Shown here: one piece after another, positions 1 through 64,000 of the stretch
Numbering within the stretch: position 1 is the stretch's first letter
Layout of the letters: the number at the start of each line of letters is the position of its first letter
Assembly (NCBI GenBank): GCA_963804165.1
Contig: CAWDPO010000030.1
Span: 32,001 to 96,000, forward strand
Source of the DNA: an uncultured delta proteobacterium
Lineage (GTDB): Bacteria; Desulfobacterota; Binatia; UBA9968
DNA length: 64,000 nucleotides
Direction of reading: 5' to 3'
Translations under genes and position numbers: made by a program
Notes under the pieces: model-generated
Told to the model about the DNA's origin: nothing
What the model saw: the letters and a program-made list of their open reading frames with translations, nothing else
The model's database searches: none

Positions 1-437
1 GAGGGAATGTTCTGCAGCTCCTCGACGCTGACGTTCGTCGTCGTCGCCATCTTCTTGGTGTCGACGATCGGCGATGTCGCTGGTGACCTGGACCTGCGTC
101 GAGCGACGCCGGCGACCGCCAGCGCGATTTTCAGCGGGACGCTGCGCGCCGGTGGCGACGACGATGCTCTTATTCAGGTAGTCGCTGAAGCCGGCCAGCT
201 TCGCGGTGACCGTGTACGTGCCGGGCGCGAGGTTCAGGAAGTGCGCTTCACCGGCGGTCGTCGGTGACCGCCGAGTGCTTCTGCGGCCCGCTGATGTCGA
301 CGGTGACGCCCGGAAGGACGGCGCCGGTGCTGTCGGCGACGGCGGCGTCGATGCGCCCCGTGGAATGCGCCGCCGATGGGCTGCTACCGCCAGGGGCGGC
401 GCACAGGATCACGGTAGCACGAATGAGCGGAAAGCAT
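1..437 (-). CDS. TonB-dependent receptor (Oar-like), N-terminal carboxypeptidase-regulatory-like domain; frameshifted, runs off window start
   Basis: Manual minus-strand translation across frames gives GRIDAAVADSTGAVLPGVTVDISGP..AGEAHFLNLAPGTYTVTAKLAGFSDY..IVDTKKMATTTNVSVEELQNIP, typical of acidobacterial TonB receptors. Confidence 0.7.
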
Positions 438-495
438 CAAACCACCCCCAACTATGCAAGAAGAGGCCGTCTAAGCGCTGCTGAGGTATAATCAG

Positions 496-774
496 CTACT
501 TGGCGAATCGGTCGAAGATGTCGACCAGCTCCTGAGAGCCACTGTGCCGCGCTCCGGTTCTCCCTTGGCAAACGCTGTCAGGGACGCACTTTTCGACGTG
601 GAAACGGAAGACCGCCAGGCTGATGCGGTTGAGGGCGGCCTCGGCAGCGGCGAGCTGCTGCAGGATTTCGATGCAGAGCCGGGGTTCCTGCACCATCCGG
701 CGGATGCCCCGCACCTGGCCCTCGATCCGGTTCAACCGCGTGACGAGAGCCTGCTGCTGCGCCTCGTCCAACAT
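496..774 (-). CDS. CsoR/RcnR-family metal-sensing transcriptional repressor
   Basis: RLNRIEGQVRGIRRMV..C.EILQQLAA..H...C motif. Confidence 0.9.
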   Translation of the reverse strand: MLDEAQQQALVTRLNRIEGQVRGIRRMVQEPRLCIEILQQLAAAEAALNRISLAVFRFHVEKCVPDSVCQGRTGARHSGSQELVDIFDRFAK

Positions 775-827
775 CGGGGAGCCCCTTTGCGTGTGGAGTT
801 AAGGGCGACACTATATACACAATAGAA

Positions 828-1104
828 GTGGAAACGCGGGTGAAAATTCGAACGGGGGCGGTTCTCGGTGCCGGCGTGATGGGGGCCCAGATCGCGGCGC
901 ACTTCGCGAACGCCGGCCTGCGGGTCCGCCTGCTGGACGTGACACGCGACGCGGCCCGCGAGGGCTCGAGCGGGCGAAACGGCTCAAACCGGATCCTTTT
1001 TCACGCCCGACACGGCCGCGTCGATCGAGACCGGTAGTTTCGACGAGGACCTGGCCGGGCTGTCAGAGTCCGACTGGATCGTCGAAGCGATCGTCGAGCA
1101 GCTC
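828..1104 (+). pseudogene. 3-hydroxyacyl-CoA dehydrogenase (FadN-like), N-terminal fragment cut at a junction
   Basis: AVLGAGVMGAQIAAHFANAG Rossmann motif; after a frameshift continues DWIVEAIVEQL, then stops abruptly. Confidence 0.8.
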
Positions 1105-1111
1105 ATCAGAG

Positions 1112-1815
1112 CTTAACGTCACCCACGCGACTTTGACCGCGTTCTCAGCGGCGATCAGATCGGCTTGCGCCGTATAGAGGTTGGCCTCCGCTCTGGCGAC
1201 ATCGATGCGAGCCCGGGTGCCGACCTCGTAAAAACCTCGCGCTTGGCGAACCAGAAGTTCGCGGTTTCGCACCGTGTCCTTGCGCACATTGACGAGTGCT
1301 TGGGCGCCTAGATAAACATAGTAGGCCTGCTTGATCGCCAGAATGATATCCTGGTTTGTCGTCTCATAGTCTTGCTTCGTCGCGTCCAGAGTCTCTCGCG
1401 CCGCCTGGACGTTGCCCTCGCGTTTGCCGAAATTATAAAGCGTCATATTGAAGTTCGCCTGACTGGAGAACGTGTCTGCTGCATGATCGCTACCACCGCT
1501 GGTGCTGCTCTGGCTGGTGCGGTAAGAATTGCTCATGCCAATGGTGGGGTAATATGCCGACATCTGCTGGCCCAAAACCGCCTGCTGAGAACCGACTCGC
1601 TCGTTCGCGGATTTGATCCTCGGATGATTTTCCAATCCGATCCGAACGGCGTCTTCGATCGTAAGCAGTTTTCCGGTTGGCGAGGGCGAAGTCGATGGCG
1701 CCGCTTGAACCTGCATCTGAATTTCAGCCCCCCTGACCGAGGCCGCGAGACCCAACCCGCATCCTGCAATGCAAGCAGTTAATCGCAATATCTGACTAAC
1801 GTTTTTTCCGGTCAT
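1112..1815 (-). CDS. TolC-family outer membrane efflux protein, C-terminally truncated at the junction
   Basis: Signal peptide; LTIEDAVRIGLENHP, YNFGK, FYEVGTRARIDV; only about half a TolC is present. Confidence 0.8.
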
Positions 1816-1934
1816 ACAGTTCCTCCGTGTTAGCGCCGGCAGAATATATGGTTTTTAGTCCTTGAAAGCAAAACCGCGGAAGTGCCCATTTTCCGGGAGC
1901 AAATCGCGCCGAAAATGCCTTTGTTGGCCGCGGT

Positions 1935-2708
1935 TTAAGGTAGCAGTGCAAAAATTCGCAGCGGCGCGCCGCTGCCTCCTTTGATTTTCATCGGCAACGC
2001 GAAAATCGTCATGCTTTTGGCCGGCAACCGATCCAAACCTGCGACATTTTCAAAGATCGGCACATTGGCCGCGCCGAGAATTTGATGGACGACAAAATCG
2101 CGGGATTGCCCGTGGTCGATGCTCGGCGTGTCGATTCCGACTGCTTTCACTTGTCTTTGTTTGACGAGAAACTCGGCGATCTGTTTCGACAGACCGGGAA
2201 AATGAAGATCGGCGACGTTACCGGGCTCCTCGGTACCGAAGTAACGCTTGCGGTCACCCCAATACTGCCCCCAACCCGTGCGCGCCAGCACGATCGAGCC
2301 TGGCGCGATCCGTCCATGAGTCTTTTCCCAGGCGCGCAAGTCTTCGATCTGTAATAGATAATCCGGATTCTTCTCGGCCTTTCGCCGCACATCAATGACG
2401 ACTCCCGGACCGATGGTTCGGGCCAGCGGAATCTGTTCGACGGTCCACTTGCCTTCGGCGAAGTGAAACGGCGCATCCATGTGCGTGCCGACGTGTTCGG
2501 ACGCACTGTAATTGTAAGAGGAGTACCAGAATCCCGCCGGGGTCCTGCCTTCGTTTACTTTTTCAAGGTGAAACGGCTTGGCAGTAGGCCAGTGATGGGT
2601 TTCTTCGCTGAAGGGGTAAGTCAAATCGACGAGCTTTTTCTCGTCCAACGCGTGCGCAGGTCGCGCCCACAAAAGCAGCGAGAACGACAGAACGAGCAGC
2701 GTTCGCAT
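1935..2708 (-). CDS. Cyclase/kynurenine formamidase-family metal hydrolase with signal peptide
   Basis: EHVGTHMDAPFH, GIDTPSID, FEN, GGSGAPLR motifs. Confidence 0.9.
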   Translation of the reverse strand: MRTLLVLSFSLLLWARPAHALDEKKLVDLTYPFSEETHHWPTAKPFHLEKVNEGRTPAGFWYSSYNYSASEHVGTHMDAPFHFAEGKWTVEQIPLARTIGPGVVIDVRRKAEKNPDYLLQIEDLRAWEKTHGRIAPGSIVLARTGWGQYWGDRKRYFGTEEPGNVADLHFPGLSKQIAEFLVKQRQVKAVGIDTPSIDHGQSRDFVVHQILGAANVPIFENVAGLDRLPAKSMTIFALPMKIKGGSGAPLRIFALLP

Positions 2709-2752
2709 AGATGATCCTCCAATTCGTAACTGAATTTAACGACGGGGCGAGG

Positions 2753-3190
2753 TTAACGGTTGGCGCGGACGGCATCGAGCTGGCGGCGGGCGTCGCCGAA
2801 GTCCGGATTGATCTTGAGAGCCGCTTCGAATTCCTTCTCAGCTTCGGCTCGACGTCCGGCGTCGGCGAGGGCGCGGCCCAATTCATAATGCGCGACATCG
2901 TCATCCGGGCAAATGACCAATCCTTCGCGATAAAGCGAAATCACTTGATCACGATTCGTCGATAGTTGCGCCTTGTCGAAATAATCGCGAAAGGCGCGAA
3001 CGCAGTCTTTCTGCTTTTGATCCTGGACCTGCTGCCCGGCGGCCAGCGCCTCCAACTCTTTGCGCTGGCGGGCGATCTCGGTTTCCTGCTGGCGGAGCTG
3101 CTCCGCCTGACGTTCCAGGACTTCCGAGTTACAAGCCGCTGACGCAGCAAAAAAGCATAGAAGGAAAATCCCGTTTGCAACGCGTTTCAT
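2753..3190 (-). CDS. TPR-repeat protein, probable lipoprotein
   Basis: Lipobox-like SAAC, coiled coil, TPR AHYELGRAL..EFEAALKINP. Confidence 0.75.
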   Translation of the reverse strand: MKRVANGIFLLCFFAASAACNSEVLERQAEQLRQQETEIARQRKELEALAAGQQVQDQKQKDCVRAFRDYFDKAQLSTNRDQVISLYREGLVICPDDDVAHYELGRALADAGRRAEAEKEFEAALKINPDFGDARRQLDAVRANR

Positions 3191-3211
3191 CTCGAATACC
3201 CTGCTCGCGCT

Positions 3212-5537
3212 TCACGATTTAATGTTCTCCAACCCAAGATAAATCTTTTCGGCTTTGATCGGCAAGTCTCTGATGCGCACACCGACGGCATCGTAAATAG
3301 CGTTGGCGATCGCCGGCGCTACGGGAATGAGCGCGCTTTCGCCGATGCCCTTGGCGCCGAAGGGACCATTGCGATCCGGTACTTCGACGCAGATCGGATC
3401 GATCACTGAAGGCATGTCACCAAGCGACGGCAAAACATAATCGACTAGATTGGGATTAATCAGTTGGCCGTTGTCATAAGCGATCTCTTCAAACATCGCC
3501 TGGCCGATCCCGGTGATCGCCGCGCCGGCAAGCTGCTGGCGGCAACCCAGCGGGTTGAGCGCTTTGCCGACGTCGACGGCGGTGGCGTACTTGATAAGTT
3601 TGAACTTTCCCGTGTCGATATCGACTTCCACTTCCGCGGCGCCGGCGGCGAGAAACCAAAACGCCGACGTACTCTTTTCGCCGAACTCGTCTTTGGTTGA
3701 CGTCTTAACTTGCCCATCACCGACAAGAGTGCCGCCTTGCATGCCGAAACGCTTGAACATGACCTCGGCGTAGTCGAGCGCGGTCTCCGGCAAACGAACT
3801 TTACCGTCCGCGAAACTAATTTTGTCTTCGGGGACGCCGTATTCTTTAGCGACAATCTGTTTAAGCTGGCGCTGGATATCCTGCGCCGCTAACTGCACCG
3901 CTTTGCCCATGTGAAAGGTCGAGCGGCTCGACGACGTGGTCAAATCATAAGGCACGACGTCGGTGTCGACGCCAAGCACCTGGATTTTTTTTATCGCAAT
4001 GCCCAGCTCGGCGCCGGCGATCTGCGCCATCACGGTATCGGAGCCCTGTCCCATTTCCACCGTGCCAATATAAATCGACAGGCTCGCATCTTCGTTGAGC
4101 TTCACCACGGCGCAAGAGATCGATGGCGTGATCGTCGCCTTGATCATGCACGCAAGCCCCTTACCGCGCCTTAGACTTCCGTCATTGAACTTTTGAACGT
4201 TTGAACCTTTGAACGCTTTATCTTCCCAGCCAATCGACTTGGCGACTTCGTCTAAGCATTCTTTAAGTCCCACCGCGCGCAGAGTTTCGTCAGTAACGAA
4301 TTTATCACCCTCGTTGTAGCCGTTCTGCTTGCGCAGCTCGAGGGGATCGATCTTGAGCGCTGCGGCGATAATATCCATCTGCGACTCAACAGCCCAGGCG
4401 GACTGCGATACCCCGAAACCGCGGAACGCGCCCGCCGGCGGTTTGTTGGTGTAGACGGAATACGAATCGATTTTTAGATTGGGAATTCGATACGGCCCGG
4501 CTGCCGTGTAACCGGATTTTTTTGCGACGCGCGGGCCGATCTCGGCATAGGCGCCGGTGTCGAGATGAATCTCGCACTCGCGCGCTACCAACGTGCCGTC
4601 GTTTTTGACGCCGGTCTTCATGCGAATCACCGCGGCGTGTTTGGTGATCGTGTAAAAGACTTCTTCGCGCGACAGAACCACGCGCACCGGTCGTCCGGCT
4701 TTTTGTGCCAAGGCCACCGTGATCGGTTCGACTTTCGGATAAACCTTGCCGCCATATCCGCCGCCGAGATAGGGCACGATGACGCGGACTTTCGCAACCG
4801 GCACTTTGAAAATATTGGCGAGCTGCGTGCGTACGACGAAGGGATTCTGCGTCGTCGCCCACACGGTGATCCGTCCGCCCGGCTCGACCGATGCGATGCA
4901 TGCATGGGTTTCTAAGAAGCAATGTTGGGTTGCCGGCAACGTAAAGGTGTCCTCGAAGATCTGCTCCGCCTCGGCAAAACCTTTGTCGATGTCGCCGCGG
5001 TTCAGTCGAAAGTGCGTGCAGATGTTGGTGCCGTCGATCGGTTTGAGCTCGGCGAGATCGGCAAAGCCTGATCGCCGGTATTCGCACCTTCTCATGCACC
5101 AGAGTGGGGTTCTGCTTGATCGCGTCCTGAACGTTGAACACCGCAGGCAGCTCCTCGTAGTCGACTTCAATCAGACTCCAGCGCTTCTTCCGCCGCGTCG
5201 ACGGTCAAAGCCGCAACCGCCGCCACCGGATCGCCGACGTGGCGCACCTTTTCCACCGCGACGATCGTCTGATCTTTGAACACCGGGCCGTAGTAGGGCT
5301 CGATGCCCTCATCATGAAGAATATCGTCGCGCGTCAGCACCGCCATGACACCGGCAACTTTCTGCGCTTTCGAAGTATCGATGCGCTTGATCCGCGCATG
5401 CGGGTAAGGACTACGCAGAATCTTGCCGTGGCACATGCCCGGGACACTCATGTCCGCCAAGATAGTGCGCCCTGCCCGGTGACTTTCGTTTCGTAATCTA
5501 AACGCCGCACCGATTTGCCGATTTGGGTTGTGTCCAT
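3212..5537 (-). CDS. Xanthine dehydrogenase-family molybdopterin-binding large subunit (CoxL-like), frameshifted near 5090, 5170 and 5465
   Basis: IGKSVRRLD start, LRSPYPHARI, GGGYGGK, AFRGFG, EMGQG, GAKGIGE. Confidence 0.9.
4185..4214. repeat. Four TTGAAC units at 8-nt period inside the CoxL-like CDS
   Basis: TTGAAC at 4185, 4193, 4201, 4209. Confidence 0.85.
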
Positions 5538-5577
5538 AGAGTCTTCTCGCATCGTTCTCCGCGTCTATTGGCGTGCC

Positions 5578-5629
5578 GGCCCCCCTCCTTCATCCTCCCC
5601 CGCGCTCGGGGGAGGAAAGAGGTGGGGGC
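5578..5629. repeat. REP-like hairpin CCCCCTCC..CCTCCCCCG/CGGGGGAGG..GGTGGGGG
   Basis: Imperfect inverted repeat between the small and large subunit genes; related hairpin at ~6195-6232. Confidence 0.65.
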
Positions 5630-5668
5630 AGAGGGCGCAAAGACCAGTGACGGTTCGTTTAGAGCGAA

Positions 5669-6133
5669 TCAGCTCCTGGCCACGTTCTTAACCGCCTGCA
5701 TGATCTCTTGATAACAGCCGCAGCGGCAAAAGTTGCCAGCCAAATAATCTCTAATCTGTTGCTCCGAAGGCTGAGGACACTCATCGAGCAGCGCTTTCGC
5801 TGTTAGAATGAAACCGGATGTGCAGTAGCCGCACTGAAGAGCGCCAAACTCCATGAACGCCTCTTGGAGTGGATGCAGTGATTTCTTTTCGCTCAATCCT
5901 TCGATGGTTAGGACTTCGCAGCCTTCCGCATCTACCGCCAACATCGCACAGGCGCTCACTGGTTTGCCGTCGACGAGCAACGTGCAAGCGCCGCACACTT
6001 GAATATCGCAGCCGAGTTTGGCGCCGGTGAGGCCGAGCTGGTCGCGCACCATGTCGAGCAGCGTTGTACGCGCTTCGACTTCGACGCTACGTTGCATACC
6101 GTTAACTTTCAATGAAACGGTCTTATGATTCAT
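5669..6133 (-). CDS. (2Fe-2S)-binding small subunit (CoxS-like)
   Basis: GC-x4-CGAC, SAC, QCGYC, CRC motifs; ATG at 6133. Confidence 0.93.
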   Translation of the reverse strand: MNHKTVSLKVNGMQRSVEVEARTTLLDMVRDQLGLTGAKLGCDIQVCGACTLLVDGKPVSACAMLAVDAEGCEVLTIEGLSEKKSLHPLQEAFMEFGALQCGYCTSGFILTAKALLDECPQPSEQQIRDYLAGNFCRCGCYQEIMQAVKNVARS

Positions 6134-6285
6134 CTTTTTTTCTGCTGTGCAAAAACACCTGAGGTACAGAAACGTGGTCATCTGCGTTCGGAACTCACCC
6201 CTATCCTCACCTTTCCCCGTCAAGGGGAAAGGAAAAAATTCCGAGTCTAGATATCGGTTGCTGCGCCCATCTATACAATCGTTGA

Positions 6286-7161
6286 TTACCCGCTGAGAGC
6301 TTTCTTGTAAGCCGCGTCCGCGGCGCGCTTTACGAGCGTGCGCACGATCGCCCGTTTGTACTGCTCGGAGCCGCGCAAATCGCTGGTCGGACTGCATTCT
6401 TGTGACGCGATTCCACCCGCTTCCGCGATAAGCTCCGCTGCCAGTTTCTTGCCGGTTATCAACGCTTCGGCCTTGCGCGCGCGCACCGGTGTCGGGCCGA
6501 CGCAGCCGAGCACGATGCGCGCGGCTTGAATCGCTTCATCACCGGTATTTAACGTGAGCCGAACCGCGACGCCGGCCGATGGCTTGTCGACCACGGAGCT
6601 GCTGGAAAAGCGAATGTACTCGATACCGGAGCGAGGCTGAAGCGGCGGCAAAACCACTTGCGTGAGGATTTCATCGTCAGCGAGGCTTGTCGTATAAAAG
6701 TCGAGGAACAATTCTTCGACGGCCATCGTGCGCGCTCCGTTTGGTCCGACGATTCTCACTTTACCGTCAAGCGCGATGAAAATCTGCGATAGATCCGTCA
6801 ACGGCTCGCCGGAAGCGAGATTGCCGCCGACGGTTCCCATGCTGCGCACACGGATATTGGCGACTTCTCTTTCGGCTTCGCAGAGCACTGGGAATTTCTC
6901 TTTCACCAGCGCCGAGGTTTCGAGTTCGCGGTGGGTCACGAGCGCGCCGATGGTCAAACCTTCTTTCGAGTCGTACTGGATGCCCCTGAGCTCGGGAATC
7001 CTTTTAATGTTGACCAATGACTTAGGCTCATAAAGGCCCTGCTTCATGAGAATAGTGAGATGGGAGCCACCGGCGAAGACCTTTGCCTCGCCGGCGTGTT
7101 GTTTCAGCAGTGCGCAGGCTTCGGCAACCGTAGTCGGTTCCAGATAATCGAAATTTTTCAA
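6286..7161 (-). CDS. FAD-binding medium subunit (CoxM-like)
   Basis: FDYLEP, AGGS, IGALVTH, RSMGTVGGN, SDLRGSEQYKR. Confidence 0.93.
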   Translation of the reverse strand: MKNFDYLEPTTVAEACALLKQHAGEAKVFAGGSHLTILMKQGLYEPKSLVNIKRIPELRGIQYDSKEGLTIGALVTHRELETSALVKEKFPVLCEAEREVANIRVRSMGTVGGNLASGEPLTDLSQIFIALDGKVRIVGPNGARTMAVEELFLDFYTTSLADDEILTQVVLPPLQPRSGIEYIRFSSSSVVDKPSAGVAVRLTLNTGDEAIQAARIVLGCVGPTPVRARKAEALITGKKLAAELIAEAGGIASQECSPTSDLRGSEQYKRAIVRTLVKRAADAAYKKALSG

Positions 7162-7178
7162 CGTCGCATTCGTCTCGC

Positions 7179-7251
7179 GTTCAAGGTTCCAGGTTTAACG
7201 TTCAAAGTTATCCGGATCAGACCTTGACCTTTGAACTTTTGAACCTTGAAC
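7179..7251. repeat. GTTCAA/TTGAAC tandem-unit hairpin
   Basis: Four GTTYMA-like units at 7-nt period, spacer containing TCCGGA, then four TTGAMC units. Confidence 0.85.
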
Positions 7252-7252
7252 T

Positions 7253-8599
7253 CTAGATATATTTCACCTTATCGACCCCAGGGATCTCGACTTTTTCGAA
7301 GCGCCAGTGATCTTTCATCGGCGCGGTCGCATCGATACCTAACCCCGCTGTGACGCGCGCCTCCGGACAAGAAGGATCCAATGTGGAGCAAGCAATGCGC
7401 GGTATGATAATCGCGTCCTTGTCGGCCTGAAAACGCGTCGCCATTGCCCAATCGACCTGCATCGGATCGAACGGATCGATGTCGTCGTCGACGACGATCA
7501 CTTGTTTCAGACCGATGCCCATCGAAAGCAAAGCGAGAATCACGTTGCGCCCTTCGTTCTCGGCGCGCTTCTTGATCGACACCACGACGTGATGGCGAAA
7601 CGTCCCGCCCGGCGTCATGTTGACGCCGCGCACTTCGGGCACGATCTTTTTTACTTCGCGATAAACCACCGCGGCGTTGCCGTACTCGATCAGCGTGTGA
7701 TTTTCGGTTACGGGCATGCCGGTGAGCGCCGTCTGCCAGATCGGATTCTGCCGCATGGTAATCCCGGTAACCTTTAGCACCGGCGCCTGTTTGGCCTCGC
7801 TGTAGCAGCCTGGATATTCCCCGTAGGGGCCATCGGCAACGCGCTCGCCGGGTATGGTCACGCCTTCGATGACAACTTCGGAGAACGCCGGAACCTCGAC
7901 ATCTATGGTTTCGCACTTCGTCAATTTCACCGCTGCGCCGCGCAAACCGCCGGCAACGTGAAACTCGTCTATGCCAAAGGGCACTCGCGCTTGCGAGCCG
8001 ACGACGATGGCCGGATCGACACCGACGGCAGTGGCAACTTCTAATCCTCTGTTCTTTTCTTCCGCTTTCAAAATCATTCGACCCAAGTGATGATCGGCCG
8101 GCGCCCAGAGCGATAATTTATCTCGGCCGAGCACGAGCATGCGGTGGATCGACAAGTTGCGAGTGCCGGTGTCCGGATCTTTGCCGACTTGCACGCCGAT
8201 GGTGACGTACGGGCCGACATCTTTGGCGGCGTGTGTAACGATGGGCAGCTTCGATAAATCGATCTGATCACCGGTCCATTTGATTTCTTTGCAAGGCGCG
8301 CTGGAAACCATCTCGGGCGCGATGCGCTTGTCCTCTAAGGTCAAATAGCGCTCGAGCATCTGCTCCTGCGGTACACCGAGCCCGAGGGCCACCAGTTTAC
8401 GAGTCGCGAACAATCCGCCCAATACGCGCCAACCCGGATGGCCTTTGACGTTCTCGAACAGCAACGCCGGCCCTTCGATATCCGAGGTCTTGCGCATGCC
8501 GGCGGCGATCTCATACTTGACGTCGACTTCGTTTTGGACGCGAAGAAGCTGCTTCTGACTTTCGAGATGAGTTAAAAAGCCTCTGAGATCCTCAAACAT
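7253..8599 (-). CDS. UbiD-family (prFMN-dependent) decarboxylase
   Basis: DLRGFL, PALLFENVKG, NLSIHR, DGPYGEYPG, VVDDDIDPFD..VDWAMATR. Confidence 0.93.
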   Translation of the reverse strand: MFEDLRGFLTHLESQKQLLRVQNEVDVKYEIAAGMRKTSDIEGPALLFENVKGHPGWRVLGGLFATRKLVALGLGVPQEQMLERYLTLEDKRIAPEMVSSAPCKEIKWTGDQIDLSKLPIVTHAAKDVGPYVTIGVQVGKDPDTGTRNLSIHRMLVLGRDKLSLWAPADHHLGRMILKAEEKNRGLEVATAVGVDPAIVVGSQARVPFGIDEFHVAGGLRGAAVKLTKCETIDVEVPAFSEVVIEGVTIPGERVADGPYGEYPGCYSEAKQAPVLKVTGITMRQNPIWQTALTGMPVTENHTLIEYGNAAVVYREVKKIVPEVRGVNMTPGGTFRHHVVVSIKKRAENEGRNVILALLSMGIGLKQVIVVDDDIDPFDPMQVDWAMATRFQADKDAIIIPRIACSTLDPSCPEARVTAGLGIDATAPMKDHWRFEKVEIPGVDKVKYI

Positions 8600-8635
8600 A
8601 GTTCCATCCTATCATTGATGAGTCGCTCTCGGACC

Positions 8636-8699
8636 AGATCCTTCACTGCGTTCAGGATGACAGCCCAAAAGGTGTCATTCTGAACAAAGCGAAGAATCT
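8636..8699. repeat. REP-like pair AGATCCTTC..TCAGGATGAC / GTCATTCTGA..GAAGAATCT
   Basis: Inverted pair; same family at ~31003-31135 and 36839-38390. Confidence 0.8.
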
Positions 8700-8762
8700 C
8701 GACTCAGGCTTTCATGGCTGAGCGACAATCTGCTAGTCAATCTTTTATCAACCATCGCAGTG

Positions 8763-9764
8763 TCACTTCAACCGCAAGAGCGGCAACACTTCGTCGATAA
8801 ATCGCTTCACCTGATTCAATTGATCCTTCGAGGTAAAACGCAGCACCGGCGTGGTGATGCCCATGTCGATCCATTCCTGGATGAGGCGAGCGCAATTTTT
8901 CGGTGGCCCGTGCGCTAGCCAAATCTTGATCAAACTCTCAGGCGGATAGTTCGGTCCGTAATAATGATTGAAGTAATCTTTCGCTTCAGCGTAGGCCGTC
9001 TGTCGGTCGTCGTTGATGTTAACCATGCCGTGGATCGCGCATTCGAAGTTGGACAAATCTTTGTCGGCTTCGCCGGCAGCTTGTTCAATGACATGCCAGC
9101 GTTTCGCGAATTCGTCCGCTGTCACGCCCATCGTGATGTAACCGTCGGCCAGCGTGCCCACTCTGCGCATCGCCTGGTCGACGATTTTGTCGCCGACCTG
9201 CTCACGTTCAGGACTTACGGCAATCCAGATCGGCGGCAACTTCTGCACCGGCTTGGGCACGATGTTGTAGCCTTCGAGTGTGTAATACTTGCCGCGGTGC
9301 GTCACTTCACGGTCGCCCCAGATTTGCCGCAGCAACTCGATCCCTTCTTTCATGCGTCCGACACGCTCCTCGCGCTTGACGCCGAAAGCTCTGAGCTCGC
9401 CTTCATGCGCACCGCCGATGCACACGCCAAGCAAAGCTCTTCCTTTGGAAATCTGATCGAGCGATGCCCACTGAATCGCCAGAAGGACGGGATGGCGCAC
9501 GGGGAAAGAAGCCATGCAGATCGTGCCGAGCCGCACCTTTTTCGTATGGGTCGCCACAGCCGAGAGCATCGTGATCGCTTCGAGGCGCGGCTTGTGGATC
9601 AAACTATCGCCAAACCAGACCGATTCAAACACGCCGGAGTGTTCGGCTAACCGAGCGGTTTCGATCAGCTCATCGATATCGGTGAGACCAAACAACGCGC
9701 CGCGATTCGGCAGACTAATCCCCCATCTTATCGGCAAGTTTCGCATCCGTGTTTTCCTGTCCAC
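8763..9764 (-). CDS. LLM-class flavin-dependent oxidoreductase
   Basis: SVWFGDSL, RHPVLLA..WASLDQISKGR, PKPVQ..PPIWIA. Confidence 0.92.
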   Translation of the reverse strand: MDRKTRMRNLPIRWGISLPNRGALFGLTDIDELIETARLAEHSGVFESVWFGDSLIHKPRLEAITMLSAVATHTKKVRLGTICMASFPVRHPVLLAIQWASLDQISKGRALLGVCIGGAHEGELRAFGVKREERVGRMKEGIELLRQIWGDREVTHRGKYYTLEGYNIVPKPVQKLPPIWIAVSPEREQVGDKIVDQAMRRVGTLADGYITMGVTADEFAKRWHVIEQAAGEADKDLSNFECAIHGMVNINDDRQTAYAEAKDYFNHYYGPNYPPESLIKIWLAHGPPKNCARLIQEWIDMGITTPVLRFTSKDQLNQVKRFIDEVLPLLRLK

Positions 9765-9785
9765 TGTTAAAAGAACAGCTCATAG

Positions 9786-9810
9786 CTGTCAAGCAAGCTC
9801 GGCTTGACAG
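9786..9810. promoter_or_regulatory. Perfect palindrome CTGTCAAGC-N7-GCTTGACAG between divergent genes (operator and/or back-to-back -35 boxes)
   Basis: Read directly; contains TTGACA on both strands. Confidence 0.5.
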
Positions 9811-9897
9811 TCGCGCGAGAATGCGGCCACATAGCACATGTGCAGGGCGACGCCTTGTCGCCAAGAAAGCACCGAAACTGAGCCGGAGGTTGCCCCA

Positions 9898-11331
9898 ATG
9901 CCCAAAGATTTTCGCAGCTATTTAGATGAATTACTGGAAAAGCGTCCCAAGGACGTCGTGGTCGTCGATAAAGAAGTCGACCCGCAGTACGAAGCCAGTG
10001 GCATCGTCGAGAAGTTCGAACGAAAAAATGAATTTCCATTGGTTTTTTTCAAAAACATCAAGGGCTCGAAGATTCCCCTGGTGATGAATCTCGGTGCCAC
10101 CTACGAACGGCTGGCATTGTCATTGGGCTCGCCCTCGGTACCGCAGATGGTCAAAGATCTGGCGCACCGCGAGCACAACCCGGTTCCCGTCAAAGAGATT
10201 TCAGCCAAAGAAGCGCCTTGCAAAGAAGTGATCTTGAAAGGCGACGCCGCGGATCTCGATCTTTTACCCGTCTTGACCCTCAATGAAGGCGACGCCGGTG
10301 CCTATGTCAACGCGGCGGCGATGATTTGCAAAGAGCGCGGCACCGGCGCGGTGAACGTCGGCATCTACCGGCACCAGAAACAAGGCAAAAGACAGCTCGG
10401 CCTGATGGTCAATCCGGCCAATCACGCCAATTATGTGCGCGCCGAATACGAAGATCACAACGAACCGATGGAAGTCGCTCTCGCCATCGGCCATCATCCG
10501 GCGTTGAATATGGCCGCCGTCAGCAAGCAAGCCGGCGTCGGCTCGGAGTTGGAGATCGCCGGCGCATTTTTAGGCGAGCCGTTGGAAGTCGTGAAAGCTG
10601 AGACGGTGAATCTGATGGTGCCGGCCCGCGCCGAGATCATCATCGAAGGTATCGTGCCGCCGAAAAAGCGCCACTACGAAGGGCCTTTCGGCGAGTGGCC
10701 GCATTACTACTATAAGGAAGGCGAGCAGCCCTACATCGAAGTCACGGCGATCACCATGCGGAAAAATCCGATCTATCAATGCATCCACAGCGCCCACTTC
10801 GAGCACAACATCATCGGCGCCGCGCCGCGCTTGGGCAGCCTGCTCAAGCGCATCCAAGAGGTTGTGCCGAGCACGACCGGTGTCAATATGCCAATCTCCG
10901 GCGCCGCCCGTTCGCATTGTTACATCTCGGTCAAGAAAAGAGCCGAAGGCGAACCGAAACAGGCCGCGCTCGGAGCTCTGGTCACCGATCCAAACATCAA
11001 ACATGTGATCGTCGTCGACGATGACGTCGATGTGTTCAATGAAACCCAGGTGCTTTGGGCGCTGGCAATGCGCTTCCAGGCCGATCGTGATCTTGTAATT
11101 ATTCCCAATATCATCGGCTCCCATTTAAATCCCACAGCCTACGGCTTCAATCGTATGGAGAAGGGACCCATGGAGACCAAGTTGATCTTCGACGCGACCA
11201 AGCCGCTGCCGCCGTACCACTTTCCCAAGGAAGCCCAAGCGCCCGACGAGGTGCTGAACAAGATCGATCTTGCGCGCGATACGCGGCCGTACGAACCAGG
11301 AAAAGACGACAAGGACATAACGGGAGCGTGA
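9898..11331 (+). CDS. UbiD-family decarboxylase (second, divergent paralog)
   Basis: GGAGG RBS; NVGIYR, EGPFGEW, VVDDDVDVFN..VLWALAMR. Confidence 0.93.
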   Translation: MPKDFRSYLDELLEKRPKDVVVVDKEVDPQYEASGIVEKFERKNEFPLVFFKNIKGSKIPLVMNLGATYERLALSLGSPSVPQMVKDLAHREHNPVPVKEISAKEAPCKEVILKGDAADLDLLPVLTLNEGDAGAYVNAAAMICKERGTGAVNVGIYRHQKQGKRQLGLMVNPANHANYVRAEYEDHNEPMEVALAIGHHPALNMAAVSKQAGVGSELEIAGAFLGEPLEVVKAETVNLMVPARAEIIIEGIVPPKKRHYEGPFGEWPHYYYKEGEQPYIEVTAITMRKNPIYQCIHSAHFEHNIIGAAPRLGSLLKRIQEVVPSTTGVNMPISGAARSHCYISVKKRAEGEPKQAALGALVTDPNIKHVIVVDDDVDVFNETQVLWALAMRFQADRDLVIIPNIIGSHLNPTAYGFNRMEKGPMETKLIFDATKPLPPYHFPKEAQAPDEVLNKIDLARDTRPYEPGKDDKDITGA

Positions 11332-11335
11332 AAAC

Positions 11336-12229
11336 ATGGTTCAAAACGTTCAAGCAGTTCAAGACGTTCAAATCGTCGGAGAACTGCCCGGAGGTCTACA
11401 CGCCTTGAACGAATTGAACGTCTTGAACGATTTGAACAAAGCAAAGCCTCTGGTTGAGATCCAGGGGGTCTCGAAAAGTTTTCATAAAACCGTCAAAGAT
11501 ATCACGACCGAGGTTAAGGCGTTGGCGGATGTGAGTCTTTCCATCCGAGAGAAAGAGTTTGTCAGCATCATTGGCCCCAGCGGTTGCGGCAAAACCACGC
11601 TGCTAAAAATGATCGACGGCCTGATCCCGTACGACAGCGGCAAGATCGTGATCGATGGCAAGCAGGTCACCGCGCCGGGTCCTGACCGCGCCGTGGTATT
11701 TCAAGCTTTTGCTTTGTTGCCGTGGCGTACGGTCCTCGCCAACGTGCAGTTCAGCCTCGAACTGCGTAGACTGCCCAAAGAAGATCGAACAAACATTGCG
11801 CGCGACTATCTGAAACGCGTCGGCTTGGCCGATTTCGAAAATCACTACCCTCACGAGCTTTCGGGCGGCATGCAGCAACGCGCCGGTCTGGCCCGCGCGC
11901 TGGCGGTCAATCCGTCGATTCTGCTCATGGACGAACCGTTCGGCGCCGTCGACGCGCAAACCCGACAACTCTTGCAGGAAGAGCTTTTGGAGCTGTGGCA
12001 GCGCGAGCGCAAGACGGTGATTTTCATCACCCACAGCATGGACGAAGCGGTGTATCTTTCTGATCGCGTCGTCGTCATGACGCCGCGGCCGGGCAAGGTG
12101 GCCGAAATTCTCGACGTGCCGCTGCCGCGCCCGCGTGTCTCTGAAGAAGTGCGCCGCGACGGCAAATTTGTCGAATTGACCAACTACATTTGGGAAAGTC
12201 TGAAAAAAGCGATGGAGAACCATCATTGA
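11336..12229 (+). CDS. NitT/TauT-type ABC transporter ATP-binding protein with repeat-derived N-terminus
   Basis: GPSGCGKT, LSGGMQQR, LLMDEPF. Confidence 0.93.
   Translation: MVQNVQAVQDVQIVGELPGGLHALNELNVLNDLNKAKPLVEIQGVSKSFHKTVKDITTEVKALADVSLSIREKEFVSIIGPSGCGKTTLLKMIDGLIPYDSGKIVIDGKQVTAPGPDRAVVFQAFALLPWRTVLANVQFSLELRRLPKEDRTNIARDYLKRVGLADFENHYPHELSGGMQQRAGLARALAVNPSILLMDEPFGAVDAQTRQLLQEELLELWQRERKTVIFITHSMDEAVYLSDRVVVMTPRPGKVAEILDVPLPRPRVSEEVRRDGKFVELTNYIWESLKKAMENHH
11339..11437. repeat. GTTCAA x4 / TTGAAC x4 hairpin at 9-nt period, in-frame in the CDS
   Basis: Units at 11339/48/57/66 and 11405/14/23/32. Confidence 0.9.
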
Positions 12230-12981
12230 ATAGCCGATTTGGCACCCATATTCTCTCCATTCTTTCGCTCGCAATCTTATGGGAGGTTGTCGGACGGGCG
12301 ATGGATTCCACGCTCATCCCGCCACTATCACAAATCGGCGCGGCTTGGTGGAAACTCTTTAGCAGCGGCAAACTACTCTCTAACCTGGGCGTGAGTCTTA
12401 CGACGTTGGCCATCGGTTTTTGCCTCGCGGCGGTGATTGGCGTTGTCCTAGGACTCCTCATGGGGCGATTTCGTGCCGTCGAGCATTTTTTAGATCTTTA
12501 TGTCAACGCGCTAATGTCGGCACCGACGACCGCCTTTGTTCCGGTGCTCATCCTATGGTTCGGACTCGGCATCGAATCGCGCATCGCCGTGGTTTTTCTT
12601 TTCGCGGTATTCGTCATCATCATCAACACAATGACCGGCGTTAAACAGGTCGACAACGTTCTTGTCGAGATGGCACGCTCCTTCGGCGCTCGAGAGAAAG
12701 AAATCTTTTTCATGATCATGCTCCCCGCCGCCCTTCCGGCGATTATGGCCGGTCTTCGGCTCGGCATCGGCCGCGCCGTAAAGGGCATGGTGACAGCGGA
12801 GATGCTGCTCACGCTCACCGGCATCGGCGCCATGATCATGCAATACGGCTCGTCGTTCGCCACTGATTCGCTCTTTGCCGTGATCTTAACGATCTTGATA
12901 ATCGCGATGATCACGATGAAGCTGGTGCAATGGGTCGACCAGCGGCTTACCGGATGGAAAGTGGAAATCGCCGTCGAGTAG
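12226..12981 (+). CDS. NitT/TauT-type ABC permease
   Basis: Multi-TM; EMARSFGA..LPAALP loop; start overlaps ATPase stop. Confidence 0.92.
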   Translation: MNSRFGTHILSILSLAILWEVVGRAMDSTLIPPLSQIGAAWWKLFSSGKLLSNLGVSLTTLAIGFCLAAVIGVVLGLLMGRFRAVEHFLDLYVNALMSAPTTAFVPVLILWFGLGIESRIAVVFLFAVFVIIINTMTGVKQVDNVLVEMARSFGAREKEIFFMIMLPAALPAIMAGLRLGIGRAVKGMVTAEMLLTLTGIGAMIMQYGSSFATDSLFAVILTILIIAMITMKLVQWVDQRLTGWKVEIAVE

Positions 12982-12987
12982 TAAAAA

Positions 12988-13128
12988 CGAAATTCGAAAT
13001 ACGAAACTAGAAACAAATTCAAATGATCCGAAAAGAACAAAATTCTAAACGGAACCGTTTCGGATTTTGATATTTGGATTTGAGTTTCTCCGTTTGTTTC
13101 GGATTTCGAGCTTCGAATTCGGATATTT
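12988..13128. repeat. CGAAA/TTTCG 7-nt-unit hairpin repeat
   Basis: CGAAATTCGAAATACGAAAC ... GTTTCGGATTTCGAGCTTCGAATTCG. Confidence 0.75.
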
Positions 13129-13217
13129 AATGACGGTGAAACAACTTTTTACCGCGGTCAAATCCGAGGCCGGCAACGGAATAATTTAGAACAACAATTT
13201 AACGCAGGAGAACGCTC

Positions 13218-14201
13218 ATGACTAATTCACTCGCGAAATTATCGATGCTGCTCTTCATCATTACCGTTGGTTTCACCTGGGGTGCAGAGGCGCAAGCACA
13301 AAAGAAAGTGCGATTCGCTTACCCTTCATCGGCGGACATGGGCGATATCCCTTCGCTGCTCGCATGGGAGCAGCTCAAGAAACAGGGGATCGAAGTCGTA
13401 CCGACGTTTTTCCCCAAGACCGACTTGGCCGTTCAGGCCGTCGTTGCCGGCGAAGCCGATATCGGTTCCGCCGCCGGCATCGCCGTCGTGAAGGCGGTCG
13501 AGAGCGGCATGAATATTCGCGTCATCGGAGAGCAAGTGCGCAACGAATGGCAGCTCGTCACTCCCGTGTCTATCAAAGATGTCAAACAACTGGACGGCAA
13601 ACGGGTCGGCTACCATGCGCCGATCACGGTTACCGAAGCGCTGGTCAAATGGATGGCGCAACATTACAAGATCACCCCCAACTGGATGATCATCCCCGGT
13701 TCGGACGTGCGCGCCGAAGCTCTGATGCGCGGCCAATTGGACGCCACGCCGGCGGAGATCGGCGATGTGTTGAATATTTTGAGCGCCAAGCCCGGGCAGT
13801 TTCACGTGTTGATCTCTTACGCCAAGACTTTTCCCCAGCTTATCGGTTCTATGTATTTCGCCCGCGCCGATTACCTGCAAAAGAACGCCGCAACGGTTGA
13901 AACCGTGCTCGAGGCGATTCTCCGAGCGCATCGCAGTGCTGAAGAGCGCCCCGCATCGGTCAAAGAAAATGCTTTAAGACTGCTGCCTGAAACAAAGCCG
14001 GAGCTCGTCGAGGCGATCGCGGCAGCCTACAAAGAGCTGCGCATCTGGGACATCAACGGCGGCGCCGGCAAAGAGCGCGGCGATGCGAGCATTAAATTCT
14101 TCGAAGAAGCGGGACTACTCAAGAAAGACGTCGTCAGCTTCAAACAGGCCTTCGACACCGGCCCTCTGGACAAAGTGCTCAAAAAGATCGGACGCAAATA
14201 G
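13218..14201 (+). CDS. NMT1/TauA-type ABC substrate-binding protein
   Basis: Signal peptide AQA; AVVAGEADIG, LDGKRVG. Confidence 0.9.
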   Translation: MTNSLAKLSMLLFIITVGFTWGAEAQAQKKVRFAYPSSADMGDIPSLLAWEQLKKQGIEVVPTFFPKTDLAVQAVVAGEADIGSAAGIAVVKAVESGMNIRVIGEQVRNEWQLVTPVSIKDVKQLDGKRVGYHAPITVTEALVKWMAQHYKITPNWMIIPGSDVRAEALMRGQLDATPAEIGDVLNILSAKPGQFHVLISYAKTFPQLIGSMYFARADYLQKNAATVETVLEAILRAHRSAEERPASVKENALRLLPETKPELVEAIAAAYKELRIWDINGGAGKERGDASIKFFEEAGLLKKDVVSFKQAFDTGPLDKVLKKIGRK

Positions 14202-14205
14202 AGTA

Positions 14206-14949
14206 ATGAAGGCGAGCACGCTTAGAATCATCTCGCTCCTCACGCTCGCCGCGATCTGGGAGATCGCCGGGCGCAGCGGCAACGCTCATCTGCTCCCGCC
14301 CCTTTCTAAAGTCATCACCGTCTGGGTGGAGCTGCTTATCTCCGGGCAGCTGTTCCAGGCGATATCTATCAGCTTTCAAGCTCTGTTTATCGGCTTTTTC
14401 ATCTCGGTCCTGTCCGGTGTGCCGCTGGGGTTGTTGATGGGCCGCTACCGCCGGCTCGAATCATTTCTGGAAATTTACATGACCGCATTGCTCGCGGTGC
14501 CGATGATTTCGTTCATTCCGTTTTTAGTGATCGCTTTCGGGTTAGGCCTGCACTCGCGCGTCTGGATCGTTTTTCTGTTCGCGTTCGTGATTATCGCGAT
14601 CAACACCACCGCCGGCGTGCGCAACGTCGATCCGACCTTGACCGAGATGGCCCGCTCCTTCGGCGCGCGCGAGAGCGAATTGTTTTTGAAAGTGATCCTG
14701 CCCGCCGCCATGCCGATGATCATGGCGGGCATTCGCCTCGGCATGGGGCGCGCCGTGCTCGGCATGGTCACGGGCGAAATGATTCTCGCCGTAGTCGGTT
14801 TCGGCGCCATGCTGATGACCTTTAGCGCGTCGTTCAATTCCAGCGCGCTGTTCGCGACCATTCTCACAATCGTGCTGCTCGCCGTTGCCTTGTTGTCGTT
14901 GATTCAGTATCTGGATCGGCGCCTGATGCCGTGGCGCACTGCGACTTAG
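14206..14949 (+). CDS. NitT/TauT-type ABC permease (second)
   Basis: EMARSFGA..LPAAMP; paralog of 12226-12981. Confidence 0.92.
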   Translation: MKASTLRIISLLTLAAIWEIAGRSGNAHLLPPLSKVITVWVELLISGQLFQAISISFQALFIGFFISVLSGVPLGLLMGRYRRLESFLEIYMTALLAVPMISFIPFLVIAFGLGLHSRVWIVFLFAFVIIAINTTAGVRNVDPTLTEMARSFGARESELFLKVILPAAMPMIMAGIRLGMGRAVLGMVTGEMILAVVGFGAMLMTFSASFNSSALFATILTIVLLAVALLSLIQYLDRRLMPWRTAT

Positions 14950-15220
14950 TACGTTGGCTCAGAAATTCGCTATCCAGGAATTTGCGTAGTAGCGTATCGC
15001 ATACGCCCGTTCTGGATGCCGGTTTTCACCGGCATGACGGAAAAAACACCGGCAGTGCTTAGACAAACTTCCAGCTAGCATCCGGCCGCTGCCGCACCAA
15101 CGTGACAACCGCAAGTTATTCATACCGTTGATATCGGCGAAAGCTTGGGATATGGCCCGCCATAGGCCCGAGGATCACCTTCACACGTGCCACCGAAGTT
15201 CTGTCTCGAGGAGAACCATC

Positions 15221-16225
15221 ATGAGTAGCCTTTTCTTTCGAGTCTTCGTTTCTTTCTTGTGCACACTGCCAATGCTGACGATGACCCATTCATTCGTCAA
15301 TGCGCAAACGCTGGAAAAACTCCGTGTCGCCTACACGGTGATCGCGCCGACTCAAGCCACGATCTGGACCGCCAAAGAGATCGGCTTTTACGCCAAGCAT
15401 GGACTCGACGTAGACTTGGTGTTGCTCGTCGGGGCGCCGCTCGCGGTCACCGCCCTGGTCGCCGGAGAAACTCCCGTTGTCCACGCCGGCGCCTCCGCCG
15501 TGGTCACCAGCAACCTCCAAGGATCCGGGGCCGTGCTGGTTGCGGGCGGAGCCAATCGCTTTCCCTACGTGCTTTTCGTCACCGACGAGATCAAACGAGT
15601 AGAAGACCTAAGAGGCAAGAAATTCGGCGTGAGCCGCATCGGCAGCGCGGACAACGCCGCAGCAGTCACCGTCCTGAACAGATTCGGAATCAAAGAGACC
15701 GACGTGACCTACGTGCAAGCCGGCTCGATTCCTGCGCGCCTCGCGGCGATGCAGACCAACGCGCTGCAGGCGACGCTCCTGCAAGCGCCGGAAACTCTGA
15801 AAGCCAAAGAGATCGGCATGCGCGCCCTGCTGGATTTCACCAAGCTCGATGTCGAATGGCAGCAAAACGGCGTGGCCACCACGCGGGATTACATCAAGAA
15901 AAAGCCCGACACGGTGCGCCGTTTTATCAGGGCGTACGTCGAGGGCAGCCATTACAACCTGACGAATCCGAAGGGTGCACAAAAGATTTTACAAAAATAT
16001 CTCGCTATCAAAGACACCAAATCGGTCGAAGAATCCTATAACGAAATCGTCGCCAAACTGACGCTCAAAGTTCCCTACCCCACCGAGCCCGGTATCCAGC
16101 TCTACCTGGACCAGTTGAAGATCAAGAATCCCAAAGCCGCGCAGGCCAAACCGTCCGACTTCACCGATATCAGTTTCCTCAAAGAGCTGGAGTCGAGCGG
16201 GTTTGTCGAAAAATTATATAAATAA
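15221..16225 (+). CDS. NMT1/TauA-type ABC substrate-binding protein
   Basis: GAGGAG RBS; signal peptide; FYAKHGLDV, DLRGKKFGVSRIGS. Confidence 0.9.
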   Translation: MSSLFFRVFVSFLCTLPMLTMTHSFVNAQTLEKLRVAYTVIAPTQATIWTAKEIGFYAKHGLDVDLVLLVGAPLAVTALVAGETPVVHAGASAVVTSNLQGSGAVLVAGGANRFPYVLFVTDEIKRVEDLRGKKFGVSRIGSADNAAAVTVLNRFGIKETDVTYVQAGSIPARLAAMQTNALQATLLQAPETLKAKEIGMRALLDFTKLDVEWQQNGVATTRDYIKKKPDTVRRFIRAYVEGSHYNLTNPKGAQKILQKYLAIKDTKSVEESYNEIVAKLTLKVPYPTEPGIQLYLDQLKIKNPKAAQAKPSDFTDISFLKELESSGFVEKLYK

Positions 16226-16230
16226 AGACA

Positions 16231-16321
16231 GCTCCAATTGTTCCAAACGTTCCAGTAGTTCCAGGTCGTTTTACTAAGCGAGAACGATTGGAACATTTGG
16301 AACGTCTGGAACGATTGGAAC
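16231..16321. repeat. GTTCCA/TGGAAC hairpin at 9-nt period between convergent genes (possible bidirectional terminator/stabiliser)
   Basis: Units at 16240/49/58 and 16289/98/307/316. Confidence 0.85.
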
Positions 16322-16957
16322 CTAATTTTTGTAGATCACTATACGCAGATCTTTCCCCCGGCCCCCCTCCGGACAAGCGCTGATGCCAACCAGGCAATCC
16401 ATTTCGCAGCGGAGATCCATCATGTCGCCACCCAGCCGCGGCCGGGTCATCGAATAGCGCATGCTGCCGGTTTTGGCATTGATCGCCATGGTTTGAAAAA
16501 CATTGAGCGGGCTCGGCACGTCTTCTTTTGGTACTCCGTAGGGCTTCAAAGCCTTGGCGAGATTTTCCCAGCAACCGTGCTTGGGCGCGACGACTTTTTT
16601 TCTTCCCAATCTTTTCCAAACGCCGCCGTATATCTTGAAAATCTCGTCGCCCCATTTCTTGTAAAAAGAAGTGCTGCACATGCCCTTCTCCATGTCATGG
16701 GTGCCGCGGTACGTATCCTTCACGATCGTCTGCATGACGTTGTTGTATTTGGAAATCAGCACATCGCCGGTGGTCACGTAAATCTTACCTTGATCGACTT
16801 TGGTGCGCGCCTGATCGAAGCGCTCTTTGACGTCGCGCAGATTGAAAACAACGTAATCGGCGGTGGATTCACCGATGACCCGAATGGTCTCGCCTTTCTT
16901 GACCTCAAACGTCTTGCCGCTGTTGCTCTTGATGATGGACTCGCTGATAATCTTCAC
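16322..16957 (-). CDS. DUF1989 / urea carboxylase-associated family protein
   Basis: ERFDQART, GTHD..GMCS, HGCWENL, PLNVF, GISACP. Confidence 0.85.
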   Translation of the reverse strand: MKIISESIIKSNSGKTFEVKKGETIRVIGESTADYVVFNLRDVKERFDQARTKVDQGKIYVTTGDVLISKYNNVMQTIVKDTYRGTHDMEKGMCSTSFYKKWGDEIFKIYGGVWKRLGRKKVVAPKHGCWENLAKALKPYGVPKEDVPSPLNVFQTMAINAKTGSMRYSMTRPRLGGDMMDLRCEMDCLVGISACPEGGRGKDLRIVIYKN

Positions 16958-17073
16958 TGTGCCTCCATAGATAAAGTCGTAATCGTGGCTGATAAATTAG
17001 CCGATGAATCCGTGCAATATCAAGGTGGCAGCGCGCATTCTATCTGCCGATCTGGGCGCGGAATGGAATCCGA

Positions 17074-18351
17074 TTACCAACGGAAAAGATTCACCACTCC
17101 CAGGCTGATCCAGGGCACATAGGTCACCAGCAGGGTGACCAGGGCGAGCACGAGGGTGAAAGGCCATCCTTGCTTAAAGACGTCCCAGAACGAGACGCGC
17201 GCAATCGCGGCGGTGGTGAACAAGACCGTCGCCACCGGCGGAGTTTGCTGTCCCACGCCGAGGTTGATCGTCACGATGATACCGAAATGAATCGGGTCTA
17301 CACCGATCTGCCGGATCAGCGGCATCACGATCGGAACGATCAGGATGATGGCGGCGGCCGAATGGAGAAACATTCCTGCGACAAAGAAAAAAAGATTCAG
17401 GAATAAAAGAATCAGATACTTGTTGGAAGTCGTTTCCAAGATCATCCGGGCAAACTTTTGCGGAATCTGCTCGCTGGTAAGGTACCAGCCTAAGACTGCC
17501 GAGGAAGCGACGATGAGCATGACCACCGAGGTCTGCGATACCGAGTCCCGCAGGATGCGAGGAAGCTCGCGAACCGGCAGTTCTCGGTAAATAAGAACGC
17601 CGATCAGCAACGCGGTCAGCACCGCGAGGGCCGCCACTTCCGTCGCCGTGGCAATCCCAAGAAAGATCCCGCCCCAAATCACGATCGGAATCATCAACGC
17701 CCAAAAGGCGTGGACCGTCGATCGGCCGACTGCGCGCAGAGAGAATCCTTGCTCCACGGGCAGATTGTACTTGCGCGCATAGTAGTAGCAGAGCGCCATC
17801 ATGGCGCCGCAGGCGATGAAGCCAGGGAGAAATCCGGCAAAGAATAGCTTGGCCACCGACACCTCGGCCATCCAGGCATAAATGATCATCGGGATCGACG
17901 GCGGAATCAGAATCGCCGCCGAGGCCGCATTGGAGACGATGGCCGCGCTCAAGGTCCTCGAATAGCCGCGCTTCTCCATCGCCGGAATCACCACGTTGCC
18001 GATCGCGGCGGCATCGGCGACCGATGAACCTGAGATCTCGCTCTGAATCATCGTCGCCACCACTGTCACCATCGCCAGTCCGCCGCGAACGAACCCCACC
18101 AGGCTGTTGGCCATATTCACGAGTCGAAGGGAGATTCCCGAAGTGTCCATCAAACCGCCCGCCAGGATGAAAAGCGGAATGGCCAGAAGAGGAAAGCTCG
18201 AGGCGCCGGAAAAAAGGTTCAGCGGCACGACGCTAAGCGACACGGTGCCCTTAAAGAACAGGAAAATAATCGCGGCGATGGAAAGGCCAAATCCGATGGG
18301 GACGTTAATGAGCGTGAGTAGAATCACTACTGCGAGGATGAGCCACTCCAT
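17074..18351 (-). CDS. dctM: TRAP transporter large permease
   Basis: FPLLAIPLFILAG, ISGSSVADAAA, IPPSIP, DPIHFG, TPPV. Confidence 0.95.
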   Translation of the reverse strand: MEWLILAVVILLTLINVPIGFGLSIAAIIFLFFKGTVSLSVVPLNLFSGASSFPLLAIPLFILAGGLMDTSGISLRLVNMANSLVGFVRGGLAMVTVVATMIQSEISGSSVADAAAIGNVVIPAMEKRGYSRTLSAAIVSNAASAAILIPPSIPMIIYAWMAEVSVAKLFFAGFLPGFIACGAMMALCYYYARKYNLPVEQGFSLRAVGRSTVHAFWALMIPIVIWGGIFLGIATATEVAALAVLTALLIGVLIYRELPVRELPRILRDSVSQTSVVMLIVASSAVLGWYLTSEQIPQKFARMILETTSNKYLILLFLNLFFFVAGMFLHSAAAIILIVPIVMPLIRQIGVDPIHFGIIVTINLGVGQQTPPVATVLFTTAAIARVSFWDVFKQGWPFTLVLALVTLLVTYVPWISLGVVNLFRW

Positions 18352-18842
18352 GCCGAATCTCCTCCCTTGCCGCTTTCATTCCCCGTCGCGATGCTGACGA
18401 ACCGCATCAGGCTGATTACGAGCATCAGGCCGCCGGTGATCGGCAAGACGCTATAGATCCAGCGCATCTTCACCCAAACCAACGAGACGGTGGTTTCATC
18501 GCCCATTTTCTGCATGATCAGCCAGCCGTGATAGAAGAGCACCGCCTGAAAACCGAGGACGCAGGATTCGGCAATCAACTCGACGACTTTTCTCGCGCTC
18601 GGCATGAACTGGTCGACGACAATTTCGAAGCCGATATGACGGCGCCGGTAGCTGGCGACAACCGCGCCGTAGAAGGTCAGCCACACGAGCAGAAAAGAAG
18701 CGAATTCGTCGTACCACGAAAGTGACGCGTTTAGGACATAGCGGTAGAAGACGCCGAGGCTGACGAGCAGAACCATAAGCACGAGGAGGAGCACCGCCCA
18801 GGCTTCAATCCAATCGACGAGTCGGCGAAAATATTTATCCAC
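18327..18842 (-). CDS. dctQ: TRAP transporter small permease
   Basis: RYVLN..SWYDE, WLTFYGA..HI; 4 TM. Confidence 0.92.
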   Translation of the reverse strand: MDKYFRRLVDWIEAWAVLLLVLMVLLVSLGVFYRYVLNASLSWYDEFASFLLVWLTFYGAVVASYRRRHIGFEIVVDQFMPSARKVVELIAESCVLGFQAVLFYHGWLIMQKMGDETTVSLVWVKMRWIYSVLPITGGLMLVISLMRFVSIATGNESGKGGDSAWSGSSSQ

Positions 18843-18977
18843 GGTGGAGATGCAAAAGGGCTAAGTGAGTTGATCCTGAGGATGACCACGCCTTTCGGAC
18901 AGCGTCAATTCCACTCGTCAGCCGTACCGGTCAGGACTGGGCGCTCGGATAAAATTCTTGTCTCGATCGCCTCTTGC

Positions 18978-19964
18978 TCATCGCAGCGACTGGATCAGTT
19001 TGACTAAATCCGTCGCGCCCGAGACCTCTTTGCCGAACTCTTCATAGATGGCCGCGGATGCCTTGATGAAGGAGTCCTTATCGACCTCGTTGGCTTTCAT
19101 CGGCGGTGCGAGTTTGCCCATCAGATCTTTGTCCAGCCGTTCGCCTTCCGAGCGAGCGAAGTCTCCGATCTCCCCAGCGATCCGGGAGAGCGTGGTTTGG
19201 CTATCCTTGGGAATCTTGTTCCAGGTATCTTCGCTGACCACCAGGTACGCGGGAGTATAAACATGGCCGCTCAGCGAGAGAAATTTCTGCACTTCGTGAA
19301 ACTTGGCGGACCAGATCTGCGGAAAGGGATTTTCCTGGCCGTCCATCACGGCCGATTGGAGCGCCGAGTAGACTTCGGCAAGCGGCATCGGCGACGGGTT
19401 GGCGCCGTAAGTCTTAAACATTTTGACCCGCCACACTCCGCCCGGCACGCGCAGCTTGATGCCTTTTAGATCGTCGGGCTTGACGATCGGCCGGACATTG
19501 TTGGTGATATGGCGAAACCCGTTTTCCCAAACCCCGAGGACTCTCAGTCCTTTCGCCGGCAGCCCGTCGAAAAGCTGCTTCTGGACCTCTTTGTTTTCGG
19601 CCACCTTCTTCATATGGGCGCGATTGACGATGATGTAGGGCATCTCGAAAACGCCGTACTTTTGTTCCACCGTGCTCATTACGGTGGACGGCACGAACAT
19701 CTCCGGCGCGCCGACTTTGATACCCCGGCTCATCTGTTCGTCGCTGCCGAGCTGGCTGGAGTGAAAGACCTTGACCTCCACCTTGCCTTGCAAGCTTGCG
19801 TTTACCCGCTTGGCGTACTCGTCCGCCGTGATGGCAAAGAGTGATCCCGGGAAGCCCACGTGGCCGAGCCGGATCGAGACCGGCTGCTGCGCTTGTAGCG
19901 GCGCCTGCCAGAGCGCTAGGCTTAATGAGACGATTCCAGTCAGGACACCGATTTTTCGCTTCAT
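18978..19964 (-). CDS. dctP: TRAP substrate-binding protein
   Basis: SQLGSD, ENGFRH, DLKGIKLRVP, EVYSALQ..DGQENP (carboxylate-binding Arg retained). Confidence 0.95.
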   Translation of the reverse strand: MKRKIGVLTGIVSLSLALWQAPLQAQQPVSIRLGHVGFPGSLFAITADEYAKRVNASLQGKVEVKVFHSSQLGSDEQMSRGIKVGAPEMFVPSTVMSTVEQKYGVFEMPYIIVNRAHMKKVAENKEVQKQLFDGLPAKGLRVLGVWENGFRHITNNVRPIVKPDDLKGIKLRVPGGVWRVKMFKTYGANPSPMPLAEVYSALQSAVMDGQENPFPQIWSAKFHEVQKFLSLSGHVYTPAYLVVSEDTWNKIPKDSQTTLSRIAGEIGDFARSEGERLDKDLMGKLAPPMKANEVDKDSFIKASAAIYEEFGKEVSGATDLVKLIQSLR

Positions 19965-19985
19965 GGGTTACTCCTCTCCGGATTA

Positions 19986-20687
19986 CTATTTTCGATTGCA
20001 AGCACGCTTCATGATGCGCTCTGCTCTGGTAATGTTAAATACGCCGCAGCTGCAGAAGCGGGCCATATAGCGCGCCGCCTCCTCGGGAGTCCGACGGTTT
20101 TCTCTTACCCACTCCAACATCTTTTTCGCGAAATTGGCCGAAACCATACCGTGGCCGCACATGGTGGAAAGTTCCAGAGTCGTCGCCTCCGGGAGTTTAT
20201 CCACCCGTCCGCTAAATCCGATGGAATATTCGACGCTGTGCCGGGCGATGCCGGCATCGTCGCAGCAACGCTTCGCCTCGTCGATGGGTGCGCTGATGTT
20301 TATGGAGATGCCCAGGTCAGCGGCTTTAAGCTCCTCGACAAATTGTTCCATGGCCGCGTAATTGTCGAAGACCGCAGCCACGGTCGTGTGTCCTTCGATT
20401 TCAGCGATGACCTGCTCGGCATCGGCCCGGTGATCCCGGCGCCAATGGGCCGATGGGTTTAGGTCTTGGCGCGGCCGGATGCTGCCGCCCTTGGTGGCGT
20501 CGCCGATGTTGACCGGCTGGTGCTTGAGCGCCAGACGCAGAAAGGTCCGATATTTCTCAACGAGGTCGTCGTCGTTGATTCCCCGGCTCGCCATCGCAAA
20601 GACAATGTAGTCGTCACGGATCGGTTCCGGATGCGGCGGAGCAGCGAAAGCGTAGTGTTCGCTGTAGCGGTGCAGAGTGTTGGTCAT
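19986..20687 (-). CDS. Uncharacterised protein with TMCGHG and CxCGxFN motifs
   Basis: Clean 233-aa ORF abutting the upstream Fe-S gene; Cys/His motifs suggest a metal site. Confidence 0.8.
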   Translation of the reverse strand: MTNTLHRYSEHYAFAAPPHPEPIRDDYIVFAMASRGINDDDLVEKYRTFLRLALKHQPVNIGDATKGGSIRPRQDLNPSAHWRRDHRADAEQVIAEIEGHTTVAAVFDNYAAMEQFVEELKAADLGISINISAPIDEAKRCCDDAGIARHSVEYSIGFSGRVDKLPEATTLELSTMCGHGMVSANFAKKMLEWVRENRRTPEEAARYMARFCSCGVFNITRAERIMKRACNRK

Positions 20688-21536
20688 CTATTTCCTAGCT
20701 TCCGCGTTCTTCGAATTTTGCATCGCGCCGGCATGTCCAAGACCCAAATTGGTTTTTCCGCGATAGGCTGGATATCCTTCCTGCTCGAGAATCTCGCCGA
20801 GCAAATCATTTCCCGCCGAGTCGCAGCGGGTGGAGACACCGACGCTGATCACGGTATCCACCTCGCCGGCAAGATCTCGGATGCTTTGCAGCACTGCAGA
20901 TACTCGCTCAAGAGGTGCTTTGATCTCAACGATGGCCGAAAGAATCTTTTCGTTGAGAATGTCCTCTCGAATCAGACCGCGGGAACGATCGGTCATCAGC
21001 GAAGCCACCGGGTTATTCTCTTCAAATTCAACGCCGAGTTGGGCCAGAGCGGTGGTGATGCGCTGGATGTCTCTGAACCGAGCGCCGACCCCGGGACGGC
21101 CAAATTCGACGACGAATCCCGCCTCGCCGTCTTTCACCCGATGGGTCACGTCGTTGGTTTTGACCTCTGCGGTGCCACGGCCGTGGATGCCCGTGGACTC
21201 GTGCGGCACTTGCGGATCGGAAAAGGCGCGGCGCACGATTCGAGGCCAGGCGAGTTCTTGCGGAACGATCGCGTCGGTGGGGCAGATATCCGGCTCGGGA
21301 TCGAACCTGAAACGGAAGAGCTTGGCGGCTCGCCGCACTGCGCGGACCATGAACGGATTCAGATGCTCCTTGGACATGCCGCGATAACAGGTGAAACATT
21401 CCACGCACTCATCGGTATTGATAGTTGCTCGCCCGATCGCCGGCTCGATGGAGATCGCTCCCATGGGGCAAATCGGCACGCAGTTGCCGCAGGCCACGCA
21501 TTTGTCGGGATCGATTTTCATCTCGTTCTCGCTCAA
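20688..21536 (-). CDS. 2x[4Fe-4S] ferredoxin-domain protein with uncharacterised C-terminal domain
   Basis: CVACGNCVPICP; CVECFTC-(~35 aa insert)-ICP; GRGTAEVKTNDVT. Confidence 0.85.
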   Translation of the reverse strand: MSENEMKIDPDKCVACGNCVPICPMGAISIEPAIGRATINTDECVECFTCYRGMSKEHLNPFMVRAVRRAAKLFRFRFDPEPDICPTDAIVPQELAWPRIVRRAFSDPQVPHESTGIHGRGTAEVKTNDVTHRVKDGEAGFVVEFGRPGVGARFRDIQRITTALAQLGVEFEENNPVASLMTDRSRGLIREDILNEKILSAIVEIKAPLERVSAVLQSIRDLAGEVDTVISVGVSTRCDSAGNDLLGEILEQEGYPAYRGKTNLGLGHAGAMQNSKNAEARK

Positions 21537-22735
21537 CCGTCGGACGCGGTTTCCAGTAGATAATTTTCCGCCGCAGCCAGGCCGGCACCGACGGGAATTT
21601 TAACGCCGAAACTTTTCAGCGCCATCTCGACGCCGGCGAGCGCGCCGAGAAGCTCAAGTTCATTTAAGCTTCCCAGGTGGCCGATGCGAAAAATCTTGCC
21701 TTTGACCTTACCCAGTCCGATGCCCAGGGAAAAATTCAGTCTCTTGTGCGCGTGCGCAACAAACGCATCGGAATCGAATCCTTCAGGCATGCAGACGGCG
21801 GTCAGCGTGTTTGAAAATTCATCCGGACTGCGGGCGAGGAGCTGCAAACCCATGGCCTGCACCGCGCGCCGGCAGCTTTCCGCCAATCGAGCGTGGCGGC
21901 GAAAGACGTTGGGCAGGCCCTCTTCACTGAGTATCGCGAGACTTTCCTTTAGGCCGAAGAAATGCACGGTGGCAGGGGTGGAGGGAAATTCGCCAAGACG
22001 ATTGCGCTCCAAGATCGGCGTCCAGTCCCAGAACGAACGCGGGCAGCGCGCCGATCTGCTCGCTTCTCGGGCGCGCTCGCCGATGGCCAGGATCGCCAGA
22101 CCCGGCGGCAACATCAGCCCCTTCTGTGCGCCGGCGAGAGCGACATCCACTTGCCAATCGTCGAAGCGAAAGTCGATGGAGCCCACCGAGCTGACCGAGT
22201 CCACCAAGAAAAGCGCCGGGTGTCGCACATGGTCGAGCGCGTGACGAATCGCGGCGATATCGCTGGTCACGCCCGTCGAGGTCTCATTGTGGACGACCAG
22301 CACGGCTTTGATGTCGTGTTGTTTGTCCTTCTCGAGCCGCTCTTCGATCCGCGCGGCGGAAACACCGGCACCATAGGGAAACTCTAGCAGTTCTACCTGG
22401 ACGCCAAACGATTCGGCGGTGCGGCAGAAAAGCGTGCTGAAGTGACCGTTCACGCAGCCCAACACCCGATCACCCGGTGACAGCGTGTTGACGATGCAGG
22501 CCTCCCACGCCGCAGTGCCCGAGCCCGGAAATACCGCTATGCGTCCCTCGGTGGTTTTGAAAACGTCCTTTAAGCCCTCGAGCACGTCCTTTAACAGTGC
22601 GGCAAACTCCGGTCCCCGATGATCGATCAGGGGCCGCGACATCGCCCGAACGATTCTTTCGGGAACCAGGGTCGGACCGGGAATTTGCAGAAACGGGCGG
22701 CCGGAAGTTCCTGGTAATTTACTTTGTGAAGCCAT
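21533..22735 (-). CDS. Class-V PLP aminotransferase (serine/alanine-glyoxylate aminotransferase-like)
   Basis: LQIPGPT, DHRGPEF, HNETSTG, DSVSS, AQKGLMLPPG, FRIGHLG. Confidence 0.92.
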   Translation of the reverse strand: MASQSKLPGTSGRPFLQIPGPTLVPERIVRAMSRPLIDHRGPEFAALLKDVLEGLKDVFKTTEGRIAVFPGSGTAAWEACIVNTLSPGDRVLGCVNGHFSTLFCRTAESFGVQVELLEFPYGAGVSAARIEERLEKDKQHDIKAVLVVHNETSTGVTSDIAAIRHALDHVRHPALFLVDSVSSVGSIDFRFDDWQVDVALAGAQKGLMLPPGLAILAIGERAREASRSARCPRSFWDWTPILERNRLGEFPSTPATVHFFGLKESLAILSEEGLPNVFRRHARLAESCRRAVQAMGLQLLARSPDEFSNTLTAVCMPEGFDSDAFVAHAHKRLNFSLGIGLGKVKGKIFRIGHLGSLNELELLGALAGVEMALKSFGVKIPVGAGLAAAENYLLETASDG

Positions 22736-22947
22736 CGACGCTCCCGCTCGTTCCTTGTAAATGTCTCATCTCCATGTTCGACGCGGCATCAAGTGTATTT
22801 GCCCAGGTAAAATGGTGCATCAGCGTAGCTTTGATCAACCTGCCAAGTCAAGCCGATAGCCATGTTTGATCGACCAAAAGTCGTAGCTTGGTTGACACTA
22901 CACATTGCACATGAATAAATACCGCATCTAGCCGAGCAGATAATTCC

Positions 22948-23790
22948 ATGTCGGATCTCGCACAGGCTCCTTTTGAATCGGCCCGAAGCCAAGCCGATAC
23001 CGTCATCAAAGTTGAAAATGTTTCCAAAGTCTTCCAGACGCCGAGCCAAGAAAATCTCAGCGCGCTCTTGAAACATCGATTTGGAGATCCGCCCCGGCGA
23101 GTTTGTCACCGTCGTCGGACCGAGCGGCTGCGGCAAATCCACGTTGCTCAAGCTGATCGCCGGATTTTCCCCTGTCTCGGCGGGTCGCATCCTTTGTCAG
23201 GGCGATGAAGTGCGCGGGCTCAATACGCGAGTCGGTTATGTGCCGCAAGAGAGCAAACTTTTCCCGTGGCTCACCGTGGAAGAAAACGTCGGCTTCGGCC
23301 TTAATCCGAAGCGCTATTCGCGCACCGACCGCGAGCGACAAGTAAGCTATTTCATCAATCTTGCCGGCCTCTCCGGCTTTGAAAAATATTATCCGGCGCA
23401 GTTGTCCGGCGGCATGGGCAAGCGCGCTTCGATCATCCGCGCGCTCGCCTACGAACCGCCGGTAATCTTGATGGACGAACCGTTCGGTCCGCTCGATGCG
23501 CAAACGCGCATGGTGCTGCAGGATGAGCTGCTCAAAATCTGGGAACAGAAGCGCCAGACCATCTGTTTGTCACCCACGACTTGGTTGAAGCGGTCGCCCT
23601 CGCCGACCGCGTGGTCGTCATGACGCATCGCCCGGGAAAAATCAAAGATGTCATAAGGATCAATATGGCCAGGCCGCGCAATATTTTCGAGATTCACCGC
23701 CAGGAAGGTTTTGACGATGCTTATGGCCGCTTGTGGCAAATCTTTCGCCACGAGCTCAATATCGGGCGCGCCAGCGCGCAGGATTCATGA
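22948..23790 (+). CDS. NitT/TauT ABC ATP-binding protein, frameshifted near 23075 and 23565
   Basis: GPSGCGKST, LSGGM, LMDEPFG across three ORF pieces. Confidence 0.88.
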
Positions 23791-24641
23791 CCGATCAAGT
23801 CCGCCAGCCGCGCTCCGAGATAACTCGATCTATGCCAACGACCGCAACGGCAAAGTCGATCTTTTCGCGCACTGTCACGGTAACACTAATTCGCAGCGCC
23901 ATTGTAGTGGGTTTTTTCCTTGCCTGGGAATTCGCGTCCGGCAGATGGATCGAACCGTTTCTCATCAGCAGCCCCAGCCGTATTTTTACGTCTCTGTTCA
24001 CCGGTTTCTACTCGGGTGATTTGCTGCAGCACACCTGGGTGACTTTTTTAGAAATCGCCATCGGCTTTCCGGTCGGCGCTATAGCGGGCATCGGCCTCGG
24101 CTACAGTTTCGGCCGCAGCCGCTTGCTTGCCGAGATATTCGAACCGATCATTATTGCGCTCAACGGGATTCCGCGCACCGCGCTTGCGCCGCTTTTCATC
24201 GTCTGGCTGGGCATCGGCTTGTGGTCGAAAATCGGCGTGGTTTTTCTCCTTACGTTTTTTCTCAATTTTTTTAACACCTATACCGGCATGCGCCAGATGG
24301 ATCATGAATACGTCGACCTGGCGGGTCTCATGGGCGTCAAAGGTTGGAAGCTGACGTTTAAAGTCATCTTCCCGGCGATTTCTCCCTATGTCTTCACCGG
24401 CATTCGCACGAGCATCCCTTTCGCGGTGATCGGCGCCATCGTCGGCGAGTTCGTCGCCGCCACCGAAGGCGTCGGCTTCTTCATCCGCATGTCGGCGGGT
24501 ATCTTTAGAACAGCCGACGTCTTCGTCGGCATCATCGTCTTGATGATCATGGTGATCATCATGGACAAAGTAGCCGCGCTGGTCGAGCGCAGAGCGCTGC
24601 GCTGGCAGACGCAAACCGAACACATACAAATCCAGGCCTGA
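23787..24641 (+). CDS. NitT/TauT ABC permease
   Basis: ATGA overlap; PRTALAPLFIVWLGIG, GAIVGEF. Confidence 0.92.
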   Translation: MTDQVRQPRSEITRSMPTTATAKSIFSRTVTVTLIRSAIVVGFFLAWEFASGRWIEPFLISSPSRIFTSLFTGFYSGDLLQHTWVTFLEIAIGFPVGAIAGIGLGYSFGRSRLLAEIFEPIIIALNGIPRTALAPLFIVWLGIGLWSKIGVVFLLTFFLNFFNTYTGMRQMDHEYVDLAGLMGVKGWKLTFKVIFPAISPYVFTGIRTSIPFAVIGAIVGEFVAATEGVGFFIRMSAGIFRTADVFVGIIVLMIMVIIMDKVAALVERRALRWQTQTEHIQIQA

Positions 24642-24659
24642 AAGAAGGGAGAGCTAACG

Positions 24660-25835
24660 ATGGAAAGGCAGATGAAAATCACAGCTCGCAGTGGGCAGGA
24701 ATGCTTCGACAAGCTCAGCATGAACGGATACTTCTCACTGCTTTCACTCCTATCTTCGTTCGTCCTGAGCCTGTCGAAGGATTCCGAGAGAATGTTCCAG
24801 CGGTTTGCCGGGCTCACTGTAGCGACGATCATCGGGTTGGGCCTGAACATCGCCTCGCAGGCGCAAGCCCAACAGAGAGACATGCCCGAAGTCAGTATGT
24901 TGACCGCCGTGCCCAACTTCGCCTTCGCAGCGATCTGGGTTGCCGAGCAGCTCAAATATTTCGAGCAGGAGGGCGTCCGGATAAAAATCACGCCCGCTCC
25001 GAGCGGCTCGGTCTGTTTGAACGCGGTGGTCGGCCGCTCCACCAATTTCTGCGCGTCCACGTCAGAGGGACTCGTCCTGGCGAAAGTCGAGGGCGCGCCG
25101 GCGATTGCGATTCAAGCGCACAATCGCACGATGACGTTGAGCGTCGTGCTGCGAAAAGCGATCGTCGATAAATTCGGTCTCACCCGCGCTAGCCCCATCG
25201 GCGAGCGCCTTAAAGCGCTGACTCAGCTCGGCACCATCGGCGCAACCGGACCGGGGGCGGCCTCTGAACAGATATTTAAATTCCTAGTGAAAAAAGCCGG
25301 CGCAATTGGGACAATAATTAAGTTCGTCTACATCGGAGCGCCCGAACTTCCCGCTTCGCTGATGAACGACGTGATCGACGCCTATGCGCTTTCCCCGCCT
25401 TCGGCCGAAATCACCGAGGCTAGCGGCAAGGGCTACGTTCTGATCCCGCTGGGGAAGGGCGAAATTCCGGAATTGACAGATTACCCTTATGAAGTTCTCA
25501 TGGTCCGCCCGGATTACGTCGAAGCGAACCCGAAGATCGCCATGGCGGTGGCGCGGGCGATATCGCGCGGCGGCGCGCTGTTCCGCAACAAACCGGAGGA
25601 AGCAAAAGCCGCGCTGCGCGCCCACCGGCTCTCGGTCAAACTATCTTCCGAGGTCTTCGAGCTCTCACACAACATGGTCGCCGGCGCCATGCCTCCGTGG
25701 GGAACGATGAGCGCCGCGGGATGGCAAAAGGTCATCAACTTCGCCACCGGCGCCGGCATCGTCAAAGATCTGTCCCAAGCCCCGTCGAATAAAGAGGGCG
25801 TGCTCTGGACGAATAAATACGTCGGCAAGCCGTGA
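24660..25835 (+). CDS. NMT1/TauA-type ABC substrate-binding protein, N-terminus contains a MITE-like repeat
   Basis: AAGGGAGAG RBS; YFEQEGV, WTNKYV. Confidence 0.85.
   Translation: MERQMKITARSGQECFDKLSMNGYFSLLSLLSSFVLSLSKDSERMFQRFAGLTVATIIGLGLNIASQAQAQQRDMPEVSMLTAVPNFAFAAIWVAEQLKYFEQEGVRIKITPAPSGSVCLNAVVGRSTNFCASTSEGLVLAKVEGAPAIAIQAHNRTMTLSVVLRKAIVDKFGLTRASPIGERLKALTQLGTIGATGPGAASEQIFKFLVKKAGAIGTIIKFVYIGAPELPASLMNDVIDAYALSPPSAEITEASGKGYVLIPLGKGEIPELTDYPYEVLMVRPDYVEANPKIAMAVARAISRGGALFRNKPEEAKAALRAHRLSVKLSSEVFELSHNMVAGAMPPWGTMSAAGWQKVINFATGAGIVKDLSQAPSNKEGVLWTNKYVGKP
24693..24808 (+). repeat. MITE/REP element (CTTCGACAAGCTCAGC..GTCCTGAGCCTGTCGAAG), inverted copy of 34403-34538
   Basis: Colinear with the reverse complement of 34403-34538 over ~115 bp. 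Confidence 0.85.
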
Positions 25836-25907
25836 ATTCACTCTGTCGTATCTCGGCGTTTGTCTGGGTAAGAGAAGCCCTCAAGACGTACAGTTGCGGT
25901 GTTCGAC

Positions 25908-26454
25908 ATGCATTTTAATGCGGGAGCAATACTACCTCCACAGGTCACCAAAACGAACAATGCTCGACAAGTCGGACTCGTGCTCGATACGCTGCTTTTT
26001 CGGTTTAGCGACGAATTCGAACTTGATCCTTACATTGAGGTGTGCGATTGCATCGTGGAATCACGGAGCTTTTTTAAAAGAGGAAATAAGCGTTACGGGA
26101 AAACTGATCCGTCATGCGAGACATGCAACGGCACCGGAAAAATGAAGACCACTTACAACACATTCGCTTGCTTTGACTGGTGGGAGATCGGAGGAAACTG
26201 GGACGGCGACTTAGCAGGAATAACGCGAAAATCCAATACACTATGGCGTAATTGTGTCGTGGTGAGGGATCTGCCAAAAAACTACTATTTCTTTGCCTTA
26301 GTCACTCCTAATAAGAAATGGCACGAGCAGTGGCATTTTACAGAAAGGTAAGCGCACTGAAGAAAAGGAAATTGCACTGTGGCATGAGTTTCAAAAGAAG
26401 CTACTAGGAAGACATTCGGCCCGTCTAGTAGTTTTGATCGACTGCCACCGCTAG
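25908..26454 (+). CDS. Phage-type hypothetical protein, one frameshift near 26340
   Basis: MHF..ILP, CETCNGTG, YNTFACFDWWEIGGNW, ALVTP..WHE, ends VLIDCH in another frame. Confidence 0.6.
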
Positions 26455-26491
26455 AGCATCTGAAGCGCGTACCGTATTGGAGGACTGGCCT

Positions 26492-27103
26492 GTGAGTGCT
26501 AAAGAAGCAAGCAAGGAGAGTACCCGCACCACGCGCAAACTGTTTTCTTACGTGGTTGACCATGACGAAGGTCGTGCACCAAATCCATATTTCGGCTTCT
26601 GTACGCTATGCCTTTGTAAGCATCGAAAAACCAAAAAAAACCGCCAAAACGTAGTTGAAAGGGCTAAAGTTGGTGACTGGATCGTCGGAACAGGCGGTGC
26701 AAGCAAAAGGAGCGCAGGTCATGGCAAGATCATATATGCAATGCGGATTGATAGAAAAATTTAGACGGCTCGAATATTACCGAGATCCGACGTTTGCGAA
26801 GAAGAAAAAGGTGATCGCGGCGACAACTTGCGTCCCGAGAATTGCTTCCAAGAGACGCAGCAATTTGTGCTAATATCCTGCCACTATCGGTATTTCGGTA
26901 AAAAAGCGATTCCAATACCCAAAGCCAAATTTCCTGAACTTGAAAAAAGAGGACCGAGCTTTCGTAGCGACTTTCAAGGAGCCGTATATCTCACGCTTCA
27001 CGTCTTGGCTCAAAAAAAACTACAAGAAATGCGGCAAGCGCGGTGAGCCATGTTCGAGACCGAAGCCTCGTCGCACCGGAAACCCTAAAACGATATGCAA
27101 GTA
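26492..27103 (+). CDS. Nucleotide modification-associated domain 2 (Nmad2) protein, frameshifted
   Basis: LFSYVVDHDEGRAPNPYFGFCTLCLCK, VGDWIVGTG, IIYAM, VLIS..YRYFG. Confidence 0.8.
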
Positions 27104-27820
27104 GTGCTGCTGAGAGTTGGTATAGACACCGGCTCCGGAGGAATCCATGGACCGTTGTTCAGGGACGGTTCATTTAAATACGTGCCTATTAGGGACGGTT
27201 TCAACGGGTGCGGAATAAGCGATCAAACCTACGGGAATACGGACGCCATATATGGCAACAGAACTCTAGTTGATTATTTTCCTGAAAGAGTTCGCGAGAG
27301 TCGTCGGAATATACCAATCCATCACGACCCGGAGTTCCAGACATTCACCTATGGTGATCCGACACCGCCCAAACAAGGTCTCAGGAAGCTCCATAACGGG
27401 GATATGTTAGTCTTCTACGCGGGGTTGCACGGGTGGAATTTCGAATGTGCTCCGGCGTTATATATCGTCGGCTTTTTTGAAGTGGAGACAGCAGGGTTAG
27501 CAACGGATTTCAGCCAACGTGATCTTCAGAGGTATTTTGGGCAAAACTTTCATGTTCGGCACCCGTCCGTTTTTCGAAAGCAGAAGGATCGACTCGTTCT
27601 TGTCAAAGGAAATAAACGGAGTCGTCTATTGAAAAAGGCGCGGGTCATTAGCTCGGTTGGCGCCGACGTGAGGGGGAGGCCGCTTCATATTTTGTCTCCT
27701 GACATGCAAAAGATTTTTGGAAACTTCGATGGTCACGTCAGTATTCAGCGCTCGCCTCCCCGGTGGGTGGCCGAAAGATTTGTCGCCAAAGCTTCCGCAT
27801 TTGTTATGTCTTTACGCTAA
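27095..27820 (+). CDS. Nucleotide modification-associated domain 3 (Nmad3) protein
   Basis: LLRVGIDTGSGG..GPLF.DGSF.YVPI, HHDPEF..FTYGD, GDMLVFYAGL. Confidence 0.8.
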   Translation: MQVVLLRVGIDTGSGGIHGPLFRDGSFKYVPIRDGFNGCGISDQTYGNTDAIYGNRTLVDYFPERVRESRRNIPIHHDPEFQTFTYGDPTPPKQGLRKLHNGDMLVFYAGLHGWNFECAPALYIVGFFEVETAGLATDFSQRDLQRYFGQNFHVRHPSVFRKQKDRLVLVKGNKRSRLLKKARVISSVGADVRGRPLHILSPDMQKIFGNFDGHVSIQRSPPRWVAERFVAKASAFVMSLR

Positions 27821-27942
27821 GAACGATTATACGCACAATCACATCGAGGCATTAATTCTCCGCAAATGAATAGGCAACAAGCAATATACTTCCTAGGACT
27901 ACTAAGCTTGTCAAATAACCAAAGCCTGACACGGAGTCTGAG

Positions 27943-28503
27943 GTGAACCTTCCGATTGGTCCTGTGACCCAGTACCACGACAAACCCCTCTCACTGCTTT
28001 CCCTCGTCGGAATGCTCGTGGTTCTCGTTGCGTTAGTCACCATCTTTCTACCTGCGGTACACCGGGTGGGATCATCCCCTTGCAAGGTGTTCGGAGCCTA
28101 CAAGCACAACGTCGCCACGCTCTCGGACTACGTTGAATATAAGCGAGATGCCAATCGGTTCTACGACCAACACGGCGCGGCTATCCTGACCTTCGACTGT
28201 GAGCGAATCAGTGATGACCTCGTGAAGATGACCCATGATCAGATGGTCTCTGCCGAGACCGAGAGTTTCGGTGGTGCGCGGGATGTCATCCAGATGTTTG
28301 TTCGTTACCGCCTTTTGGGCGCCTGGCGTGAAGGAACCGTCCTTCATCTCGCCAATCCCAACGTCGTTGACAGCGGACCCAAAGCGGTCTTTGGAAGGAA
28401 ATTCTCAGCGTGGAAGGACCAGGTAAGGGAACTTGCAACGGTACGAAGATGGGCATTAGGAAAGGGTCACGGAGAAGGGGTCAAGTCCGCTTTTAGCTTT
28501 TAA
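27943..28503 (+). CDS. Hypothetical membrane-anchored protein whose stop lies at the RAYT-element inverted repeat
   Basis: N-terminal TM helix; last residues GVKSAFSF are encoded by the IR. Confidence 0.5.
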   Translation: MNLPIGPVTQYHDKPLSLLSLVGMLVVLVALVTIFLPAVHRVGSSPCKVFGAYKHNVATLSDYVEYKRDANRFYDQHGAAILTFDCERISDDLVKMTHDQMVSAETESFGGARDVIQMFVRYRLLGAWREGTVLHLANPNVVDSGPKAVFGRKFSAWKDQVRELATVRRWALGKGHGEGVKSAFSF

Positions 28504-29512
28504 TGGTGTCGTTTACATCGAATAAAGAAGGGGCATGGCTCGACCGTTACGAATCGAATACCCCGGCGCTTACTACCACGTCATGAACCGCGGCCTGTCG
28601 CACCGGGATATTTTCCTGGAGGACCAGGGGCAGAGAGTTTCTTGGACTTACTCTCCGACATCACACGGCTTTGGAAAGTAGAAATCTACGCCTATTGTTT
28701 GATGAACAACCATTACCATCTTCTGCTGTCGACGCCGGCGGTGGGATTATCGCGAGCGATGCGACATCTGGACGGGATTTACACACAGAAGTTCAATCGC
28801 GTGCATCATCAAGACGGCCCGCTGTTTCGCGGCCGTTACAAAGCCATCCTGATCGATGCCGAAGCGTATTTCCTATCGGTGGTTCGTTACATCCATCATA
28901 ATCCGGTGGGCGGCGGCAGTGTGCGGGATATGGATCATTACCGGTGGAGCAGTCATTGGGGGTATCTGAACAAGAAACAGTGCCCAAAGTGGCTCAATAC
29001 AGAATCGGTCATGTTACGGTTTAGCGGTGTTCAGGAATATCAGAGATATGTGCAGAGCGAGATTGAGGAAAAGATCGACGACTTTTATAAGGGTCGTAAT
29101 CAAATGCCGATTTTGGGCGACAAAGGATTTGTCCAGAGAGTGCGGAAAATGCTTGGCGAGAAGGCCAAAGTGGAAGGCGTCAAGCCCGAGTCCCGGCAGG
29201 TATTTGGACTGCGCATCGAAGAGATCGCGCGGGCCACGGCGCGGGAGTACGGCAAGCGAGTGGAGGATTTGAAGCGGCGTCGCAGGGGAATCGAAAATGA
29301 AGCCCGCACAATGGCGATGTATTTGAGTTGGCAACTGGGCGGGTATCAAGCACAGCGAGATCGGCAAAGCGTTGGGATTAGACAACGAGTCGTCAGTAAG
29401 CTCGGCGTGTCTGCGGATGAAATTACGGGTAGCGCAAGACCGCAAGATCGACCAAAGGGCTCGAAGAATTACTGATGCGCTGACAAAAAGCTAAAAGCGG
29501 ACTTGACCCCTT
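28475..29512. mobile_element. RAYT-carrying element bounded by perfect 27-bp terminal inverted repeats
   Basis: AAGGGGTCAAGTCCGCTTTTAGCTTTT (28475-28501) and its exact reverse complement (29486-29512). Confidence 0.85.
28535..29506 (+). CDS. REP-associated tyrosine (Y1/HUH) transposase with C-terminal DnaA-domain-IV-like HTH, frameshifted
   Basis: MARPLRIEYPGAYYHVMNRG, CLMNNHYHLLL (HUH), GPLFRGRYKA, RYIHHNPV, YRWSS; C-terminal ARTMAMYL. Confidence 0.88.
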
Positions 29513-30106
29513 TTTCGTCTAGTAGTTTTCACGATCATCAACTGCGAGCGTGGCGTCAAATGGTTTTACGTATGCCAAAAGCTGCTGTAGAAAGATACTG
29601 GACGTTGCATGGATTGCTTGTTCGCCGTGCTTGGCTCGCTTCCGACATAAATAGCGGGCACCTCAGTTATTCGATCAACGACAAGTTTCTCAAAACCCTT
29701 AAATGTATTTTGGAGATGGGTTATCAAGTCGCGACCGGAAATGGACGGTGAACCTGTTGGAAGGTACGGCACATACATAACAGGACGGACGTGATAATGA
29801 CGAGATACGACCGATCAATGGAAATTCCGAACTGACCGTACTTCTGGCCATGAAACCCAAGACATTCATATGGAATATCGGCAAAACAGGTGATGGTAGG
29901 AATTAGAAATTCTCCTTTCACCATGTCAGCGTCCCAGTTGATTTCAATGCGGTGCTCGCCCCGTCCTTTGCGTGGGGCCAATAGGATATCCAACCGCCCG
30001 CAAGAATTTCCTTCAGGATTTTATAATTTTCTCGATGTTCGTCGGGGTGTCTGAAACCAACCGAATGGAAAAGCTCGTCAGATACATAATTGGTAACTTC
30101 CGTCAT
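29513..30106 (-). pseudogene. AbiGi-family-like protein, frameshifted and truncated at the RAYT inverted repeat
   Basis: YVSDELFHSVG, CFADIP..LGFH..KYGQFGI, VMYVP, YVKPFD..DDRENY, then the IR. Confidence 0.65.
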
Positions 30107-30296
30107 AAAATTCCCCAAGAAAAAAAGGCGCATGGTTAGCTAGCATTGTTAGTCGGCCGTCTAAACTCTTCCATGGGCATAACACATCTCCGGTTTTGTT
30201 TTTGCGTAAAACTGTCCGCCGGTCACATGAAACATGCAGCGCTCAAATCACGCCGCGACCGAAATTAAAATCTCACAATCGGTTAGTCGGCAGAGA

Positions 30297-30970
30297 TCAG
30301 CGGTAGCCCATCGCCGCTAAGAACTGTTTCAGGGAAGCAAATTTTAGGTAGGGATTGGTCTTTTTCTGTTCGCCGATCGTCGCGTGCTAAGCGGCGCGTA
30401 GTTGTGGCCAGGAAAGAGAATCGTGTCATCCGGCAGCGCCACCAGCTTCTGGGTCAGGCTGTAATACATCTGTTCGGCGTTGCCGCCGGGGAAATCTACT
30501 CGTCCGCAGGCATCGATAAACATCGTGTCGCCCGACACTACCCGCCCGTCGACGAGGAAACATTGCGAGCCCGGCGTGTGGCCGGGCGTGTGCATGAGCT
30601 CGATCTCGATACCGCCGACATCGACTTTGTCGCCGTTGTCGCTTTTGATCATGTCCGATGACGACAGCCCCTTAATGAACTCCGCTTCCGCTTTGTGCAC
30701 GACCACCTTGGCTTTACACTTTTCAAGCAGCTCCGTCACACCGTCGATCTCCATGCCGGAAAATCCGCCACCGACGTGATCGGGATGCGTGTGCGTCACG
30801 AACGCGTGCGTGATTTCCATCTCGTCCTGCTTCGCGATCTTGAGAATCGTATCGATTTCCCACGCGGCATCGACCACCGCAACTTTGCGGGTTTCGGTCG
30901 AACCGATCAGATAGACGTAATTCTGCATCGGCCCGATCTCGATCTGTTTGAAGTAAAGTCGGTTATCCAT
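30297..30970 (-). CDS. Glyoxalase II-like MBL-fold metallo-hydrolase, C-terminal frameshift
   Basis: THTHPDHVGG, HTPGHTPGS, SGDT, FPGHNY. Confidence 0.9.
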
Positions 30971-31002
30971 ATTTAAGTTCCCCGCACGCGACAGTTCTGA
31001 AT

Positions 31003-31135
31003 GTCATTCTGAGGCCCTTCGGCACGCTCAGGATAAACTCTGCCGAAGAATCTGCTTTCCCTCTTTGCCGCGAACCAATCCTGAAGAGGCGTCGACCGGA
31101 AACGAAGCAGATCCTTCGCTGGCGCTCAGGATGAC
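31003..31135. repeat. REP-like pair GTCATTCTGAG..GAAGAATCT / AGATCCTTCG..CTCAGGATGAC with nested CCTTCG..GCTCAGG unit
   Basis: Same family as 8636-8699. Confidence 0.8.
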
Positions 31136-31193
31136 ACCAGTGATTTGTAGCATTGCGATACAGTCCCGCGCGGAGAAAAAGATCAGAGGTTGC

Positions 31194-31634
31194 TCAGCGA
31201 ACCTTCGCTGATAGCGACTGATAGCTGACTCCGTCGCCGTTGTCGTCGCTCACCGGCAACCCCGAGCCTGCCCAGCCCGGCGCGACCACCGTGCCCATCG
31301 GATCGCGCATGCCGCCGAAGCCGCCAATCATGTTGGCAACATCCTGAAAGCCCGCCTGCTGCAGAAAACCGGCGGCGGCGTTGGAGCGAGGTCCGGCCTG
31401 GCAGCCGACGATAATCTTCTTCTCGTGCGGAAAATTCGCTTCCACGACTTTGACGAAATCCGCGTTCATCATCATGCCGCGCGCCGGATCGGGAAAAGCC
31501 ACGGGAATATTGACCGCGCCGGCCGGGTGGCCATTGGCAAACTCCCGCTCGGTGCGTACGTCAATGTAAACGACACTGGTGTCATTGGTGAGAATTTCGT
31601 GAGCCTGCTGCGGCGTGACTTCTTTGATAGCCAT
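31194..31634 (-). CDS. Rhodanese-like domain protein
   Basis: IDVRTEREF..GHP.GAVNIP, active-site GCQAGPRS. Confidence 0.9.
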   Translation of the reverse strand: MAIKEVTPQQAHEILTNDTSVVYIDVRTEREFANGHPAGAVNIPVAFPDPARGMMMNADFVKVVEANFPHEKKIIVGCQAGPRSNAAAGFLQQAGFQDVANMIGGFGGMRDPMGTVVAPGWAGSGLPVSDDNGDGVSYQSLSAKVR

Positions 31635-31644
31635 TTGACTCTCC

Positions 31645-31707
31645 GGTTCCGAGTTCCGGGTTCCGGGTTTCGGGTTAACTCGGAACTTTGAACTCGGAAC
31701 CCAAAAC
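31645..31707. repeat. GTTCCG/CGGAAC 7-nt-unit hairpin
   Basis: GGTTCCGAGTTCCGGGTTCCGGGTTTC ... CGGAACTTTGAACTCGGAACCC. Confidence 0.8.
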
Positions 31708-31723
31708 GGCGCGCTTCGCGCGC

Positions 31724-32494
31724 CTACATTCCCATAATATTGTATCCGGCATCGACATGCAGCACTTCGCCGGTGACGGCGCTGCCCCAGTCACTGCAAA
31801 GATAGAGCGCGGTTTTGCCGACTTCCTCCGCGTCGATGTTGCGTTTGAGCGGCGCGCGCTCGGCGACGTGATGCAGCATGGATTTAAAATCCGAGATTCC
31901 CGCGGCTGCTAGAGTTCGAAGCGGTCCCGCCGAGATGGCGTTGACGCGAATCCCTTTCGGACCGAGATCGTGCGCCAGGTAGCGCACGCTCGCCTCCAGT
32001 GCCGCCTTGGCGACGCCCATGACGTTGTAATTCGGAATGACTTTTTCCGAGCCCATATAGGTGAGTGTGAGGATCGATCCGTTGCGCCCTTCCATCAACG
32101 GCGCCGCCCGCTGCGCCAACGCGACGAGCGAATAAGCGCTGACGTCCATGGCGAGGTGAAAGCCCGCGCGGCTGGTTTGCGCATAGGGATTGGACAAGTC
32201 TTCTTTGTTGGCAAAGGCGATGGCGTGAATCAGGATATCGACGCCGTTCCATTCCTGCTTCAGGCTGGCAAAAACTTTTTCGATTTCTTCGTCTTTGGTG
32301 ACGTCGCAAGGCAAAATGATCTTCGAGCCGATCCCTTCCGCCAGCGGCCGCACGCGCTTTTCCAAAATTTCTCCGGCGTAAGTGAATGCCAGCTCCGCGC
32401 CCTCGGCGTGAAACGCCTCCGAGATCGCCCAGGCGATGCTGCGCTCGTTGGCCACGCCAAAGATCGCCGCTTTTTTCCCCTCCAATAATCCCAT
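31724..32494 (-). CDS. fabI: Enoyl-ACP reductase FabI
   Basis: GVANERSIAW, YNVMGVAKAALE, NAISAGP.RTLAA, HVDAG. Confidence 0.96.
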   Translation of the reverse strand: MGLLEGKKAAIFGVANERSIAWAISEAFHAEGAELAFTYAGEILEKRVRPLAEGIGSKIILPCDVTKDEEIEKVFASLKQEWNGVDILIHAIAFANKEDLSNPYAQTSRAGFHLAMDVSAYSLVALAQRAAPLMEGRNGSILTLTYMGSEKVIPNYNVMGVAKAALEASVRYLAHDLGPKGIRVNAISAGPLRTLAAAGISDFKSMLHHVAERAPLKRNIDAEEVGKTALYLCSDWGSAVTGEVLHVDAGYNIMGM

Positions 32495-32510
32495 AATCTC
32501 TCCCATACCC

Positions 32511-32650
32511 AATTTTCGATTTTAGATTTTAGATTAGTCAAAAAGAAACCCAGAAACTTGTTCAGATAGATAGCCGCTCGTGCATTTTGTTCCGTATCGA
32601 AAACCTGTCCTGAGCTAACGCCGAAGGATCGGCAATCGAAAATCTAAAAT
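32511..32650. repeat. GATTTTA/TAAAATC 7-nt-unit hairpin with nested CCTGAGC..CGAAGG unit
   Basis: TTTTCGATTTTAGATTTTAGATT ... AATCGAAAATCTAAAAT. Confidence 0.75.
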
Positions 32651-33710
32651 TATTTGATGATTCTACTCGCTCGCGCCAACACTTCGGGCGAAATCGTCAG
32701 GCCGATCTGCTTCGCCGTCTTGAGATTGATGACGAACTCGAACTTCTTGGGCCGTTCCACAGGTATGTCAGCGGGTTTTGTCCCCTTGAGAATCTGATCC
32801 ACGATCTCTGCGGCGCGACGGAACATCTCTAACCGATCCTCCGAGTAAACCATGAGTCCGCCTGCCTCGACATACCGAGTGTTGGGATACATCGCTGGCA
32901 GTCGACTGTTTGCGGCTAGCTCTAAAATCCGTTTTTGGTGAGCGGCGAAGAACCCACTGCCTCCGAGCTAGAAGCGCCCCAGCACGCTTTTTGGTCGCGG
33001 CTTGAAAGGCATCCTTTCGATGTCGTCACGCTCTTTCACCTCTAAGGATTGAATCCCTAACCCTAAAGACCGAGCCACAGTCTCTGTCTCTTTCATCGTC
33101 ATAGCCCGCGTCTGGATTGGTCGAACTCCAGAGATACCCGACCTGCGAGAGTTTGGGAATAATTTCCTTGAGCAGCTCAAGCCGTTTTCCGTTTAGTTCG
33201 GTGTTAATAGAGGTCAGCCCTGTGATGTTTCCACCAGGGTCGCGCGAGGCTCGCGATGATGCCACGCCTTTCGGCATCCGCGCCGAATGCCATCACAACG
33301 GGGATCGTCTTGATCACTGTTTTTAGCAACCTCCGCCGCTTCAGTCCCGGTGGTAACGATAACGTCGCAGCTGAGACGGACTAGCTCGGCGGCGAGGTCT
33401 GGAAGACCGATCAACCTTCCCCTCCGAGAACCGGTACTCGATTATGAGGTTCTGCTCCTCGACGTAACCGATCTCGCGTAAACGTTCACGAAATGGCTTC
33501 ACGAAAATTGGCTGTAAGTAGAAGCGTTGCTCGCTCCAGATAACATATCCGCGCGACTTTCTTTCGGCTGCTGCGCGTCGGCCACGGCACCCGCACAGTA
33601 TGAAGAAAACAGCGAAGGCGGCGAGGCCCGCCGATTTTAGATTTTCGATTTTGGATTTTAGATTGCCGGAAATGGAATGCAGCCATGGCGACGAATACCT
33701 TTATCTTCAT
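32650..33710 (-). CDS. ABC_sub_bind-family substrate-binding protein, multiply frameshifted (errors or pseudogene)
   Basis: LAAELVRL..DVIVT, PGGNITGL, KRLELLKE, ILKGTKPADIPVERP.KFEFVINLKTAK. Confidence 0.85.
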
Positions 33711-33773
33711 GCTCTTTCCCCTTAATCGAAAACTTGTGAAAGCCGAAGGATTGGCAATCTAAAATCTAAAATT
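33633..33773. repeat. GATTTT/AAAATC hairpin straddling the start of the binding-protein gene
   Basis: GATTTTAGATTTTCGATTTTGGATTTTAGATTGCC ... GGCAATCTAAAATCTAAAAT. Confidence 0.8.
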
Positions 33774-33774
33774 C

Positions 33775-34382
33775 TTAGCTTCTGCCTCGCTTCACTGCGA
33801 GTCCGCGTTGCCAGAGATATTCTTGCTCGCCGGTTTGTTTGGCAATCCAGCGGAGAGAACGAAAAACAGATCGCTCAACCGGTTGACGTATTTGATCAGC
33901 GTCGGATTGACTTCCTCGCGCGCGATAGCCGGAATATTTCCCTCTCCGCGCGCCGGCACACCGTGCGGCACTGGTGCAGATAGGCGCCGATGCGCCCGCC
34001 GCCCGGCAAGATGAAAGACTTAAGCGGTTCGAGATCTTTCTGACACTGGTCGATCAGCTTCTCGAGCCGATTGATCTCATCGTCGCCCACTCGGTACATG
34101 CCCTCTGTGAAAAATTCCGGCGGCGTGGCCAGCTCGCTGCCGAGATCGAATAGCTCGTCTTGAATTTGGCACAGCACTTCGTCCAAAAACTGATGCGCTT
34201 CGCCAGCGTCGAGACTCTCTTCATTGAAGACCCGCGCCAGTCCGACAATGGAGTTTAATTCATCGATCGTCGCCGTAGGCGTCGATTCGCAGCGAATCTT
34301 TGGGCACTCTCTTGCCGCCGACCAGAGCGGTTTCGCCCCTGTCGCCCGTGCGCGTGTAAACTTTGGTGATGCGAACCGCCAT
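33775..34382 (-). CDS. pduO: PduO/YvqK-type ATP:cob(I)alamin adenosyltransferase, frameshifted
   Basis: [42 protein letters not shown]. Confidence 0.9.
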
Positions 34383-34402
34383 GACTTCACAACCGCGACG
34401 TT

Positions 34403-34538
34403 TAGTAGGACGTTGAAAGACTCTCTCGGAATCCTTCGACACGCTCAGGATGAACGGAGATGGGATTGAAATCGCTGAAAAACTTCCGTGCATGCTGAGC
34501 TTGTCGAAGCATTCTTTGCCTTCTTCAGCACCCTGCTA
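34403..34538. mobile_element. MITE with imperfect TAGYAGG..GYTGAA ends and an internal CTTCGAC..GCTCAG REP pair
   Basis: TAGTAGGACGTTGAA ... TTCAGCACCCTGCTA; second copy at 24693-24808. Confidence 0.65.
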
Positions 34539-34582
34539 GAATGCAGGATTTAGGAGCCGGATGCTACTCTTGTTGATCCGGT

Positions 34583-35950
34583 TTATTTCTGCGACCGGCT
34601 ACGCCATAGCAAATAAGCTGGGATGCCCAAGCACAAGATGAAAAGTCCGATCAGCGATTCCTTTGGCTTTTCCGTCACCGAGCCCCAAACGATCCATAGA
34701 TGAATGAGCACGAACAGCACTGGCACGATCGGATAACCCCACACCCGATAGGGACGCTTGAGCTCCGGACGTTTCAAACGCAGAACGATCACCGAGCCAA
34801 CGTGAAAGCCGAGAAAAGCGTGATCGCCACGCTGACATAAGTAAACAAGGTGCCCCAAGTGTTGGTGAGAATCAGCAAACAGCTCCAAAGCGCCTGAAGC
34901 AAGATGGCCTTGGTTGGCGTGCCAAATTTCGGGATGAACGTAGGTGAGGCGCTGAAAAAAGACTCCATCCTTCGCCATCGCGTAGTAAATTCGCGGCCCG
35001 ATCATCGTCACTACGTTGAGCGCGCCGAGAATCGATACGGTAATGATCGCGGTAATCCAAGCCGAGGTCTTGAGGCCGAACAGCGCCGTGGTCGCGACTT
35101 CCGACATGCGCAGCGCGCCCTTCATCTCCGTCACCGGCACCGCATAAATATAAACCGCGTTAATCGCCAGATAGAGCGCGGTCACGATCAGCACGCCGTA
35201 CATCAGCGCGCGCGGCAGATTCTCTTCGGGGTCTTTCACTTCACCGGCAATGTAGATGACCGCATTCCATCCCGAGTAGGCGAAGATCACCGGTATAAAA
35301 GCCGCTCCAAACAGACTGGAGTTGCCGATCTTTTCCCAGTCGAAAAGCGGCTCAAAGTGACTCGTGTTGCCGTTGCCGAAAATCACGCCGAAGACAATGA
35401 TGCCCAATAGCGCGCCGATCTTCAGTATCGTCAAAATATTCTGCGTCAAAGTCCCCTGCCTGACACCCAGGCAGTGAAGTCCCGACAAAAGCAACACCAC
35501 CGCCATGGAAAAGAGTGTGCCCACCGTGGCGCTGATGGGAATCCACGGTAGCGGAATGGAGAAGATCACATCTTGCGAGCCGAGGAACGGAAAGAAAAAC
35601 GACACAAAGCCATTCAATATCACGGCAAGGAAAGCGATCGCGCCGGAGAAGGTGACGAGAAACGAAGACCAACCGGACAAGAAACCCATCAGCTTGCCAT
35701 AGGCTTCGCGGATGTAGATGTAGTCACCGCCGGCGTAGGGCATGCTCGCAGACAATTCAGCGCAAGTGAGAGCACCGGCAAGGGCGAGCAGTCCGCCAAA
35801 AAGCCACACGAGCAATACGCCGCCGGGGGTCGGCAGGGTCTCCGCAATCGCCCCGGTAGAGATGAAAATCCCTGTGCCGATCATATCGCCGGCAATCAAC
35901 ATGACCGCTGAAAACAAGCCGATTTGCCGTTTGAGTTCAGTTTGCGCCAT
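34583..35950 (-). CDS. APC-family amino acid permease (compensating frameshifts near 34800-34920)
   Basis: LKRQIG, MIGTGIF, AELSASMPYAGGDY, FAYSGWN, RPYRVWGYP. Confidence 0.92.
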   Translation of the reverse strand: MAQTELKRQIGLFSAVMLIAGDMIGTGIFISTGAIAETLPTPGGVLLVWLFGGLLALAGALTCAELSASMPYAGGDYIYIREAYGKLMGFLSGWSSFLVTFSGAIAFLAVILNGFVSFFFPFLGSQDVIFSIPLPWIPISATVGTLFSMAVVLLLSGLHCLGVRQGTLTQNILTILKIGALLGIIVFGVIFGNGNTSHFEPLFDWEKIGNSSLFGAAFIPVIFAYSGWNAVIYIAGEVKDPEENLPRALMYGVLIVTALYLAINAVYIYAVPVTEMKGALRMSEVATTALFGLKTSAWITAIITVSILGALNVVTMIGPRIYYAMAKDGVFFQRLTYVHPEIWHANQGHLASGALELFADSHQHLGHLVYLCQRGDHAFLGFHVGSVIVLRLKRPELKRPYRVWGYPIVPVLFVLIHLWIVWGSVTEKPKESLIGLFILCLGIPAYLLWRSRSQK

Positions 35951-36094
35951 AGCGCCGAACATTACAGGGAAATGTTTAGGCAGGCAACTAATTTGCGCGC
36001 CAGACAGCTTTCCAGAGCAATTGGAACTGGCAAAAAATAATGTAGGTAGCTTTTCGCGAACTGACTGAAAGTAGCCTCTAAGGAGAATCGTCCA

Positions 36095-36769
36095 ATGATA
36101 CTCGTATCCTTTGCTCGTCGCCGTGATTCTTATGCTCCCGCTACTCGTCGCGGCCAGGATGCCGTCAAACGCGATGAACATCAGATGCATGGGCTGCACA
36201 ACGATCCGAAGTCTTACATCGGCGCGCTGGAAGATCCCAAGCGCGACGCCTACCAAAAGCCGCACGAAGTTCTGACGGCGTTGAATCTCAAACCGGGCGA
36301 AGTCATCGCCGACATCGGCGCCGGCTCCGGCTACTTCACGTTCCGTCTTGCGCACCACGTCGGCGCCAAAGGAAAAATCTACGCCGTCGATGTGAGCCCC
36401 GACATGATCCGGCACATCAACCGGCGGCATCCGCGAGACTGAAAACAACGAATGTCGTCTCGATCCTCGCCGATCCCGACGATCCACTGCTGCCGGAGCA
36501 ATCGGTCAACCGCTTTTTCTTCAGCAACTCCTGGCACCACATTGAGAACCAGACGAAATATCTTTCGACTGATGAAAAAAATGCTCAAGCCCAAGGGGGA
36601 AGTGGTCATGATCGACTTTCACAAAAAAGAGATGCAGGTCGGCCCGCCGCTGAAAACGAAAATCGCCAGAGAAGATTTAATCAAGCAAATGGAAACGAAC
36701 GGTTTTCGGCTCACCAAAGAACACACGTTTCTGCCCTACCAGTATTTCCTAGTGTTTGCGCCCAAGTGA
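36095..36769 (+). CDS. Class I SAM-dependent methyltransferase with signal-peptide-like N-terminus, frameshifted
   Basis: RDAYQKP, IADIGAGSGYFT, YAVDV, LPYQYFLVF. Confidence 0.85.
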
Positions 36770-36838
36770 AACGTCGGTAATGACTCATCTTGGTCGACCA
36801 TTTGTGCAGAGGCTTTTCAGCAAAAGTCGCAGTAAAAC

Positions 36839-36893
36839 AGATTCTTCGCTGTGCTCAGAATGACGTTCGAGGGGGAGTTGTCATCCTGAACGA
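36839..36893. repeat. REP pair (AGATTCTTCG..GCTCAGAATGAC and GTCATCCTGAACGA), second unit cut by a MITE
   Basis: Near-duplicate of 38342-38390 on the other side of the IS. Confidence 0.8.
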
Positions 36894-37024
36894 CAGACTG
36901 TGTGAAAACTCTATCGGAGCCCTTCGACTAGGCTCAGGGCGAACGGATAAGTACTTTATTTCTAATAAACGCCACCGTTCGTGGTGAGCGAGTCGAACCA
37001 TGAACTGTGTTTTCACACAGTCTG
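36894..37024. mobile_element. 131-bp MITE with perfect 16-bp TIRs CAGACTGTGTGAAAAC
   Basis: 36894-36909 versus GTTTTCACACAGTCTG at 37009-37024; internal CCTTCGAC..GCTCAGG..CGAACGG hairpin. Confidence 0.85.
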
Positions 37025-37030
37025 GGCTCA

Positions 37031-37236
37031 TCTATGAAAGCTTTGTCAAGGTATCTGTTAGTCACATATTGTTTTTTCTTCTCATGGTTTCGAATACACC
37101 AGTACTTATCGTCCGTGGCAAAGCGTACCGGATGTTATAGGACTCATCTATTCGCGGTCTAAAGCGGCAGAGAAAAATGCCACAGGGCTGTCGCAATCAG
37201 AATTCGGGTCGCAGTGGACAGATGAGCCGCGCGCGC
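37031..37236 (-). ncRNA. Candidate bridge RNA / seekRNA in the 3' non-coding end
   Basis: Contains GGCTCA and ATTCTGA (both target strands) and ATAGATGA (donor end plus core). Confidence 0.65.
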
Positions 37237-38274
37237 TTAGCCCTGCGTGGACGACATCGGTTCGCGATAGCTTTCTCCTTTTTTCAACATGAAGAAACTA
37301 GCCTCGGCGAAGTGTCGAGCCACGGCCACAATCGCTTTGAGGTGCCCTCGTCTGGCTTTGACATTTTCATACAGCCGGGCAACGTGTCGGTACTGGCAGC
37401 GCTCGCGGTTGAGCACCGCGCTATTGGAGGCTTCGGTAAAGGCCCACTTCAGATAAAGATTCACATCCTTTCTCACCCGCGCGTAGCGCACCTTGACGAC
37501 ACTGGAGTTCTGCCAAGGTATCAGCTCGGCGTAACTCGCCAGCTGCTGGCTCGCCCAGAGCGCTAGATCGTAAAGATCTCAGCGCAGATCACCACCGCGA
37601 AAATCTCACCCACCCTGGCCCCTCTGCAAATAAGTCGTCTCGGCACAGGGAGCAAAGGCTTGGCGCATTTGGCCTTCAATGGTCTTGAGATTGGCCTGCA
37701 CATGGTCGAGCTCGTCGAGCATCAATCGCAGCGCTTGTTGGGTGTGCGGTGGCAGCTTGGAGCAAAGCTCTTCGATGATCTGTCGGCCCCGCTTGCCAAA
37801 GGCGTCGCTGACGCCGTCGACCTTGAGCCCGTACTTCTCCAGAGTGGCGTGAATACGGTTCTTGAACTGGGTTCTCTGCTTGCTGAGCACCATGCGGGTG
37901 CGCGGCAGCTCGCGGCCATCACGAACCGCAGACGGCGCAATCCACACCGTCGGCAGGGTTCCGACTCTCTGCAAACGATTCATTCCTTTCGCATCGAGCT
38001 TGTCGCTCTTGTTCACGCTGCCGATCATCAGCTTGGCCAGTCGTGCGTTGACCAGTTGCGGCGATCCTTTCCCCGCCTCGATCTCATCGACTACCCAGTA
38101 CCAGTTGCCCACGGTCTCAACCGCCACCGGGGTTCCCGGAATCCACTTGTTGGTGAAGTTCTTAATCGTTCCTCGACTATGCGCCAGTTTACACTCAAAG
38201 AACTTCTGGCCTTGGTCATTTTCTACCCGCGCCCAGGTGTAATGCTTATGAACATCCAATGCGACGTATTCCAT
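37237..38274 (-). pseudogene. IS110 DEDD transposase/recombinase, disrupted near 37560-37610
   Basis: ALDVHK, AVETVG, KSDKLDA, LASYA, YLKWAFTEA, KAIVAVARH; frameshift plus TAG in the PGVG region. Confidence 0.88.
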
Positions 38275-38424
38275 TTGCGATTTCCTCCTCCAGCCGTCAG
38301 TCTATCTACCGACGCTGAGGATTTCATCGCTTTCATATTAATCAGAATGACGCTCGACGGAGTTGTCATCCTGAACGAAGTGAAGGATCTGCTTTCAATT
38401 TCAAATTGAGTGGCTATCGAATCG

Positions 38425-39514
38425 TCACAAATTGTAGAAGTTCATGGCGTTGCCGCTCAGGATGGCGTCCTTGTCGTGGTCGGACAAGTCCGGATGGTCG
38501 ATCAGCTCATTTAGCTCATGCACGGCAGGTCTCGCTGTTAACCTCGTGGGGAAAATCCGAAGAGTACATGAACGGCTCGGCGCCGACCATTTTAACGGCG
38601 GTGGCAAGAAGCGGTTCCCCGCCCTCGCAGCCGACGAAAATTCGCCGCGCCTTAACATGCCGGACGATGTAGTCGCTGACTTTCTCGCCTGGCTGAAGTT
38701 TTAGATAGCTGCCCCTCAGATCGCGCATCACGTGTGACTGGTAGGAGCTGTCGAACCGTTCCAGGCAGAACAAGAACCACGCGACGCCGCCTTCGAGAAA
38801 ACCGAACTTAACCTTCGGATATCTTTCCAGCACGCCGCTAAAAACAATCGACGCCAGCGAAATCATCTGACCGAGCGGATGCCCGATCGCATGCACGGCC
38901 GCGTATGGATCGAGCCCGTCCATACCCATGCCACCGTGCACTCCCCCGTGGATGGCGACACAACAACCCAAATCATTCGCCGCCTCGTAAATGGGAAAGT
39001 AAGTCGGTGTGCCGAGCGGAGGCGCGTGCAAACTGTTCGACGGGATCACCGCGCCGCACATGCCGAGCTCAGTTACTGCCCGGCGCAATTCTTGCGCAGC
39101 GGCTTGCGGATTCAAAATAGGCTGCGGCAACAATGCCAACCCGCGAAAGCGCGGGCTGTATCGGAAATAAGTTTCGCAAAGCCAGTCGTTATATGCGCGC
39201 GCGGCATCGATGGCCCAATCCGGATTGACGATGTTCGACGAACCCACGCCGGACGTTGGGTAAAGCACCGTGCTTTCGAGACCCACCTCGTCCAAAAACG
39301 TCAGCCACTCCTTCGGCCCCACGTGTCGATTAAAAGCGCCCGCGGGCATGTCGACAAGATGAGCCGCGTGCAAGTGATCGAAGGGGGGAAACGGATTGAA
39401 AGGCTGCAAGCGCGCCTTTTCACGATACGCGTCTGGCATATGCGCGATGATCGCCGGCGCATCCTCGGCGACGTGGCCGTCGGCGTCGATGATTCTTCGA
39501 TTTTCTAGAGGCAT
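38425..39514 (-). CDS. Amidohydrolase-2 family protein, frameshift near 38520
   Basis: IIDADGH, ARAYNDWL, IHGG, LEGGVAW, SSDFPH, ILSGNA..FY. Confidence 0.9.
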
Positions 39515-39648
39515 AGGCAAAGCTCCTCTCTGATCGAATGAAATAACAAATCCGCTCGTGGGAGAACAAGGTCAATTTACGAGAGTTGTAAGGTCCGCGT
39601 TTTCCGTGTCATAGGTTCGCTAAATATTTCCACGCCGCCACCTCCCGC

Positions 39649-39740
39649 AAATCTCCCCTATCCCCTCTTTTCCAAAGAGGGGGATTCTTGAGCTGTGATC
39701 ATCGAAGAGACGCATTTAAAATATCCCCCTTGGGAAAAGG
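39649..39740. repeat. AAATCCCCC/GGGGGATTT REP-like element, split by IS1182 (remainder at 41730-41748)
   Basis: AAATCTCCCCTATCCCCTCTTTTCCAAAGAGGGG ... CCCCCTTGGGAAAAGG | AGGGGGACAAGGGGGATTT. Confidence 0.75.
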
Positions 39741-39836
39741 GAAGGTGTGAAAAAATTGCTGCAAAAAATTGGTGACATAGCTATATGACTAGTGATATGC
39801 TCGCCTCCGTCGGCTTCAATGAGGGAGGCGCTTTGC

Positions 39837-40046
39837 ATGGCTTATTTAACCAAACTCCAGGTGATCGAGCGAGCCAATGGCCAGCAACAGTTTTACCTGA
39901 TTTGCCCCGCTCCTCTGGCCGAAGCTCTGGAAATGCAGAAAGGCGAGACCATCGAGTGGGTGGTCGAGGACAAATGGACTCTGAGGATAACCCGCACTGA
40001 GGCTCGCTCGGCCCAGGCGTCGCGGAGGTCCCATGCCCGACGATAG
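39837..40046 (+). CDS. Small AbrB/MazE-like protein inside the IS
   Basis: GAGGGAGG RBS; TKLQVI..FYLICPAPLAEALEMQKGETIEWVVED pattern. Confidence 0.7.
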   Translation: MAYLTKLQVIERANGQQQFYLICPAPLAEALEMQKGETIEWVVEDKWTLRITRTEARSAQASRRSHARR

Positions 40047-41561
40047 ATCCTTGGACAGTTCCAGCACGCCTGAGCAGCCTGCGGTGCGGTGCAAACCGGT
40101 TGAACGAAACCAACTTTTGCTTCGAGCGGTGGATGTGGAGAAGCTTGTGGACGATCAGCATGAGGTGCGCGCGATCTGGGAGCTGGTCGGGCAGTTGGAC
40201 TTGAGAGCTTTTTATGCCGAGATTGGCGCGCTCGAAGGGGAAGCGGGTCGGCCAGTCTGGGACCCTAAGGTCCTGATCAGTTTGTGGCTCTATGCGTATA
40301 AGGATGGAGTTAGCTCGGCCCGAGAGATTGCGCGGCTGTGTGAGTATCATCCGGCCTATCAGTGGGTGACGGGGATGGAGGTGGTCAATTATCACACGCT
40401 GGCGGATTTTCGCATCGAGCACAAAGCGGCGCTTGATCAATTGTTGATTGAGGTGCTCGGGGTGCTCACGCACCAGGGACTGATCACGCTTGAGCGCGTG
40501 ATGCACGATGGGACCAAGATCAAAGCCGCGGCATCGGATAGGAGTTTTCATCGCCAAGGGACCCTGAAGGATCACCTGAAGGAGGCGGAGGAGCAACTTC
40601 AGGCGATGGGAGATCCCGACTCGGAAAAACTTAGTCAACGCACGGCTCAAGCCCAACAGCGAGCGCTGCGCGAGAAGCAACAGCGGCTTAAAGAGGCGCT
40701 CAAGGAGTTGGAGCAGCTTGAGCACAATCGCTCCAAGGAAAAAACCGAAGAAAAGAAAAAACAACCTCGGGCCAGTAGCACCGATCCGCAGGCACGCGTG
40801 ATGTTGGGGGCCAAAGGCGCGTATGCACCGAGCTATAACGTGCAGATTTCCACCGACGCCAACGCCAAGATCATTGTGGGAGTCGACGTGAACCAGTCTT
40901 GCAGTGACGCGGGGCAATTGGAACCAGCGGTAGAACGAATCGAGGCCAACCTGGGGCAAAAGCCCGAGCAGATGGTGGTGGATGGCGCCTACCCAACGCA
41001 GCAGGCCATTGAGGCGATGGCCGACAAAGGCATTGATTTGATCGGACCTCTGCCGCAGAGAAAAAAGCCTCGTGGGACGTGTTGAAGCGGAACGGAGTCA
41101 GTGGGGAATTTTATCCGCAGGCCTTCTGTTATGATCCGAGTACTGACTCCTATCGGTGTCCGGCAGGTAAACGGCTCAGCTTTGAAACCGAGGAACGGCA
41201 AGGCGGCTGGGGCAAGCGGCGCTACCGGGCGCGGGTTTCGGATTGTCGAAGCTGTCCGTTTCAGAACCAATGTTGTCCCGGGACTAAAAAGGGGCGGTCG
41301 TTGCTGCGCAGGGAAAAGACCGCTCAACTGGTGGCGTTTGAAGCCAAGATGCAGACTGAACAAGCCCAACAGATCTACAAGCAGCGAGCCGGGGTGGCAG
41401 AGTTTCCCAACGCCTGGATCAAAGAGAAAATCGGGCTTCGGCAGTTTCGGTTGCGCGGTCTTCTCAAGGTCACAGCCGAGGCCCTGTGGGCTTGCCTGAC
41501 GTACAACATTTGCCAGTGGATTTGTCTTTGTTGGAGACCCCAAAGGTTGACTCATGCTTAG
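40033..41561 (+). CDS. IS1182 DDE transposase, split by one frameshift near 41070
   Basis: GRPVWDPKVL..LYAY..SSAREIA, HDGTKIKA, STDPQA, VDGAY, YKQRAGVAEFP. Confidence 0.9.
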
Positions 41562-41928
41562 CCAAGAATCAAAAAAACAACCCCTGAGGCGGCCATCGTA
41601 CCTCAAACAAAGAGCCTGTGAGGATCGCAGTGATGATTTAGAACTGTTCATGACAGACACAGTTACTTAGTTCGTAGGAAAATACTTTGGAATCCAACAC
41701 CCACGACTCCTGAATTTTTTCACACCTTCAGGGGGACAAGGGGGATTTGAGTTCGGCTTTAGCTACTGGCATCGTTGTGACTTTTTAAACGGAGCTCTGA
41801 CACACCAACTGAATTCCGCTTAAAAAGCATGCGAAAATGACGGGGAAGGGAGCTCACTAACCTTGCTTCGATTTGCTCCTAGCCAGACAGCGTCGTATAC
41901 AACGAGAAGCAATCCCGAGGATAAGTCA

Positions 41929-42863
41929 ATGAAAATCATGGTCGTCGGCGGCAGCGGCTACATTGGCCGCCATGTAGTAAAAAGTTTAGCGGCTCAAGGC
42001 GCAGACGTCGTCGCGTTCGACGTAGCGCCTGCGCCGGCGAATTGGATCCAGCCCCGGTGTGCCATTCATCCAGGGCAACATGGCGAATCTCGAAGAGGTC
42101 ATGGCGGCCGTCGTCGACCACGGCGTCCAGCGGATTGTCGCTCTCGGCTACTTCATGACGCCGCTGCTCGCTCCCGAATGCCGCGATCTTCTCAATGCCG
42201 CGCGCGTGAATATTCATGGGCATCACGAATCTTTTCGAAGCCGCGCGCCTCGCCCATTTGGACCGTGTCGTTTTCGCCAGCACTGTGGGGACGTTTGGCT
42301 ACCAGGATGGTTATGGGTCTGAACCGATCAACGAGAACACTGAAGCGCGCGCCCCAAAGAGCTTGTACGGTCTTATGAAGCTCCTCAACAACGGCTTGGC
42401 CGAACGCTACACGAAAACCTTCGGTATCCAAATCGTCAAGGTTCACTCCACGGCCGTCATCGGCCCGGGCAACACGGCGTTCTCCCGTCAGATGATTCAA
42501 CAGCCCGCACTGGGCAAACCCGGGTATGCTAACTGGCCGTCCGCCGCGCCGCGCAACATCGTCGGTGTCGCCGACATCGCCCAGCTCTACAGCAAGATCG
42601 CGCTCGCCGGTGAAGTAAAGCATGACACTTACATGGGCACCGGCCCCTCGCCCACGGGCCGCGAAATCGCGGACATCGTGATCAAATATTTACCCGACGC
42701 GGAGATTAGCTTCGACGAAAAAGCCCGGGTTCCAGCCTGGAACTTCGACAATTCGCGCGCGGTAAAAGAATTCGACTGGAAAATTCAGCCGGTGGAAGAA
42801 ATGGTTTTGGACGAGATCAATGGAACGAGGCAAGCGGCAGGGCTGCCGTCTGTAAGAATGTAA
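41929..42863 (+). CDS. NAD-dependent epimerase/dehydratase, frameshifted
   Basis: GGSGYIG, FAST, YGLMK (YxxxK). Confidence 0.85.
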
Positions 42864-42894
42864 CAACTATGGTCCGCGCTATTTAACGTAGCCA

Positions 42895-43275
42895 TTAGCC
42901 AATTCTTAGCCACCGCACAAGAGCCAAACGCAAACAAAGCCCCGCCCCAAAAAGAAGCGAGCACGCTCGGTCGCTGGCCATTCCTTTCTCGCCAATTACC
43001 GAATCCCCTCATGATCACGCCAACGAAAAACGGCGATAGGATCAAACTAATTCCTGGGATAGTTGGCGATGGCAAGAGTCTTTGCGGGACCAGGTATGAC
43101 AGCAAGAAACCAACAATGCACCGACCATGGCGGCGCCAATGTAAGTAAAATAGGTGGGCTTCGCTCGGTGACGTTCGAAATATTCAACACGTTCGTCGAA
43201 TGTAATACGTAGCGCAAACATCATTATCAGATCAACGACGATTTCGCCGACGATCTCGAGCATCATCTCGAGCAT
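42895..43275 (-). CDS. Small hypothetical membrane protein, frameshifted
   Basis: Hydrophobic segments across two frames; PGISLILSP, FWGGALFAFG. Confidence 0.5.
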
Positions 43276-43429
43276 GATTTTGTCCCGTTCAAAAACTTTT
43301 CCCGAACAAAGATTTGGGTTCAACGTTCGCGCCTTATTATCCAGCATCACCGTATTCGTCAATTGCCTCCTCAGTGATGGCGCTCGACTTCGATCCGTGA
43401 TAGGGAGTCCGTGATTTCCGAGCACGGCG

Positions 43430-44086
43430 ATGAATTGGCAAGAACCGAACATGTTCGAAGCGGTCAACCACGGCAACAAGCCGTTTTCTATTCGTGTCCC
43501 GGCTCTCGTCGTCACCCGGGGTAAAAACGACCGGTTGAATTTTCTCACGGCGATGTGGTTTACACCGACCGGCGCCGAGCCGTCGCGCATGGTGGTGGCG
43601 ATACAGAAAAGCACTCTGACCTACGATTATCTGCTCGAGCGTGGTGAGTTCGTCATGAGCGCTCCAACCGATGAAATGATGGACATCGTCGTCTTCGGCG
43701 GCTATGTTTCGGGCCGCGACGTCGACAAGTGGCAAGCCGCGGGACTCACGGCCGTGCGGCCGTCGAGAATTTCCGTGCCGCTGATCGGCGAGGCGATCGG
43801 CAATGTCGAATACCAAGTTGTCAGACAGATTCCCTTCGACGACGGCATGGATCTGTTCGTCGGCGAAGTATTGGCGACGCATATCCGCAAGGGCGTCATG
43901 GACGGAGAGCTTTATCGCGCGGATGCGAATCCGCTCCTCTACATGGGAACGAAATACAACTCGGAAGGCAAATCCCAGGGCAAGTACTACGCTCACTTGA
44001 GCGGCATCGGACCGGCGAATTACGATTCTCCCCTGCTGAAGCAATACCTCTCTCAACCGAAAAAACGGACCCGGAAGGAGGAATAA
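43430..44086 (+). CDS. Flavin reductase-like (DIM6/NTAB) protein
   Basis: PALVVT, GEFV, SGRDVDKW, VPLIGE, LFVGEV. Confidence 0.88.
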   Translation: MNWQEPNMFEAVNHGNKPFSIRVPALVVTRGKNDRLNFLTAMWFTPTGAEPSRMVVAIQKSTLTYDYLLERGEFVMSAPTDEMMDIVVFGGYVSGRDVDKWQAAGLTAVRPSRISVPLIGEAIGNVEYQVVRQIPFDDGMDLFVGEVLATHIRKGVMDGELYRADANPLLYMGTKYNSEGKSQGKYYAHLSGIGPANYDSPLLKQYLSQPKKRTRKEE

Positions 44087-44091
44087 CTGCT

Positions 44092-45252
44092 ATGATCGCC
44101 AATACACGTTTGTTGATGGTCGTATTCGTCGCAGCGCTCTGCACCTCGCCGAGTTTATCCAACGCGGCTGCCGCTCCTCTGCCCAAGTCGACGGAGGAAA
44201 TGCTCAAGAAGCTAAAGCTCGATGCCAGCACACTGGCGAATATCGACAAAGAGCTCGAAGTGCCCAAAGCCTGGCTCGACGGCGCGCGCAAAGAGGGCAA
44301 GGTGCGCATCTTTTCCACGTTTGACCCGGGCCAGATGGAAACTCTCGCGCGACCGTTCAAGGAGCGCTATCCGTTTATCAACATCGAATATTCCCGCGCC
44401 AGCCACGAGGACCGCGCCGTGCGCACGCTGGTGGCGTACCAGAACAAGAAGATCGTCACTGACATCCTCACCGGCATCGGCGGCACCTATTTCATGTACA
44501 AAGAAATCGGCGCGCTCGACGATTTGCGGGTGATTCCCAACCTAAAAAACAATCCCCCCGAAACCGTCGATCCCGAAGGGCTGTGGGTCGGCATGCACAT
44601 GCGCTACTGGTGCATGGCCTACAATACGAAAACTTTGCGAAAAGAGGACATGCCGAAGCGCTGGGACGACTTGCTCACCAATCCAAAATTTCGCAACGGC
44701 AATTTGGCCATCGGTAATCGTCCGCAACTTTGGGCTTTGAGTTTGTGGAAGGGCAACGGCGAAAAATGGGCGAAGGAATTCCTCACCAAGTTGTTCACCG
44801 AAGTGAAGCCTCAACTGCGCCGGGAAGGCATGAACGCGATGCTGGAATTACTGGCGGCCGGTGAATTTCACGCGACGATTCCGTCCGCCGAGTACCGCAC
44901 CTACAAGAAACAGCTCGACGGCGCGCCGATTTCCTACCACTGTCCCGAGCCGGTGCCGATCGCGGTGTCCGAGATGGGAATTCTAAAAGGCGCACCCAAT
45001 ATTAATTCCGCCCGCATATTCGTTAACTGGTTTCTCAGCAAAGAAGGCCAGATCGCGCAGTACGTCGGCGACTACGCGCCGCCGGTTCACAAAGAGCTGC
45101 GGCGCAAGGAGTTCGTGCCCTTCGCCGAAGAGATATTGCCCAAGAAAGGCGCCTTCCGCGATCCCGCCATTGAAGTTGAGATCCAACCCAAGCTGCTCGC
45201 CTTTTGGGACGAGCTCTGGATGCGCAGCGGCGGGCGGCGGCGCACGCCGTAA
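44092..45252 (+). CDS. Fe/thiamine-type ABC substrate-binding protein
   Basis: ARKEGKV, FKERYPFI, YNT..PKRWDDL, APN..ARIFVNWFLSKEGQ. Confidence 0.9.
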   Translation: MIANTRLLMVVFVAALCTSPSLSNAAAAPLPKSTEEMLKKLKLDASTLANIDKELEVPKAWLDGARKEGKVRIFSTFDPGQMETLARPFKERYPFINIEYSRASHEDRAVRTLVAYQNKKIVTDILTGIGGTYFMYKEIGALDDLRVIPNLKNNPPETVDPEGLWVGMHMRYWCMAYNTKTLRKEDMPKRWDDLLTNPKFRNGNLAIGNRPQLWALSLWKGNGEKWAKEFLTKLFTEVKPQLRREGMNAMLELLAAGEFHATIPSAEYRTYKKQLDGAPISYHCPEPVPIAVSEMGILKGAPNINSARIFVNWFLSKEGQIAQYVGDYAPPVHKELRRKEFVPFAEEILPKKGAFRDPAIEVEIQPKLLAFWDELWMRSGGRRRTP

Positions 45253-45319
45253 CTTCGCGTCGCGGGTTTCGCGTTGCGGGTTTTCAACTCCGGATGAACT
45301 CGAGACGCGAAACCCGAGA
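45253..45319. repeat. CGCGGG/CCCG-type 7-nt-unit hairpin with central TCCGGA
   Basis: TTCGCGTCGCGGGTTTCGCGTTGCGGG ... CTCGAGACGCGAAACCCGAG. Confidence 0.7.
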
Positions 45320-45329
45320 TCAGTTATCC

Positions 45330-47048
45330 ATGATACGTTCGCGCTTCCAACTCGGGCCCTACGGGATATTTCTTCTCGTTTTCCTACTCGTCAGCGTGCC
45401 GCTGTTTTTTCTCGTGGCCGGCAGCTTCAGCACGGCCAAGCTTCCCACCGATTTTTCTTTCGCCACGATGGGCCTGGAAAACTACGTCAAGGTCTATTCC
45501 GATCCGGGAACGCTGGAGCTGTTCACCAACACGTTTATCTACGTGGGCGGCAGCGTCTTGTTTGGCATCACTCTCGCGGTGGCGCTTGCCTGGCTCGTGG
45601 AACGAACAAATATGCCCGGGAAGATCTGGATCTACGCCGGCGTGCCGATGACGTTGGCTGTGCCGGGAATGCTGCAGGCGATGGCGTGGGTGATTCTGTT
45701 GAGCCCGCGCATCGGCTTTATCAACAAATCTTTGCAAAGTATTTTTGGTTTCGACCGCCCGCCCCTCGACATCTATTCGCTCGGCGGCATGATTTTCCTC
45801 GAAGGACTGCGTCTCGTGCCGACAGCGTTTCTGATGCTCGTGCCGCTCATGCGCGGCATGGACCCGGCGCTCGAAGAAGCTGCCTCGGTTTCCGGCGCCC
45901 GGCCCTTTTCGACCTTGCGCAAGATCACGCTGCGCTTGCTCGCGCCGGGTCTGGTCGCGGTGATGATCTATCAGGCCATGACGGCGCTGGAGGTGTTCGA
46001 GATCCCGGGCATCTTGGGATTGCCCGCGGGGATTTACGTCTTCAGCACAAAAATCTATGCGGTCGTGCGCAGCGCGACTTTCTTGCCGGTCTACGGCCAA
46101 GCCAACGCTTTGGCGATGGTGTATTTGGTGATCGCCGTGGTCACGACTTTTTTTTATACCCGGCTCATCGGCCGAGTGGAAAGATTTACGATCATCACCG
46201 GCAAGGGTTATCGGCCGCGTCAAAACGACTTGGGCCAGTGGCGTTATCCCGCGCTGGGCTTGGTTGTACTGTATCTGTTTCTCGCCATCATTTTGCCGTT
46301 CTTGGTATTCGTCTACACATCGTTTCTTGCCTTTCTGCAGCCGCCGTCGCTCGATGCCATTCGAGGCTTTAGCCTAAAAAACTACCGTTTCTTGTTGCAG
46401 TATGGGGAAGTCGGCTCCGCGTTGAAAAACACGGCGATCATGGTCGTGGTCACGGCGACGATGACCGTTGCGCTCTCCTTCTTTGTTTCCCTGGTGATCG
46501 TGCGCAGCAAATTCTGGGGCCGCCAATTGCTCGATCAGCTGGCGTTCATGCCCCACGCGATCCCCGGCATCGTGCTCGGCATCGCTTTTTTCTGGGTGTT
46601 TTTGAAAATCGACTATCTACCGCTCTACGGCACCATCTGGGCGATGTCGATCGGTTTCACCGTAAGTTTTCTCTCCTACGGAACGCGCTCGATGAACGCG
46701 TCGCTGCTGCAGATCCATAAAGAACTCGAGGAAGCGGCCTATGTCAGCGGCGCGCGGCCCTGGCGCACGATGTGGCGGGTGTTCTTGCCCTTGATGATGC
46801 CGACCTTCGTCGGCATCTGGATTTGGGTGATTTTGCACGCTGTGCGCGTCGCCGGCTTGCCGCTCATGCTATACGAAGGACCGCAGAATCAAGTGCTGTC
46901 GATTCTAATCTGGAATATGTGGGACGAAGGTTACGTACCTGCCGTCGCGGCGATCGGCACGCTCCTTATGCTGACGCTCTTGCTTATGACCTTGGTGGTT
47001 CGCTATATCGGTTTCCGGCGCCACATGGTCCAATCGCCGTCGGTATGA
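45330..47048 (+). CDS. FbpB-like fused ABC permease
   Basis: Two EEAA..SGA motifs; TGKGYRP. Confidence 0.92.
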   Translation: MIRSRFQLGPYGIFLLVFLLVSVPLFFLVAGSFSTAKLPTDFSFATMGLENYVKVYSDPGTLELFTNTFIYVGGSVLFGITLAVALAWLVERTNMPGKIWIYAGVPMTLAVPGMLQAMAWVILLSPRIGFINKSLQSIFGFDRPPLDIYSLGGMIFLEGLRLVPTAFLMLVPLMRGMDPALEEAASVSGARPFSTLRKITLRLLAPGLVAVMIYQAMTALEVFEIPGILGLPAGIYVFSTKIYAVVRSATFLPVYGQANALAMVYLVIAVVTTFFYTRLIGRVERFTIITGKGYRPRQNDLGQWRYPALGLVVLYLFLAIILPFLVFVYTSFLAFLQPPSLDAIRGFSLKNYRFLLQYGEVGSALKNTAIMVVVTATMTVALSFFVSLVIVRSKFWGRQLLDQLAFMPHAIPGIVLGIAFFWVFLKIDYLPLYGTIWAMSIGFTVSFLSYGTRSMNASLLQIHKELEEAAYVSGARPWRTMWRVFLPLMMPTFVGIWIWVILHAVRVAGLPLMLYEGPQNQVLSILIWNMWDEGYVPAVAAIGTLLMLTLLLMTLVVRYIGFRRHMVQSPSV

Positions 47049-48154
47049 TTCGGATTCACAATCTCCACGTCTATTATCAAACCGAACGCGGCCGGGTGCA
47101 CGCGGTGCGCGGCATCGACATCGATATCACCCAGGGGCAGTTTTTCACTCTGCTCGGCCCGAGCGGTTGCGGTAAAACTACGACGCTGCGCTCGGTCGCC
47201 GGACTGGAAGCGCCCGAAGCAGGCGAAATTTTTGTCGGCGATGATTTGGTCTATTCGTCAGCCAAGCGCACGACCGTGCCGCCCTACGAGCGCGACATCG
47301 GCATGGTGTTTCAGTCCTACGCGATTTGGCCGCATCTGAATGTTTTTGAAAACGTGGCCTTCCCGTTGCGCGAAATGAGGCGCAAGTATTCGCAGCAACA
47401 GATACGCGACAAAGTCGAGCACGCGTTGGCGCTCGTCCAACTCAACGGTTTAGCCGACCGCCCCGCGCCCTTTTTAAGCGGCGGGCAGCAGCAGCGCCTC
47501 GCCCTGGCGCGGGCGATCGTCAGAGAACCGCGCGTCCTGCTGCTCGACGAACCGCTCAGCAACCTGGACGCGAAGCTGCGCGAGGAGACTCGATTTGAGC
47601 TTCGCGAATTGGTGAAGCGGTTGGGAATCACGACTCTCTATGTAACCCACGACCAATTGGAAGCGCTGACGATGTCGGATACCGTTGCGATCATGAATCT
47701 GGGGCAAATCGTCCAACAGGGGTCCCCGGTCGAAATCTACCAGGCGCCGCGGGAAAGGTTTGTCGCGAACTTTATCGGTCTGACCAATTTTCTCGAGGGG
47801 CAAGTCGAGAGCGAGGGCAGCTCCGCAGGGAAAATCGGCGCCGTAAACACGGCGAGCGGTAAGTTACACTGCGTTTTACCCGACAAAATCGCCGTGGGTG
47901 AAAACGTCATCGTCGTCATCCGTCCCGAGGACATCAGCATTGTTCCGGAATCCGTAGCTCCGAACGAAAATGTTTTACGCGCCAAGGTCGAAGCCATGAT
48001 CTTCATGGGCGACGCACTGGAATGCCAACTGTCCGTCGGCACGCAAAAACTCCGCACCAAACTTCATCCGGCATCGCCCATCCACGCAGGCCAAACCGTG
48101 CTGTTGCAGCTGCCGCCGCAGAGTTGTCTTGCATTGCGCAGCTCGGAGAAATGA
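47045..48154 (+). CDS. FbpC/PotA-like ABC ATP-binding protein
   Basis: GPSGCGKT, LSGGQQQR, LLLDEPLSNLD, TOBE domain. Confidence 0.93.
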   Translation: MIRIHNLHVYYQTERGRVHAVRGIDIDITQGQFFTLLGPSGCGKTTTLRSVAGLEAPEAGEIFVGDDLVYSSAKRTTVPPYERDIGMVFQSYAIWPHLNVFENVAFPLREMRRKYSQQQIRDKVEHALALVQLNGLADRPAPFLSGGQQQRLALARAIVREPRVLLLDEPLSNLDAKLREETRFELRELVKRLGITTLYVTHDQLEALTMSDTVAIMNLGQIVQQGSPVEIYQAPRERFVANFIGLTNFLEGQVESEGSSAGKIGAVNTASGKLHCVLPDKIAVGENVIVVIRPEDISIVPESVAPNENVLRAKVEAMIFMGDALECQLSVGTQKLRTKLHPASPIHAGQTVLLQLPPQSCLALRSSEK

Positions 48155-48182
48155 TAACTGCAAAGGATCAATACCGTTGACC

Positions 48183-49166
48183 GTGAGTAAAACCGCCATC
48201 GCAAAGCTATTATGTCTGCCCTTGGCTCTATTCGTCCTGGGCTTCGCGCCGGGGGCTGCGGAAAGCCAGGAACGCGAAAGGCTCCGCGTCAGCACGTTGT
48301 TCATCGGCTCGTCCCTCGTGCCCTTCTGGATCGCCCAGGAACAAGGAATTTTCGCGCGCAACGGCGTCGACGTCGAACTGATCTCGATGCAATCGACGCT
48401 TTCGACGACGGCGTTGCTCGCCGGCGAAGTCGATGTCATTTTCGGCACGCCGCAGTCGATCTTTTCGGTTTTGACCGCGAAGAATCCGCCGCCGCTGATC
48501 ACCATCGCAGCCTGGGGCTCCGCCTCGGAGCATTGGCTGGTGGTCCATCCCGCGATCAAGTCGGCAAAAGACCTGGAGGGGAAAACCATCGGCATGAGCC
48601 GGCCGCGGTCAGCGGATCACGGTTACACGATCCTGATTCTCGAGCGGCTGGGCATCGATCCGCGAAAGATTACGTTTCTGTCGACCGGCGGCCAAGCCAG
48701 CCGCAGCGCAGCGGTGGAAGCGGGCACGACCATGGGCAGTTCGTTTAACCGCTATTACACGCTGCAACTAAAGCGCAAAGGGTTTCGCGACGTCGCCAAA
48801 TTGGAGCGGCCCGACTATCCGTTCCCGCCATCGATCTTTGTCGTCAAAAAAGACGCGCTGCAGAGCAAACGCAAGGCACTCAAGTCGATGTTGATTGCCA
48901 TGATGGAATCGAGCGAGCAGCACAAGATCAACAAGGAGCTTTCGCTGCAGCTGATCCGCAAGCATTTGCGCTTGCAGAATCCCGAAGTCATCGAAGCGGC
49001 GTACGAAGACGGCGTGACCACCAGCTACCCCTACTTCACGGAACGGCAATTCCAGGTGTCGCTCGAATTACTCGGCAAGAGCATGGGGCAGCCGGTGTCA
49101 CTGAATTACAAGCAAATCGTCGACCACAGCTTGCTCGACGAAATCGGTCGAGGCGGGAACGAATAA
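48183..49166 (+). CDS. NMT1/TauA-type substrate-binding protein
   Basis: GIFARNGVDVE, ALLAGEVD, DLEGKTIG. Confidence 0.88.
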   Translation: MSKTAIAKLLCLPLALFVLGFAPGAAESQERERLRVSTLFIGSSLVPFWIAQEQGIFARNGVDVELISMQSTLSTTALLAGEVDVIFGTPQSIFSVLTAKNPPPLITIAAWGSASEHWLVVHPAIKSAKDLEGKTIGMSRPRSADHGYTILILERLGIDPRKITFLSTGGQASRSAAVEAGTTMGSSFNRYYTLQLKRKGFRDVAKLERPDYPFPPSIFVVKKDALQSKRKALKSMLIAMMESSEQHKINKELSLQLIRKHLRLQNPEVIEAAYEDGVTTSYPYFTERQFQVSLELLGKSMGQPVSLNYKQIVDHSLLDEIGRGGNE

Positions 49167-49295
49167 GCCAAGCTAAGCATGTTCAGGTTACGGCGCCGTT
49201 TGACACTCTTTTCGCTGCTGAACTAGATTGGGTCATAATGAAGAACCCACCGCAAGCAGCGGGCCATCGGATCGTGATAGAGTTTTTTTCGGGAC

Positions 49296-49385
49296 GTCAC
49301 CCCGAATGTTTTTATCGGGGGTCCAGATCCGGATTCGCCTGTGGTGAGCTCAGTCGAACCACCGCTTAAAGCATGCGGGAATGAC
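49296..49385. repeat. GTCA.CCCG..CGGG / GCATGCGGGAATGAC REP with nested GTGAGC..GTCGAACC unit
   Basis: Related fragments at ~41811-41841 and ~15013-15038. Confidence 0.65.
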
Positions 49386-49477
49386 GGACTTCGGTGACCG
49401 TTAGGAAAATGCAGCAAGTTGCGGGGAATGAACCCCCAAGCGATTCAACAACAACATCATCACGGGAGCACCGCTCG

Positions 49478-50569
49478 ATGACTTCGCTTCTTCGATTGAC
49501 CTTAGTTTCACTGGCCCTGCTTGGGTTTTCACCGCGGTTTACATTTGCCGTCGCTGCCACGCCCGAAGAAGTCTGGAAAGCATTGGAAAAACTTCCGCCT
49601 GCCGAGCGGGAAAAGAAACTCATCGAAGGCGCGAAGAAGGAAGGTGAGCTGCTCTGGTATACCAACTCGGGGATCGAGAACGCCACGCGTTATATCCAGG
49701 CGTTCAAGAAAAACTTTCCTTTCATCAATGCCCAGGTGTGGCGCGCCAAGACGCGCCAGGTGACTCAGCGGGCCATCTCCGAAGCCAACGCGGGCAAGCA
49801 CATGGTGGATGTGATCAAGCCCTCGACGGACCTGTTGCCGCCGATGCTCGAAAAGAATCTGCTCGCCAAGTATGAAACGCCCGGCCGTGCAATCTATCCG
49901 GCGCACTCAAAATCCGCGTACTACACGAGCATGAACTACGCCTTCCGCGTCTTCTCTTTCAACCCGCGCAAGGTTAGCCGCAAGGACGCGCCAAAAACCT
50001 GGGAAGACTTGCTGCAGCCCAAGTGGAAGGGCGAGATCCTCTTCGACGAGTCTTCTCTCGAAGAAGTCATGTCGCTGCTCGCCGCCTGGGGCAAGGAAAG
50101 AACCGTGAATTACCTGACTAAGCTAAGCCAGCAGCAGCTCTTGATCCGCGTCGGCCGGGATACGACGACGCAGATGATGATGGCCGGCGAAGCGCCGCTG
50201 GCCGTGACCACCTACGCCTATAACAATGAAAGCCTGCGCGCTCAAAACGCCCCAGTGGACTGGATCGCCGAGGACCTCATTCCGACGCTGTTGTATCCCC
50301 TAACATTGGCGCGCAACGCGCCTCATCCGCACGCCGCCGCGCTGTTCTACGATTATCTGATCTCTGAAGAAGGCCAGCGGCTGATCGCCAAGGAGGGGCG
50401 TGTCGTCGCTCATCCGAAAGTCGAGCCGATCTATCCGCGCATGAAAGAGCTGCAAAATTTATTGGGCACGCCGCGCGTCCAACTCAACACCATGGAGCAA
50501 AACCACAAACTTCTCAAAGACGGCATTCAAATCCTTGACGAGATTGTGTTGAAGCGAAGATCACATTAG
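49478..50569 (+). CDS. Fe/thiamine-type ABC substrate-binding protein (second)
   Basis: LIEGAKKEGEL, PKTWEDLLQPKWKG, APHPHAAALFYDYLISEEGQ. Confidence 0.9.
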   Translation: MTSLLRLTLVSLALLGFSPRFTFAVAATPEEVWKALEKLPPAEREKKLIEGAKKEGELLWYTNSGIENATRYIQAFKKNFPFINAQVWRAKTRQVTQRAISEANAGKHMVDVIKPSTDLLPPMLEKNLLAKYETPGRAIYPAHSKSAYYTSMNYAFRVFSFNPRKVSRKDAPKTWEDLLQPKWKGEILFDESSLEEVMSLLAAWGKERTVNYLTKLSQQQLLIRVGRDTTTQMMMAGEAPLAVTTYAYNNESLRAQNAPVDWIAEDLIPTLLYPLTLARNAPHPHAAALFYDYLISEEGQRLIAKEGRVVAHPKVEPIYPRMKELQNLLGTPRVQLNTMEQNHKLLKDGIQILDEIVLKRRSH

Positions 50570-50611
50570 CGAACGATCGTGCCCGATCGGTGAAACGACA
50601 AAAATCAGCAG

Positions 50612-51517
50612 ATGGAGGACAAAATGTTCGGCGCCGAAACCCTCGACCACGTTGCCTTTCCGGTGCGCGATCTGGCGCGCTCGGAGAAATTTTATATTGA
50701 AACGGTCGGCCTGACGTTTTTGACCCAGCGCAAAAATGCCGATGGCTCGCCGCGCCATACCTACGTCAAGGCCGGCGAAAACATCATCGGCTTGAATCTG
50801 CCCGGCATTCAGGCCGGTGCGTCTCCCAGCGGCGCGCCGCGCTATGCGGTTGCGCTCGGCTCGGAGGAAATGTTCAACGCGACGGTCGGTCGAATCAAAC
50901 AAGCCGGCGTCGCCTGCGGCGAAGTCCGCGAGCAAGACAGTAATTCGCCATTCATTCGTTCGTTTCGCTTCACCGACTTCGACAATAATCATTTCGAGAT
51001 TTGCATGAACCGCCGGTCCTTGGGTGACGTGTGCTTGAGCCACGTCGTCTTCGAAACCAAGGATCTGGAAAAGGCGAAACGATTCTATGCCGAAGCCCTG
51101 GGCTTAAAATTCGTCGGCGAAGTCGACGACGAGCACTTTTTCGAATTTCCCAATCACCAACTATTGGCCGTGAAGCAAGTCGATGCGCTTTCCGATCGAA
51201 CAAAACGCCACGGCCGCGCCGTTCACGTCGCGTTTAACGTCAGTCAGGAAGACTTCGACCGGATGCTCGAGCTTATTCCCGGCCGTGGCGGCGCCAATCA
51301 AGGCGACTTTCGCGCCGAGGACGGCCTGCGCGCGCCGGGAGAACGAAGCATTTATTTTTCCGACCCGGATACCAACAAGCTGCAGATCACCGCGCTCGGC
51401 AAGGAGAACTGGTCGCTCATTTCCGATGAAGAAAAATGGCAAAGAACCGAGGAGAATCGAGAAAAACTCGGCAGAGGGCTGTCGCGCTTCGACCGCGGCG
51501 TCAAACCCAGTCAATAA
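50612..51517 (+). CDS. Two-domain VOC (glyoxalase/dioxygenase superfamily) protein
   Basis: LDHVAFPVRDL..FY, LSHVVF..DL, HVAF, YFSDPD. Confidence 0.85.
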   Translation: MEDKMFGAETLDHVAFPVRDLARSEKFYIETVGLTFLTQRKNADGSPRHTYVKAGENIIGLNLPGIQAGASPSGAPRYAVALGSEEMFNATVGRIKQAGVACGEVREQDSNSPFIRSFRFTDFDNNHFEICMNRRSLGDVCLSHVVFETKDLEKAKRFYAEALGLKFVGEVDDEHFFEFPNHQLLAVKQVDALSDRTKRHGRAVHVAFNVSQEDFDRMLELIPGRGGANQGDFRAEDGLRAPGERSIYFSDPDTNKLQITALGKENWSLISDEEKWQRTEENREKLGRGLSRFDRGVKPSQ

Positions 51518-51534
51518 GGCTAGAAAAACTGTGT

Positions 51535-51621
51535 CTCGCGCAAAGTTCGCAAAGGACGCCAAGAAAAGGAGATAGCCACAACGGGGCGGGGCCTTTGCGA
51601 ACTTGGCGCGCTTGGCGCGAG
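51535..51621. repeat. CGCMAAG/CTTKGCG 9-nt-unit hairpin
   Basis: CTCGCGCAAAGTTCGCAAAGGACGCCAAG ... CTTTGCGAACTTGGCGCGCTTGGCGCGAG. Confidence 0.8.
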
Positions 51622-51712
51622 TAAATTTCTTGAAGTCATTTTTGTCAAACAATTTAAAGATAACCTGGTAAACATGGCGCTCGAAAAACCGATCATCCCG
51701 ACTTTTTCACTA

Positions 51713-52851
51713 CGTTATTTGGAAGGGGGCGATTATTTAAAACTGTTTCATGTTGACTAAGCGGCTCGGTGATTACATCGGATGGGGTTTGCCTTGATTT
51801 CTTGGCCACTCAATGCGTTTGTGGACGGCCCAAGCTCCTCCCCATCGGACTACGCCAACAAAGCACGGCGCACTCGATACAGATTGGCCAGCGCAAACAG
51901 CGTGTAGATCTGTGCCGCGTTTTTCTTCAATCCCCGATACCGGGTCTTGATGTAGCCGAACTGGCGCTTGACCACCCGAAACGGATGCTCCACCTTGGCC
52001 CGTATACTGGACAGTTTTCTGTTTCTGCGCCGCTGCTTATGGCTCAAGCTCTTTTTGCTCTTGGCCTTGTCCAACACGCCCCAGAATAGTCCTGTCTTTC
52101 TCGCTGAGCGCTTATCCTGGTCGCTGCAGTAACCCTTGTCGGCAAACACCGCTTGCTCTTCTCCATGAAGGAGCGCTTCCATCTCCTGCTTGTCATGCAC
52201 ACTGGCCGTGGTCACTTTGACCGTGTGCACCAAACCGCTCTGACTGTCCGTTCCCGTGTGCACCTTCATGCCGAAGTGGTAGTTGTTGCCCTTCTTGGTC
52301 GAACTCATCTCCCCGTCGCGTTTCTTGTCCTTGTTCTTGGTCGAGGACGGCGCACCGATCAGCGTGGCGTCTACGATCGTGCCTTGTCTGAGCAAAAGCC
52401 TTTTCTCGCTCAAATACCCGTTGACCTCTTCCAACAGCTTCTCGGTTAACTGGTGCTTTTCCAGTAAGTGGCGAAAGTTTAAAATCGTGGTCTCATCGGG
52501 AATTTCTTCTTCCCCCAACTCTATCCGGCAAATCGCCGCACCGACCGATGTCGTACAACGCTTCTTCCATCCCGGGATCGGACAACCGTACCACTGCTGT
52601 ACAAAGTATATCCGTAGCATCCGTTCCAACGGCATCGTCGCCGTCCACTGCCGGCTTTGGGATAGTGCGCTTCGATCAACGCCAGCAATTTCTCCCACGG
52701 CACCACTTGATCCATCTCAGACAAAAACTTCTCTCGCTTGGTCTGCTTTTTCTTTCCCGCCCACGCTAAACTCGCAAACGTTGTCTGCTCCTTCAATCTG
52801 TTTCCTCCTCTACCATTGTCGGTCTTGCTGCTTTTCGATATAGAGACATTT
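51713..52851 (-). mobile_element. IS5-family insertion sequence (ends approximate)
   Basis: Defined by interruption of the M24 gene; TIRs and target duplication not cleanly readable. Confidence 0.8.
51850..52796 (-). CDS. IS5 (subgroup IS5) DDE transposase, frameshifted
   Basis: TKREKFLSEMDQVVPW, IPDETTILNFRHLLE, IVDAT, HFGMK, ADKGY, RAKVEHPF. Confidence 0.9.
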
Positions 52852-54044
52852 AAAGAACGAGACCGTCGCTGGAGTCTTCTGCGCCAGGCAATGGGCACGG
52901 CCGGTCTCGACGCGCTCATCAGTTTACCCAACGAAGGACACTGGGATCAGTTCGGCGCTGACACGCGCTACATGACCCAGATCGGCGGCACGCAAACCGA
53001 AGTCGGCGCTGTGCTGCCGCGTGAAGGCGATGTTACGGCCGTGGTGCGCGGCGCCAACGAGATCGAATGGTGGGGCTTGGCCCAGGATTGGGTGAAAGAT
53101 ATCCGCCCGTCGCGCCGCTCCTACGGCGAGCCGGTCATCGAGCGCCTCAAGGAAATTCGCGCCGAGCGCGTCGGAGTCATCGGACTCTCCGGTCTGGTGC
53201 GCGCGCCCGAAGGCGTGGTGCCCTGGGGAACTTTTGAAAAGATTCGCCAGGCGTTGCCGAACGTCAAATTCGAAAACGCCACGGATCTCATGCAAGATGT
53301 CCGATCGGTGAAAAGCGCCGAAGAAGTCGTTTTTGTCGAAAAAGCCGCCGACATCATCGGCAAAGCGATCGACGTGCTGATCGCCCACTCGAAAGTCGGC
53401 GTGCGCGAGAACGAACTCATCGCGCGAGATGCTGCGCGAGATCGTCCGCCAAGGCGGCGAACCGATCACCATGATGCTTTTCGGCACCGGCGGGCCGGAG
53501 GTGCCATGGGCGCAGCGCGTGTTCACGACGCGGCAATTGAAACCTGGCGATCTGATCAACACCGAAGTGGAAGGCAAATACGCCGGCTACATCGCCCAGG
53601 CGCTGCAACCCATCTCTCTCGGACCGAAGCCGAAAGACTTGGAGAAAATTTTCGACGCTACGAAAATCATTTTCGAAAAGATGCTCAAGTTTCTAAAGCC
53701 GGGCATCACGTTCGGCGCGGTCGTCAAGTTCTACCAAGATGAAGTGCAAGCAACCGGCTACGAGCCCGACGGCGCGCTCATGCACGGCCGCGGCCTCGGC
53801 GAAGACGCGCCGATGCTCTGGGGTGCGCGTCGCGATTTCCCCGAAAAAGAAGCGAAACTCAAAGAAGGCCATGTGTTCATCTTGAAGCCGGCTTGCAAGC
53901 AAGGCTTCATGCGCGACTCGATCCGCGCCGGCGACACCGTGGCGATCGAAGCCAATGGCGCGAGAAGACTCGGCAAGCGAAATTTGACGTTCGTAGCTGT
54001 TTGAGTCGTCACCGTGCAATCACGTGAACAAACGCTCGGTGTTT

Positions 54045-54073
54045 TCCAGTACTCCAACACTCCAGTACTCCAA
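54045..54073. repeat. ACTCCA 8-nt-period tandem array (half hairpin)
   Basis: TCCAGTACTCCAACACTCCAGTACTCCAA. Confidence 0.7.
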
Positions 54074-54148
54074 CTTTCTCTTCCACCTTGCCCGCAATTA
54101 AAGGTCGTACTATAGATTGGCTAAGACTCTCTCTGCGGAGGTTTTCCC

Positions 54149-54736
54149 ATGAGCGATGAAAATTTTAATCCCGATGCGCCGCTGCATATTCGCGGCTTAA
54201 ATCATTTGACTGTTCCGGTGAAGGATCGCTACCGCGCGGCACGTTTCTTCATCGTGGTTCTCGGCGGTGAGGCGCACCATGAGTCGGCGCCCGACCGCGC
54301 TGCGAAGGGCCTCGCCCGCTCTCTGCAGGTCGGCGTGCGTCTCGCGCCTGGCTTCGAAGTCGATCTGTTCGAGCAGAGCTTCGGCCAACCGGATTGGAAT
54401 CAATCCCACCCTCACCTGGCGCTCGACACATCGGCTGAAGATTTGGCGAAATGGACCGAGCATTTCAAGAAATGGCAAGTTCCGTTCGTCGGCCCAATGA
54501 CCCGCGCCGGCACAAAGGGCGCGGAGATTTATTTCAACGACCCCGACGGCAATCATCTCGAAATCCACTGCTCCGACGTGCCGCAATCTCAGCGCGAGCA
54601 ATTTCCGGTCGGCCCTTACGACAAAGGTCTTTGCGTGCACAAACAAGAGTGGCCGCCAAAAGAATTGGCCGACGAGGCCGAGCGGTTGTTCCAAGCCTCC
54701 CTGGCGCGCATGCGCGAACGGAGACAACCACACTGA
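54149..54736 (+). CDS. VOC-family protein
   Basis: GLNHLTVPV, HPHLAL, YFNDPDGNHLEI (His-His-Glu). Confidence 0.88.
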   Translation: MSDENFNPDAPLHIRGLNHLTVPVKDRYRAARFFIVVLGGEAHHESAPDRAAKGLARSLQVGVRLAPGFEVDLFEQSFGQPDWNQSHPHLALDTSAEDLAKWTEHFKKWQVPFVGPMTRAGTKGAEIYFNDPDGNHLEIHCSDVPQSQREQFPVGPYDKGLCVHKQEWPPKELADEAERLFQASLARMRERRQPH

Positions 54737-54754
54737 AACGAGCCTACAACTCGC

Positions 54755-54887
54755 TCACCACGAAGCTCACGAAGGACACGAAGATTGCAATTTTCTCATA
54801 CTTCATGCTCTTCACGTCCTTCGTGGTGACTGATCTCTTTTGACTTCGCACGATTTGAACGATTGGAACGTTTGGAACGACTTGAAC
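54755..54887. repeat. CACGAAG/CTTCRYG 9-nt-unit hairpin followed by a TTGAAC/TGGAAC x4 array
   Basis: TCACCACGAAG..CTTCGTGGTGA (54755-54829); T(T/G)GAAC at 54855/64/73/82. Confidence 0.85.
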
Positions 54888-54897
54888 GGAGTTCTCC

Positions 54898-56118
54898 ATG
54901 TCTGATCTTTATCCTTATCCCCGCTTCTCCCTCGCCGAGCGCGACCGCCGTTGGCAAGCCGTGCGCGAAAAAATGGCCGAGCAAAACATCGACGTCATCG
55001 TCACTCCGCAAAACACCGGCCACTCGATGGATTTTCAAGCCAACACGCGCTACCTCACCCACTGCGGCGGTGGCGGCGACGCGGATATCGCGGCGGTGTT
55101 CCCACTGAAGGGCGACGTCACCGCCATCGCCACGACGGCAAATCCGCGCTGGACGACCACGCAGGACTGGACAACCGACGTCCGGGAAGCGCGCCGGGAA
55201 TACGGCAAGATTATCGTGGAGCGCTTGAAAGAATTAAAAATCGAACACGGCCGCATCGGCATCACCGGCCTGGGGGAAGTCGAAGGCACGCGCACTCCCG
55301 AAGGAACGATACTGCACGGCACCTACGAAAAAATCCGTGAAGCATTTCCCCAAGCGGAAATTGTCGACGCCACGCCGATATTGACCGAAGTCCGCTATAT
55401 CAAGAGCCGGGAAGAAATCGACGTGCTGACTAAATCGATGGAGATCGTCGAGCACGCCTATCAAGCCGAGATCGAATCCGCAAAAGCCGGCGTCAGAGAC
55501 TGGGACGTTTGGGCCGCCACGCAATACGCGCTGATGCGCAACGGCTCGGAAATGCCCGTGCACTGCAATTGGATATCAGGGAAGAACGTCCGGCGCACAT
55601 TGACGCGGCCGAGCATGCGCGTGCTCGAACTTGGCGATTTGATCATCAACGAAATCGAAGCGTCGTGGATCGGTTACCGTTCTCAGGGTGTGCAGCCGGT
55701 TTTCGTCGGCAAGGCCGATCCGGTGCACCAGGAATTGATCAAAGTGCAGCGCGAGCTTTTCAATCGCGTGATGGAAAATCTCAAACCTGGCGTATCGGTC
55801 AAAGAACTGGCCGAGTTGACGTTGAAGACGAGCGCGACCGTCGCGCCGAAATCCGGCCCTGCCGCGGGCGCGCGCGGCGATTTGAACATGCACGGCCGGG
55901 GCGCCGGCGACGACGGCCCGATTATCACGGCGCACGCCAAAAGCCCGCGCCAGCTTTCCACCGTGCTGAGAGAGAACATGGTCTTCATCTGCAAACCTTC
56001 GGCGATCTCCGCCGACGGCCAATCGATCAGTACCTGGGGCGATACGGTAGTCATCACAAAAAACGGCGGGCAACGATTAGGCAAGCGACCGCATGATTTG
56101 GCGGTGTCGGCGGCCTGA
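54898..56118 (+). CDS. M24/creatinase-fold protein lacking canonical metal ligands
   Basis: ERDRRW, RYIKSREEI, GYRSQ, MHGRG, ICKP, WGDTVVIT. Confidence 0.88.
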   Translation: MSDLYPYPRFSLAERDRRWQAVREKMAEQNIDVIVTPQNTGHSMDFQANTRYLTHCGGGGDADIAAVFPLKGDVTAIATTANPRWTTTQDWTTDVREARREYGKIIVERLKELKIEHGRIGITGLGEVEGTRTPEGTILHGTYEKIREAFPQAEIVDATPILTEVRYIKSREEIDVLTKSMEIVEHAYQAEIESAKAGVRDWDVWAATQYALMRNGSEMPVHCNWISGKNVRRTLTRPSMRVLELGDLIINEIEASWIGYRSQGVQPVFVGKADPVHQELIKVQRELFNRVMENLKPGVSVKELAELTLKTSATVAPKSGPAAGARGDLNMHGRGAGDDGPIITAHAKSPRQLSTVLRENMVFICKPSAISADGQSISTWGDTVVITKNGGQRLGKRPHDLAVSAA

Positions 56119-56186
56119 AAACAATTGTGGCAGAATGTATGGACACATCGCAGCCGAGGCGAACGTCCCGTTATGCCCGGCCCGTC

Positions 56187-56210
56187 GTAGGGGCGACCGG
56201 CCGGTCGCCC
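56187..56210. repeat. GTAG-type REP hairpin
   Basis: GTAGGGGCGACCGGCCGGTCGCCC; degenerate relative GTAGTAGCGTATCGCATACGCCC at ~14986. Confidence 0.75.
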
Positions 56211-56349
56211 TGACCAGAAAAGAGAACGGGAGGGGGGCTGCATGTGAAAACCAGCAGAAACTGCCAGGCGTCCGACTGGAACTGGGACATGTTTACATCG
56301 GCCATAGTTTTTCGTTGCGCCCCCGTGTCCGTTGGACTAACCTCGTGAT

Positions 56350-56604
56350 ATGGCCCACTACTTGTTGATCGAGATGCCACTCCCGCGGTACGACGGATTT
56401 GTGGGGAAATTGGAGGTGCCCTCGCGGGCGTACGACATTATGATCGCCGCGAGCCTTGACCACCGCCCGTCGAATGATCGCTTCACACGCACAATGAAGA
56501 TCCTGTGCAAAATGGAGAAGGCCGAAATGCTCCTCGATCTCGCCAACGTGCTGTATCCTGAAGCCGCTCCAGACATCACCACAGCGATCAAATTGAACAA
56601 GTAG
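56350..56604 (+). CDS. Small hypothetical protein
   Basis: 84-aa ORF with protein-like composition; no recognised motif. Confidence 0.5.
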   Translation: MAHYLLIEMPLPRYDGFVGKLEVPSRAYDIMIAASLDHRPSNDRFTRTMKILCKMEKAEMLLDLANVLYPEAAPDITTAIKLNK

Positions 56605-56720
56605 CGTCATCGCCGCCTTCCCTTTTCCTGTCAGATCGCACACCTCGCGCGCTCAAAGAAAATTTATTGTCGCCGCTCCGGCAGCGCTTTTATAATCACT
56701 CCGTGAGGAAGGAGCGGCTC

Positions 56721-56909
56721 ATGAAATACCGCAAGCTCCCAGGAAACCTTCATCAATGGCACAATCAGCCTCCATGCCCGGAATGGCCCGATTCCGGATT
56801 TATGGAACACGACGCACCGGAAGAAAAAACTATTTGTTCCAACTGCGCGTCCATCACTAAACTCGGAGCCAAAGCCGCAGAGCCTAGTAAAGAGCCGAAG
56901 AAAAAATAG
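56721..56909 (+). CDS. Small putative Zn-binding protein
   Basis: AGGAAGGAG RBS; WH-x4-C-x2-WP ... CxxC. Confidence 0.6.
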   Translation: MKYRKLPGNLHQWHNQPPCPEWPDSGFMEHDAPEEKTICSNCASITKLGAKAAEPSKEPKKK

Positions 56910-57211
56910 TGCATAGGGTGAGCGCTGCGCCTTAGCTCGTTCGGGCCGTTCAACCGCTTCGCTCCGTTCAAAACGTTAAAGACGTTTCCGAGTCGCGCTT
57001 TCGCCGTGACCAGGCCGTGTTGCGCCGAACACGCCGCATAACCTCGAACTGGTCGGCCAGTAGCCGGTTCAAGGCTTTCAGCTCGTCGCGCAGATCCATC
57101 AGCAACGCGATTTTGATGTGATCCGGGTCTGTGAGTTTCTCGGCAAGATTCCAATTCCGTCTTTATGCCGCGCCATCTACTGCCCTTTTTCCGCGCCAGG
57201 CTAGACGCCTG

Positions 57212-58729
57212 CTAACCCGCTTTACGTAACGATCTTTTCCAAGTCCAAAAGACAATCACGAGCGAGACGATCGTCATCCCCCACGCGAACCAATCGCCGA
57301 AGCGGACGTAGTAGGTCTCGTTGTTTAAGATTTCGACTTCGGCCTGCATCACCGCCGGTGTGAACATCGGCAGGGTTTGCACCACCTCGCCTTTCGCGTT
57401 CACCAGCGAAGTCACGCCCGTGTTGGTCACGCGCAACAGGCTACGGCGAGTTTCGATGGCGCGCGATTGCGACAACCACAAATGTTGCCAGGGCCCGACA
57501 GATTTTCCGTACCAGGCGTCGTTGGTCAGATTGACCAGAATATTCGCGCGCGTTTCGCTGACGAACTTACGCGATATTTCCGGCATCAAATCCTCGTAGC
57601 AGATCAACGGCGCGATCCGCACACCGCGTGGCAAACGAAACGCGATCGGCCCAGGTCCGGGCGTAAAGCCATCTGCAAGTGGCATGGCCGGCAGTAAAGA
57701 CAAAACTTTCGCGAAAGGTAAATATTCGCCAAAGGCGAGCAGCACTTGTTTGTGATAGTGGCCGAGAATACGTCCCTTGGCGTCAGTGAAGAATGCCGTG
57801 TTGAAGGCTTTCGCGCCAGGACGGCCGAGCGTGCCGCGAAAACTCTTGGCGCCGAAGATGAAAAACGTTTGGTCCGACTTGAAAGTCGGCATAATCTCCG
57901 GCGGCAAAGCCGACAGGTCCTCGGGCACCATAGCTTCGATCGCCGACTCGGGCCATATGACCAGCTGCACGGCATTCAATTGGTCGGTAAGCTTACGGTG
58001 TTGATCGAGGTTCTTCTGCGCCAGCACCGGGTTCCACTTAAGATCGATGTCGACGTTACCTTGCACCGCCGCCACCGCCAATTTTCTCGCCGCGGCCATT
58101 TCCTCGCCCACGCTTTGGATTCTCTGGTACCCATAAACGAGCGAAAGCATGACCGCTAGAGCAGAATAGGCCAGCGGCAGAAAACGAACCGATGGTTCCT
58201 GTGCGCGCTCCGACGCCGCCCGATATACCGCGGCGCTAAACCACATAACGATGAATCCGGCGCCGTAAGGTCCGACCAGGTCTGCGCTTTGGATGAACCA
58301 CAAAAACGACACTTGCGAATTCGCCAAGTGCCAGGGAAATAACAACGGAAACAAAAACTCGATCGCCACCCAGAATATGGCCGGAAAGATTTGCAAGGGA
58401 CCGAGGCCCGCGACGCGCACGAGCATCGCGAACAGCGCCATTTGAATCGCCTGCAAGGCTGCGTAAAGCAGGAACACGATCACACTTATGGAATAATGAA
58501 ATCCGCCGAAAGCACTGATCGTGTAAACCAGCCAATGAAACCCGATGAGATGCGCGGCGAAGCCCGTCAGCCAACCGTAGAAAATCGCTCGCCGGGCATT
58601 TTCTGCGCGATGCAATGCCCAAAACAGCGGTACAAACGCGAACCACGCCAGCGGAAACAGGTTCGGCCACAAGTAGGGAGTTGCGAGCAGAGCTGCTGAT
58701 AGGAGCGCGGCAAAATAATTACTTGACAT
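57212..58729 (-). CDS. lnt: Apolipoprotein N-acyltransferase
   Basis: VQGNV, IWPESA, YHKQVLLAFGEY, ICYE, TNDAWYG, RAIE, TNTG. Confidence 0.95.
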   Translation of the reverse strand: MSSNYFAALLSAALLATPYLWPNLFPLAWFAFVPLFWALHRAENARRAIFYGWLTGFAAHLIGFHWLVYTISAFGGFHYSISVIVFLLYAALQAIQMALFAMLVRVAGLGPLQIFPAIFWVAIEFLFPLLFPWHLANSQVSFLWFIQSADLVGPYGAGFIVMWFSAAVYRAASERAQEPSVRFLPLAYSALAVMLSLVYGYQRIQSVGEEMAAARKLAVAAVQGNVDIDLKWNPVLAQKNLDQHRKLTDQLNAVQLVIWPESAIEAMVPEDLSALPPEIMPTFKSDQTFFIFGAKSFRGTLGRPGAKAFNTAFFTDAKGRILGHYHKQVLLAFGEYLPFAKVLSLLPAMPLADGFTPGPGPIAFRLPRGVRIAPLICYEDLMPEISRKFVSETRANILVNLTNDAWYGKSVGPWQHLWLSQSRAIETRRSLLRVTNTGVTSLVNAKGEVVQTLPMFTPAVMQAEVEILNNETYYVRFGDWFAWGMTIVSLVIVFWTWKRSLRKAG

Positions 58730-58862
58730 CTTAATGTTTGAAATATAAATGAAATTCCGGTCGGCGTTTTTTGTTTAAAAAGCAGCACTAAAAGTCTTTT
58801 CAGAAAATTATCACGAACCGCGCCTAAAAACATAGCTCGCTCGACGTCCCCCGGAGGAGTTT

Positions 58863-60578
58863 ATGGAATCATTGCACCGTCAGCTCGTTCACCTTGCCGT
58901 CGGAATATTTTTGATCACCATCGGCTCAAGTCCCGCCTCCGGTCAGTCGCCCTTGGGCGACGAATGGGAAACATTTTTAAAAGAGAAGGTCTCGTTCAGC
59001 GGCTTTATTGAAAATACCTCGGGCCTTTCGGTCAGCCACGGCAGCCGTTTCTTCGATACCTCGAACCGTTTCATCATGAACCGATTTACGATCCAGCCCG
59101 AGCTCAACGTCGATATGATCGACTGGGCTAAACTGTTTGTCTCGTGGCGGTTCGTCAAAGAGCCGCGGTACAACGCCGAAGCAAAGAGCCGGGAACAAAG
59201 CGTAACGTACTTCCCGCCGAGGCCAGTCAAGCCCCTACCTAACACCTTTTACGACGAGGACAGCTTTAAACCCTGGGAAGCCGTCCTCGATCTTCGGCCG
59301 CACGATCAGCTGAAGGTCCGGCTCGGCAGGCAGTTCATTTCATGGGGCGAGACCGATGGTTTCCGGCTGCTCGATCTCATCAATCCTCAGGATCTTACTT
59401 TCTCGCCGCCGGCCGCCCCCAATCTTTTCAATCTCGATGAAACGAGGATTCCTGCTTGGGGACTGCGAGCCCTGTACACAGTCCGCCCAGTGAGCAACAC
59501 GATTTTGGAATTTTTCGCCCTGCCCGGAGCTTTAGAACAGGCCAAGCAGCGAGTCGACGAGATCGTCGGTAGCAACGATACCGGCGATTTGAAGGTTCGC
59601 TATGGCCGGTGGTCGGCCCATCCGGAAACTCGACTGATGTTTTTGGGTCGTAACGCTTTCGGCAACTTGTTTGCTAATTCTCTCAACCCCGCCTGTTCTT
59701 CCGCCGCCCCACCCATTTCCATTTCTTGCCTCGTGATTCCCAGCACGAGCCGAGAGCTACCGGATGCCGGTGACAGTTGGAAGATCGGCGCGCGCATCAC
59801 GCATAGCATCGGCAAGTTGAACTTCGGCATTGGGTATATTTGGGGCTTCAATCCCCAGTCGACGGACATGGTTTTCAAAAATAAAGGGGTGACTTGCTCC
59901 GCGCCGGTGCCCGGGCCCTGCCTGGGTGGATTCGCGCCCAGTGTGGTCAACCTCAGACTGGTCAACGATCGGACGAATATTTTCGCCGGTCAATTCAATT
60001 ATCCGCTCGGTGACGTGCTGACGGTGCCCGTCAATACAACCATGAGAGGCGAAGTCGCCTTCTTTCCGGACAAGCCCTACAACATCTCAAAGTTCCCGGG
60101 AGCGTTCGGCCTAAAAGCCACGGTCGACCCGAAACATCCCGACGGCGTGGTCGAGAAACATACTTTGCGCTACGCGCTCGGTTTCGATCGCACCACGCTG
60201 ATTCCCTTCCTTCACCCTGACGATCCCTGGCGCGCCTTTAGTTTATCTTTCCAAATTTTTCAAAGCATCATCTTGAATCATGAAGACGGCATCCATCCCT
60301 TTTCCACGGCGGAGAAGATCAAGAAAGTCTCGACGACGTTGACGTTTAGAATCGGCACGGGCTACTTGGGCGATACGATTTTGCCGGACGTCTTCGTCGG
60401 CTACGATCCCGAAGGCTATTGGTCGGCCAATCCTTCAATCAGCTACGTGCCGCCGGGAAATGAGAAAATTCGCATAAGTCTGGTCGGCGCTTTGTACGGC
60501 GGCCGCAATAAATTCAAGTCGCTGGGTTTCTTCGACGAGAAAGACTCGGTTTTTCTCAAGATGCGTTATCAGTTCTGA
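58863..60578 (+). CDS. DUF1302-family outer-membrane beta-barrel protein
   Basis: GRQFISWGETDGFRLLDLINPQD; C-terminal RYQF. Confidence 0.85.
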   Translation: MESLHRQLVHLAVGIFLITIGSSPASGQSPLGDEWETFLKEKVSFSGFIENTSGLSVSHGSRFFDTSNRFIMNRFTIQPELNVDMIDWAKLFVSWRFVKEPRYNAEAKSREQSVTYFPPRPVKPLPNTFYDEDSFKPWEAVLDLRPHDQLKVRLGRQFISWGETDGFRLLDLINPQDLTFSPPAAPNLFNLDETRIPAWGLRALYTVRPVSNTILEFFALPGALEQAKQRVDEIVGSNDTGDLKVRYGRWSAHPETRLMFLGRNAFGNLFANSLNPACSSAAPPISISCLVIPSTSRELPDAGDSWKIGARITHSIGKLNFGIGYIWGFNPQSTDMVFKNKGVTCSAPVPGPCLGGFAPSVVNLRLVNDRTNIFAGQFNYPLGDVLTVPVNTTMRGEVAFFPDKPYNISKFPGAFGLKATVDPKHPDGVVEKHTLRYALGFDRTTLIPFLHPDDPWRAFSLSFQIFQSIILNHEDGIHPFSTAEKIKKVSTTLTFRIGTGYLGDTILPDVFVGYDPEGYWSANPSISYVPPGNEKIRISLVGALYGGRNKFKSLGFFDEKDSVFLKMRYQF

Positions 60579-60602
60579 TCGGTTAATGTGGAGGACGACT
60601 CA

Positions 60603-61847
60603 ATGATAATTCGGCGCAAAGAATTCTCGATTTTCAATTACGCGGCTTGCTGGGATTCGTCCTCGCGCTGTTCCTATGGCCCGCGACCAATCTGATCGCC
60701 GCGGACGCGGATCTTAAACCCGGCGACACCATCGGCCCCAATAACTGGCAACGAATTCAGGGCATGGTCGGCGAGAATTTTTTGAATCGGATCAAAGCCG
60801 GACATACCATCCAAATCAAACCATCAAAAGTTTATCGCCCGTTAAAAGAATACGCCGATGCGACGGAAAAATACTCCGGCAAAGTTCGCCTCGGCGCCAA
60901 CGGTGAACTTCTCGGCCACGTCGCCGGCCAACCTTTTCCGAAGCTCGATCTGAGCGATGCGCAGATCGGCCAGAAGCTCGCGTGGAATTTTTTCTGGCGC
61001 TGGCTGGGAGATGATTACAAAACCGGCGGCGCCGTCAAAGGCGGAAAAATCATTCGCTCGGCGATCGAAAAGGACGGCGCCGAACGGCGCGCCGACTTGG
61101 TTTCTTATTTTCTCTTTCCGACGAACGCGCTACATTTTGGATCCGAAACCGGTGATTCCCGGCTATGAGCATATCGACTACATGCAGCTGCGCGTCGACA
61201 GTTATCCGCGCGATGCCGCGGGCACGACGACCTTGGAAATCCGCTACGCCGATCCCAATCGCGCCGACGATCTGTACATTTATATTCCGAGCATTCGCCG
61301 CATTCGCCGCGCCACCACCACGCAGCGCTGCCAGACGCTGGCGCCGAGCGAGTTCAATCTCGACGATATCAACAGCTTCAACGGCAAGATCACCGATTTC
61401 AATTACAAGTTTCTCGGCGAAAAAAAGATGCTGGTGAATCTCAGCCAGGAACATTTGCCGTTCAATCGTAAGCCAGGCGACTATTTGCCGTTGGATGAGA
61501 AATGGGAAGTCGTCGACACCTACGTCCTCGAGATCACGCCCAAGGATTCCAATTATTGCTATCCGAGAAAGCTGCTGCACCTGAACAAGATGACCTTCGA
61601 TACCCATTGGACTTTGATCTGGGACAAGCGCGGTGAATATTGGAAAGAGCAGTTCGGCATGTTCACGCCGGTCAAACTCGCCGACGGCCGCGAAGTTTGG
61701 TCGGTCGCCGACGTCGTCATCGTCAATGTCCAAAACGGCCGCTCGACGATTGTCACAGCCACGCGCGCATACAACAAGGGCTACCCTGCCAGCATGTTCA
61801 GTCTGGCCACGCTTGAAAGCGTCATGCGCGGCGGCTCGATCGAGTAG
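60603..61847 (+). CDS. DUF1329-family periplasmic (LolA-like) protein, frameshifted
   Basis: GQPFP, AWNF, PRDAAG, YIPSIRRIRR, WDKRGEYWK. Confidence 0.85.
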
Positions 61848-61864
61848 ATTTGCCAACGTTTCCC

Positions 61865-62941
61865 ATGGCGCGAGTGGGTTGCCGTCGCCGCTGAATAAGT
61901 TTTTCGATGCGCTTTCTCGCTCTTTGCTTTGCCGGGCTGATCGTTGCATCGCACTGGCTTCTCTCCACGCCGCGACGGCTTTAAAAAATACCGCGGTTCA
62001 ACGAGAATTTTTATGGCGTCGACATCGTCGACGATCAGGCTTGGATCGTCGGCTACTACGGCACGATCCTGCATTCCGCCGGATCGCGGCCAAACCTGGC
62101 AAATTCAATCGACCGCCCACCCGGAACGCTCTTTTCAACGTGCGCTTCATCAATCCGTTAAAAGGTTGGATCAGCGGCAGCTACGGCATCCGTTCTGCAT
62201 ACCACGCGACGGCGGCAAGAGCTGGCACTCTCAGTCCGCCGGCACAACGGAGCATCTTTTCGGCTTCCTATTGGCTCGACGAGACCCACGGCTGGCTGGT
62301 CGGCAGCCGCGGCGCAACTGTGCGAACCAACGACGGTGGCCGTTCCTGGAGTACCTCTTCCGTACCGGGCGATTTCACTTTCAGCGGCGATCACATTCGT
62401 CAGCGCGTCGCGCGGCTGGATCGTCGGCGAGTTCGGCGTCATTTTCCAGACCTCGGATGGCGGTAAGAGTTGGCAAAAACAAAAAAGCCCCGTCGAGGTT
62501 TCGTTTTCTAGCGGCGCAAGCCAAAACTTGTTTGCGCTGCTATTCACGGCGCCGACCGACGGCTATGCCTTCGGACTCGATGGGCTCGTGCTCAAAACCC
62601 GGGACGGCGCCCGCTGGGAAATCGTCCGCCACCGCGAGACCGCCAATAGCGGCAGCGTCGCCAACCATCTTTTCGCCGCCGCCGCTTTCAACGGCCGCAT
62701 CTCGGTCGTCGGCGAACGAGGCACGCTGCTTCAATCCGATCCGGATAGCGGCAGCTGGCGGCAGGCCGGCGTTCAAATTCCGCGCCTCAGTTTGAACGGC
62801 ATCGCGTTCGGCAAAGACGGCTTCGGGCTGGCGGTCGGCAATCGAGGGCTCGTGTTGCGCACCGAGGATGGCGGCAAGAATTGGAAGCGGCTTAAGATCG
62901 ACGTTCAACTCGGCGCAAATAACCCTCGCCGCGCTCCATGA
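61865..62941 (+). CDS. YCF48/BNR-repeat beta-propeller protein, frameshifted
   Basis: Repeated GWIVGEFG..TSDGGKSW and VGNRGLVLRTEDGGKNW. Confidence 0.82.
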
Positions 62942-64000
62942 GACGACTCGCTCTCTTCATCGTTAAAAAGCGCGCCGTTATCTTGGGCCTCATAATCGCG
63001 GCCACGCTGGTGCTTCGCCTACCTCTCGCATCAAGATTGAAATGTACACCGCCTTTGCGGATCTCCTGCCGCGAGATCATCCTTATATCCGAGTCCACAA
63101 TCGTTTCTGGAAGACCTTCGGCGGCGCCAACGTCGTGCTGCTTTCCGTGGAAGTCTCCGAGGGCGATATTTTCAACATCACGGTGTTGGAGAAAATCAAA
63201 AAACTCACCGAAATCATCGAGCGCACACCCGGGGCAAACAACTATCAGATTTTTTCCATCGCGCGCCAGAAAGTGAAAGACGTTCGCGCCACCGCTTGGG
63301 GCATCGAGGTGCAGCCCGTGATGTGGCCGAGCGTGCCGCGAGAGCGCGAGGAGATCGAGCGGCTGCGCGATATCGTCTACGCCAATCCAACGATCGTCGG
63401 TCGGCTGGTTTCCGAGGACGGCAAGGCCGCGCTCATCACCGCCGCGTTTCACGAGGAACGGCTCGATTACGCCGCGTTGTTTCGCCGCGTTCAACAAGCG
63501 ATCAAAGAAGTCGAAGACTCCAAGACCCGCGTCTTCGCCGCCGGCGAGCCGATTCTCTACGGCTGGATTTATCATCATCTGAGCTCCATCGCGCTGATCA
63601 TCGCGCTCACCTGTTTGAGCATCCTCGCCATCTTGATCCTCTACTATCGCAATTTAAACGGCGTCATGATCCCGATGCTCTCCGCGGTGATCACTTTCAT
63701 CTGGGGTACCGGATTTACCGCTTTGATCGGTTACAATTTCGAGCCGCTCATTCTGGTCGTGCCGTTTTTGATCGCCGCGCGAACGATCAGTCACTCAATT
63801 CAGTTTCGCGAAAGATTTTTTGAAGAGCTCGAGCGCTACGGCGATAAAGAAAAGGCCGCCATCGAATCGGCGGCCGGCTTGATGATGCCCGGCAGCGTTT
63901 CCATCATAACCGACGCCATCGGTTTGACCGTGCTTCTGGTCGCGCCGATGCCGATTCTGACCAAGCTCGCGATCGCCGGAAGCTTTTGGGTGCTCAGCAA
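62938..64000 (+). CDS. MMPL/RND-superfamily transporter, frameshifted near start, runs off window end
   Basis: DLLPRDHPY..FGGAN, AGEPILYGW, ARTISHSIQ, SIITDAIG. Confidence 0.85.

Follow-up and report, generated by a model that had tools for sequence, protein, structure and literature searches.

What is the function of two adjacent genes that lie between an aminotransferase gene and a TRAP transporter, and whose products resemble no enzyme that can be named? The locus is in an uncultured delta proteobacterium (GCA_963804165.1), within the 64,000-nt stretch of DNA that we analysed as a single window. An original prediction, made by reading the window, described a tightly linked minus-strand operon, and this operon is real: seven ORFs and their Pfam families are in place (Table 1). 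Along the operon, Pfam finds Aminotran_5, Fer4-type domains in A (residues 3-59 only), nothing in B, and then DctP, DctQ, DctM and DUF1989. The ATG start codon of B directly follows the TAG stop codon of A, with zero gap. Hence, A and B are translationally coupled. A 21-nt spacer with GGAGAGGAG separates the B stop codon from dctP. The predicted 4-nt overlap between the aminotransferase and A exists only if A starts at the TTG at 21536; the ATG at 21521, 11 nt past the aminotransferase TGA, is the likely start because A homologues begin M-x-I-D-x-x-K-C. The operon encodes no other oxidoreductase. In a soil metatranscriptome library, short contigs that are 90-95% alike fall on DctM, DctQ, DctP, B, A and the aminotransferase; for these contigs strand is not shown and DNA carry-over is possible.

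Table 1. Features of the operon, in order along the minus strand (positions in the window).
Feature	Position	Strand	Basis
Seven-gene operon: class-V aminotransferase, A, B, DctP, DctQ, DctM, DUF1989	16322..22735	-	seven ORFs
Class-V aminotransferase, putative serine:glyoxylate / aspartate:glyoxylate (SGAT/BhcA) type, 400 aa	21533..22735	-	Pfam Aminotran_5, 1.9e-19
Protein A, 277 aa from likely ATG (282 aa from TTG at 21536)	20688..21521	-	ORF; start from homologues
A residues 1-92, predicted 2x[4Fe-4S] ferredoxin module (CxxCxxCxxxC, then CxxCxxC...C)	21246..21521	-	Fer4-family Pfam
A Cys45-Cys80 interval, 34 residues, with 29-residue Arg/Lys-rich helical insert	21285..21386	-	alignment
A residues 93-277, C-terminal domain; GRGTxExKxN, GRPG, NP, S..E and KxNxGxG invariant, Cys absent	20691..21245	-	
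Protein B, 233 aa, outside every described family	19986..20687	-	ORF
B residues 177-214, C177-G-H179 ... C212-x-C214, candidate third cluster or metal site	20046..20159	-	loops between helices in predicted model
DctP, TRAP solute-binding protein, conserved Arg R172	18978..19964	-	Pfam DctP, 7.4e-78
DctQ, TRAP small membrane subunit	18327..18842	-	Pfam DctQ, 6.3e-31
DctM, TRAP large membrane subunit, 25-nt overlap with DctQ	17074..18351	-	Pfam DctM, 2.3e-120
DUF1989 protein, 211 aa, 116 nt downstream of DctM	16322..16957	-	Pfam DUF1989, 1.7e-33

Judged from its sequence, the N-terminus of A is a 2x[4Fe-4S] ferredoxin: it matches the Pfam Fer4 clan (PF00037, 1.5e-9; PF13237, 3.6e-9; others also over their cut-offs) and has two cluster motifs with eight Cys, the second motif being split by 34 residues. 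Matches of A to PDB sequences are confined to residues 1-92, and VIA-align places the module beside 2x[4Fe-4S] modules such as 1dur and 7vzg with Z scores of 6.4-7.1. An alignment of 36 A sequences has 29 invariant columns, comprising the eight Cys (C11 is nearly invariant, at least 90%) and 21 others, which are largely Gly/Pro and polar or charged residues. The predicted GRGTxExKTNDVT-type motif is present as GRGTAEVKTNDVT in the C-terminal domain, residues 93-277, for which Pfam and NCBIfam give zero matches. The predicted A monomer has a pLDDT of 84.6, and its low-confidence parts are the invariant loops at residues about 105-125 and 250-277. Low model confidence is common in interface or active-site loops.

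The modelled fold of the A C-terminal domain is generic, ferredoxin-like or ACT-like (best Z 8.3, to 3p96, with 79 residues aligned and an rmsd of 3.0). Could A and B, then, be a ligand- or redox-sensing regulatory module of ACT-like domains rather than an enzyme? The best-matching folds, those of a SerB ACT domain at that same Z score, a GcvR-like protein (Z 7.4) and aspartokinase regulatory domains (Z 6.2-6.6), point in this direction, but such values are common for unrelated models with this tool. Moreover, Pfam finds no DNA-binding or signalling output domain, and several loci have separate GntR/FCD regulators. We consider a regulatory role highly improbable.

Protein B has zero matches in Pfam, NCBIfam, PHROGs and PDB sequences, and none of 81 B-family members has a family match above chance level. 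Its model is confident (pLDDT 90.7), with no fold match: the best Foldseek E value is 0.055 and the best VIA Z score is 4.7. The N-terminus, M-T-x-x-x-H-R, is invariant. Across 81 sequences, R7, G178, C212 and C214 are invariant, and C177 and H179 reach at least 90% conservation; C177, C212 and C214 are the only conserved Cys, alongside H6, H150 and H179. All three motifs predicted for B are present in the protein, as TMCGHG, CC and CSCGVFN, but CC (C141-C142) is not conserved in the family. The Cys3-His site could bind zinc, not an iron-sulfur cluster.

Several observations indicate that A and B are a conserved pair. In 20 of 20 loci, the gene immediately upstream of B is A; the same holds for 75 of the 76 orthologue loci in which upstream sequence is available. 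In a sample of 201 genomes from the phylum, B was found in 29, and the A C-terminal domain in these 29 and one more (30), the copy numbers of the two agreeing. The observation is far beyond chance, since A and B have thousands of homologues each; the B family alone comprises 4,553 clusters at an identity of 90%, and 584 at 50%. Of five long relatives, four are A-B fusions, each a single-sequence cluster. The family spans several bacterial phyla and an Asgard archaeon, from soil, sediment and anaerobic lineages, and none of its members comes from a characterised organism. Individual genomes have up to nine paralogues, each by a different importer (TRAP, TctABC or MFS) and often with a GntR/FCD regulator, a pattern that fits substrate-specific catabolic enzymes. 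The window pair has the family's signature, namely a predicted ferredoxin-domain A with the invariant motifs directly upstream of an M-T-x-x-x-H-R / C-G-H...C-x-C partner. Beyond the ferredoxin module, neither protein has a match in Pfam, NCBIfam, PDB sequences or solved folds, and the literature searches made found nothing on the pair. The original prediction could name no function for these two proteins, and this stands: the key Cys are conserved, the genes co-occur almost always, and no characterised enzyme matches either protein over its full length. Together, these comparisons support a conserved, uncharacterised pair with conserved Cys of the type expected for clusters.

What does the pair do? 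A and B probably form an undescribed enzyme. Specifically, we propose, with a probability of roughly 0.55, that A-B is a ferredoxin-wired iron-sulfur redox enzyme whose substrate is a small hydroxy-, oxo- or amino-carboxylate taken up by the cell. A and B would form a two-subunit iron-sulfur protein, in which two [4Fe-4S] clusters in the N-terminal module of A would wire the protein to a soluble redox partner, with electrons passing in one direction or the other. B would contribute a third metal or cluster site, made of Cys177, His179, Cys212 and Cys214. The substrate pocket would lie at the A-B interface, formed by the A loops GRGTxExKxN, GRPG and KxNxGxG together with the M-T-x-x-x-H-R segment and Cys3-His site of B. 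A small carboxylate would be delivered by the TRAP system and then undergo a redox step on A-B; the reaction catalysed by the glyoxylate-type aminotransferase, whose gene is just upstream, would either give rise to this substrate or consume it. We infer the physical complex, the cluster types, catalysis, direction and substrate from these comparisons. A catalytic fold or cofactor site is not recognisable in A-B, and the two domains outside the ferredoxin module are generic alpha/beta domains of the ferredoxin-like/ACT-like kind, folds that are often ligand-binding or regulatory; both observations speak against an enzyme.

An alternative explanation is that A-B is a specialised ferredoxin, a dedicated electron-transfer module with no chemistry of its own, serving a GlcD/GlcF-type dehydrogenase or, in anaerobes, a Pyr_redox_2/Fer4_11/Prismane system. 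The ferredoxin is the sole recognisable part of A, and B is fused to an extra Fer4_11 dicluster domain in a seven-member cluster from several sources. Genomic context is also consistent with such a role: a flavoprotein/Fer4_11/Prismane module lies, with TctABC, beside paralogues that lack the A insert (8 of 11 wide insert-less loci), and GlcDF is a frequent neighbour of those that have it (see below). However, an oxidoreductase partner is missing from the vicinity of the majority of insert-clade loci and from the window operon, which encodes no other oxidoreductase for a mere carrier to serve. Outside the cluster motifs, A has about 185 residues and B about 170, with many invariant polar positions among them, which is beyond what a carrier needs, and the presence of several paralogues per genome by different importers fits substrate specificity. 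We favour an enzyme over a mere carrier of electrons, and regard the carrier role as unlikely.

Which substrate might the enzyme use? The region between Cys45 and Cys80 of A helps to narrow the choice. The original prediction placed an insert of ~35 residues in the second cluster motif; an insert is there, with a modelled helix at residues 56-68, but its true size is 29 residues, since 34 residues separate the third and fourth Cys in 79 pairs, against 5 in 16 distant paralogous pairs (whose regions we chose by hand out of 77 places). The window falls within the insert-bearing clade of the tree (support 100/99), and on these sequence data the insert marks a well-supported A subfamily. We scored context in the 37 insert-clade loci that have 6 kb or more of flanking sequence on either side, each context gene being scored with a single reference protein and loci from related organisms not being independent. 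An importer is present in 29, with none within 8 kb in the other 8. A GlcD/GlcF-type hydroxyacid dehydrogenase occurs in 12, a class-V aminotransferase in 8 and a BhcC/D-threonine-aldolase-like protein in 6, and 15 of the 37 have at least one of these; in L079 and L104, a class-I/II aminotransferase replaces the class-V enzyme. The GlcDF orthologue of the window genome is on a separate contig, and no aldolase homologue was found in this genome, which is 81% complete. The window aminotransferase scores 489.8 bits against NCBIfam BhcA NF045640 (residues 17-397), below the equivalog cut-off of 650, so it is not a strict BhcA (L-aspartate-glyoxylate aminotransferase). Its closest solved relative is the serine-glyoxylate aminotransferase 6pk1 (388.9 bits), and its sequence makes it a member of the wider, glyoxylate-using SGAT/BhcA class-V group. 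The predicted link to transamination and organic-acid uptake recurs in other lineages. The substrate of the insert subfamily would lie within the 2-hydroxy / 2-oxo / 2-amino acid network.

The same context allows a non-redox reading, in which a Cys3 cluster, one of its irons being open, removes water from a beta-hydroxy amino or hydroxy acid (serine, hydroxyaspartate or a tartrate-like compound) and the aminotransferase takes the product. B has exactly three conserved Cys, the subunit sizes and ACT-like domains resemble by analogy those of Fe-S serine dehydratases, and hydroxyaspartate-type routes include a dehydratase step that such a hydro-lyase could replace; the BhcC-like aldolase, glyoxylate-type aminotransferase and GlcDF recur in loci where we noticed neither a BhcB- nor a BhcD-like gene. 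On the other hand, A-B has no SDH_alpha/beta or Fumerase Pfam match, these folds are absent from the structural matches listed, the conserved His near C177 could be a fourth ligand, the two-cluster wire of A would be superfluous, and no aldolase homologue was found in the 81%-complete window genome. We therefore consider a hydro-lyase quite improbable. A bolder form of the redox-enzyme proposal is a long shot: A-B would be the founding member of a new iron-sulfur enzyme class, with two ACT-like alpha/beta domains round a His-ligated cluster, to which a ferredoxin wire would supply electrons. Its insert subfamily would catalyse a ferredoxin-dependent step assimilating glycolate/glyoxylate-derived C2-C4 hydroxy/amino acids in soil Binatia, Methylomirabilota/Rokubacteria, Anaeromyxobacter and Bryobacterales, for example a hydroxyaspartate or serine conversion replacing the dehydratase/imine-reductase steps of the beta-hydroxyaspartate cycle.

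The importer is a TRAP system by every measure used: PF03480, PF04290 and PF06808 are all present, and TIGR00787 and TIGR00786 score over their cut-offs. As predicted, DctP has the conserved Arg that contacts the ligand carboxylate in such proteins; R172 aligns with the Arg of 4ovs and 7bbr, its nearest relatives among TRAP binding proteins of solved structure. The original prediction also drew on the DUF1989 gene, with reference to the carboxyguanidine deiminase CgdAB, to suggest uptake of an N-containing organic acid. In this reading the acid would be N-rich, of the guanidino or ureido type, and A-B would convert it together with DUF1989, the latter acting like carboxyguanidine deiminase. 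The gene is on the same strand and follows DctM both here and in the 94%-identical locus L038, and an amidohydrolase is near 10 of the 79 insert-clade pairs. However, DUF1989 accompanies only 2 of these 79 pairs (the window and L038), which makes the carboxyguanidine-type inference weak, and the operon has no carboxylase or allophanate hydrolase. The single DUF1989 protein scores far below the cut-offs of the UAAP1/2 models (83.6 against 284.7 bits for TIGR03424; 74 against 205.95 for TIGR03425) and cannot be called a UAAP1/2 protein. DUF1989 is thus a lineage-specific add-on, not a conserved A-B partner, and its place in the pathway is not supported. An N-containing substrate retains the aminotransferase and the amidohydrolase as its sole props, and conversion of a guanidino or ureido acid is very unlikely.

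The A-B pair is abundant and located in organic-acid import operons, yet it has no family name or structure. Should the pair prove to be an enzyme, genome annotation and metabolic models at present overlook a common step of soil carbon turnover. The window adds a subfamily with a clean marker, the 29-residue insert, and the narrow context of this subfamily (glyoxylate-type aminotransferase, GlcD/GlcF-type dehydrogenase, BhcC-like aldolase and TRAP/MFS importer) would allow a short list of candidate substrates to be drawn up.

How does A-B compare with known systems? The beta-hydroxyaspartate cycle (BhcABCD), with glycolate oxidase, is the closest pathway context. BhcA-like, BhcC/D-threonine-aldolase-like and GlcD/GlcF-type proteins recur around the insert subfamily, but BhcB and BhcD are absent from the operon, no aldolase was found in the window genome, and the described cycle includes nothing that corresponds to A-B. 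The [4Fe-4S] L-serine dehydratases SdaAA/SdaAB also have two subunits (about 280 and 220 residues), three Cys and ACT-like domains, and operate in an amino/hydroxy-acid context like that of A-B. They lack the two-cluster wire of A and have no sequence match to A-B; their folds were absent among the Foldseek/VIA matches listed, which leaves room for a distant relation. The C-x-H-x32-C-x-C arrangement of B, on a helix-loop, resembles the C-x-C-x31-35-C-x2-C of BFD-like [2Fe-2S] domains (PF04324), and hhalign picks the corresponding register. That alignment has a probability of 0.3% and an E value of 0.22, B has no such Pfam match, and PF04324 scans of genomes with up to nine B matches each hit other genes, never B genes.

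HdrC/HdrB, GlcF and LutA/LutB are functional analogues in which an Fe-S wire works beside a small Cys-containing partner. A-B has a similar layout in small-organic-acid operons, and GlcD/GlcF-type fusions are among its frequent neighbours. B differs from the CCG proteins HdrB, GlcF and LutA in having only Cys3 plus His and no matching fold; neither B nor 81 relatives match the CCG domain (PF02754) at E <=0.01, and C141-C142 varies. The clearest resemblance is between the N-terminus of A and the clostridial-type ferredoxin modules on enzyme subunits such as FwdF, RnfB, NuoI and AprB, which extends to the two CxxCxxC...C motifs, the eight Cys, the Fer4 match and the structural Z scores. A is set apart from these modules by the helical insert before its last Cys, which is specific to the insert subfamily, by its 185-residue unmatched C-terminal domain, and by its constant pairing with B.

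A and B, the two central proteins of the operon, represent a real and widespread protein family that is undescribed in the libraries and literature searched. Homologues of A, which joins a 2x[4Fe-4S] ferredoxin module to a C-terminal domain of an unnamed family, fall into 5,811 clusters among 8,000 scored candidates. For its partner B, 4,844 candidates were scored, among which 4,553 clusters (90% identity) are homologous; at 50% identity, an exhaustive HMMER scan returned 584 cluster representatives, of which 385 have E ≤1e-10. Apart from a few evident mislabels, source annotations for these homologues are “hypothetical protein” or “ferredoxin” only. We found no description of the pair in the non-subscription literature covered.

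A and B form an obligate pair. At 20 of 20 loci in a phylum sample (the window's own locus included), the gene immediately upstream of B on the same strand is A, as it is in 75 of 76 scorable orthologue loci; the latter derive from 80 loci, out of at least 561 genomic matches, four of which have B at a contig end and were left out of this count. At the one exception, locus L091 (5852–9675), A and B are ~2.3 kb apart with several small ORFs between them, and this gap may be an insertion. Among 201 genomes of the phylum, B was found in 29 and the C-terminal domain of A in 30, including the same 29; the match in the thirtieth genome is marginal (E 3e-5). Copy numbers of A and B agree across this sample, reaching 8–9 per genome. 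Hence, the two genes are nearly always found together, as expected from the original prediction. From this genetic evidence, A is predicted to bind B physically. Of five long relatives, four join A and B in one protein; these four are single-sequence clusters and may be merged gene calls. In a 7-member cluster drawn from several sources (P0290, 411 aa), B has a Fer4_11-type dicluster domain fused to its C-terminus, and another representative (P0281, 397 aa) has a weak Fer4 match past the B region.

All seven ORFs of the predicted operon are present on the minus strand (see table).

Genes of the operon, in order of transcription
Gene	Position	Strand	Basis
Class-V aminotransferase	21533–22735	minus	ORF; recognised by Pfam
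Protein A	20688–21536 (from TTG start)	minus	ORF; Pfam matches to Fer4-type models only, residues 3–59
Protein B	19986–20687	minus	ORF; no Pfam match
DctP	18978–19964	minus	ORF; recognised by Pfam
DctQ	18327–18842	minus	ORF; recognised by Pfam
DctM	17074–18351	minus	ORF; recognised by Pfam
DUF1989 protein	16322–16957	minus	ORF; recognised by Pfam

The 4-nt overlap described between the aminotransferase gene and A holds for the TTG start only. All homologues of A begin M-x-I-D-x-x-K-C, seven residues ahead of the first cysteine, and the likely start of A is therefore the ATG at 21521, which lies 11 nt past the TGA of the aminotransferase gene and abolishes the overlap. In-frame stops near the end of some matches to A are most simply explained by the longer query running past the natural stop codons of those genes. 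The ATG of B directly abuts the TAG stop of A, with AGGAAA just 5ʹ of it, and the 21 nt spacer from the stop of B to the ATG of DctP includes GGAGAGGAG. Consensus scans revealed no convincing internal promoter or terminator in the operon.

No full-length match to a characterised enzyme was found for A or B using Pfam, NCBIfam, PDB, Foldseek or VIA-align, in agreement with the original prediction. For B, the best PDB sequence hits (E 0.18 with a single sequence, 0.46 with a profile) amount to no match, no meaningful match was found in PHROGs, and 81 relatives gave only scattered, chance-level matches to Pfam and NCBIfam. The AlphaFold model of B is confident (pLDDT 90.7), with a helical C-terminal part, and has no fold match: the best Foldseek E is 0.055, and the best VIA-align Z for the whole-protein model is 4.7 among 48,161 chains. 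A search of the ESM Atlas returned unnamed clusters only. In the alignment of 81 relatives, R7, G178, C212 and C214 are invariant, and M1, T2, H6, D26, G126, S128, H150, G157, G160, C177, H179, G215, N218 and R221 are at least 90% conserved. The CC pair noted earlier in B is present (C141-C142) but is not conserved in this alignment. The C-x-H-x32-C-x-C site of B prompted a comparison with BFD-like [2Fe-2S] domains, which we reject as an assignment: PF04324 never matches B genes, and the hhalign probability is 0.3%.

Protein A has eight conserved cysteines among 36 relatives, of which C11 is nearly invariant. Its only matches among all PDB sequences, in single-sequence and profile searches, are ferredoxin modules. 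The model (pLDDT 84.6) splits into a 2x[4Fe-4S] ferredoxin module (VIA-align Z 6.4–7.1) and a generic ferredoxin-like/ACT-like domain, whose best VIA Z of 8.3 is at a level that the tool rates as common among unrelated models; the best Foldseek E for A is 0.007, with nothing specific. The C-terminal domain is free of cysteine and carries many residues that are invariant in the 36-sequence alignment: S101, P103, G-R-G-T114–117, E119, K121, N123, G-R-P-G141–144, N-P170–171, S195, E199, K256, N258, G260 and G262. These invariant loops are the low-confidence parts of the monomer model, as would be expected of loops that stay disordered until the complex forms. Comparison of the C-terminal domain of A with the N-terminal domain of B using hhalign (E 0.023, probability 2%) gives a weak hint that the two may be ancient duplicates.

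The window's pair belongs to a sharply delimited group. In the second cluster motif of A, 34 residues separate the third cysteine from the fourth in 79 pairs, versus 5 in 16 distant paralogous pairs, with seven further pairs unscorable. A maximum-likelihood tree of 102 B proteins, built with care alongside a quick tree, separates the 79 insert-bearing and six unscored rows from the other 17 with branch support of 100/99. As labelled, the sources of the insert clade are Binatia, Rokubacteria/Methylomirabilota, Anaeromyxobacter, Bryobacterales/Solibacter and one Limnocylindrales MAG. The gene neighbourhoods of the insert clade and of the insert-less paralogues were compared (see table) for pairs in which B is flanked by 6 kb or more on both sides, counting genes up to 8 kb from B and including the window in the insert clade. 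Neighbours were scored with single reference proteins (E ≤1e-8), related loci are non-independent, and the 16 paralogue regions were hand-picked from 77 places.

Neighbours of A-B pairs with and without the insert
Neighbour	Insert clade	Insert-less paralogues
Any importer	29/37	8/11
MFS	18/37	not detected in 11
TRAP	11/37	DctM in 1/11
TctA	2/37	8/11
GlcD/GlcF-type FAD/Fe-S dehydrogenase	12/37	not detected in 11
Class-V aminotransferase	8/37	2/11
BhcC/D-threonine-aldolase-like PLP enzyme	6/37	not detected in 11
Amidohydrolase	4/37	not detected in 11
DUF1989	1/37	not detected in 11
Pyr_redox_2 flavoprotein	1/37	8/11
Prismane/CODH-family protein	1/37	8/11

Two loci (L079 and L104) have a class-I/II aminotransferase where the class-V enzyme would stand. 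In some Binatia-type loci (L043, L047, L048 and L049, ~7620–8150), a Cu/Zn superoxide dismutase gene replaces the aminotransferase gene directly upstream of A.

What is the function of the A-B pair? Most likely, A-B is a new iron-sulfur enzyme that acts on small acids taken up by the cell; its substrate, reaction and direction are matters that we infer. We propose that the two clusters of A would wire electrons to the candidate Cys3-His site of B (C177, H179, C212 and C214) in a heteromeric iron-sulfur protein, and that a small carboxylate would be bound in a pocket lined by invariant polar loops from A and B alike. An alternative explanation is that A-B is purely an electron carrier. We consider this unlikely, and favor an enzyme, because the paralogues multiply within genomes, each next to a distinct importer and, in many cases, a GntR/FCD regulator; because the pair in the window is accompanied by an aminotransferase and a TRAP transporter, with no other oxidoreductase; and because the only close GlcDF orthologue in the window's genome is off-contig. 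That orthologue is on contig C20, with uninformative neighbours; genes nearby (L117:14949–16073) encode T6SS Tle1-like phospholipase-domain, CHAT-domain and metallophosphoesterase proteins. Less probable still is a non-redox dehydratase, in which a Cys3 cluster would act on a beta-hydroxy amino acid.

For the new enzyme that we favor, the recurring dehydrogenase, aminotransferase and aldolase suggest that the substrate of the subfamily lies in the network of 2-hydroxy, 2-oxo and 2-amino acids around glyoxylate. The nearest NCBIfam model to the window's aminotransferase is BhcA, an aspartate-glyoxylate aminotransferase (489.8 bits versus a cut-off of 650), and its closest solved relative is the serine-glyoxylate aminotransferase 6pk1 (388.9 bits). 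A BhcC-like aldolase had no match in the window's genome, which is 81% complete, so its absence is not established. The solved binding proteins nearest to DctP score at most 175 bits, and the part of the literature accessible for their PDB codes yielded nothing relevant; we assign no ligand to DctP. The DUF1989 protein had been read as a clue to carboxyguanidine-type chemistry. It accompanies only 2 of 79 insert-clade pairs (the window and one 94%-identical locus), and scores far below the cut-offs of both UAAP/CgdAB-type NCBIfam models. DUF1989 therefore offers little guidance on the pair. Overall, what the original prediction observed stands with small corrections, and its interpretation stands in part.

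Soil data give a weak hint that the operon is expressed in close relatives. Metatranscriptome library X20 has 23 short contigs that align, three at 95–99% and 20 at 90–95% identity, on DctM, DctQ, DctP, B, A and the aminotransferase gene; such contigs are blind to strand, transcript ends and DNA carry-over. The lack of an X20 contig on 16322–17605 (DUF1989 and the 3ʹ part of DctM) has no bearing on expression. In metagenome run X1, 32 of 232 aligned contigs are at least 99% alike to the window, and X1 may be the source sample.

The flanks of the operon look unrelated to it, with NitT/TauT-type ABC systems, UbiD-family genes and a Mo-hydroxylase. The ABC sets, which include NMT1/THI5-like binding proteins, lie on both sides (11336–16225 and 22948–25835, plus strand), and similar ATPase, permease and NMT1 genes occur in 9–12 of 80 orthologue loci. 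Upstream of the operon, at 22948–23623 (plus strand), an ABC ATPase is split between two frames, one ORF (22948–23208) encoding the N-terminal strand and the other (23081–23623) the part from Walker A on; the split reflects a frameshift, a pseudogene or misassembly. A cluster at 1935–11331 encodes a putative cyclase, a three-subunit CoxLMS-like Mo-hydroxylase (3212–7161), a luciferase-like monooxygenase (8763–9764) and UbiD-family (de)carboxylases (7253–8599 and 9838–11331), and may be an aromatic-acid catabolic island. The region 26001–28000, where GC content is 0.476 versus 0.54–0.61 elsewhere and GC skew becomes positive, may be foreign DNA.

What the window contributes is a subfamily with sharp limits, together with a short list of substrates that can be tested. 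At insert-less loci, a Fer4_11 ferredoxin gene usually lies between the flavoprotein and Prismane-family genes. In L026/L027, L029, L030, L031 and L034, the A-B block includes a Pyr_redox_2 flavoprotein (~430 aa), Fer4_11 (~170 aa) and a Prismane/CODH-family protein (480–578 aa), and adjoins TctCBA and GntR/FCD genes. This block is an undescribed multi-component redox system. At another locus (L025:4688–12488), an A-B paralogue lies between genes for an aldehyde:ferredoxin oxidoreductase, a 564-aa TPP enzyme and two family-III CoA-transferases, a layout that we take to be reminiscent of oxalate/oxalyl-CoA metabolism.

Follow-up and report, generated by a model that had tools for sequence, protein, structure and literature searches.

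The window, a stretch of 64,000 nucleotides from an uncultured delta proteobacterium, contains an inserted islet in which two genes, Nmad2 and Nmad3, overlap. Phages shield their DNA from restriction by exotic base modifications; hosts are known to respond with enzymes in which a PUA-type reader domain is coupled to a nuclease. The pair described here appears to be two reader domains and nothing else, with one partner swapped between lineages. Our best explanation, put forward tentatively and with rather less than even confidence, is that the locus came in by horizontal transfer as a module of two genes, whose products together bind modified nucleic acid and perhaps process it; defence on the side of the host would be their likeliest role.

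The insertion itself is plain. In three relatives (G014, G019 and G004), the sequences that flank the islet directly adjoin one another; a metagenome contig (X4) joins position 25831 to 30307, skipping 4475 nt; and no Nmad3 was found in 40 relatives. GC content is 0.46-0.53 at about 25850-30300 vs. 0.55-0.63 in the flanks, so that the AT-richer islet described in an earlier note on this DNA is borne out by the GC profile as well as by the adjoining flanks in relatives. The same note had placed an AbiGi-like gene and a RAYT element in the islet (both are present, and both are frameshifted) and had seen no modifying enzyme there; indeed, no islet ORF matched one in Pfam, NCBIfam or PADLOC. A scan of 25750-28600 gave 0 sigma-70-like promoter sites against 2.4 expected and 6 terminator-like sites against 3.4 expected, neither of which is telling. 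There is also an exact 14-nt direct repeat (26422-26435 and 29516-29529), with chance odds, by our own estimate, of about 0.04 in 4.7 kb, which could bracket a mobile unit. A related contig that carries the pair (X1) does not end at this repeat.

Features of the islet, in window coordinates
Feature	Position	Strand	Remarks
Inserted islet	25832..30306	.	4475 bp; ABC substrate-binding gene on one side, MBL-fold gene on the other
Gene for ~181-aa protein with Cys pairs	25908..26455	+	one frameshift near 26340
Nmad2 gene	26492..27104	+	three single-base indels; PF18753 on two fragments
Nmad3 gene	27095..27820	+	intact, 241 aa, PF18754
186-aa ORF	27943..28503	+	N-terminal hydrophobic stretch; putative gene
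RAYT-like tyrosine transposase unit	28469..29518	+	CDS ~28535-29475; Y1_Tnp plus DnaA_C-like helix-turn-helix
AbiGi-like gene	29522..30133	-	three ORFs in three frames, at least 2 frameshifts (near 29800 and 29990); convergent with RAYT

The 181-aa gene, whose C-terminus continues in another frame at 26341-26455, has no Pfam match; it has 10 homologues, mostly of 181 aa and 63-76% identical, and none in the other 90 loci. X1 holds part of it as well, and, judged by these searches, the gene is rare and not a general partner of the Nmad2-Nmad3 pair. The 186-aa ORF matched nothing in Pfam, PADLOC or NCBIfam, and neither the related loci nor the rest of the genome yielded a homologue. At its 3′ end, it runs into the left inverted repeat (arm 28469-28501) of the RAYT unit, which is bounded by 33-nt inverted repeats that are 94% complementary. 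The RAYT-like gene, assigned to its families by Pfam and NCBIfam matches, has at least one frameshift near 28630 (tblastn passes from frame 2 to frame 1); by tblastn, the genome holds about 15 copies of it. A fragment of the AbiGi-like gene matches PADLOC AbiGi at E 4e-6, and the gene is 84% identical in DNA to a homologue in another genome (G015:C5) that is intact at 256 aa, scores 53 bits against Pfam AbiGi and likewise converges on a RAYT gene. No AbiGii partner turned up among the ORFs that were scanned in the islet and next to that copy, so the pairing of AbiG is not seen here.

The family assignments of the pair made in the earlier note hold for both genes, as does the overlap that it reported. 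The Nmad3 ORF matches PF18754 at E 1e-26 (94.6 bits, cut-off 27), spanning positions 2-245 of the 247 in the profile and clearing the curated gathering cut-off, and the genome search agrees. For Nmad2, the curated cut-off is cleared through the N-terminal fragment: the ORF at 26477-26764 matches PF18753 at E 1.4e-18 (67.6 bits, cut-off 26.1, positions 2-66 of 200), and the ORF at 26828-27046 gives a weak match, below the cut-off, to profile positions 132-170 (E 0.003, 17.5 bits). This N-terminal fragment is 58-71% identical to the intact Nmad2 of Acidobacteriota loci. The Nmad2 stop (27102-27104) overlaps the Nmad3 ATG (27095) by 10 nt.

The arrangement is not peculiar to this organism. Related loci, which a single-protein query had missed, were found with an alignment as query, and 80 of them were compared. 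In 48 of the 80, an upstream ORF on the same strand overlaps the start of Nmad3, and the gene abutting or overlapping that start is the sole conserved neighbour of Nmad3 across the set. By our own HMM, 40 rows of which come from the very loci counted, this neighbour is Nmad2 in 53 of the 80, and an independent Pfam search recognises Nmad2 in 42 of the 76 upstream ORFs that it covered. Upstream Nmad2 genes without frameshifts occur, for example, in Paraburkholderia monticola JC2948 (L066) and Stieleria bergensis (L077). Of the remaining 27 loci, 23 carry a member of one of three other small families at this place. We considered whether these alternative partners are divergent forms of Nmad2 and make no such claim (hhalign 2.3%, 0.08% and 0.2%, with a likeness of motifs by eye only). 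Both domains are fused into one protein in 8 of the 16 long homologues scanned, and in both orders. We infer that Nmad2 and Nmad3 form a physical complex; the complex prediction for a cognate Nmad3 and Nmad2 (locus L007), run with alignments, scored 0.00 and returned "no answer," a verdict that speaks neither for nor against a complex.

That the pair stands alone, which had been noticed for this islet, can now be put as a rule for the clade. Thymidine-hypermodification enzymes were found in none of the 292 ORFs scanned (293 were chosen) around the 80 loci, so that homologous pairs do not always come with such enzymes; a constant need for them is what the earlier note had said would count against its proposal. 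A thymidine hypermodification cluster, with a 5-hmdU kinase and an aGPT-Pplase beside the Nmad genes, is not what we see. The search of the window's own genome (81% complete) found no HMUDK_hel, HMUDK_HMUD1, HMUD2 or aGPT-Pplase3; these four, the families that the search covered, had no match in any control genome either. The flanks of the 80 loci are mostly genes of ordinary metabolism, transport and regulation. Names that suggest defence, toxin-antitoxin systems or mobile elements occur in about 28 of the 80, as read by eye and without a baseline, and neighbours of GIY-YIG or PD-(D/E)XK type in only 3 (L041, L047 and L057). Two loci from Acidobacteriaceae (L004 and L015) have flanks in common (MatE and RecR), as if the locus had been passed on vertically and stayed in place.

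Homologues of Nmad3 are numerous. Clustered at 90% identity, they number 2819 (at 50%, 740), the best 120 of the 2819 being 60-87% identical to the window protein, and identities of 54-66% recur across Acidobacteriota, Planctomycetota, Chloroflexota, Pseudomonadota and others. They are widespread in soil and sediment bacteria. Within its own phylum, Nmad3 is found in 9 of 300 other genomes, in scattered genera, and the clade of the window is a divergent branch, scoring 94.6 bits where other Nmad3 proteins of the phylum score 190-270. One of those more typical proteins (G292) is followed by an AAA_5 ATPase and then by a VWA_CoxE protein; we rejected an McrBC-like context for it, AAA_5 with VWA_CoxE being a pair of the MoxR/CoxD type. 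A tblastn search of 50,697 phage records with Nmad3 and Nmad2 gave no match, and on that count, the Nmad2-Nmad3 clade is cellular rather than phage-borne. Nmad3 has many polar positions that hardly vary (R7, D11, Y46, H76, D78, T85, Y86, D88, D103, N151, H153, S176 and R219), and a set of aromatics is conserved (F27, Y46, F81, Y86, Y108 and Y123).

For both Nmad2 and Nmad3, structure prediction points to the PUA-like EVE/ASCH/YTH fold. Proteins of this class recognise a modified base by flipping it into a pocket, and a few of them also act on the base. The AlphaFold2 model of Nmad3 (pLDDT 96.5, pTM 0.93) has 19 chains that match by VIA at Z of 5 or more, and all 19 are EVE, ASCH, YTH or McrB N-terminal domains, a VcaM4I chain or DrmAB; its best structural matches are 1wmm (Z 7.8, rmsd 4.3, 134 aligned), 6yex (Z 7.4) and 5guq (Z 7.3), and its top Foldseek matches fall in the same class, for example THYN1 with 5mC DNA (E 4.7e-3) and PH1033 (probability 0.96). 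For Nmad2, we modelled the intact homologue of locus L007 (pLDDT 84.8), and every one of the 18 chains that reach at least Z 5 again belongs to this class (for example, 6k6u, Z 7.6; 7s9w, Z 6.9; 6yex, Z 6.9), with ZmASCH found by Foldseek at probability 0.96. These are middling values, since the best Z are 7.8 and 7.6, all Foldseek E values are above 0.001 and Z below 8 can reflect a common arrangement; the argument for the fold therefore rests on how uniform the top of each list is. Membership in the class is structural, on predicted models: by sequence, neither protein matched Pfam EVE, ASCH or YTH, and no PDB chain matched either family profile, at E up to 1. A sequence kinship between Nmad2 and Nmad3 was rejected (hhalign probability 0.7%), any relation between them being structural only. 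A feature search in the ESM Atlas returned unnamed clusters as its best (0.86-0.87), below the level for more than a lead. Our literature search met no report of a PUA-like fold for Nmad2 or Nmad3.

What, then, might such a pair do? In the explanation that we prefer, Nmad2 and Nmad3 would be translationally coupled, and their products would act together as one unit. Nmad3 would be its constant part, and the exchangeable partner upstream (Nmad2 or one of the three other small families) would probably set what is recognised. The unit would let the host recognise modified nucleic acid from invaders, such as hypermodified phage DNA, and possibly process it enzymatically; we take this as likeliest since the unit would need no DNA-modifying enzymes of its own and the clade seems to be cellular, not phage-borne. 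Harm to the invader could come from the pair's own activity, for which the conserved His/Asp set of Nmad3 is a candidate, or from the recruitment of host factors.

The earlier note had proposed that the pair may recognise or attack hypermodified DNA. Recognition gains from the predicted EVE/ASCH/YTH fold, and we see no grounds for attack: no nuclease or other effector domain was found in Nmad2 or Nmad3. Its label of a candidate defence module stays a proposal. PADLOC-DB 2.0 gave 0 families at E up to 1 for Nmad3 and the Nmad2 fragments of the window and 0 at E up to 0.01 for the intact Nmad2 and Nmad3 of L007, the three alternative partners and two fusions. No Nmad2-Nmad3 pair is known to confer a defence phenotype. 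We also count against defence the identity of 54-87% across phyla, which is unusually high for defence genes, and the mostly ordinary flanks, including those common to L004 and L015. The note's remark that Nmad domains have no demonstrated biochemistry fits our literature search, in which "Nmad2" and "Nmad3" turned up in unrelated uses only and "Nmad" appeared nowhere in PMC8989533, PMC7641849 or 10.1101/2025.03.31.646159.

Three other accounts deserve a hearing. The islet might be old foreign DNA in decay, with Nmad2 a true pseudogene and the pair idle in this organism, which we consider rather unlikely. The assembly has no single uninterrupted Nmad2 frame of about 190-200 aa; the gene runs through frames 2, 0, 2 and 0, with indels at about 26762 (+1), 26804 (-1) and 26975 (+1). 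We placed them by comparison with an 83%-identical metagenome relative (L089), in which the C-terminal 136 aa of Nmad2 are intact, and with the 92%-identical X1, which has indels exactly at all three sites but comes from another strain and is no proof of this organism's sequence. Four islet genes (the 181-aa ORF, Nmad2, RAYT and the AbiGi-like gene) are frameshifted, only Nmad3 being shown whole, and RAYT and the AbiGi-like gene are so despite few homopolymers. Some or all of this could be real decay, since the islet has at least 7 frameshifts in 4.5 kb, about five times the density in conserved genes, and rpoB and secA in the same window are intact over 7.7 kb. Yet conserved chromosomal genes of the window, where disruption is not credible biology, are frameshifted too (9 frame changes in 6 of 32 genes, 0.3 per kb over 29.9 kb), and the genome, 81% complete, lies in only 46 contigs. 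The breaks, moreover, are single-base indels only, with no nonsense codons and no deletions. Two of the three Nmad2 sites lie within A5 runs (homopolymer runs of at least 5 reach 11.4 per kb in Nmad2 vs. 3.4-3.9 in the core), and related short-read contigs have the opposite indel at all three sites and at two sites in flank genes; at 26975, the surplus base is missing from an X2 contig that has only 2 mismatches over 154 nt. Since conserved genes are hit as well and the short-read contigs are without these indels, the three Nmad2 frameshifts are probably assembly errors, in which case the organism probably carries an intact pair.

The pair could instead be a housekeeping or salvage enzyme that works on modified nucleosides, nucleotides or RNA, with no part in phage conflict; we judge this unlikely. 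Its precedents would be the ASCH protein YqfB, which deacetylates N4-acetylcytidine, and ZmASCH, which cleaves RNA. ASCH structures stand at or near the top for both models, and the near-invariant polar residues of Nmad3 suggest catalysis beyond binding alone. Very high conservation of sequence across phyla, mostly ordinary flanks and the flanks shared by L004 and L015 all lean the same way. Set against this are a patchy spread (those 9 of 300 genomes of the phylum and none of the 40 relatives), residence in an inserted islet with mobile and Abi-type genes, a partner swapped among four families and the membership of Nmad2 in the validated defence system DS-4 (PMC13092281). YqfB itself, besides, reaches only Z 2.7. 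The pair might, alternatively, be a remnant or accessory of a DNA-modification pathway that helps to make or maintain a modified base in the organism's DNA, with enzymes encoded elsewhere. Nmad domains take their names from association with predicted base-modification clusters, and one of the more typical Nmad3 genes in the phylum lies downstream of ThyX. In DS-4, the partners of Nmad2 include a thymidylate synthase, a kinase and a protein like 5-hmdU kinases (PMC13092281). With no such enzyme in the flanking ORFs of the 80 loci, none of the four sought in the genome (where the controls were also without a match) and no member of the clade in the phage records, we hold this account to be very improbable.

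A bolder version of the defence reading can also be imagined, and we think it improbable as it stands. The pair would be a self-contained, nuclease-free immune module, a heteromer made of two divergent PUA-like proteins. It would flip hypermodified bases out of the invader's DNA and also act as the effector, perhaps using the conserved His/Asp set of Nmad3 to cut out the base or strip off its side chain, while the partner would decide which modification is targeted. Were this so, modified phage DNA would be restricted by a novel route that needs reader domains alone. More generally, if the pair acts on modified DNA, it would be a new compact recognition module, which could restrict modified phage DNA or serve to detect or process modified bases; this would be the first function for Nmad domains and would explain the presence of Nmad2 in the validated DS-4. 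Should the pair turn out to be a housekeeping enzyme for modified nucleosides, it would still bring new biochemistry to two uncharacterised families.

How does the pair compare with what is known? The proteins of the window match the Pfam Nmad2 and Nmad3 families, whose domains are widely found next to each other or fused; the pair differs in that it comes without modification genes and in that its Nmad2 frame is broken in the assembly. Type IV modification-dependent restriction enzymes follow a sensor-plus-nuclease design, as two reports describe it (PMC7897488; 10.1101/2025.03.31.646159). The sensor fold of the EVE-HNH enzyme VcaM4I, the McrB N-terminal domains and PD-T4-3 is like the fold predicted for Nmad3 and Nmad2 (6yex, Z 7.4 and 6.9; 6p0g, Z 5.8 and 6.2; 9u75, Z 3.7 and 3.6, respectively). 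These enzymes have one sensor, whereas here there are two different PUA-like proteins, and no nuclease or NTPase is fused to them or conserved alongside; Pfam finds no HNH, PD-(D/E)XK, PLD or GIY-YIG domain in either, and in this respect they fall outside the type IV enzymes.

DS-4 ("NTTI"), which the earlier note did not mention, is presented in the DefensePredictor study (PMC13092281) as an experimentally validated five-gene defence system of E. coli, in which Nmad2 (PF18753) is the last gene, overlapping the TIR gene before it; the others encode a thymidylate synthase, an adenylate-kinase-like dNMP kinase and a 5-hmdU-kinase-like "DNA base hypermodification protein." The study also names further Nmad2 genes among its predicted novel defence genes. 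As so described, DS-4 is without Nmad3 and has Nmad2 alone in common with our pair; none of its four other components occurs in the islet or in the flanks of the 80 loci, which places the pair outside DS-4, and "Nmad3" and "PF18754" are absent from 10 supplement files of that study (PMC13092281). The small, single-domain ASCH and EVE proteins (the ribonuclease ZmASCH, E. coli YqfB, PH1033 and THYN1) share the predicted fold, YqfB being a weak structural match to both models. Nmad3 is about 100 residues longer than these stand-alone proteins, with about 134 of its 241 residues aligned, and it forms what looks like an obligate pair with a second protein of the same kind.

We argue that the overlapping Nmad2 and Nmad3 genes most likely encode a single unit of two PUA-like proteins that would bind a modified base in nucleic acid. 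On the predicted structures and the gene arrangement, we hold such a two-protein modified-base unit to be probable; the whole statement, with a role in defence included, is more tentative and falls somewhat short of an even chance. The gene identities and the overlap proposed in the earlier note are borne out by Pfam matches to both families and by the position of the Nmad2 stop. Nmad2 lies just 5' of Nmad3 and is not a single open frame: by Pfam and three-frame translation, its path runs through frames 2, 0, 2 and 0 and ends at a TAG (27102-27104), 10 nt beyond the Nmad3 ATG, and the start given earlier, 26492, corresponds to a GTG codon of the first of these frames. A genome-wide search finds one copy of each gene.

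Features of the islet in gene order, with frameshift sites elsewhere in the window and the loci (L-numbers, Nmad3 homologue loci) of the families that replace Nmad2
Feature	Position	Strand	Remarks
Rare gene, ~181-aa protein	25908-26455		two Cys pairs; 10 homologues, no family; one frameshift
Nmad2 fragment 1 (ORF)	26477-26764	+	Pfam Nmad2 profile positions 2-66, 67.6 bits
Nmad2 fragment 2 (ORF)	26828-27046	+	Pfam Nmad2 positions 132-170, weak, 17.5 bits
Nmad3	27095-27820	+	241 aa; Pfam Nmad3 E 1e-26, 94.6 bits (cut-off 27), nearly whole profile
Doubtful 186-aa ORF	between Nmad3 and RAYT-like gene		3' end is the left RAYT inverted repeat
RAYT-like tyrosine transposase gene	28469-29518		Y1_Tnp and DnaA_C-like helix-turn-helix; 33-nt inverted repeats, 94% complementary
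AbiGi-like gene			convergent with RAYT-like gene; split over three frames
Frameshifts in conserved genes	near 5073-5176, 23067-23075, 23563-23569, 30350-30386, 34272-34360, 42045, 42213-42241, 53421-53426
Replacement family, 12 loci			L018, L020, L023, L025, L027, L028, L033, L044, L048, L064, L065, L073
Replacement family, 6 loci			L009, L012, L045, L046, L060, L062
Replacement family, 5 loci			L036, L038, L047, L051, L063

What kind of proteins are these? In sequence, neither matches Pfam EVE, ASCH or YTH or any PDB chain, nor do they match each other. The AlphaFold2 model of Nmad3 (62-sequence alignment; pLDDT 96.5, pTM 0.93) returned nothing from the PDB at E ≤0.001 with Foldseek, and its top hits were uniform: THYN1 EVE with 5mC DNA (E 4.7e-3), PH1033 (7.8e-3, probability 0.96), the Thermococcus McrB N-terminal domain, ZmASCH, PSPTO5229 and YTH domains. 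Nmad2 was modeled on an intact homologue (from locus L007; 71% identity to the N-terminal fragment in the window; 37 sequences, pLDDT 84.8), for which Foldseek put ZmASCH first (probability 0.96). In a second, Foldseek-independent search over 48,161 chains, with Z values that are middling for both models by the tool's own warning, Nmad3 found 19 chains at Z ≥5, all of that EVE/ASCH/YTH-type class (1wmm 7.8, with rmsd 4.3 over 134 aligned residues; VcaM4I 6yex 7.4; ZmASCH 5guq 7.3; 2ar1 7.1; THYN1 5j3e 6.9; YTH domains 6.0-6.3; McrB N-terminal domains 5.5-5.8; DrmAB 5.4), and Nmad2 found 18 of the same class (YTHDC2 7.6, Mmi1 7.1, DrmAB 6.9, VcaM4I 6.9, EVE 6.5-6.6, ZmASCH 6.4, TgMcrB 6.2). Because both lists are uniform at the top and the target domains are covered nearly in full, we assign both models a PUA-like fold, which may already be recorded in Pfam clan assignments; some 100 Nmad3 residues lie outside the shared core. 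Many polar residues are invariant in the Nmad3 alignment (R7, D11, Y46, H76, D78, T85, Y86, D88, D103, N151, H153, S176 and R219), and so the unit might act on the base as well as bind it; the invariant residues of Nmad2 include W60, H129 and a nearly invariant T-L-x-x-C-K stretch.

The family is large, with 2819 Nmad3 homologues at E ≤0.001 in a 90%-clustered collection (of the best 120, at 60-87% identity, almost all measure 237-262 aa) and 740 matching representatives, 73 of them at ≤1e-30, in a 50%-clustered library. We took 80 genome loci at 53-66% identity, which by record title come from Acidobacteriota, Planctomycetota, Chloroflexota, delta-proteobacterial lineages, Paraburkholderia, Chitinophaga, Gemmatimonas, Lentisphaerae and others, and clustered five genes on each side of Nmad3. 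The sole conserved neighbor is the gene immediately 5': a same-strand upstream ORF runs into the Nmad3 start in 48 of the 80 loci, with overlaps of 19 nt (17 loci), 10 nt (14) and 4 nt (11) among them, and Pfam calls Nmad2 in 42 of 76 upstream ORFs. Our own HMM, built from 40 of these, places Nmad2 beside Nmad3 in 53 loci (46 upstream, 7 downstream). Among the other 27, 23 carry at Nmad2's place one of three different small, unnamed families, which keep the same overlapping stop/start arrangement, match nothing in Pfam or PADLOC and are not significantly similar to Nmad2 in profile comparisons. Both domains share one chain in 8 of 16 longer homologues scanned (seven Nmad3-Nmad2, one Nmad2-Nmad3). 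Coupled translation, fusion in both orders and exchange of the partner thus point to two proteins that would work as one unit, with Nmad3 its constant part. In three planctomycete loci (L071, L075 and L077), a PRiA4_ORF3-like protein (PF07929), which may be a lineage-specific third component, is encoded directly 5' of a long-form Nmad2, two genes upstream of Nmad3.

Members of this clade are cellular, sparsely distributed and mobile. Neither Nmad3 nor intact Nmad2 has a tblastn match in 50,697 phage records, and 2.9 million IMG/VR contigs hold two weak relatives; six plasmids carry homologues, and Nmad3 of any clade occurs in 9 of 300 other genomes drawn from the phylum, in scattered genera. 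On the conjugative megaplasmid pHG1 of Cupriavidus necator (locus L094, 5962-6654), a distant, 30%-identical Nmad3 homologue has a ParDE toxin-antitoxin pair on one side and a restriction endonuclease on the other, and no annotated Nmad2 adjoins it.

In the window, the islet is an insertion: the flanking ABC substrate-binding and MBL-fold genes lie 94-178 bp apart in three same-genus genomes (G014, G019 and G004), one metagenome contig joins 25831 straight to 30307, skipping 4475 nt, and searches of 24 genomes from the genus and 16 from the order turned up no Nmad3. It is AT-richer, as had been noticed earlier (GC 0.46-0.53 across ~25850-30300 vs. 0.55-0.63 in the surroundings), and it does hold the reported RAYT-like and AbiGi-like genes. 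The RAYT family has ~15 copies in this genome; a relative (G015) has, at another locus, the same convergent arrangement with both genes intact (the AbiGi-like one of 256 aa, 53 bits for Pfam AbiGi), which makes the right half of the islet a separate block. The 14-nt sequence CGTCTAGTAGTTTT occurs as an exact direct repeat, immediately 5' of Nmad2 (26422-26435) and immediately past the right RAYT repeat (29516-29529); the two copies may delimit a mobile unit or have arisen by chance (rough chance odds 0.04). The rare gene at the islet's left accompanies the Nmad pair here and on a related contig (X1); a search of the 80 more distant loci gave no further copy. Outside the islet, 32629-32950 belongs to a large paralogous gene family: five genomes of the genus each match it in dozens of places, often tandem, at 70-86% identity. 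By eye only, its ORF looks like the C-terminal portion of an ABC-type substrate-binding protein.

Is the broken Nmad2 a true pseudogene in the source organism, a verdict that would apply to the window copy only? We think this rather unlikely, and an assembly artefact probable. For decay speak the whole rpoB and secA genes and the 7 or more shifts in the islet's 4.5 kb, which are about five times as dense as those in conserved genes. Against it, those genes are shifted too: measured on 75 kb of syntenic G014 sequence (32 conserved genes, 29.9 kb aligned), the window changes frame in 6 of 32, with 9 events, which does not look like biology and fits a genome of 7.5 Mb that is split into 46 contigs and reaches only 81% marker completeness; "pseudogene" calls in this window are therefore suspect. 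The islet's defects are all single-base indels with no nonsense codon in any piece, two of the three Nmad2 shift sites are A5 runs, and homopolymers are three times as dense in Nmad2 as in the core. In L089, a metagenome relative of 83% identity, the C-terminal 136 aa of Nmad2 read through without a break, and by comparison the window changes frame three times. Among contigs from public sequencing runs, the X1 contig, from another strain (4352 nt, depth 11, ~92% identical over 26356-27932), has indels at exactly these sites (26762, 26804 and 26975) and at 26491, just before the GTG start, and a 154-nt contig with 2 mismatches (X2) also lacks the base at 26975; further contigs have an extra G at 23563 and 30387, the sites of the frameshifts that the window shows in its flanking ABC ATPase and MBL genes.

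Could the unit instead be a salvage-type or housekeeping enzyme, or part of a self-modification pathway? The former, unlikely in our judgment, is favored by the high sequence conservation of the pair and by its ordinary flanking genes. Of two flanking ORFs on each side (293 in all), we scanned 292 with Pfam, leaving out one of 1741 aa; they are mostly MatE, RecR, YbaB, peptidases, permeases, regulators and metabolic enzymes. By our own reading, and as a fraction without a baseline, roughly 28 of the 80 loci carry mobile-element, toxin-antitoxin or defense names (integrase, IS110, IS200, IS21; DUF5615 with DUF433, Gp49, PIN, HEPN with nucleotidyltransferase; KwaB, JetD, OLD-like TOPRIM; GIY-YIG, NOV_C, WYL, PRiA4_ORF3). 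A self-modification pathway we consider very improbable. The Nmad names derive from association with base-modification clusters, and the earlier note's view that this pair stands without modifying enzymes agrees with what we find: none of the 292 ORFs is a thymidylate synthase, 5-hmdU kinase, aGPT-Pplase or DNA glycosyltransferase, and HMUDK_hel, HMUDK_HMUD1, HMUD2 and aGPT-Pplase3, the four families searched for and silent in control genomes too, were not found in the window's genome. A genome drawn from the phylum (L107, G292:C4, 3256-8254) has the row ThyX, DUF309, a small ORF, Nmad3 (269 bits), AAA_5 ATPase and VWA_CoxE; this is a more typical Nmad3, in a context that differs from that of the window's clade.

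It had also been suggested that the pair recognizes or attacks hypermodified phage DNA. Recognition gains from the PUA-like predicted folds; attack does not, because no effector domain such as a nuclease is seen in either protein. Our best single guess is that the pair would serve host-side surveillance of modified invader DNA, because its clade is cellular, sparse, mobile and free of modifying enzymes, because the partner is modular and because Nmad2 relates the clade to a validated defense system. A full-text search met "Nmad2" and "Nmad3" only in unrelated uses; a preprint on Asgard viruses has Nmad1 only, and the main texts of PMC8989533 (thymidine hypermodification), PMC7641849 (an EVE/DCD survey) and the END nuclease preprint do not mention "Nmad." In the DefensePredictor paper (PMC13092281), the NMAD domain is termed "of unknown function," further E. 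coli Nmad2 genes are listed as predicted novel defense genes, and the 10 supplement files searched contain neither "Nmad3" nor "PF18754." In DS-4, the validated system described there, the gene for an Nmad2 protein overlaps that for a TIR protein, and the other members are a thymidylate synthase, an adenylate-kinase-like protein and a 5-hmdU-kinase-like "DNA base hypermodification protein."

Follow-up and report, generated by a model that had tools for sequence, protein, structure and literature searches.

The window, by which we mean the whole 64-kb stretch of DNA analysed (on contig C30 of a 46-contig, 7.5-Mb assembly), carries a decayed insertion sequence of the IS1111 group of the IS110 family, and the intact lineage of this element most probably finds its insertion site through an RNA that it encodes itself, 3' of the transposase gene. 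We put the probability of this reading at roughly 90%. It is carried by the anatomy of the element, by covariation within the structure of the RNA, and by covariation of the guide words in that RNA both with the targets and with the right end of the element. Sequences below are given on the transposase (minus) strand unless the + strand is named.

Anatomy of the element and its insertion site

A first-pass annotation of this DNA had called the element IS1111-type, and that assignment is supported by the protein of an intact sibling, by subterminal inverted repeats, by a downstream non-coding region and by a diagnostic motif. The intact sibling transposase (P0001, 345 aa) matches PF01548 (E 4.8e-13) and PF02371 (E 2e-21), and it scores 234.9 bits against NF033542, 'IS110 family RNA-guided transposase', for which the cut-off is 140. 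Its motif, GLVPRENSSG, fits the IS1111 pattern GL-P----S(t)G, and its C-domain can be aligned with the structures of IS621 and ISCro4 (IS621 C-terminal domain E 5.8e-12). Non-coding DNA extends for 206 nt 3' of the transposase stop (37031-37236) compared to approximately 70 nt 5' of the gene (38275-38342). The inverted repeat is 9 bp long in the window element and reaches 14 bp in relative L021; its left-end copy, TATGAAAGC, is kept in relatives and in every copy of the two lineages (A and B) found in the same genome. Coordinates of all features are collected in Table 1.

Counted with one core, the window element measures 1314 bp and its intact siblings 1317 bp. On the + strand the left junction reads gggc-TCA-tctatgaaagc, with TCA at 37028-37030, and the right junction reads catattaa-TCA-gaatgac, with TCA at 38342-38344. 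Excision of the element was proposed to restore GGC-TCA-GAATGAC; this is correct, as both junctions can be read in the sequence. The same REP end, GCTCAGAATGAC, is indeed present without an insertion at 36853-36864, and this empty site shows a single TG. Beside the window element the right half of the target retains the AGCC of the REP loop alone, after which the MITE-like repeat begins. A genome-wide blastn search with the region returned 26 rows, about 20 of which correspond to the MITE-like repeat. The element, a pseudogene copy inside a REP cluster, has no evident effect on the neighbouring genes.

The two ends also carry promoter-like hexamers. If the ends were joined as a circle, the TTGACA of the right end and the TAATAT of the left end would be separated by a spacer of 17 nt, and TTGAC is kept in the right ends of distant relatives. 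Junction promoters are known for ISEc11 and IS621 (PMC11187229; PMC12288879), and by analogy with the described Pjunc promoters we infer that the two hexamers may form a junction promoter in the excised circle.

Table 1. Positions within the window of the insertion sequence, its predicted RNA and adjoining features
Feature	Position	Strand	Remarks
IS1111-type insertion sequence	37029..38344	-	includes both copies of the 2-nt core (+ strand CA, 37029-37030 and 38343-38344)
Transposase pseudogene	37237..38274	-	DEDD/RuvC-like N-domain and IS116/IS110/IS902 C-domain; frame broken
Subterminal inverted repeat, left end	38329..38337	-	TATGAAAGC (transposase strand); 5 nt inside core
Subterminal inverted repeat, right end	37033..37041	-	GCTTTCATA (transposase strand); 2 nt inside core
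TTGACA, -35-like, right end	37044..37049	-	13 nt before core
TAATAT, -10-like, left end	38335..38340	-	2 nt after core
Predicted long seekRNA/bridge RNA	37109..37254	-	about 146 nt; from minimum-energy folds of 15 relatives
Predicted target-binding arm	37181..37247	-	basal stem 9 bp, inner stem 4 bp, internal loop, apical hairpin
Predicted 5' target guide, CGCGGCTCA	37223..37231	-	complementary to top strand of core and right target; final CA pairs with core
Predicted 3' target guide, ATTC + TG + A	37197..37203	-	identical to top strand of left target and core, hence complementary to bottom strand
Candidate second donor guide	37174..37178	-	AUUUU here, AUAUU/AUAAU in relatives; complementary to left-end bases 4-8 after core
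Hairpin 1	37153..37169	-	TGCCGC...GACGGCG in intact copies; damaged at 37156
Predicted donor guide, AATAGATGA	37144..37152	-	equals right end and core; single-stranded, between two multiloop hairpins
Hairpin 2	37128..37143	-	CCGAT-AAC-ATCGG in intact copies; damaged at 37139 and 37130
Unoccupied REP target, lineage A type	36840..36864	-	GTCATTC-TG-AGC...GAAGAATC
MITE-like repeat	36893..37024		16-bp terminal inverted repeats; abuts right half of target

Two lineages in one genome

A DNA search for further copies located the element at 10 other places in the same genome. Altogether there are 10 full-length or near-full copies and one fragment, and their ends are conserved. Lineage A occupies seven places: the window copy, four copies that are complete and flanked, another truncated at the end of a contig and an internally deleted fragment (contig C22), the siblings being approximately 97% identical to the window copy. 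Lineage B occupies four places, one of them with a frameshifted copy, and shares about 80% identity with A. The four complete A copies are 0-1 nt apart and the intact B copies 2-4 nt apart; so few differences mean that both lineages moved recently.

The other copies had been expected to sit in the same REP site, and all seven A and four B copies do, each lineage in its own REP variant. On the + strand, TCA is followed by GAATGAC in six of the seven A copies (AAATGAC in the remaining one) and by GCATGAC in all four B copies. Read on the transposase strand, A flanks are GTCATTC-TG-AGCC/AGCG...GCGAAGAATC, with GTCATTT in one of seven, and B flanks are GTCATGC-TG-AGCA/AACG...GAAGCATC in four of four. 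No cross-insertion was found among the seven A copies (GTCATTC sites, one GTCATTT) and the four B copies (GTCATGC sites). The host REP hairpin pattern GTC-ATnCT-loop-AGnAT-C occurs 137 times in the genome (59 of T type, 17 of G type and 59 of C type), and GTCATTCTGA was observed 92 times against 10.6 expected.

Decay of the window copy

The transposase of the window copy was described at first as damaged, and the damage extends from a broken reading frame to the stems of the RNA. The gene has lost 2 bp near 37623 and 1 bp near 37548, and the conserved SG of the GL-P----SG motif has become SV. Because of the frameshifts, a domain search with this copy still recognises the N-terminal DEDD domain alone. 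Compared to the consensus of the four intact A copies, the window copy has 48 differences. Substitutions within its RNA disrupt three helices, namely the apical hairpin, hairpin 1 and hairpin 2, and the guide words and both ends are undamaged. With a covariance model of the RNA, the window copy scores 105.9 bits, the lowest of the 10 matches in the genome, versus 137.9 for intact copies. We also asked whether these changes could stem from recombination with a diverged copy and rejected this, as none of the relatives fetched is closer than lineage A in this region. Judged by its sequence, the window copy is therefore non-autonomous and unable to move alone.

A covarying RNA structure 3' of the transposase

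The predicted RNA is closed by a long-range stem, found in most of the 15 minimum-energy folds, in which TCGTCC (37254-37249, within the coding region) pairs with GGACGA (37114-37109) about 140 nt downstream. This closing stem covaries: it is TCATCA/TGATGA in L022 and AATCCGTCC/GGACGGATT in L031. The 9-bp basal stem of the target-binding arm is formed by 37247-37239 with 37189-37181 and encloses the transposase stop codon (37237-37239), and the apical hairpin (37204-37222), which has 6 bp in the consensus, carries window damage at 37220, 37221 and 37211. 3' of the target arm, the consensus continues through a linker into hairpin 1, and from there through single-stranded RNA into hairpin 2. A fold with homologues had been named as the check on the first-pass proposal, and the consensus places one target word on each side of a single internal loop, not in stems.

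Alifold returned 26 pairs, 17 of them with compensatory changes. In the 31 pairs of the consensus, pairing holds for 92.2% of cells, and 18 pairs have changed on both sides. Shuffled controls gave 78.8% paired cells and 9.2 both-side pairs, with 0 of 500 shuffles reaching the observed values, and sliding the pairing by 1-3 columns gave 31-41%. With a covariance model trained on 15 diverse RNAs, every one of the 95 loci searched proved to have the RNA directly 3' of the transposase stop; four of these 95 matches are partial (three cut by contig ends, one an internal fragment). The covarying structure, together with the guide-target covariation described below, supports the earlier proposal that a seekRNA or bridge RNA is probably encoded 3' of the transposase.

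All 10 covariance-model matches in the genome fall within IS copies, and no orphan RNA genes were found there. No Rfam family matched when 36500-38800 was scanned at E <= 1. Five RNA-labelled runs contained 5-8% of the sampled words. Metatranscriptome contigs from four runs, compared with the intact sibling, cover the transposase gene of relatives in parts at 90-97% identity, and in one run also 33 bases at the tip of the right end; the seekRNA is uncovered, which is uninformative either way.

Target guides and their covariation with targets

The minus-strand words GGCTCA (37228-37223) and ATTCTGA (37203-37197) lie 19 nt apart, where they had first been reported. Searching the 64-kb window for GGCTCA-N10-30-ATTCTGA gave a single occurrence; the expectation was 0.05, with a match in 5 of 100 shuffles. 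By itself the two-word pattern is suggestive; it is the covariation among copies and relatives that lifts the target match above chance.

Lineages A and B provide the closest comparison. After the stop, the A RNA reads GCGCG-CGCGGCTCA-T-GGGTC-CACTGA-GACCC-G-AATTCTGA-TTGCGAC and the B RNA reads GCGCG-TTTCGCTCA-T-GAGCC-AAACAA-GGCTC-G-AATGCTGA-TTGCGAC. The two differ exactly at the guide positions (ATTCTG versus ATGCTG, and GCGGCTCA versus TTCGCTCA), and the hairpin that separates the 5' and 3' words shows compensatory changes in the alignment of A with B. The single-base change in the 3' word (ATTC versus ATGC) is the change seen in the targets (GTCATTC versus GTCATGC), and the differences in the 5' word coincide with differences in the REP loop.

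Relatives fetched with P0001 comprised 21 loci from species genomes (25-92% identity; labelled Binatia, Nitrospirota, Chloroflexota, Planctomycetota and others) and, by protein alignment, metagenome loci represented by the best 80 of 550 confirmed. Three of the loci (L032, L033 and L029; 25-43% identity or fragments), whose RNA and ends are unfit for simple parsing, were excluded from the counts. Among 95 loci the right junction was parsed in 77 and the left junction in 60. Covariation was counted with one locus, the first met, for each distinct guide, and the 5' guide was limited to loops ending in CA. On this basis the 5' guide matches its target at 252 of 350 positions over 50 guide types (shuffled mean 118) and the 3' guide, taken as the 4 nt before TG, at 98 of 100 positions over 25 types (shuffled mean 44); for each, 0 of 20000 permutations were as high, counts that overstate independence since the loci are mutually related. 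A smaller set of loci gave the same result.

Natural 5' guides do not fit their targets perfectly, a match at 4-6 of 7 positions being typical. The agreement extends to targets other than REPs: in L020/L087 the guide GCCTGCTCA matches the target GTGCCTC-TG-AGCAGGC at 7/7, the guide GGGCCAC of L133 likewise reaches 7/7, and L101, L103 and L104 reach 6/7 each. Variants of the 3' guide, each with a matching left flank, include ATTC, ATGC, ATCC, AACC, AATC, CCTC, ACTC, AAGC, AATG, GGGG and others. Guides thus covary with targets, as had been anticipated, both between lineages A and B and among related loci. The first-pass annotation also spoke of a new specificity; the element does have a target of its own, but this is trivial, as the same holds for every lineage of the family.

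Donor guides

The word ATAGATGA at 37151-37144, previously read as a donor word, is real: the donor 7-mer tracks the right ends, with which it is identical in 75 of 77 loci, the variants being ATAGATG, AGATATG, AGAGATG and ATACATG. Its position in a multiloop fits the remark in PMC11208160 that many IS1111 orthologues have their donor-binding nucleotides there.

A convincing second donor guide is absent in this clade. The linker 5' of hairpin 1 is a weak candidate for one, and in this clade it would not include the core. Linker bases 3-7 agree with the reverse complement of the left end at a mean of 4.26 of 5 positions over 27 distinct pairs from this clade, and the main variable position is complementary in 18 of the 27 (Fisher p 0.0045, a value uncorrected for relatedness). 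Distant relatives have a linker with TCA at its end; for the five positions that come next, matches number 28 of 55, compared with 23.4 after shuffling (330 of 20000 permutations as high).

A broader reading joins this candidate to the two resident lineages. A and B would form a natural orthogonal pair that splits the REP family by one stem base, two bases from the core, and that co-diversifies with the host REP variants; the left end would be read by a shifted, core-less guide of 5 nt, or the protein would recognise that end by its inverted repeat, making the RNA a variant of the bridge RNA plan with three strong guides. We offer this combination tentatively and hold it to be rather doubtful as a whole. 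Co-resident lineages whose targets differ by one base near the core provide a simple test of enzyme discrimination, which is relevant to genome-insertion tools.

The word TAACA (region 37132-37136) had been taken as the second donor guide, that for the left end, in a partial and degenerate form (TAATCA expected). Two relatives do have, in the same hairpin loop, the reverse complement of left-end TGATT/TGAT (AATCA in L026 and GATCA in L018). However, TAACA is the loop of the conserved hairpin 2 (CCGAT-AAC-ATCGG): it sits in a terminal loop of 3-5 nt on a conserved stem (CCGAT/ATCGG, CCGA/TCGG or CCG/CGG), it is unchanged between left-end variants, and distant relatives have ACGAA-type loops without CA. 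The linker 5' of hairpin 1, although itself weak, is the better candidate, and we consider a guide function for TAACA very unlikely.

The recombination core

The core was initially described as the 3-nt TCA, which is TGA on the transposase strand and would be a new core length for the family. In its favour, TGA stands at both junctions in 11 of 11 copies of the window genome and in most REP-targeting relatives. However, TG is followed by A in all 60 left junctions, on the element side, and in the 77 right junctions, on the target side, by A in 53, G in 18, C in 5 and T in 1. The junctions of L013/L014, AACC-TG-ATTATT and ATAGA-TG-GATGCC, are an example with a third base other than A, and here the 5' guide CATCCA pairs with the target TGGATG. 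The A that follows TG in the 3' guide belongs to an invariant motif, TGATTGCG. Because the third base varies on the target side only, the alignment of junctions indicates that the shared core is the dinucleotide TG (+ strand CA), the third base belonging to the left end of the element; the window shows what looks like a 3-nt repeat since A follows TG both in the REP target and in the left end of the element. Family cores are dinucleotides elsewhere, CT in IS621 (PMC11208160) and AG in ISPpu9 (PMC12288879), and we regard a 3-nt core as very improbable.

Proposed mechanism

We give still less credence to recognition of the target by the protein alone, through the shape or sequence of the REP hairpin, with the RNA-like words as picked-up target-like sequence and the 3' structure as a terminator or a stabiliser of the mRNA: REP hairpins are indeed structured targets, the Rfam scan was without a match and the metatranscriptome contigs are without seekRNA coverage, but the guides also covary with non-REP targets (7/7 in L020/L087 and L133, 6/7 in L101, L103 and L104), the words always occupy equivalent unpaired positions in the loop of a structure that covaries, and a requirement for the RNA is reported from experiments on members of the same family (PMC11187229; PMC11208160).

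RNA-guided insertion by an intact sibling would proceed as follows. In the excised circle, the joined TTGACA and TAATAT would drive transcription of the transposase gene and the RNA 3' of it, and the RNA would presumably be expressed and processed to a form of about 146 nt whose 5' closing strand lies in the coding region. The 5' word of the target arm would bind the top strand of TG and up to 7-9 nt of the right target; the 3' word equals 4 nt of the left target plus TG; and the multiloop word AAUAGAUG, between two hairpins, equals the right end of the element plus TG. Recombination takes place at the TG dinucleotide without target duplication, and would run by a tetramer of the DEDD/serine recombinase and through a Holliday junction, by analogy with IS621 and ISEc11. 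The target is the stem-loop boundary of the host REP hairpin (GTC-ATTCT-GAGC...GA-AGAAT-C), to whose T and G stem variants lineages A and B, respectively, are adapted.

Comparison with known systems

The mechanism was already described in 2024, and the element is a clear but ordinary example of it. The IS1111 elements for which seekRNAs have been reported, ISEc11, ISPa11, ISKpn4 and ISPst6 (Siddiquee et al. 2024, PMC11187229), are alike in their transposase of 330-350 aa with GL-P----SG, in their subterminal inverted repeats (7-17 bp in the group) and in their long downstream non-coding region. According to that report, their seekRNAs have the same order of guides, with the top-strand match 5' of the bottom-strand match and the two overlapping in the target, and the RNA forms of 145-170 nt and 70-100 nt given there fit the predicted RNA of 146 nt and its target arm of about 67 nt. 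A circle-junction promoter is likewise described in PMC11187229 for IS1111 elements, and is predicted here from sequence alone. The natural redirection between relatives seen here may be compared with that of ISEc11 and ISXne4 in the same paper. What sets the present element apart from those of PMC11187229 is its REP hairpin target and its evident donor word; in contrast to theirs, the system here is known only as sequence.

IS621 of the IS110 group (Durrant et al. 2024, PMC11208160; structures 8wt6 etc.) shares the recognition of target and donor on two strands by loop segments that include the core dinucleotide, and it is reported to target REP as well. In comparison with the IS621 system as published, the RNA here lies 3' of tnp rather than 5', the order of the guides is reversed, the core is TG rather than CT, and 9-bp subterminal inverted repeats are present. 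The donor word stands between two multiloop hairpins, and a second donor guide is either weak or displaced.

ISPpu9 and ISPpu10 of Pseudomonas putida, as presented in PMC12288879, are also IS110-family elements that insert at one REP position, often in clusters of alternately oriented REPs, and they too recombine at a conserved dinucleotide, AG in their case. Unlike the element here, ISPpu9 belongs to the IS110 group and is described in that paper as having neither inverted repeats nor a junction promoter. The Ssr9 gene associated with ISPpu9 is reported there to have orphan copies, whereas the 10 RNA matches here are all inside IS copies.

A tblastn search of a plasmid collection found nothing above 33% protein identity, and because identity there is at most 33%, the element belongs to a separate clade, one that is found in soil metagenomes. 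The transposase was present at E <= 1e-40 in only 2 of 40 other related genomes. The predicted lists of IS1111 bridge RNAs that supplement the two 2024 papers may already include relatives from this clade. The element adds a well-resolved natural case to these systems, that of a soil-bacterial IS1111 clade with a TG core and a predicted RNA of about 146 nt that starts inside the coding region, and with it dozens of naturally reprogrammed pairs of guide and target, with 50 different guides on the 5' side and 25 on the 3' side among the fetched loci.

Nucleotide changes in the window copy

Differences between the decayed IS1111-type element of the window and its intact lineage A siblings are concentrated toward the 3' end of the transposase sense (minus) strand, with 43 of 48 falling in a stretch of about 500 nt (window 37130-37625) and only 5 in the 5' 720 nt. 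Within this stretch a sense-strand G was replaced at 31 of the 43 positions, against a local G content of 35% (binomial p = 7.5e-7). In the copy as a whole, the substitution spectrum included 14 G>T, 13 G>C and 5 G>A changes, and tandem GG was a frequent site of change. The bases peculiar to the window copy at the changed positions were found in no relative. The G-biased changes may have arisen during assembly, as an artefact, or through damage or hypermutation directed at G on one strand.

Other mobile elements and their REP targets

Elsewhere in the genome, a frameshifted copy of the sibling lineage B and an intact lineage A copy share contig C20, which terminates within the latter; IS copies probably caused several of the contig breaks in this assembly. 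Contig C22 carries a lineage A fragment with an internal deletion (equivalent to window 37417-37642) and a truncated 3' part; its entire RNA region is absent, and its insertion site reads AAATGAC, not GAATGAC.

Next to the window copy lies a MITE-like repeat with roughly 20 further genomic copies (e.g., C45:191222-191361 and C43:316457-316586). It often sits in the loop of the REP hairpins targeted by the IS, adjoining ACGA, and the REPs are therefore a landing site common to two unrelated mobile elements.

Mobile elements and composite REP units (C, contig of the same genome)
Feature	Location	Remarks
Lineage B copy	C20:85271-86591	Frameshifted; 3.4 kb from lineage A copy
Lineage A copy	C20:89974-91290	Intact
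Lineage A fragment	C22:28900-29690	Internal deletion; 3' truncated
MITE-like repeat	window 36893-37024	~130-170 bp; 16-bp terminal inverted repeats (CAGACTGTGTGAAAAC...)
Composite REP unit	window 36840-36892	
Composite REP unit	window 38345-38392	
Composite REP unit	C9:13885-13944	
Composite REP unit	C3:58856-58914	
Composite REP unit	C12:24261-24319	

REPs of this family (GTCATnCTGAGC...GAAGnATC) also flank the related elements at loci L013-L026 and L058-L100, whose hosts are MAGs labelled Nitrospirota, Binatia and Chloroflexota together with many soil metagenome contigs. For a REP family, this spread over MAGs of differently labelled phyla is unusually wide. One locus labelled Chloroflexota (L013) and one from the genus of the window genome (L035) were identical in sequence in all the RNA, ends and flanks compared.

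Finally, REPs also form composite units resembling BIMEs or REPINs, in which a T-type (ATTC) REP is followed, after a spacer of ~14 nt, by a C-type (ATCC) REP in the opposite orientation. No IS lineage in the window's genome matches the C-type REP, which is present there in 59 full copies; the ATCC guide is carried by relatives from elsewhere (L015, L072 and L058).
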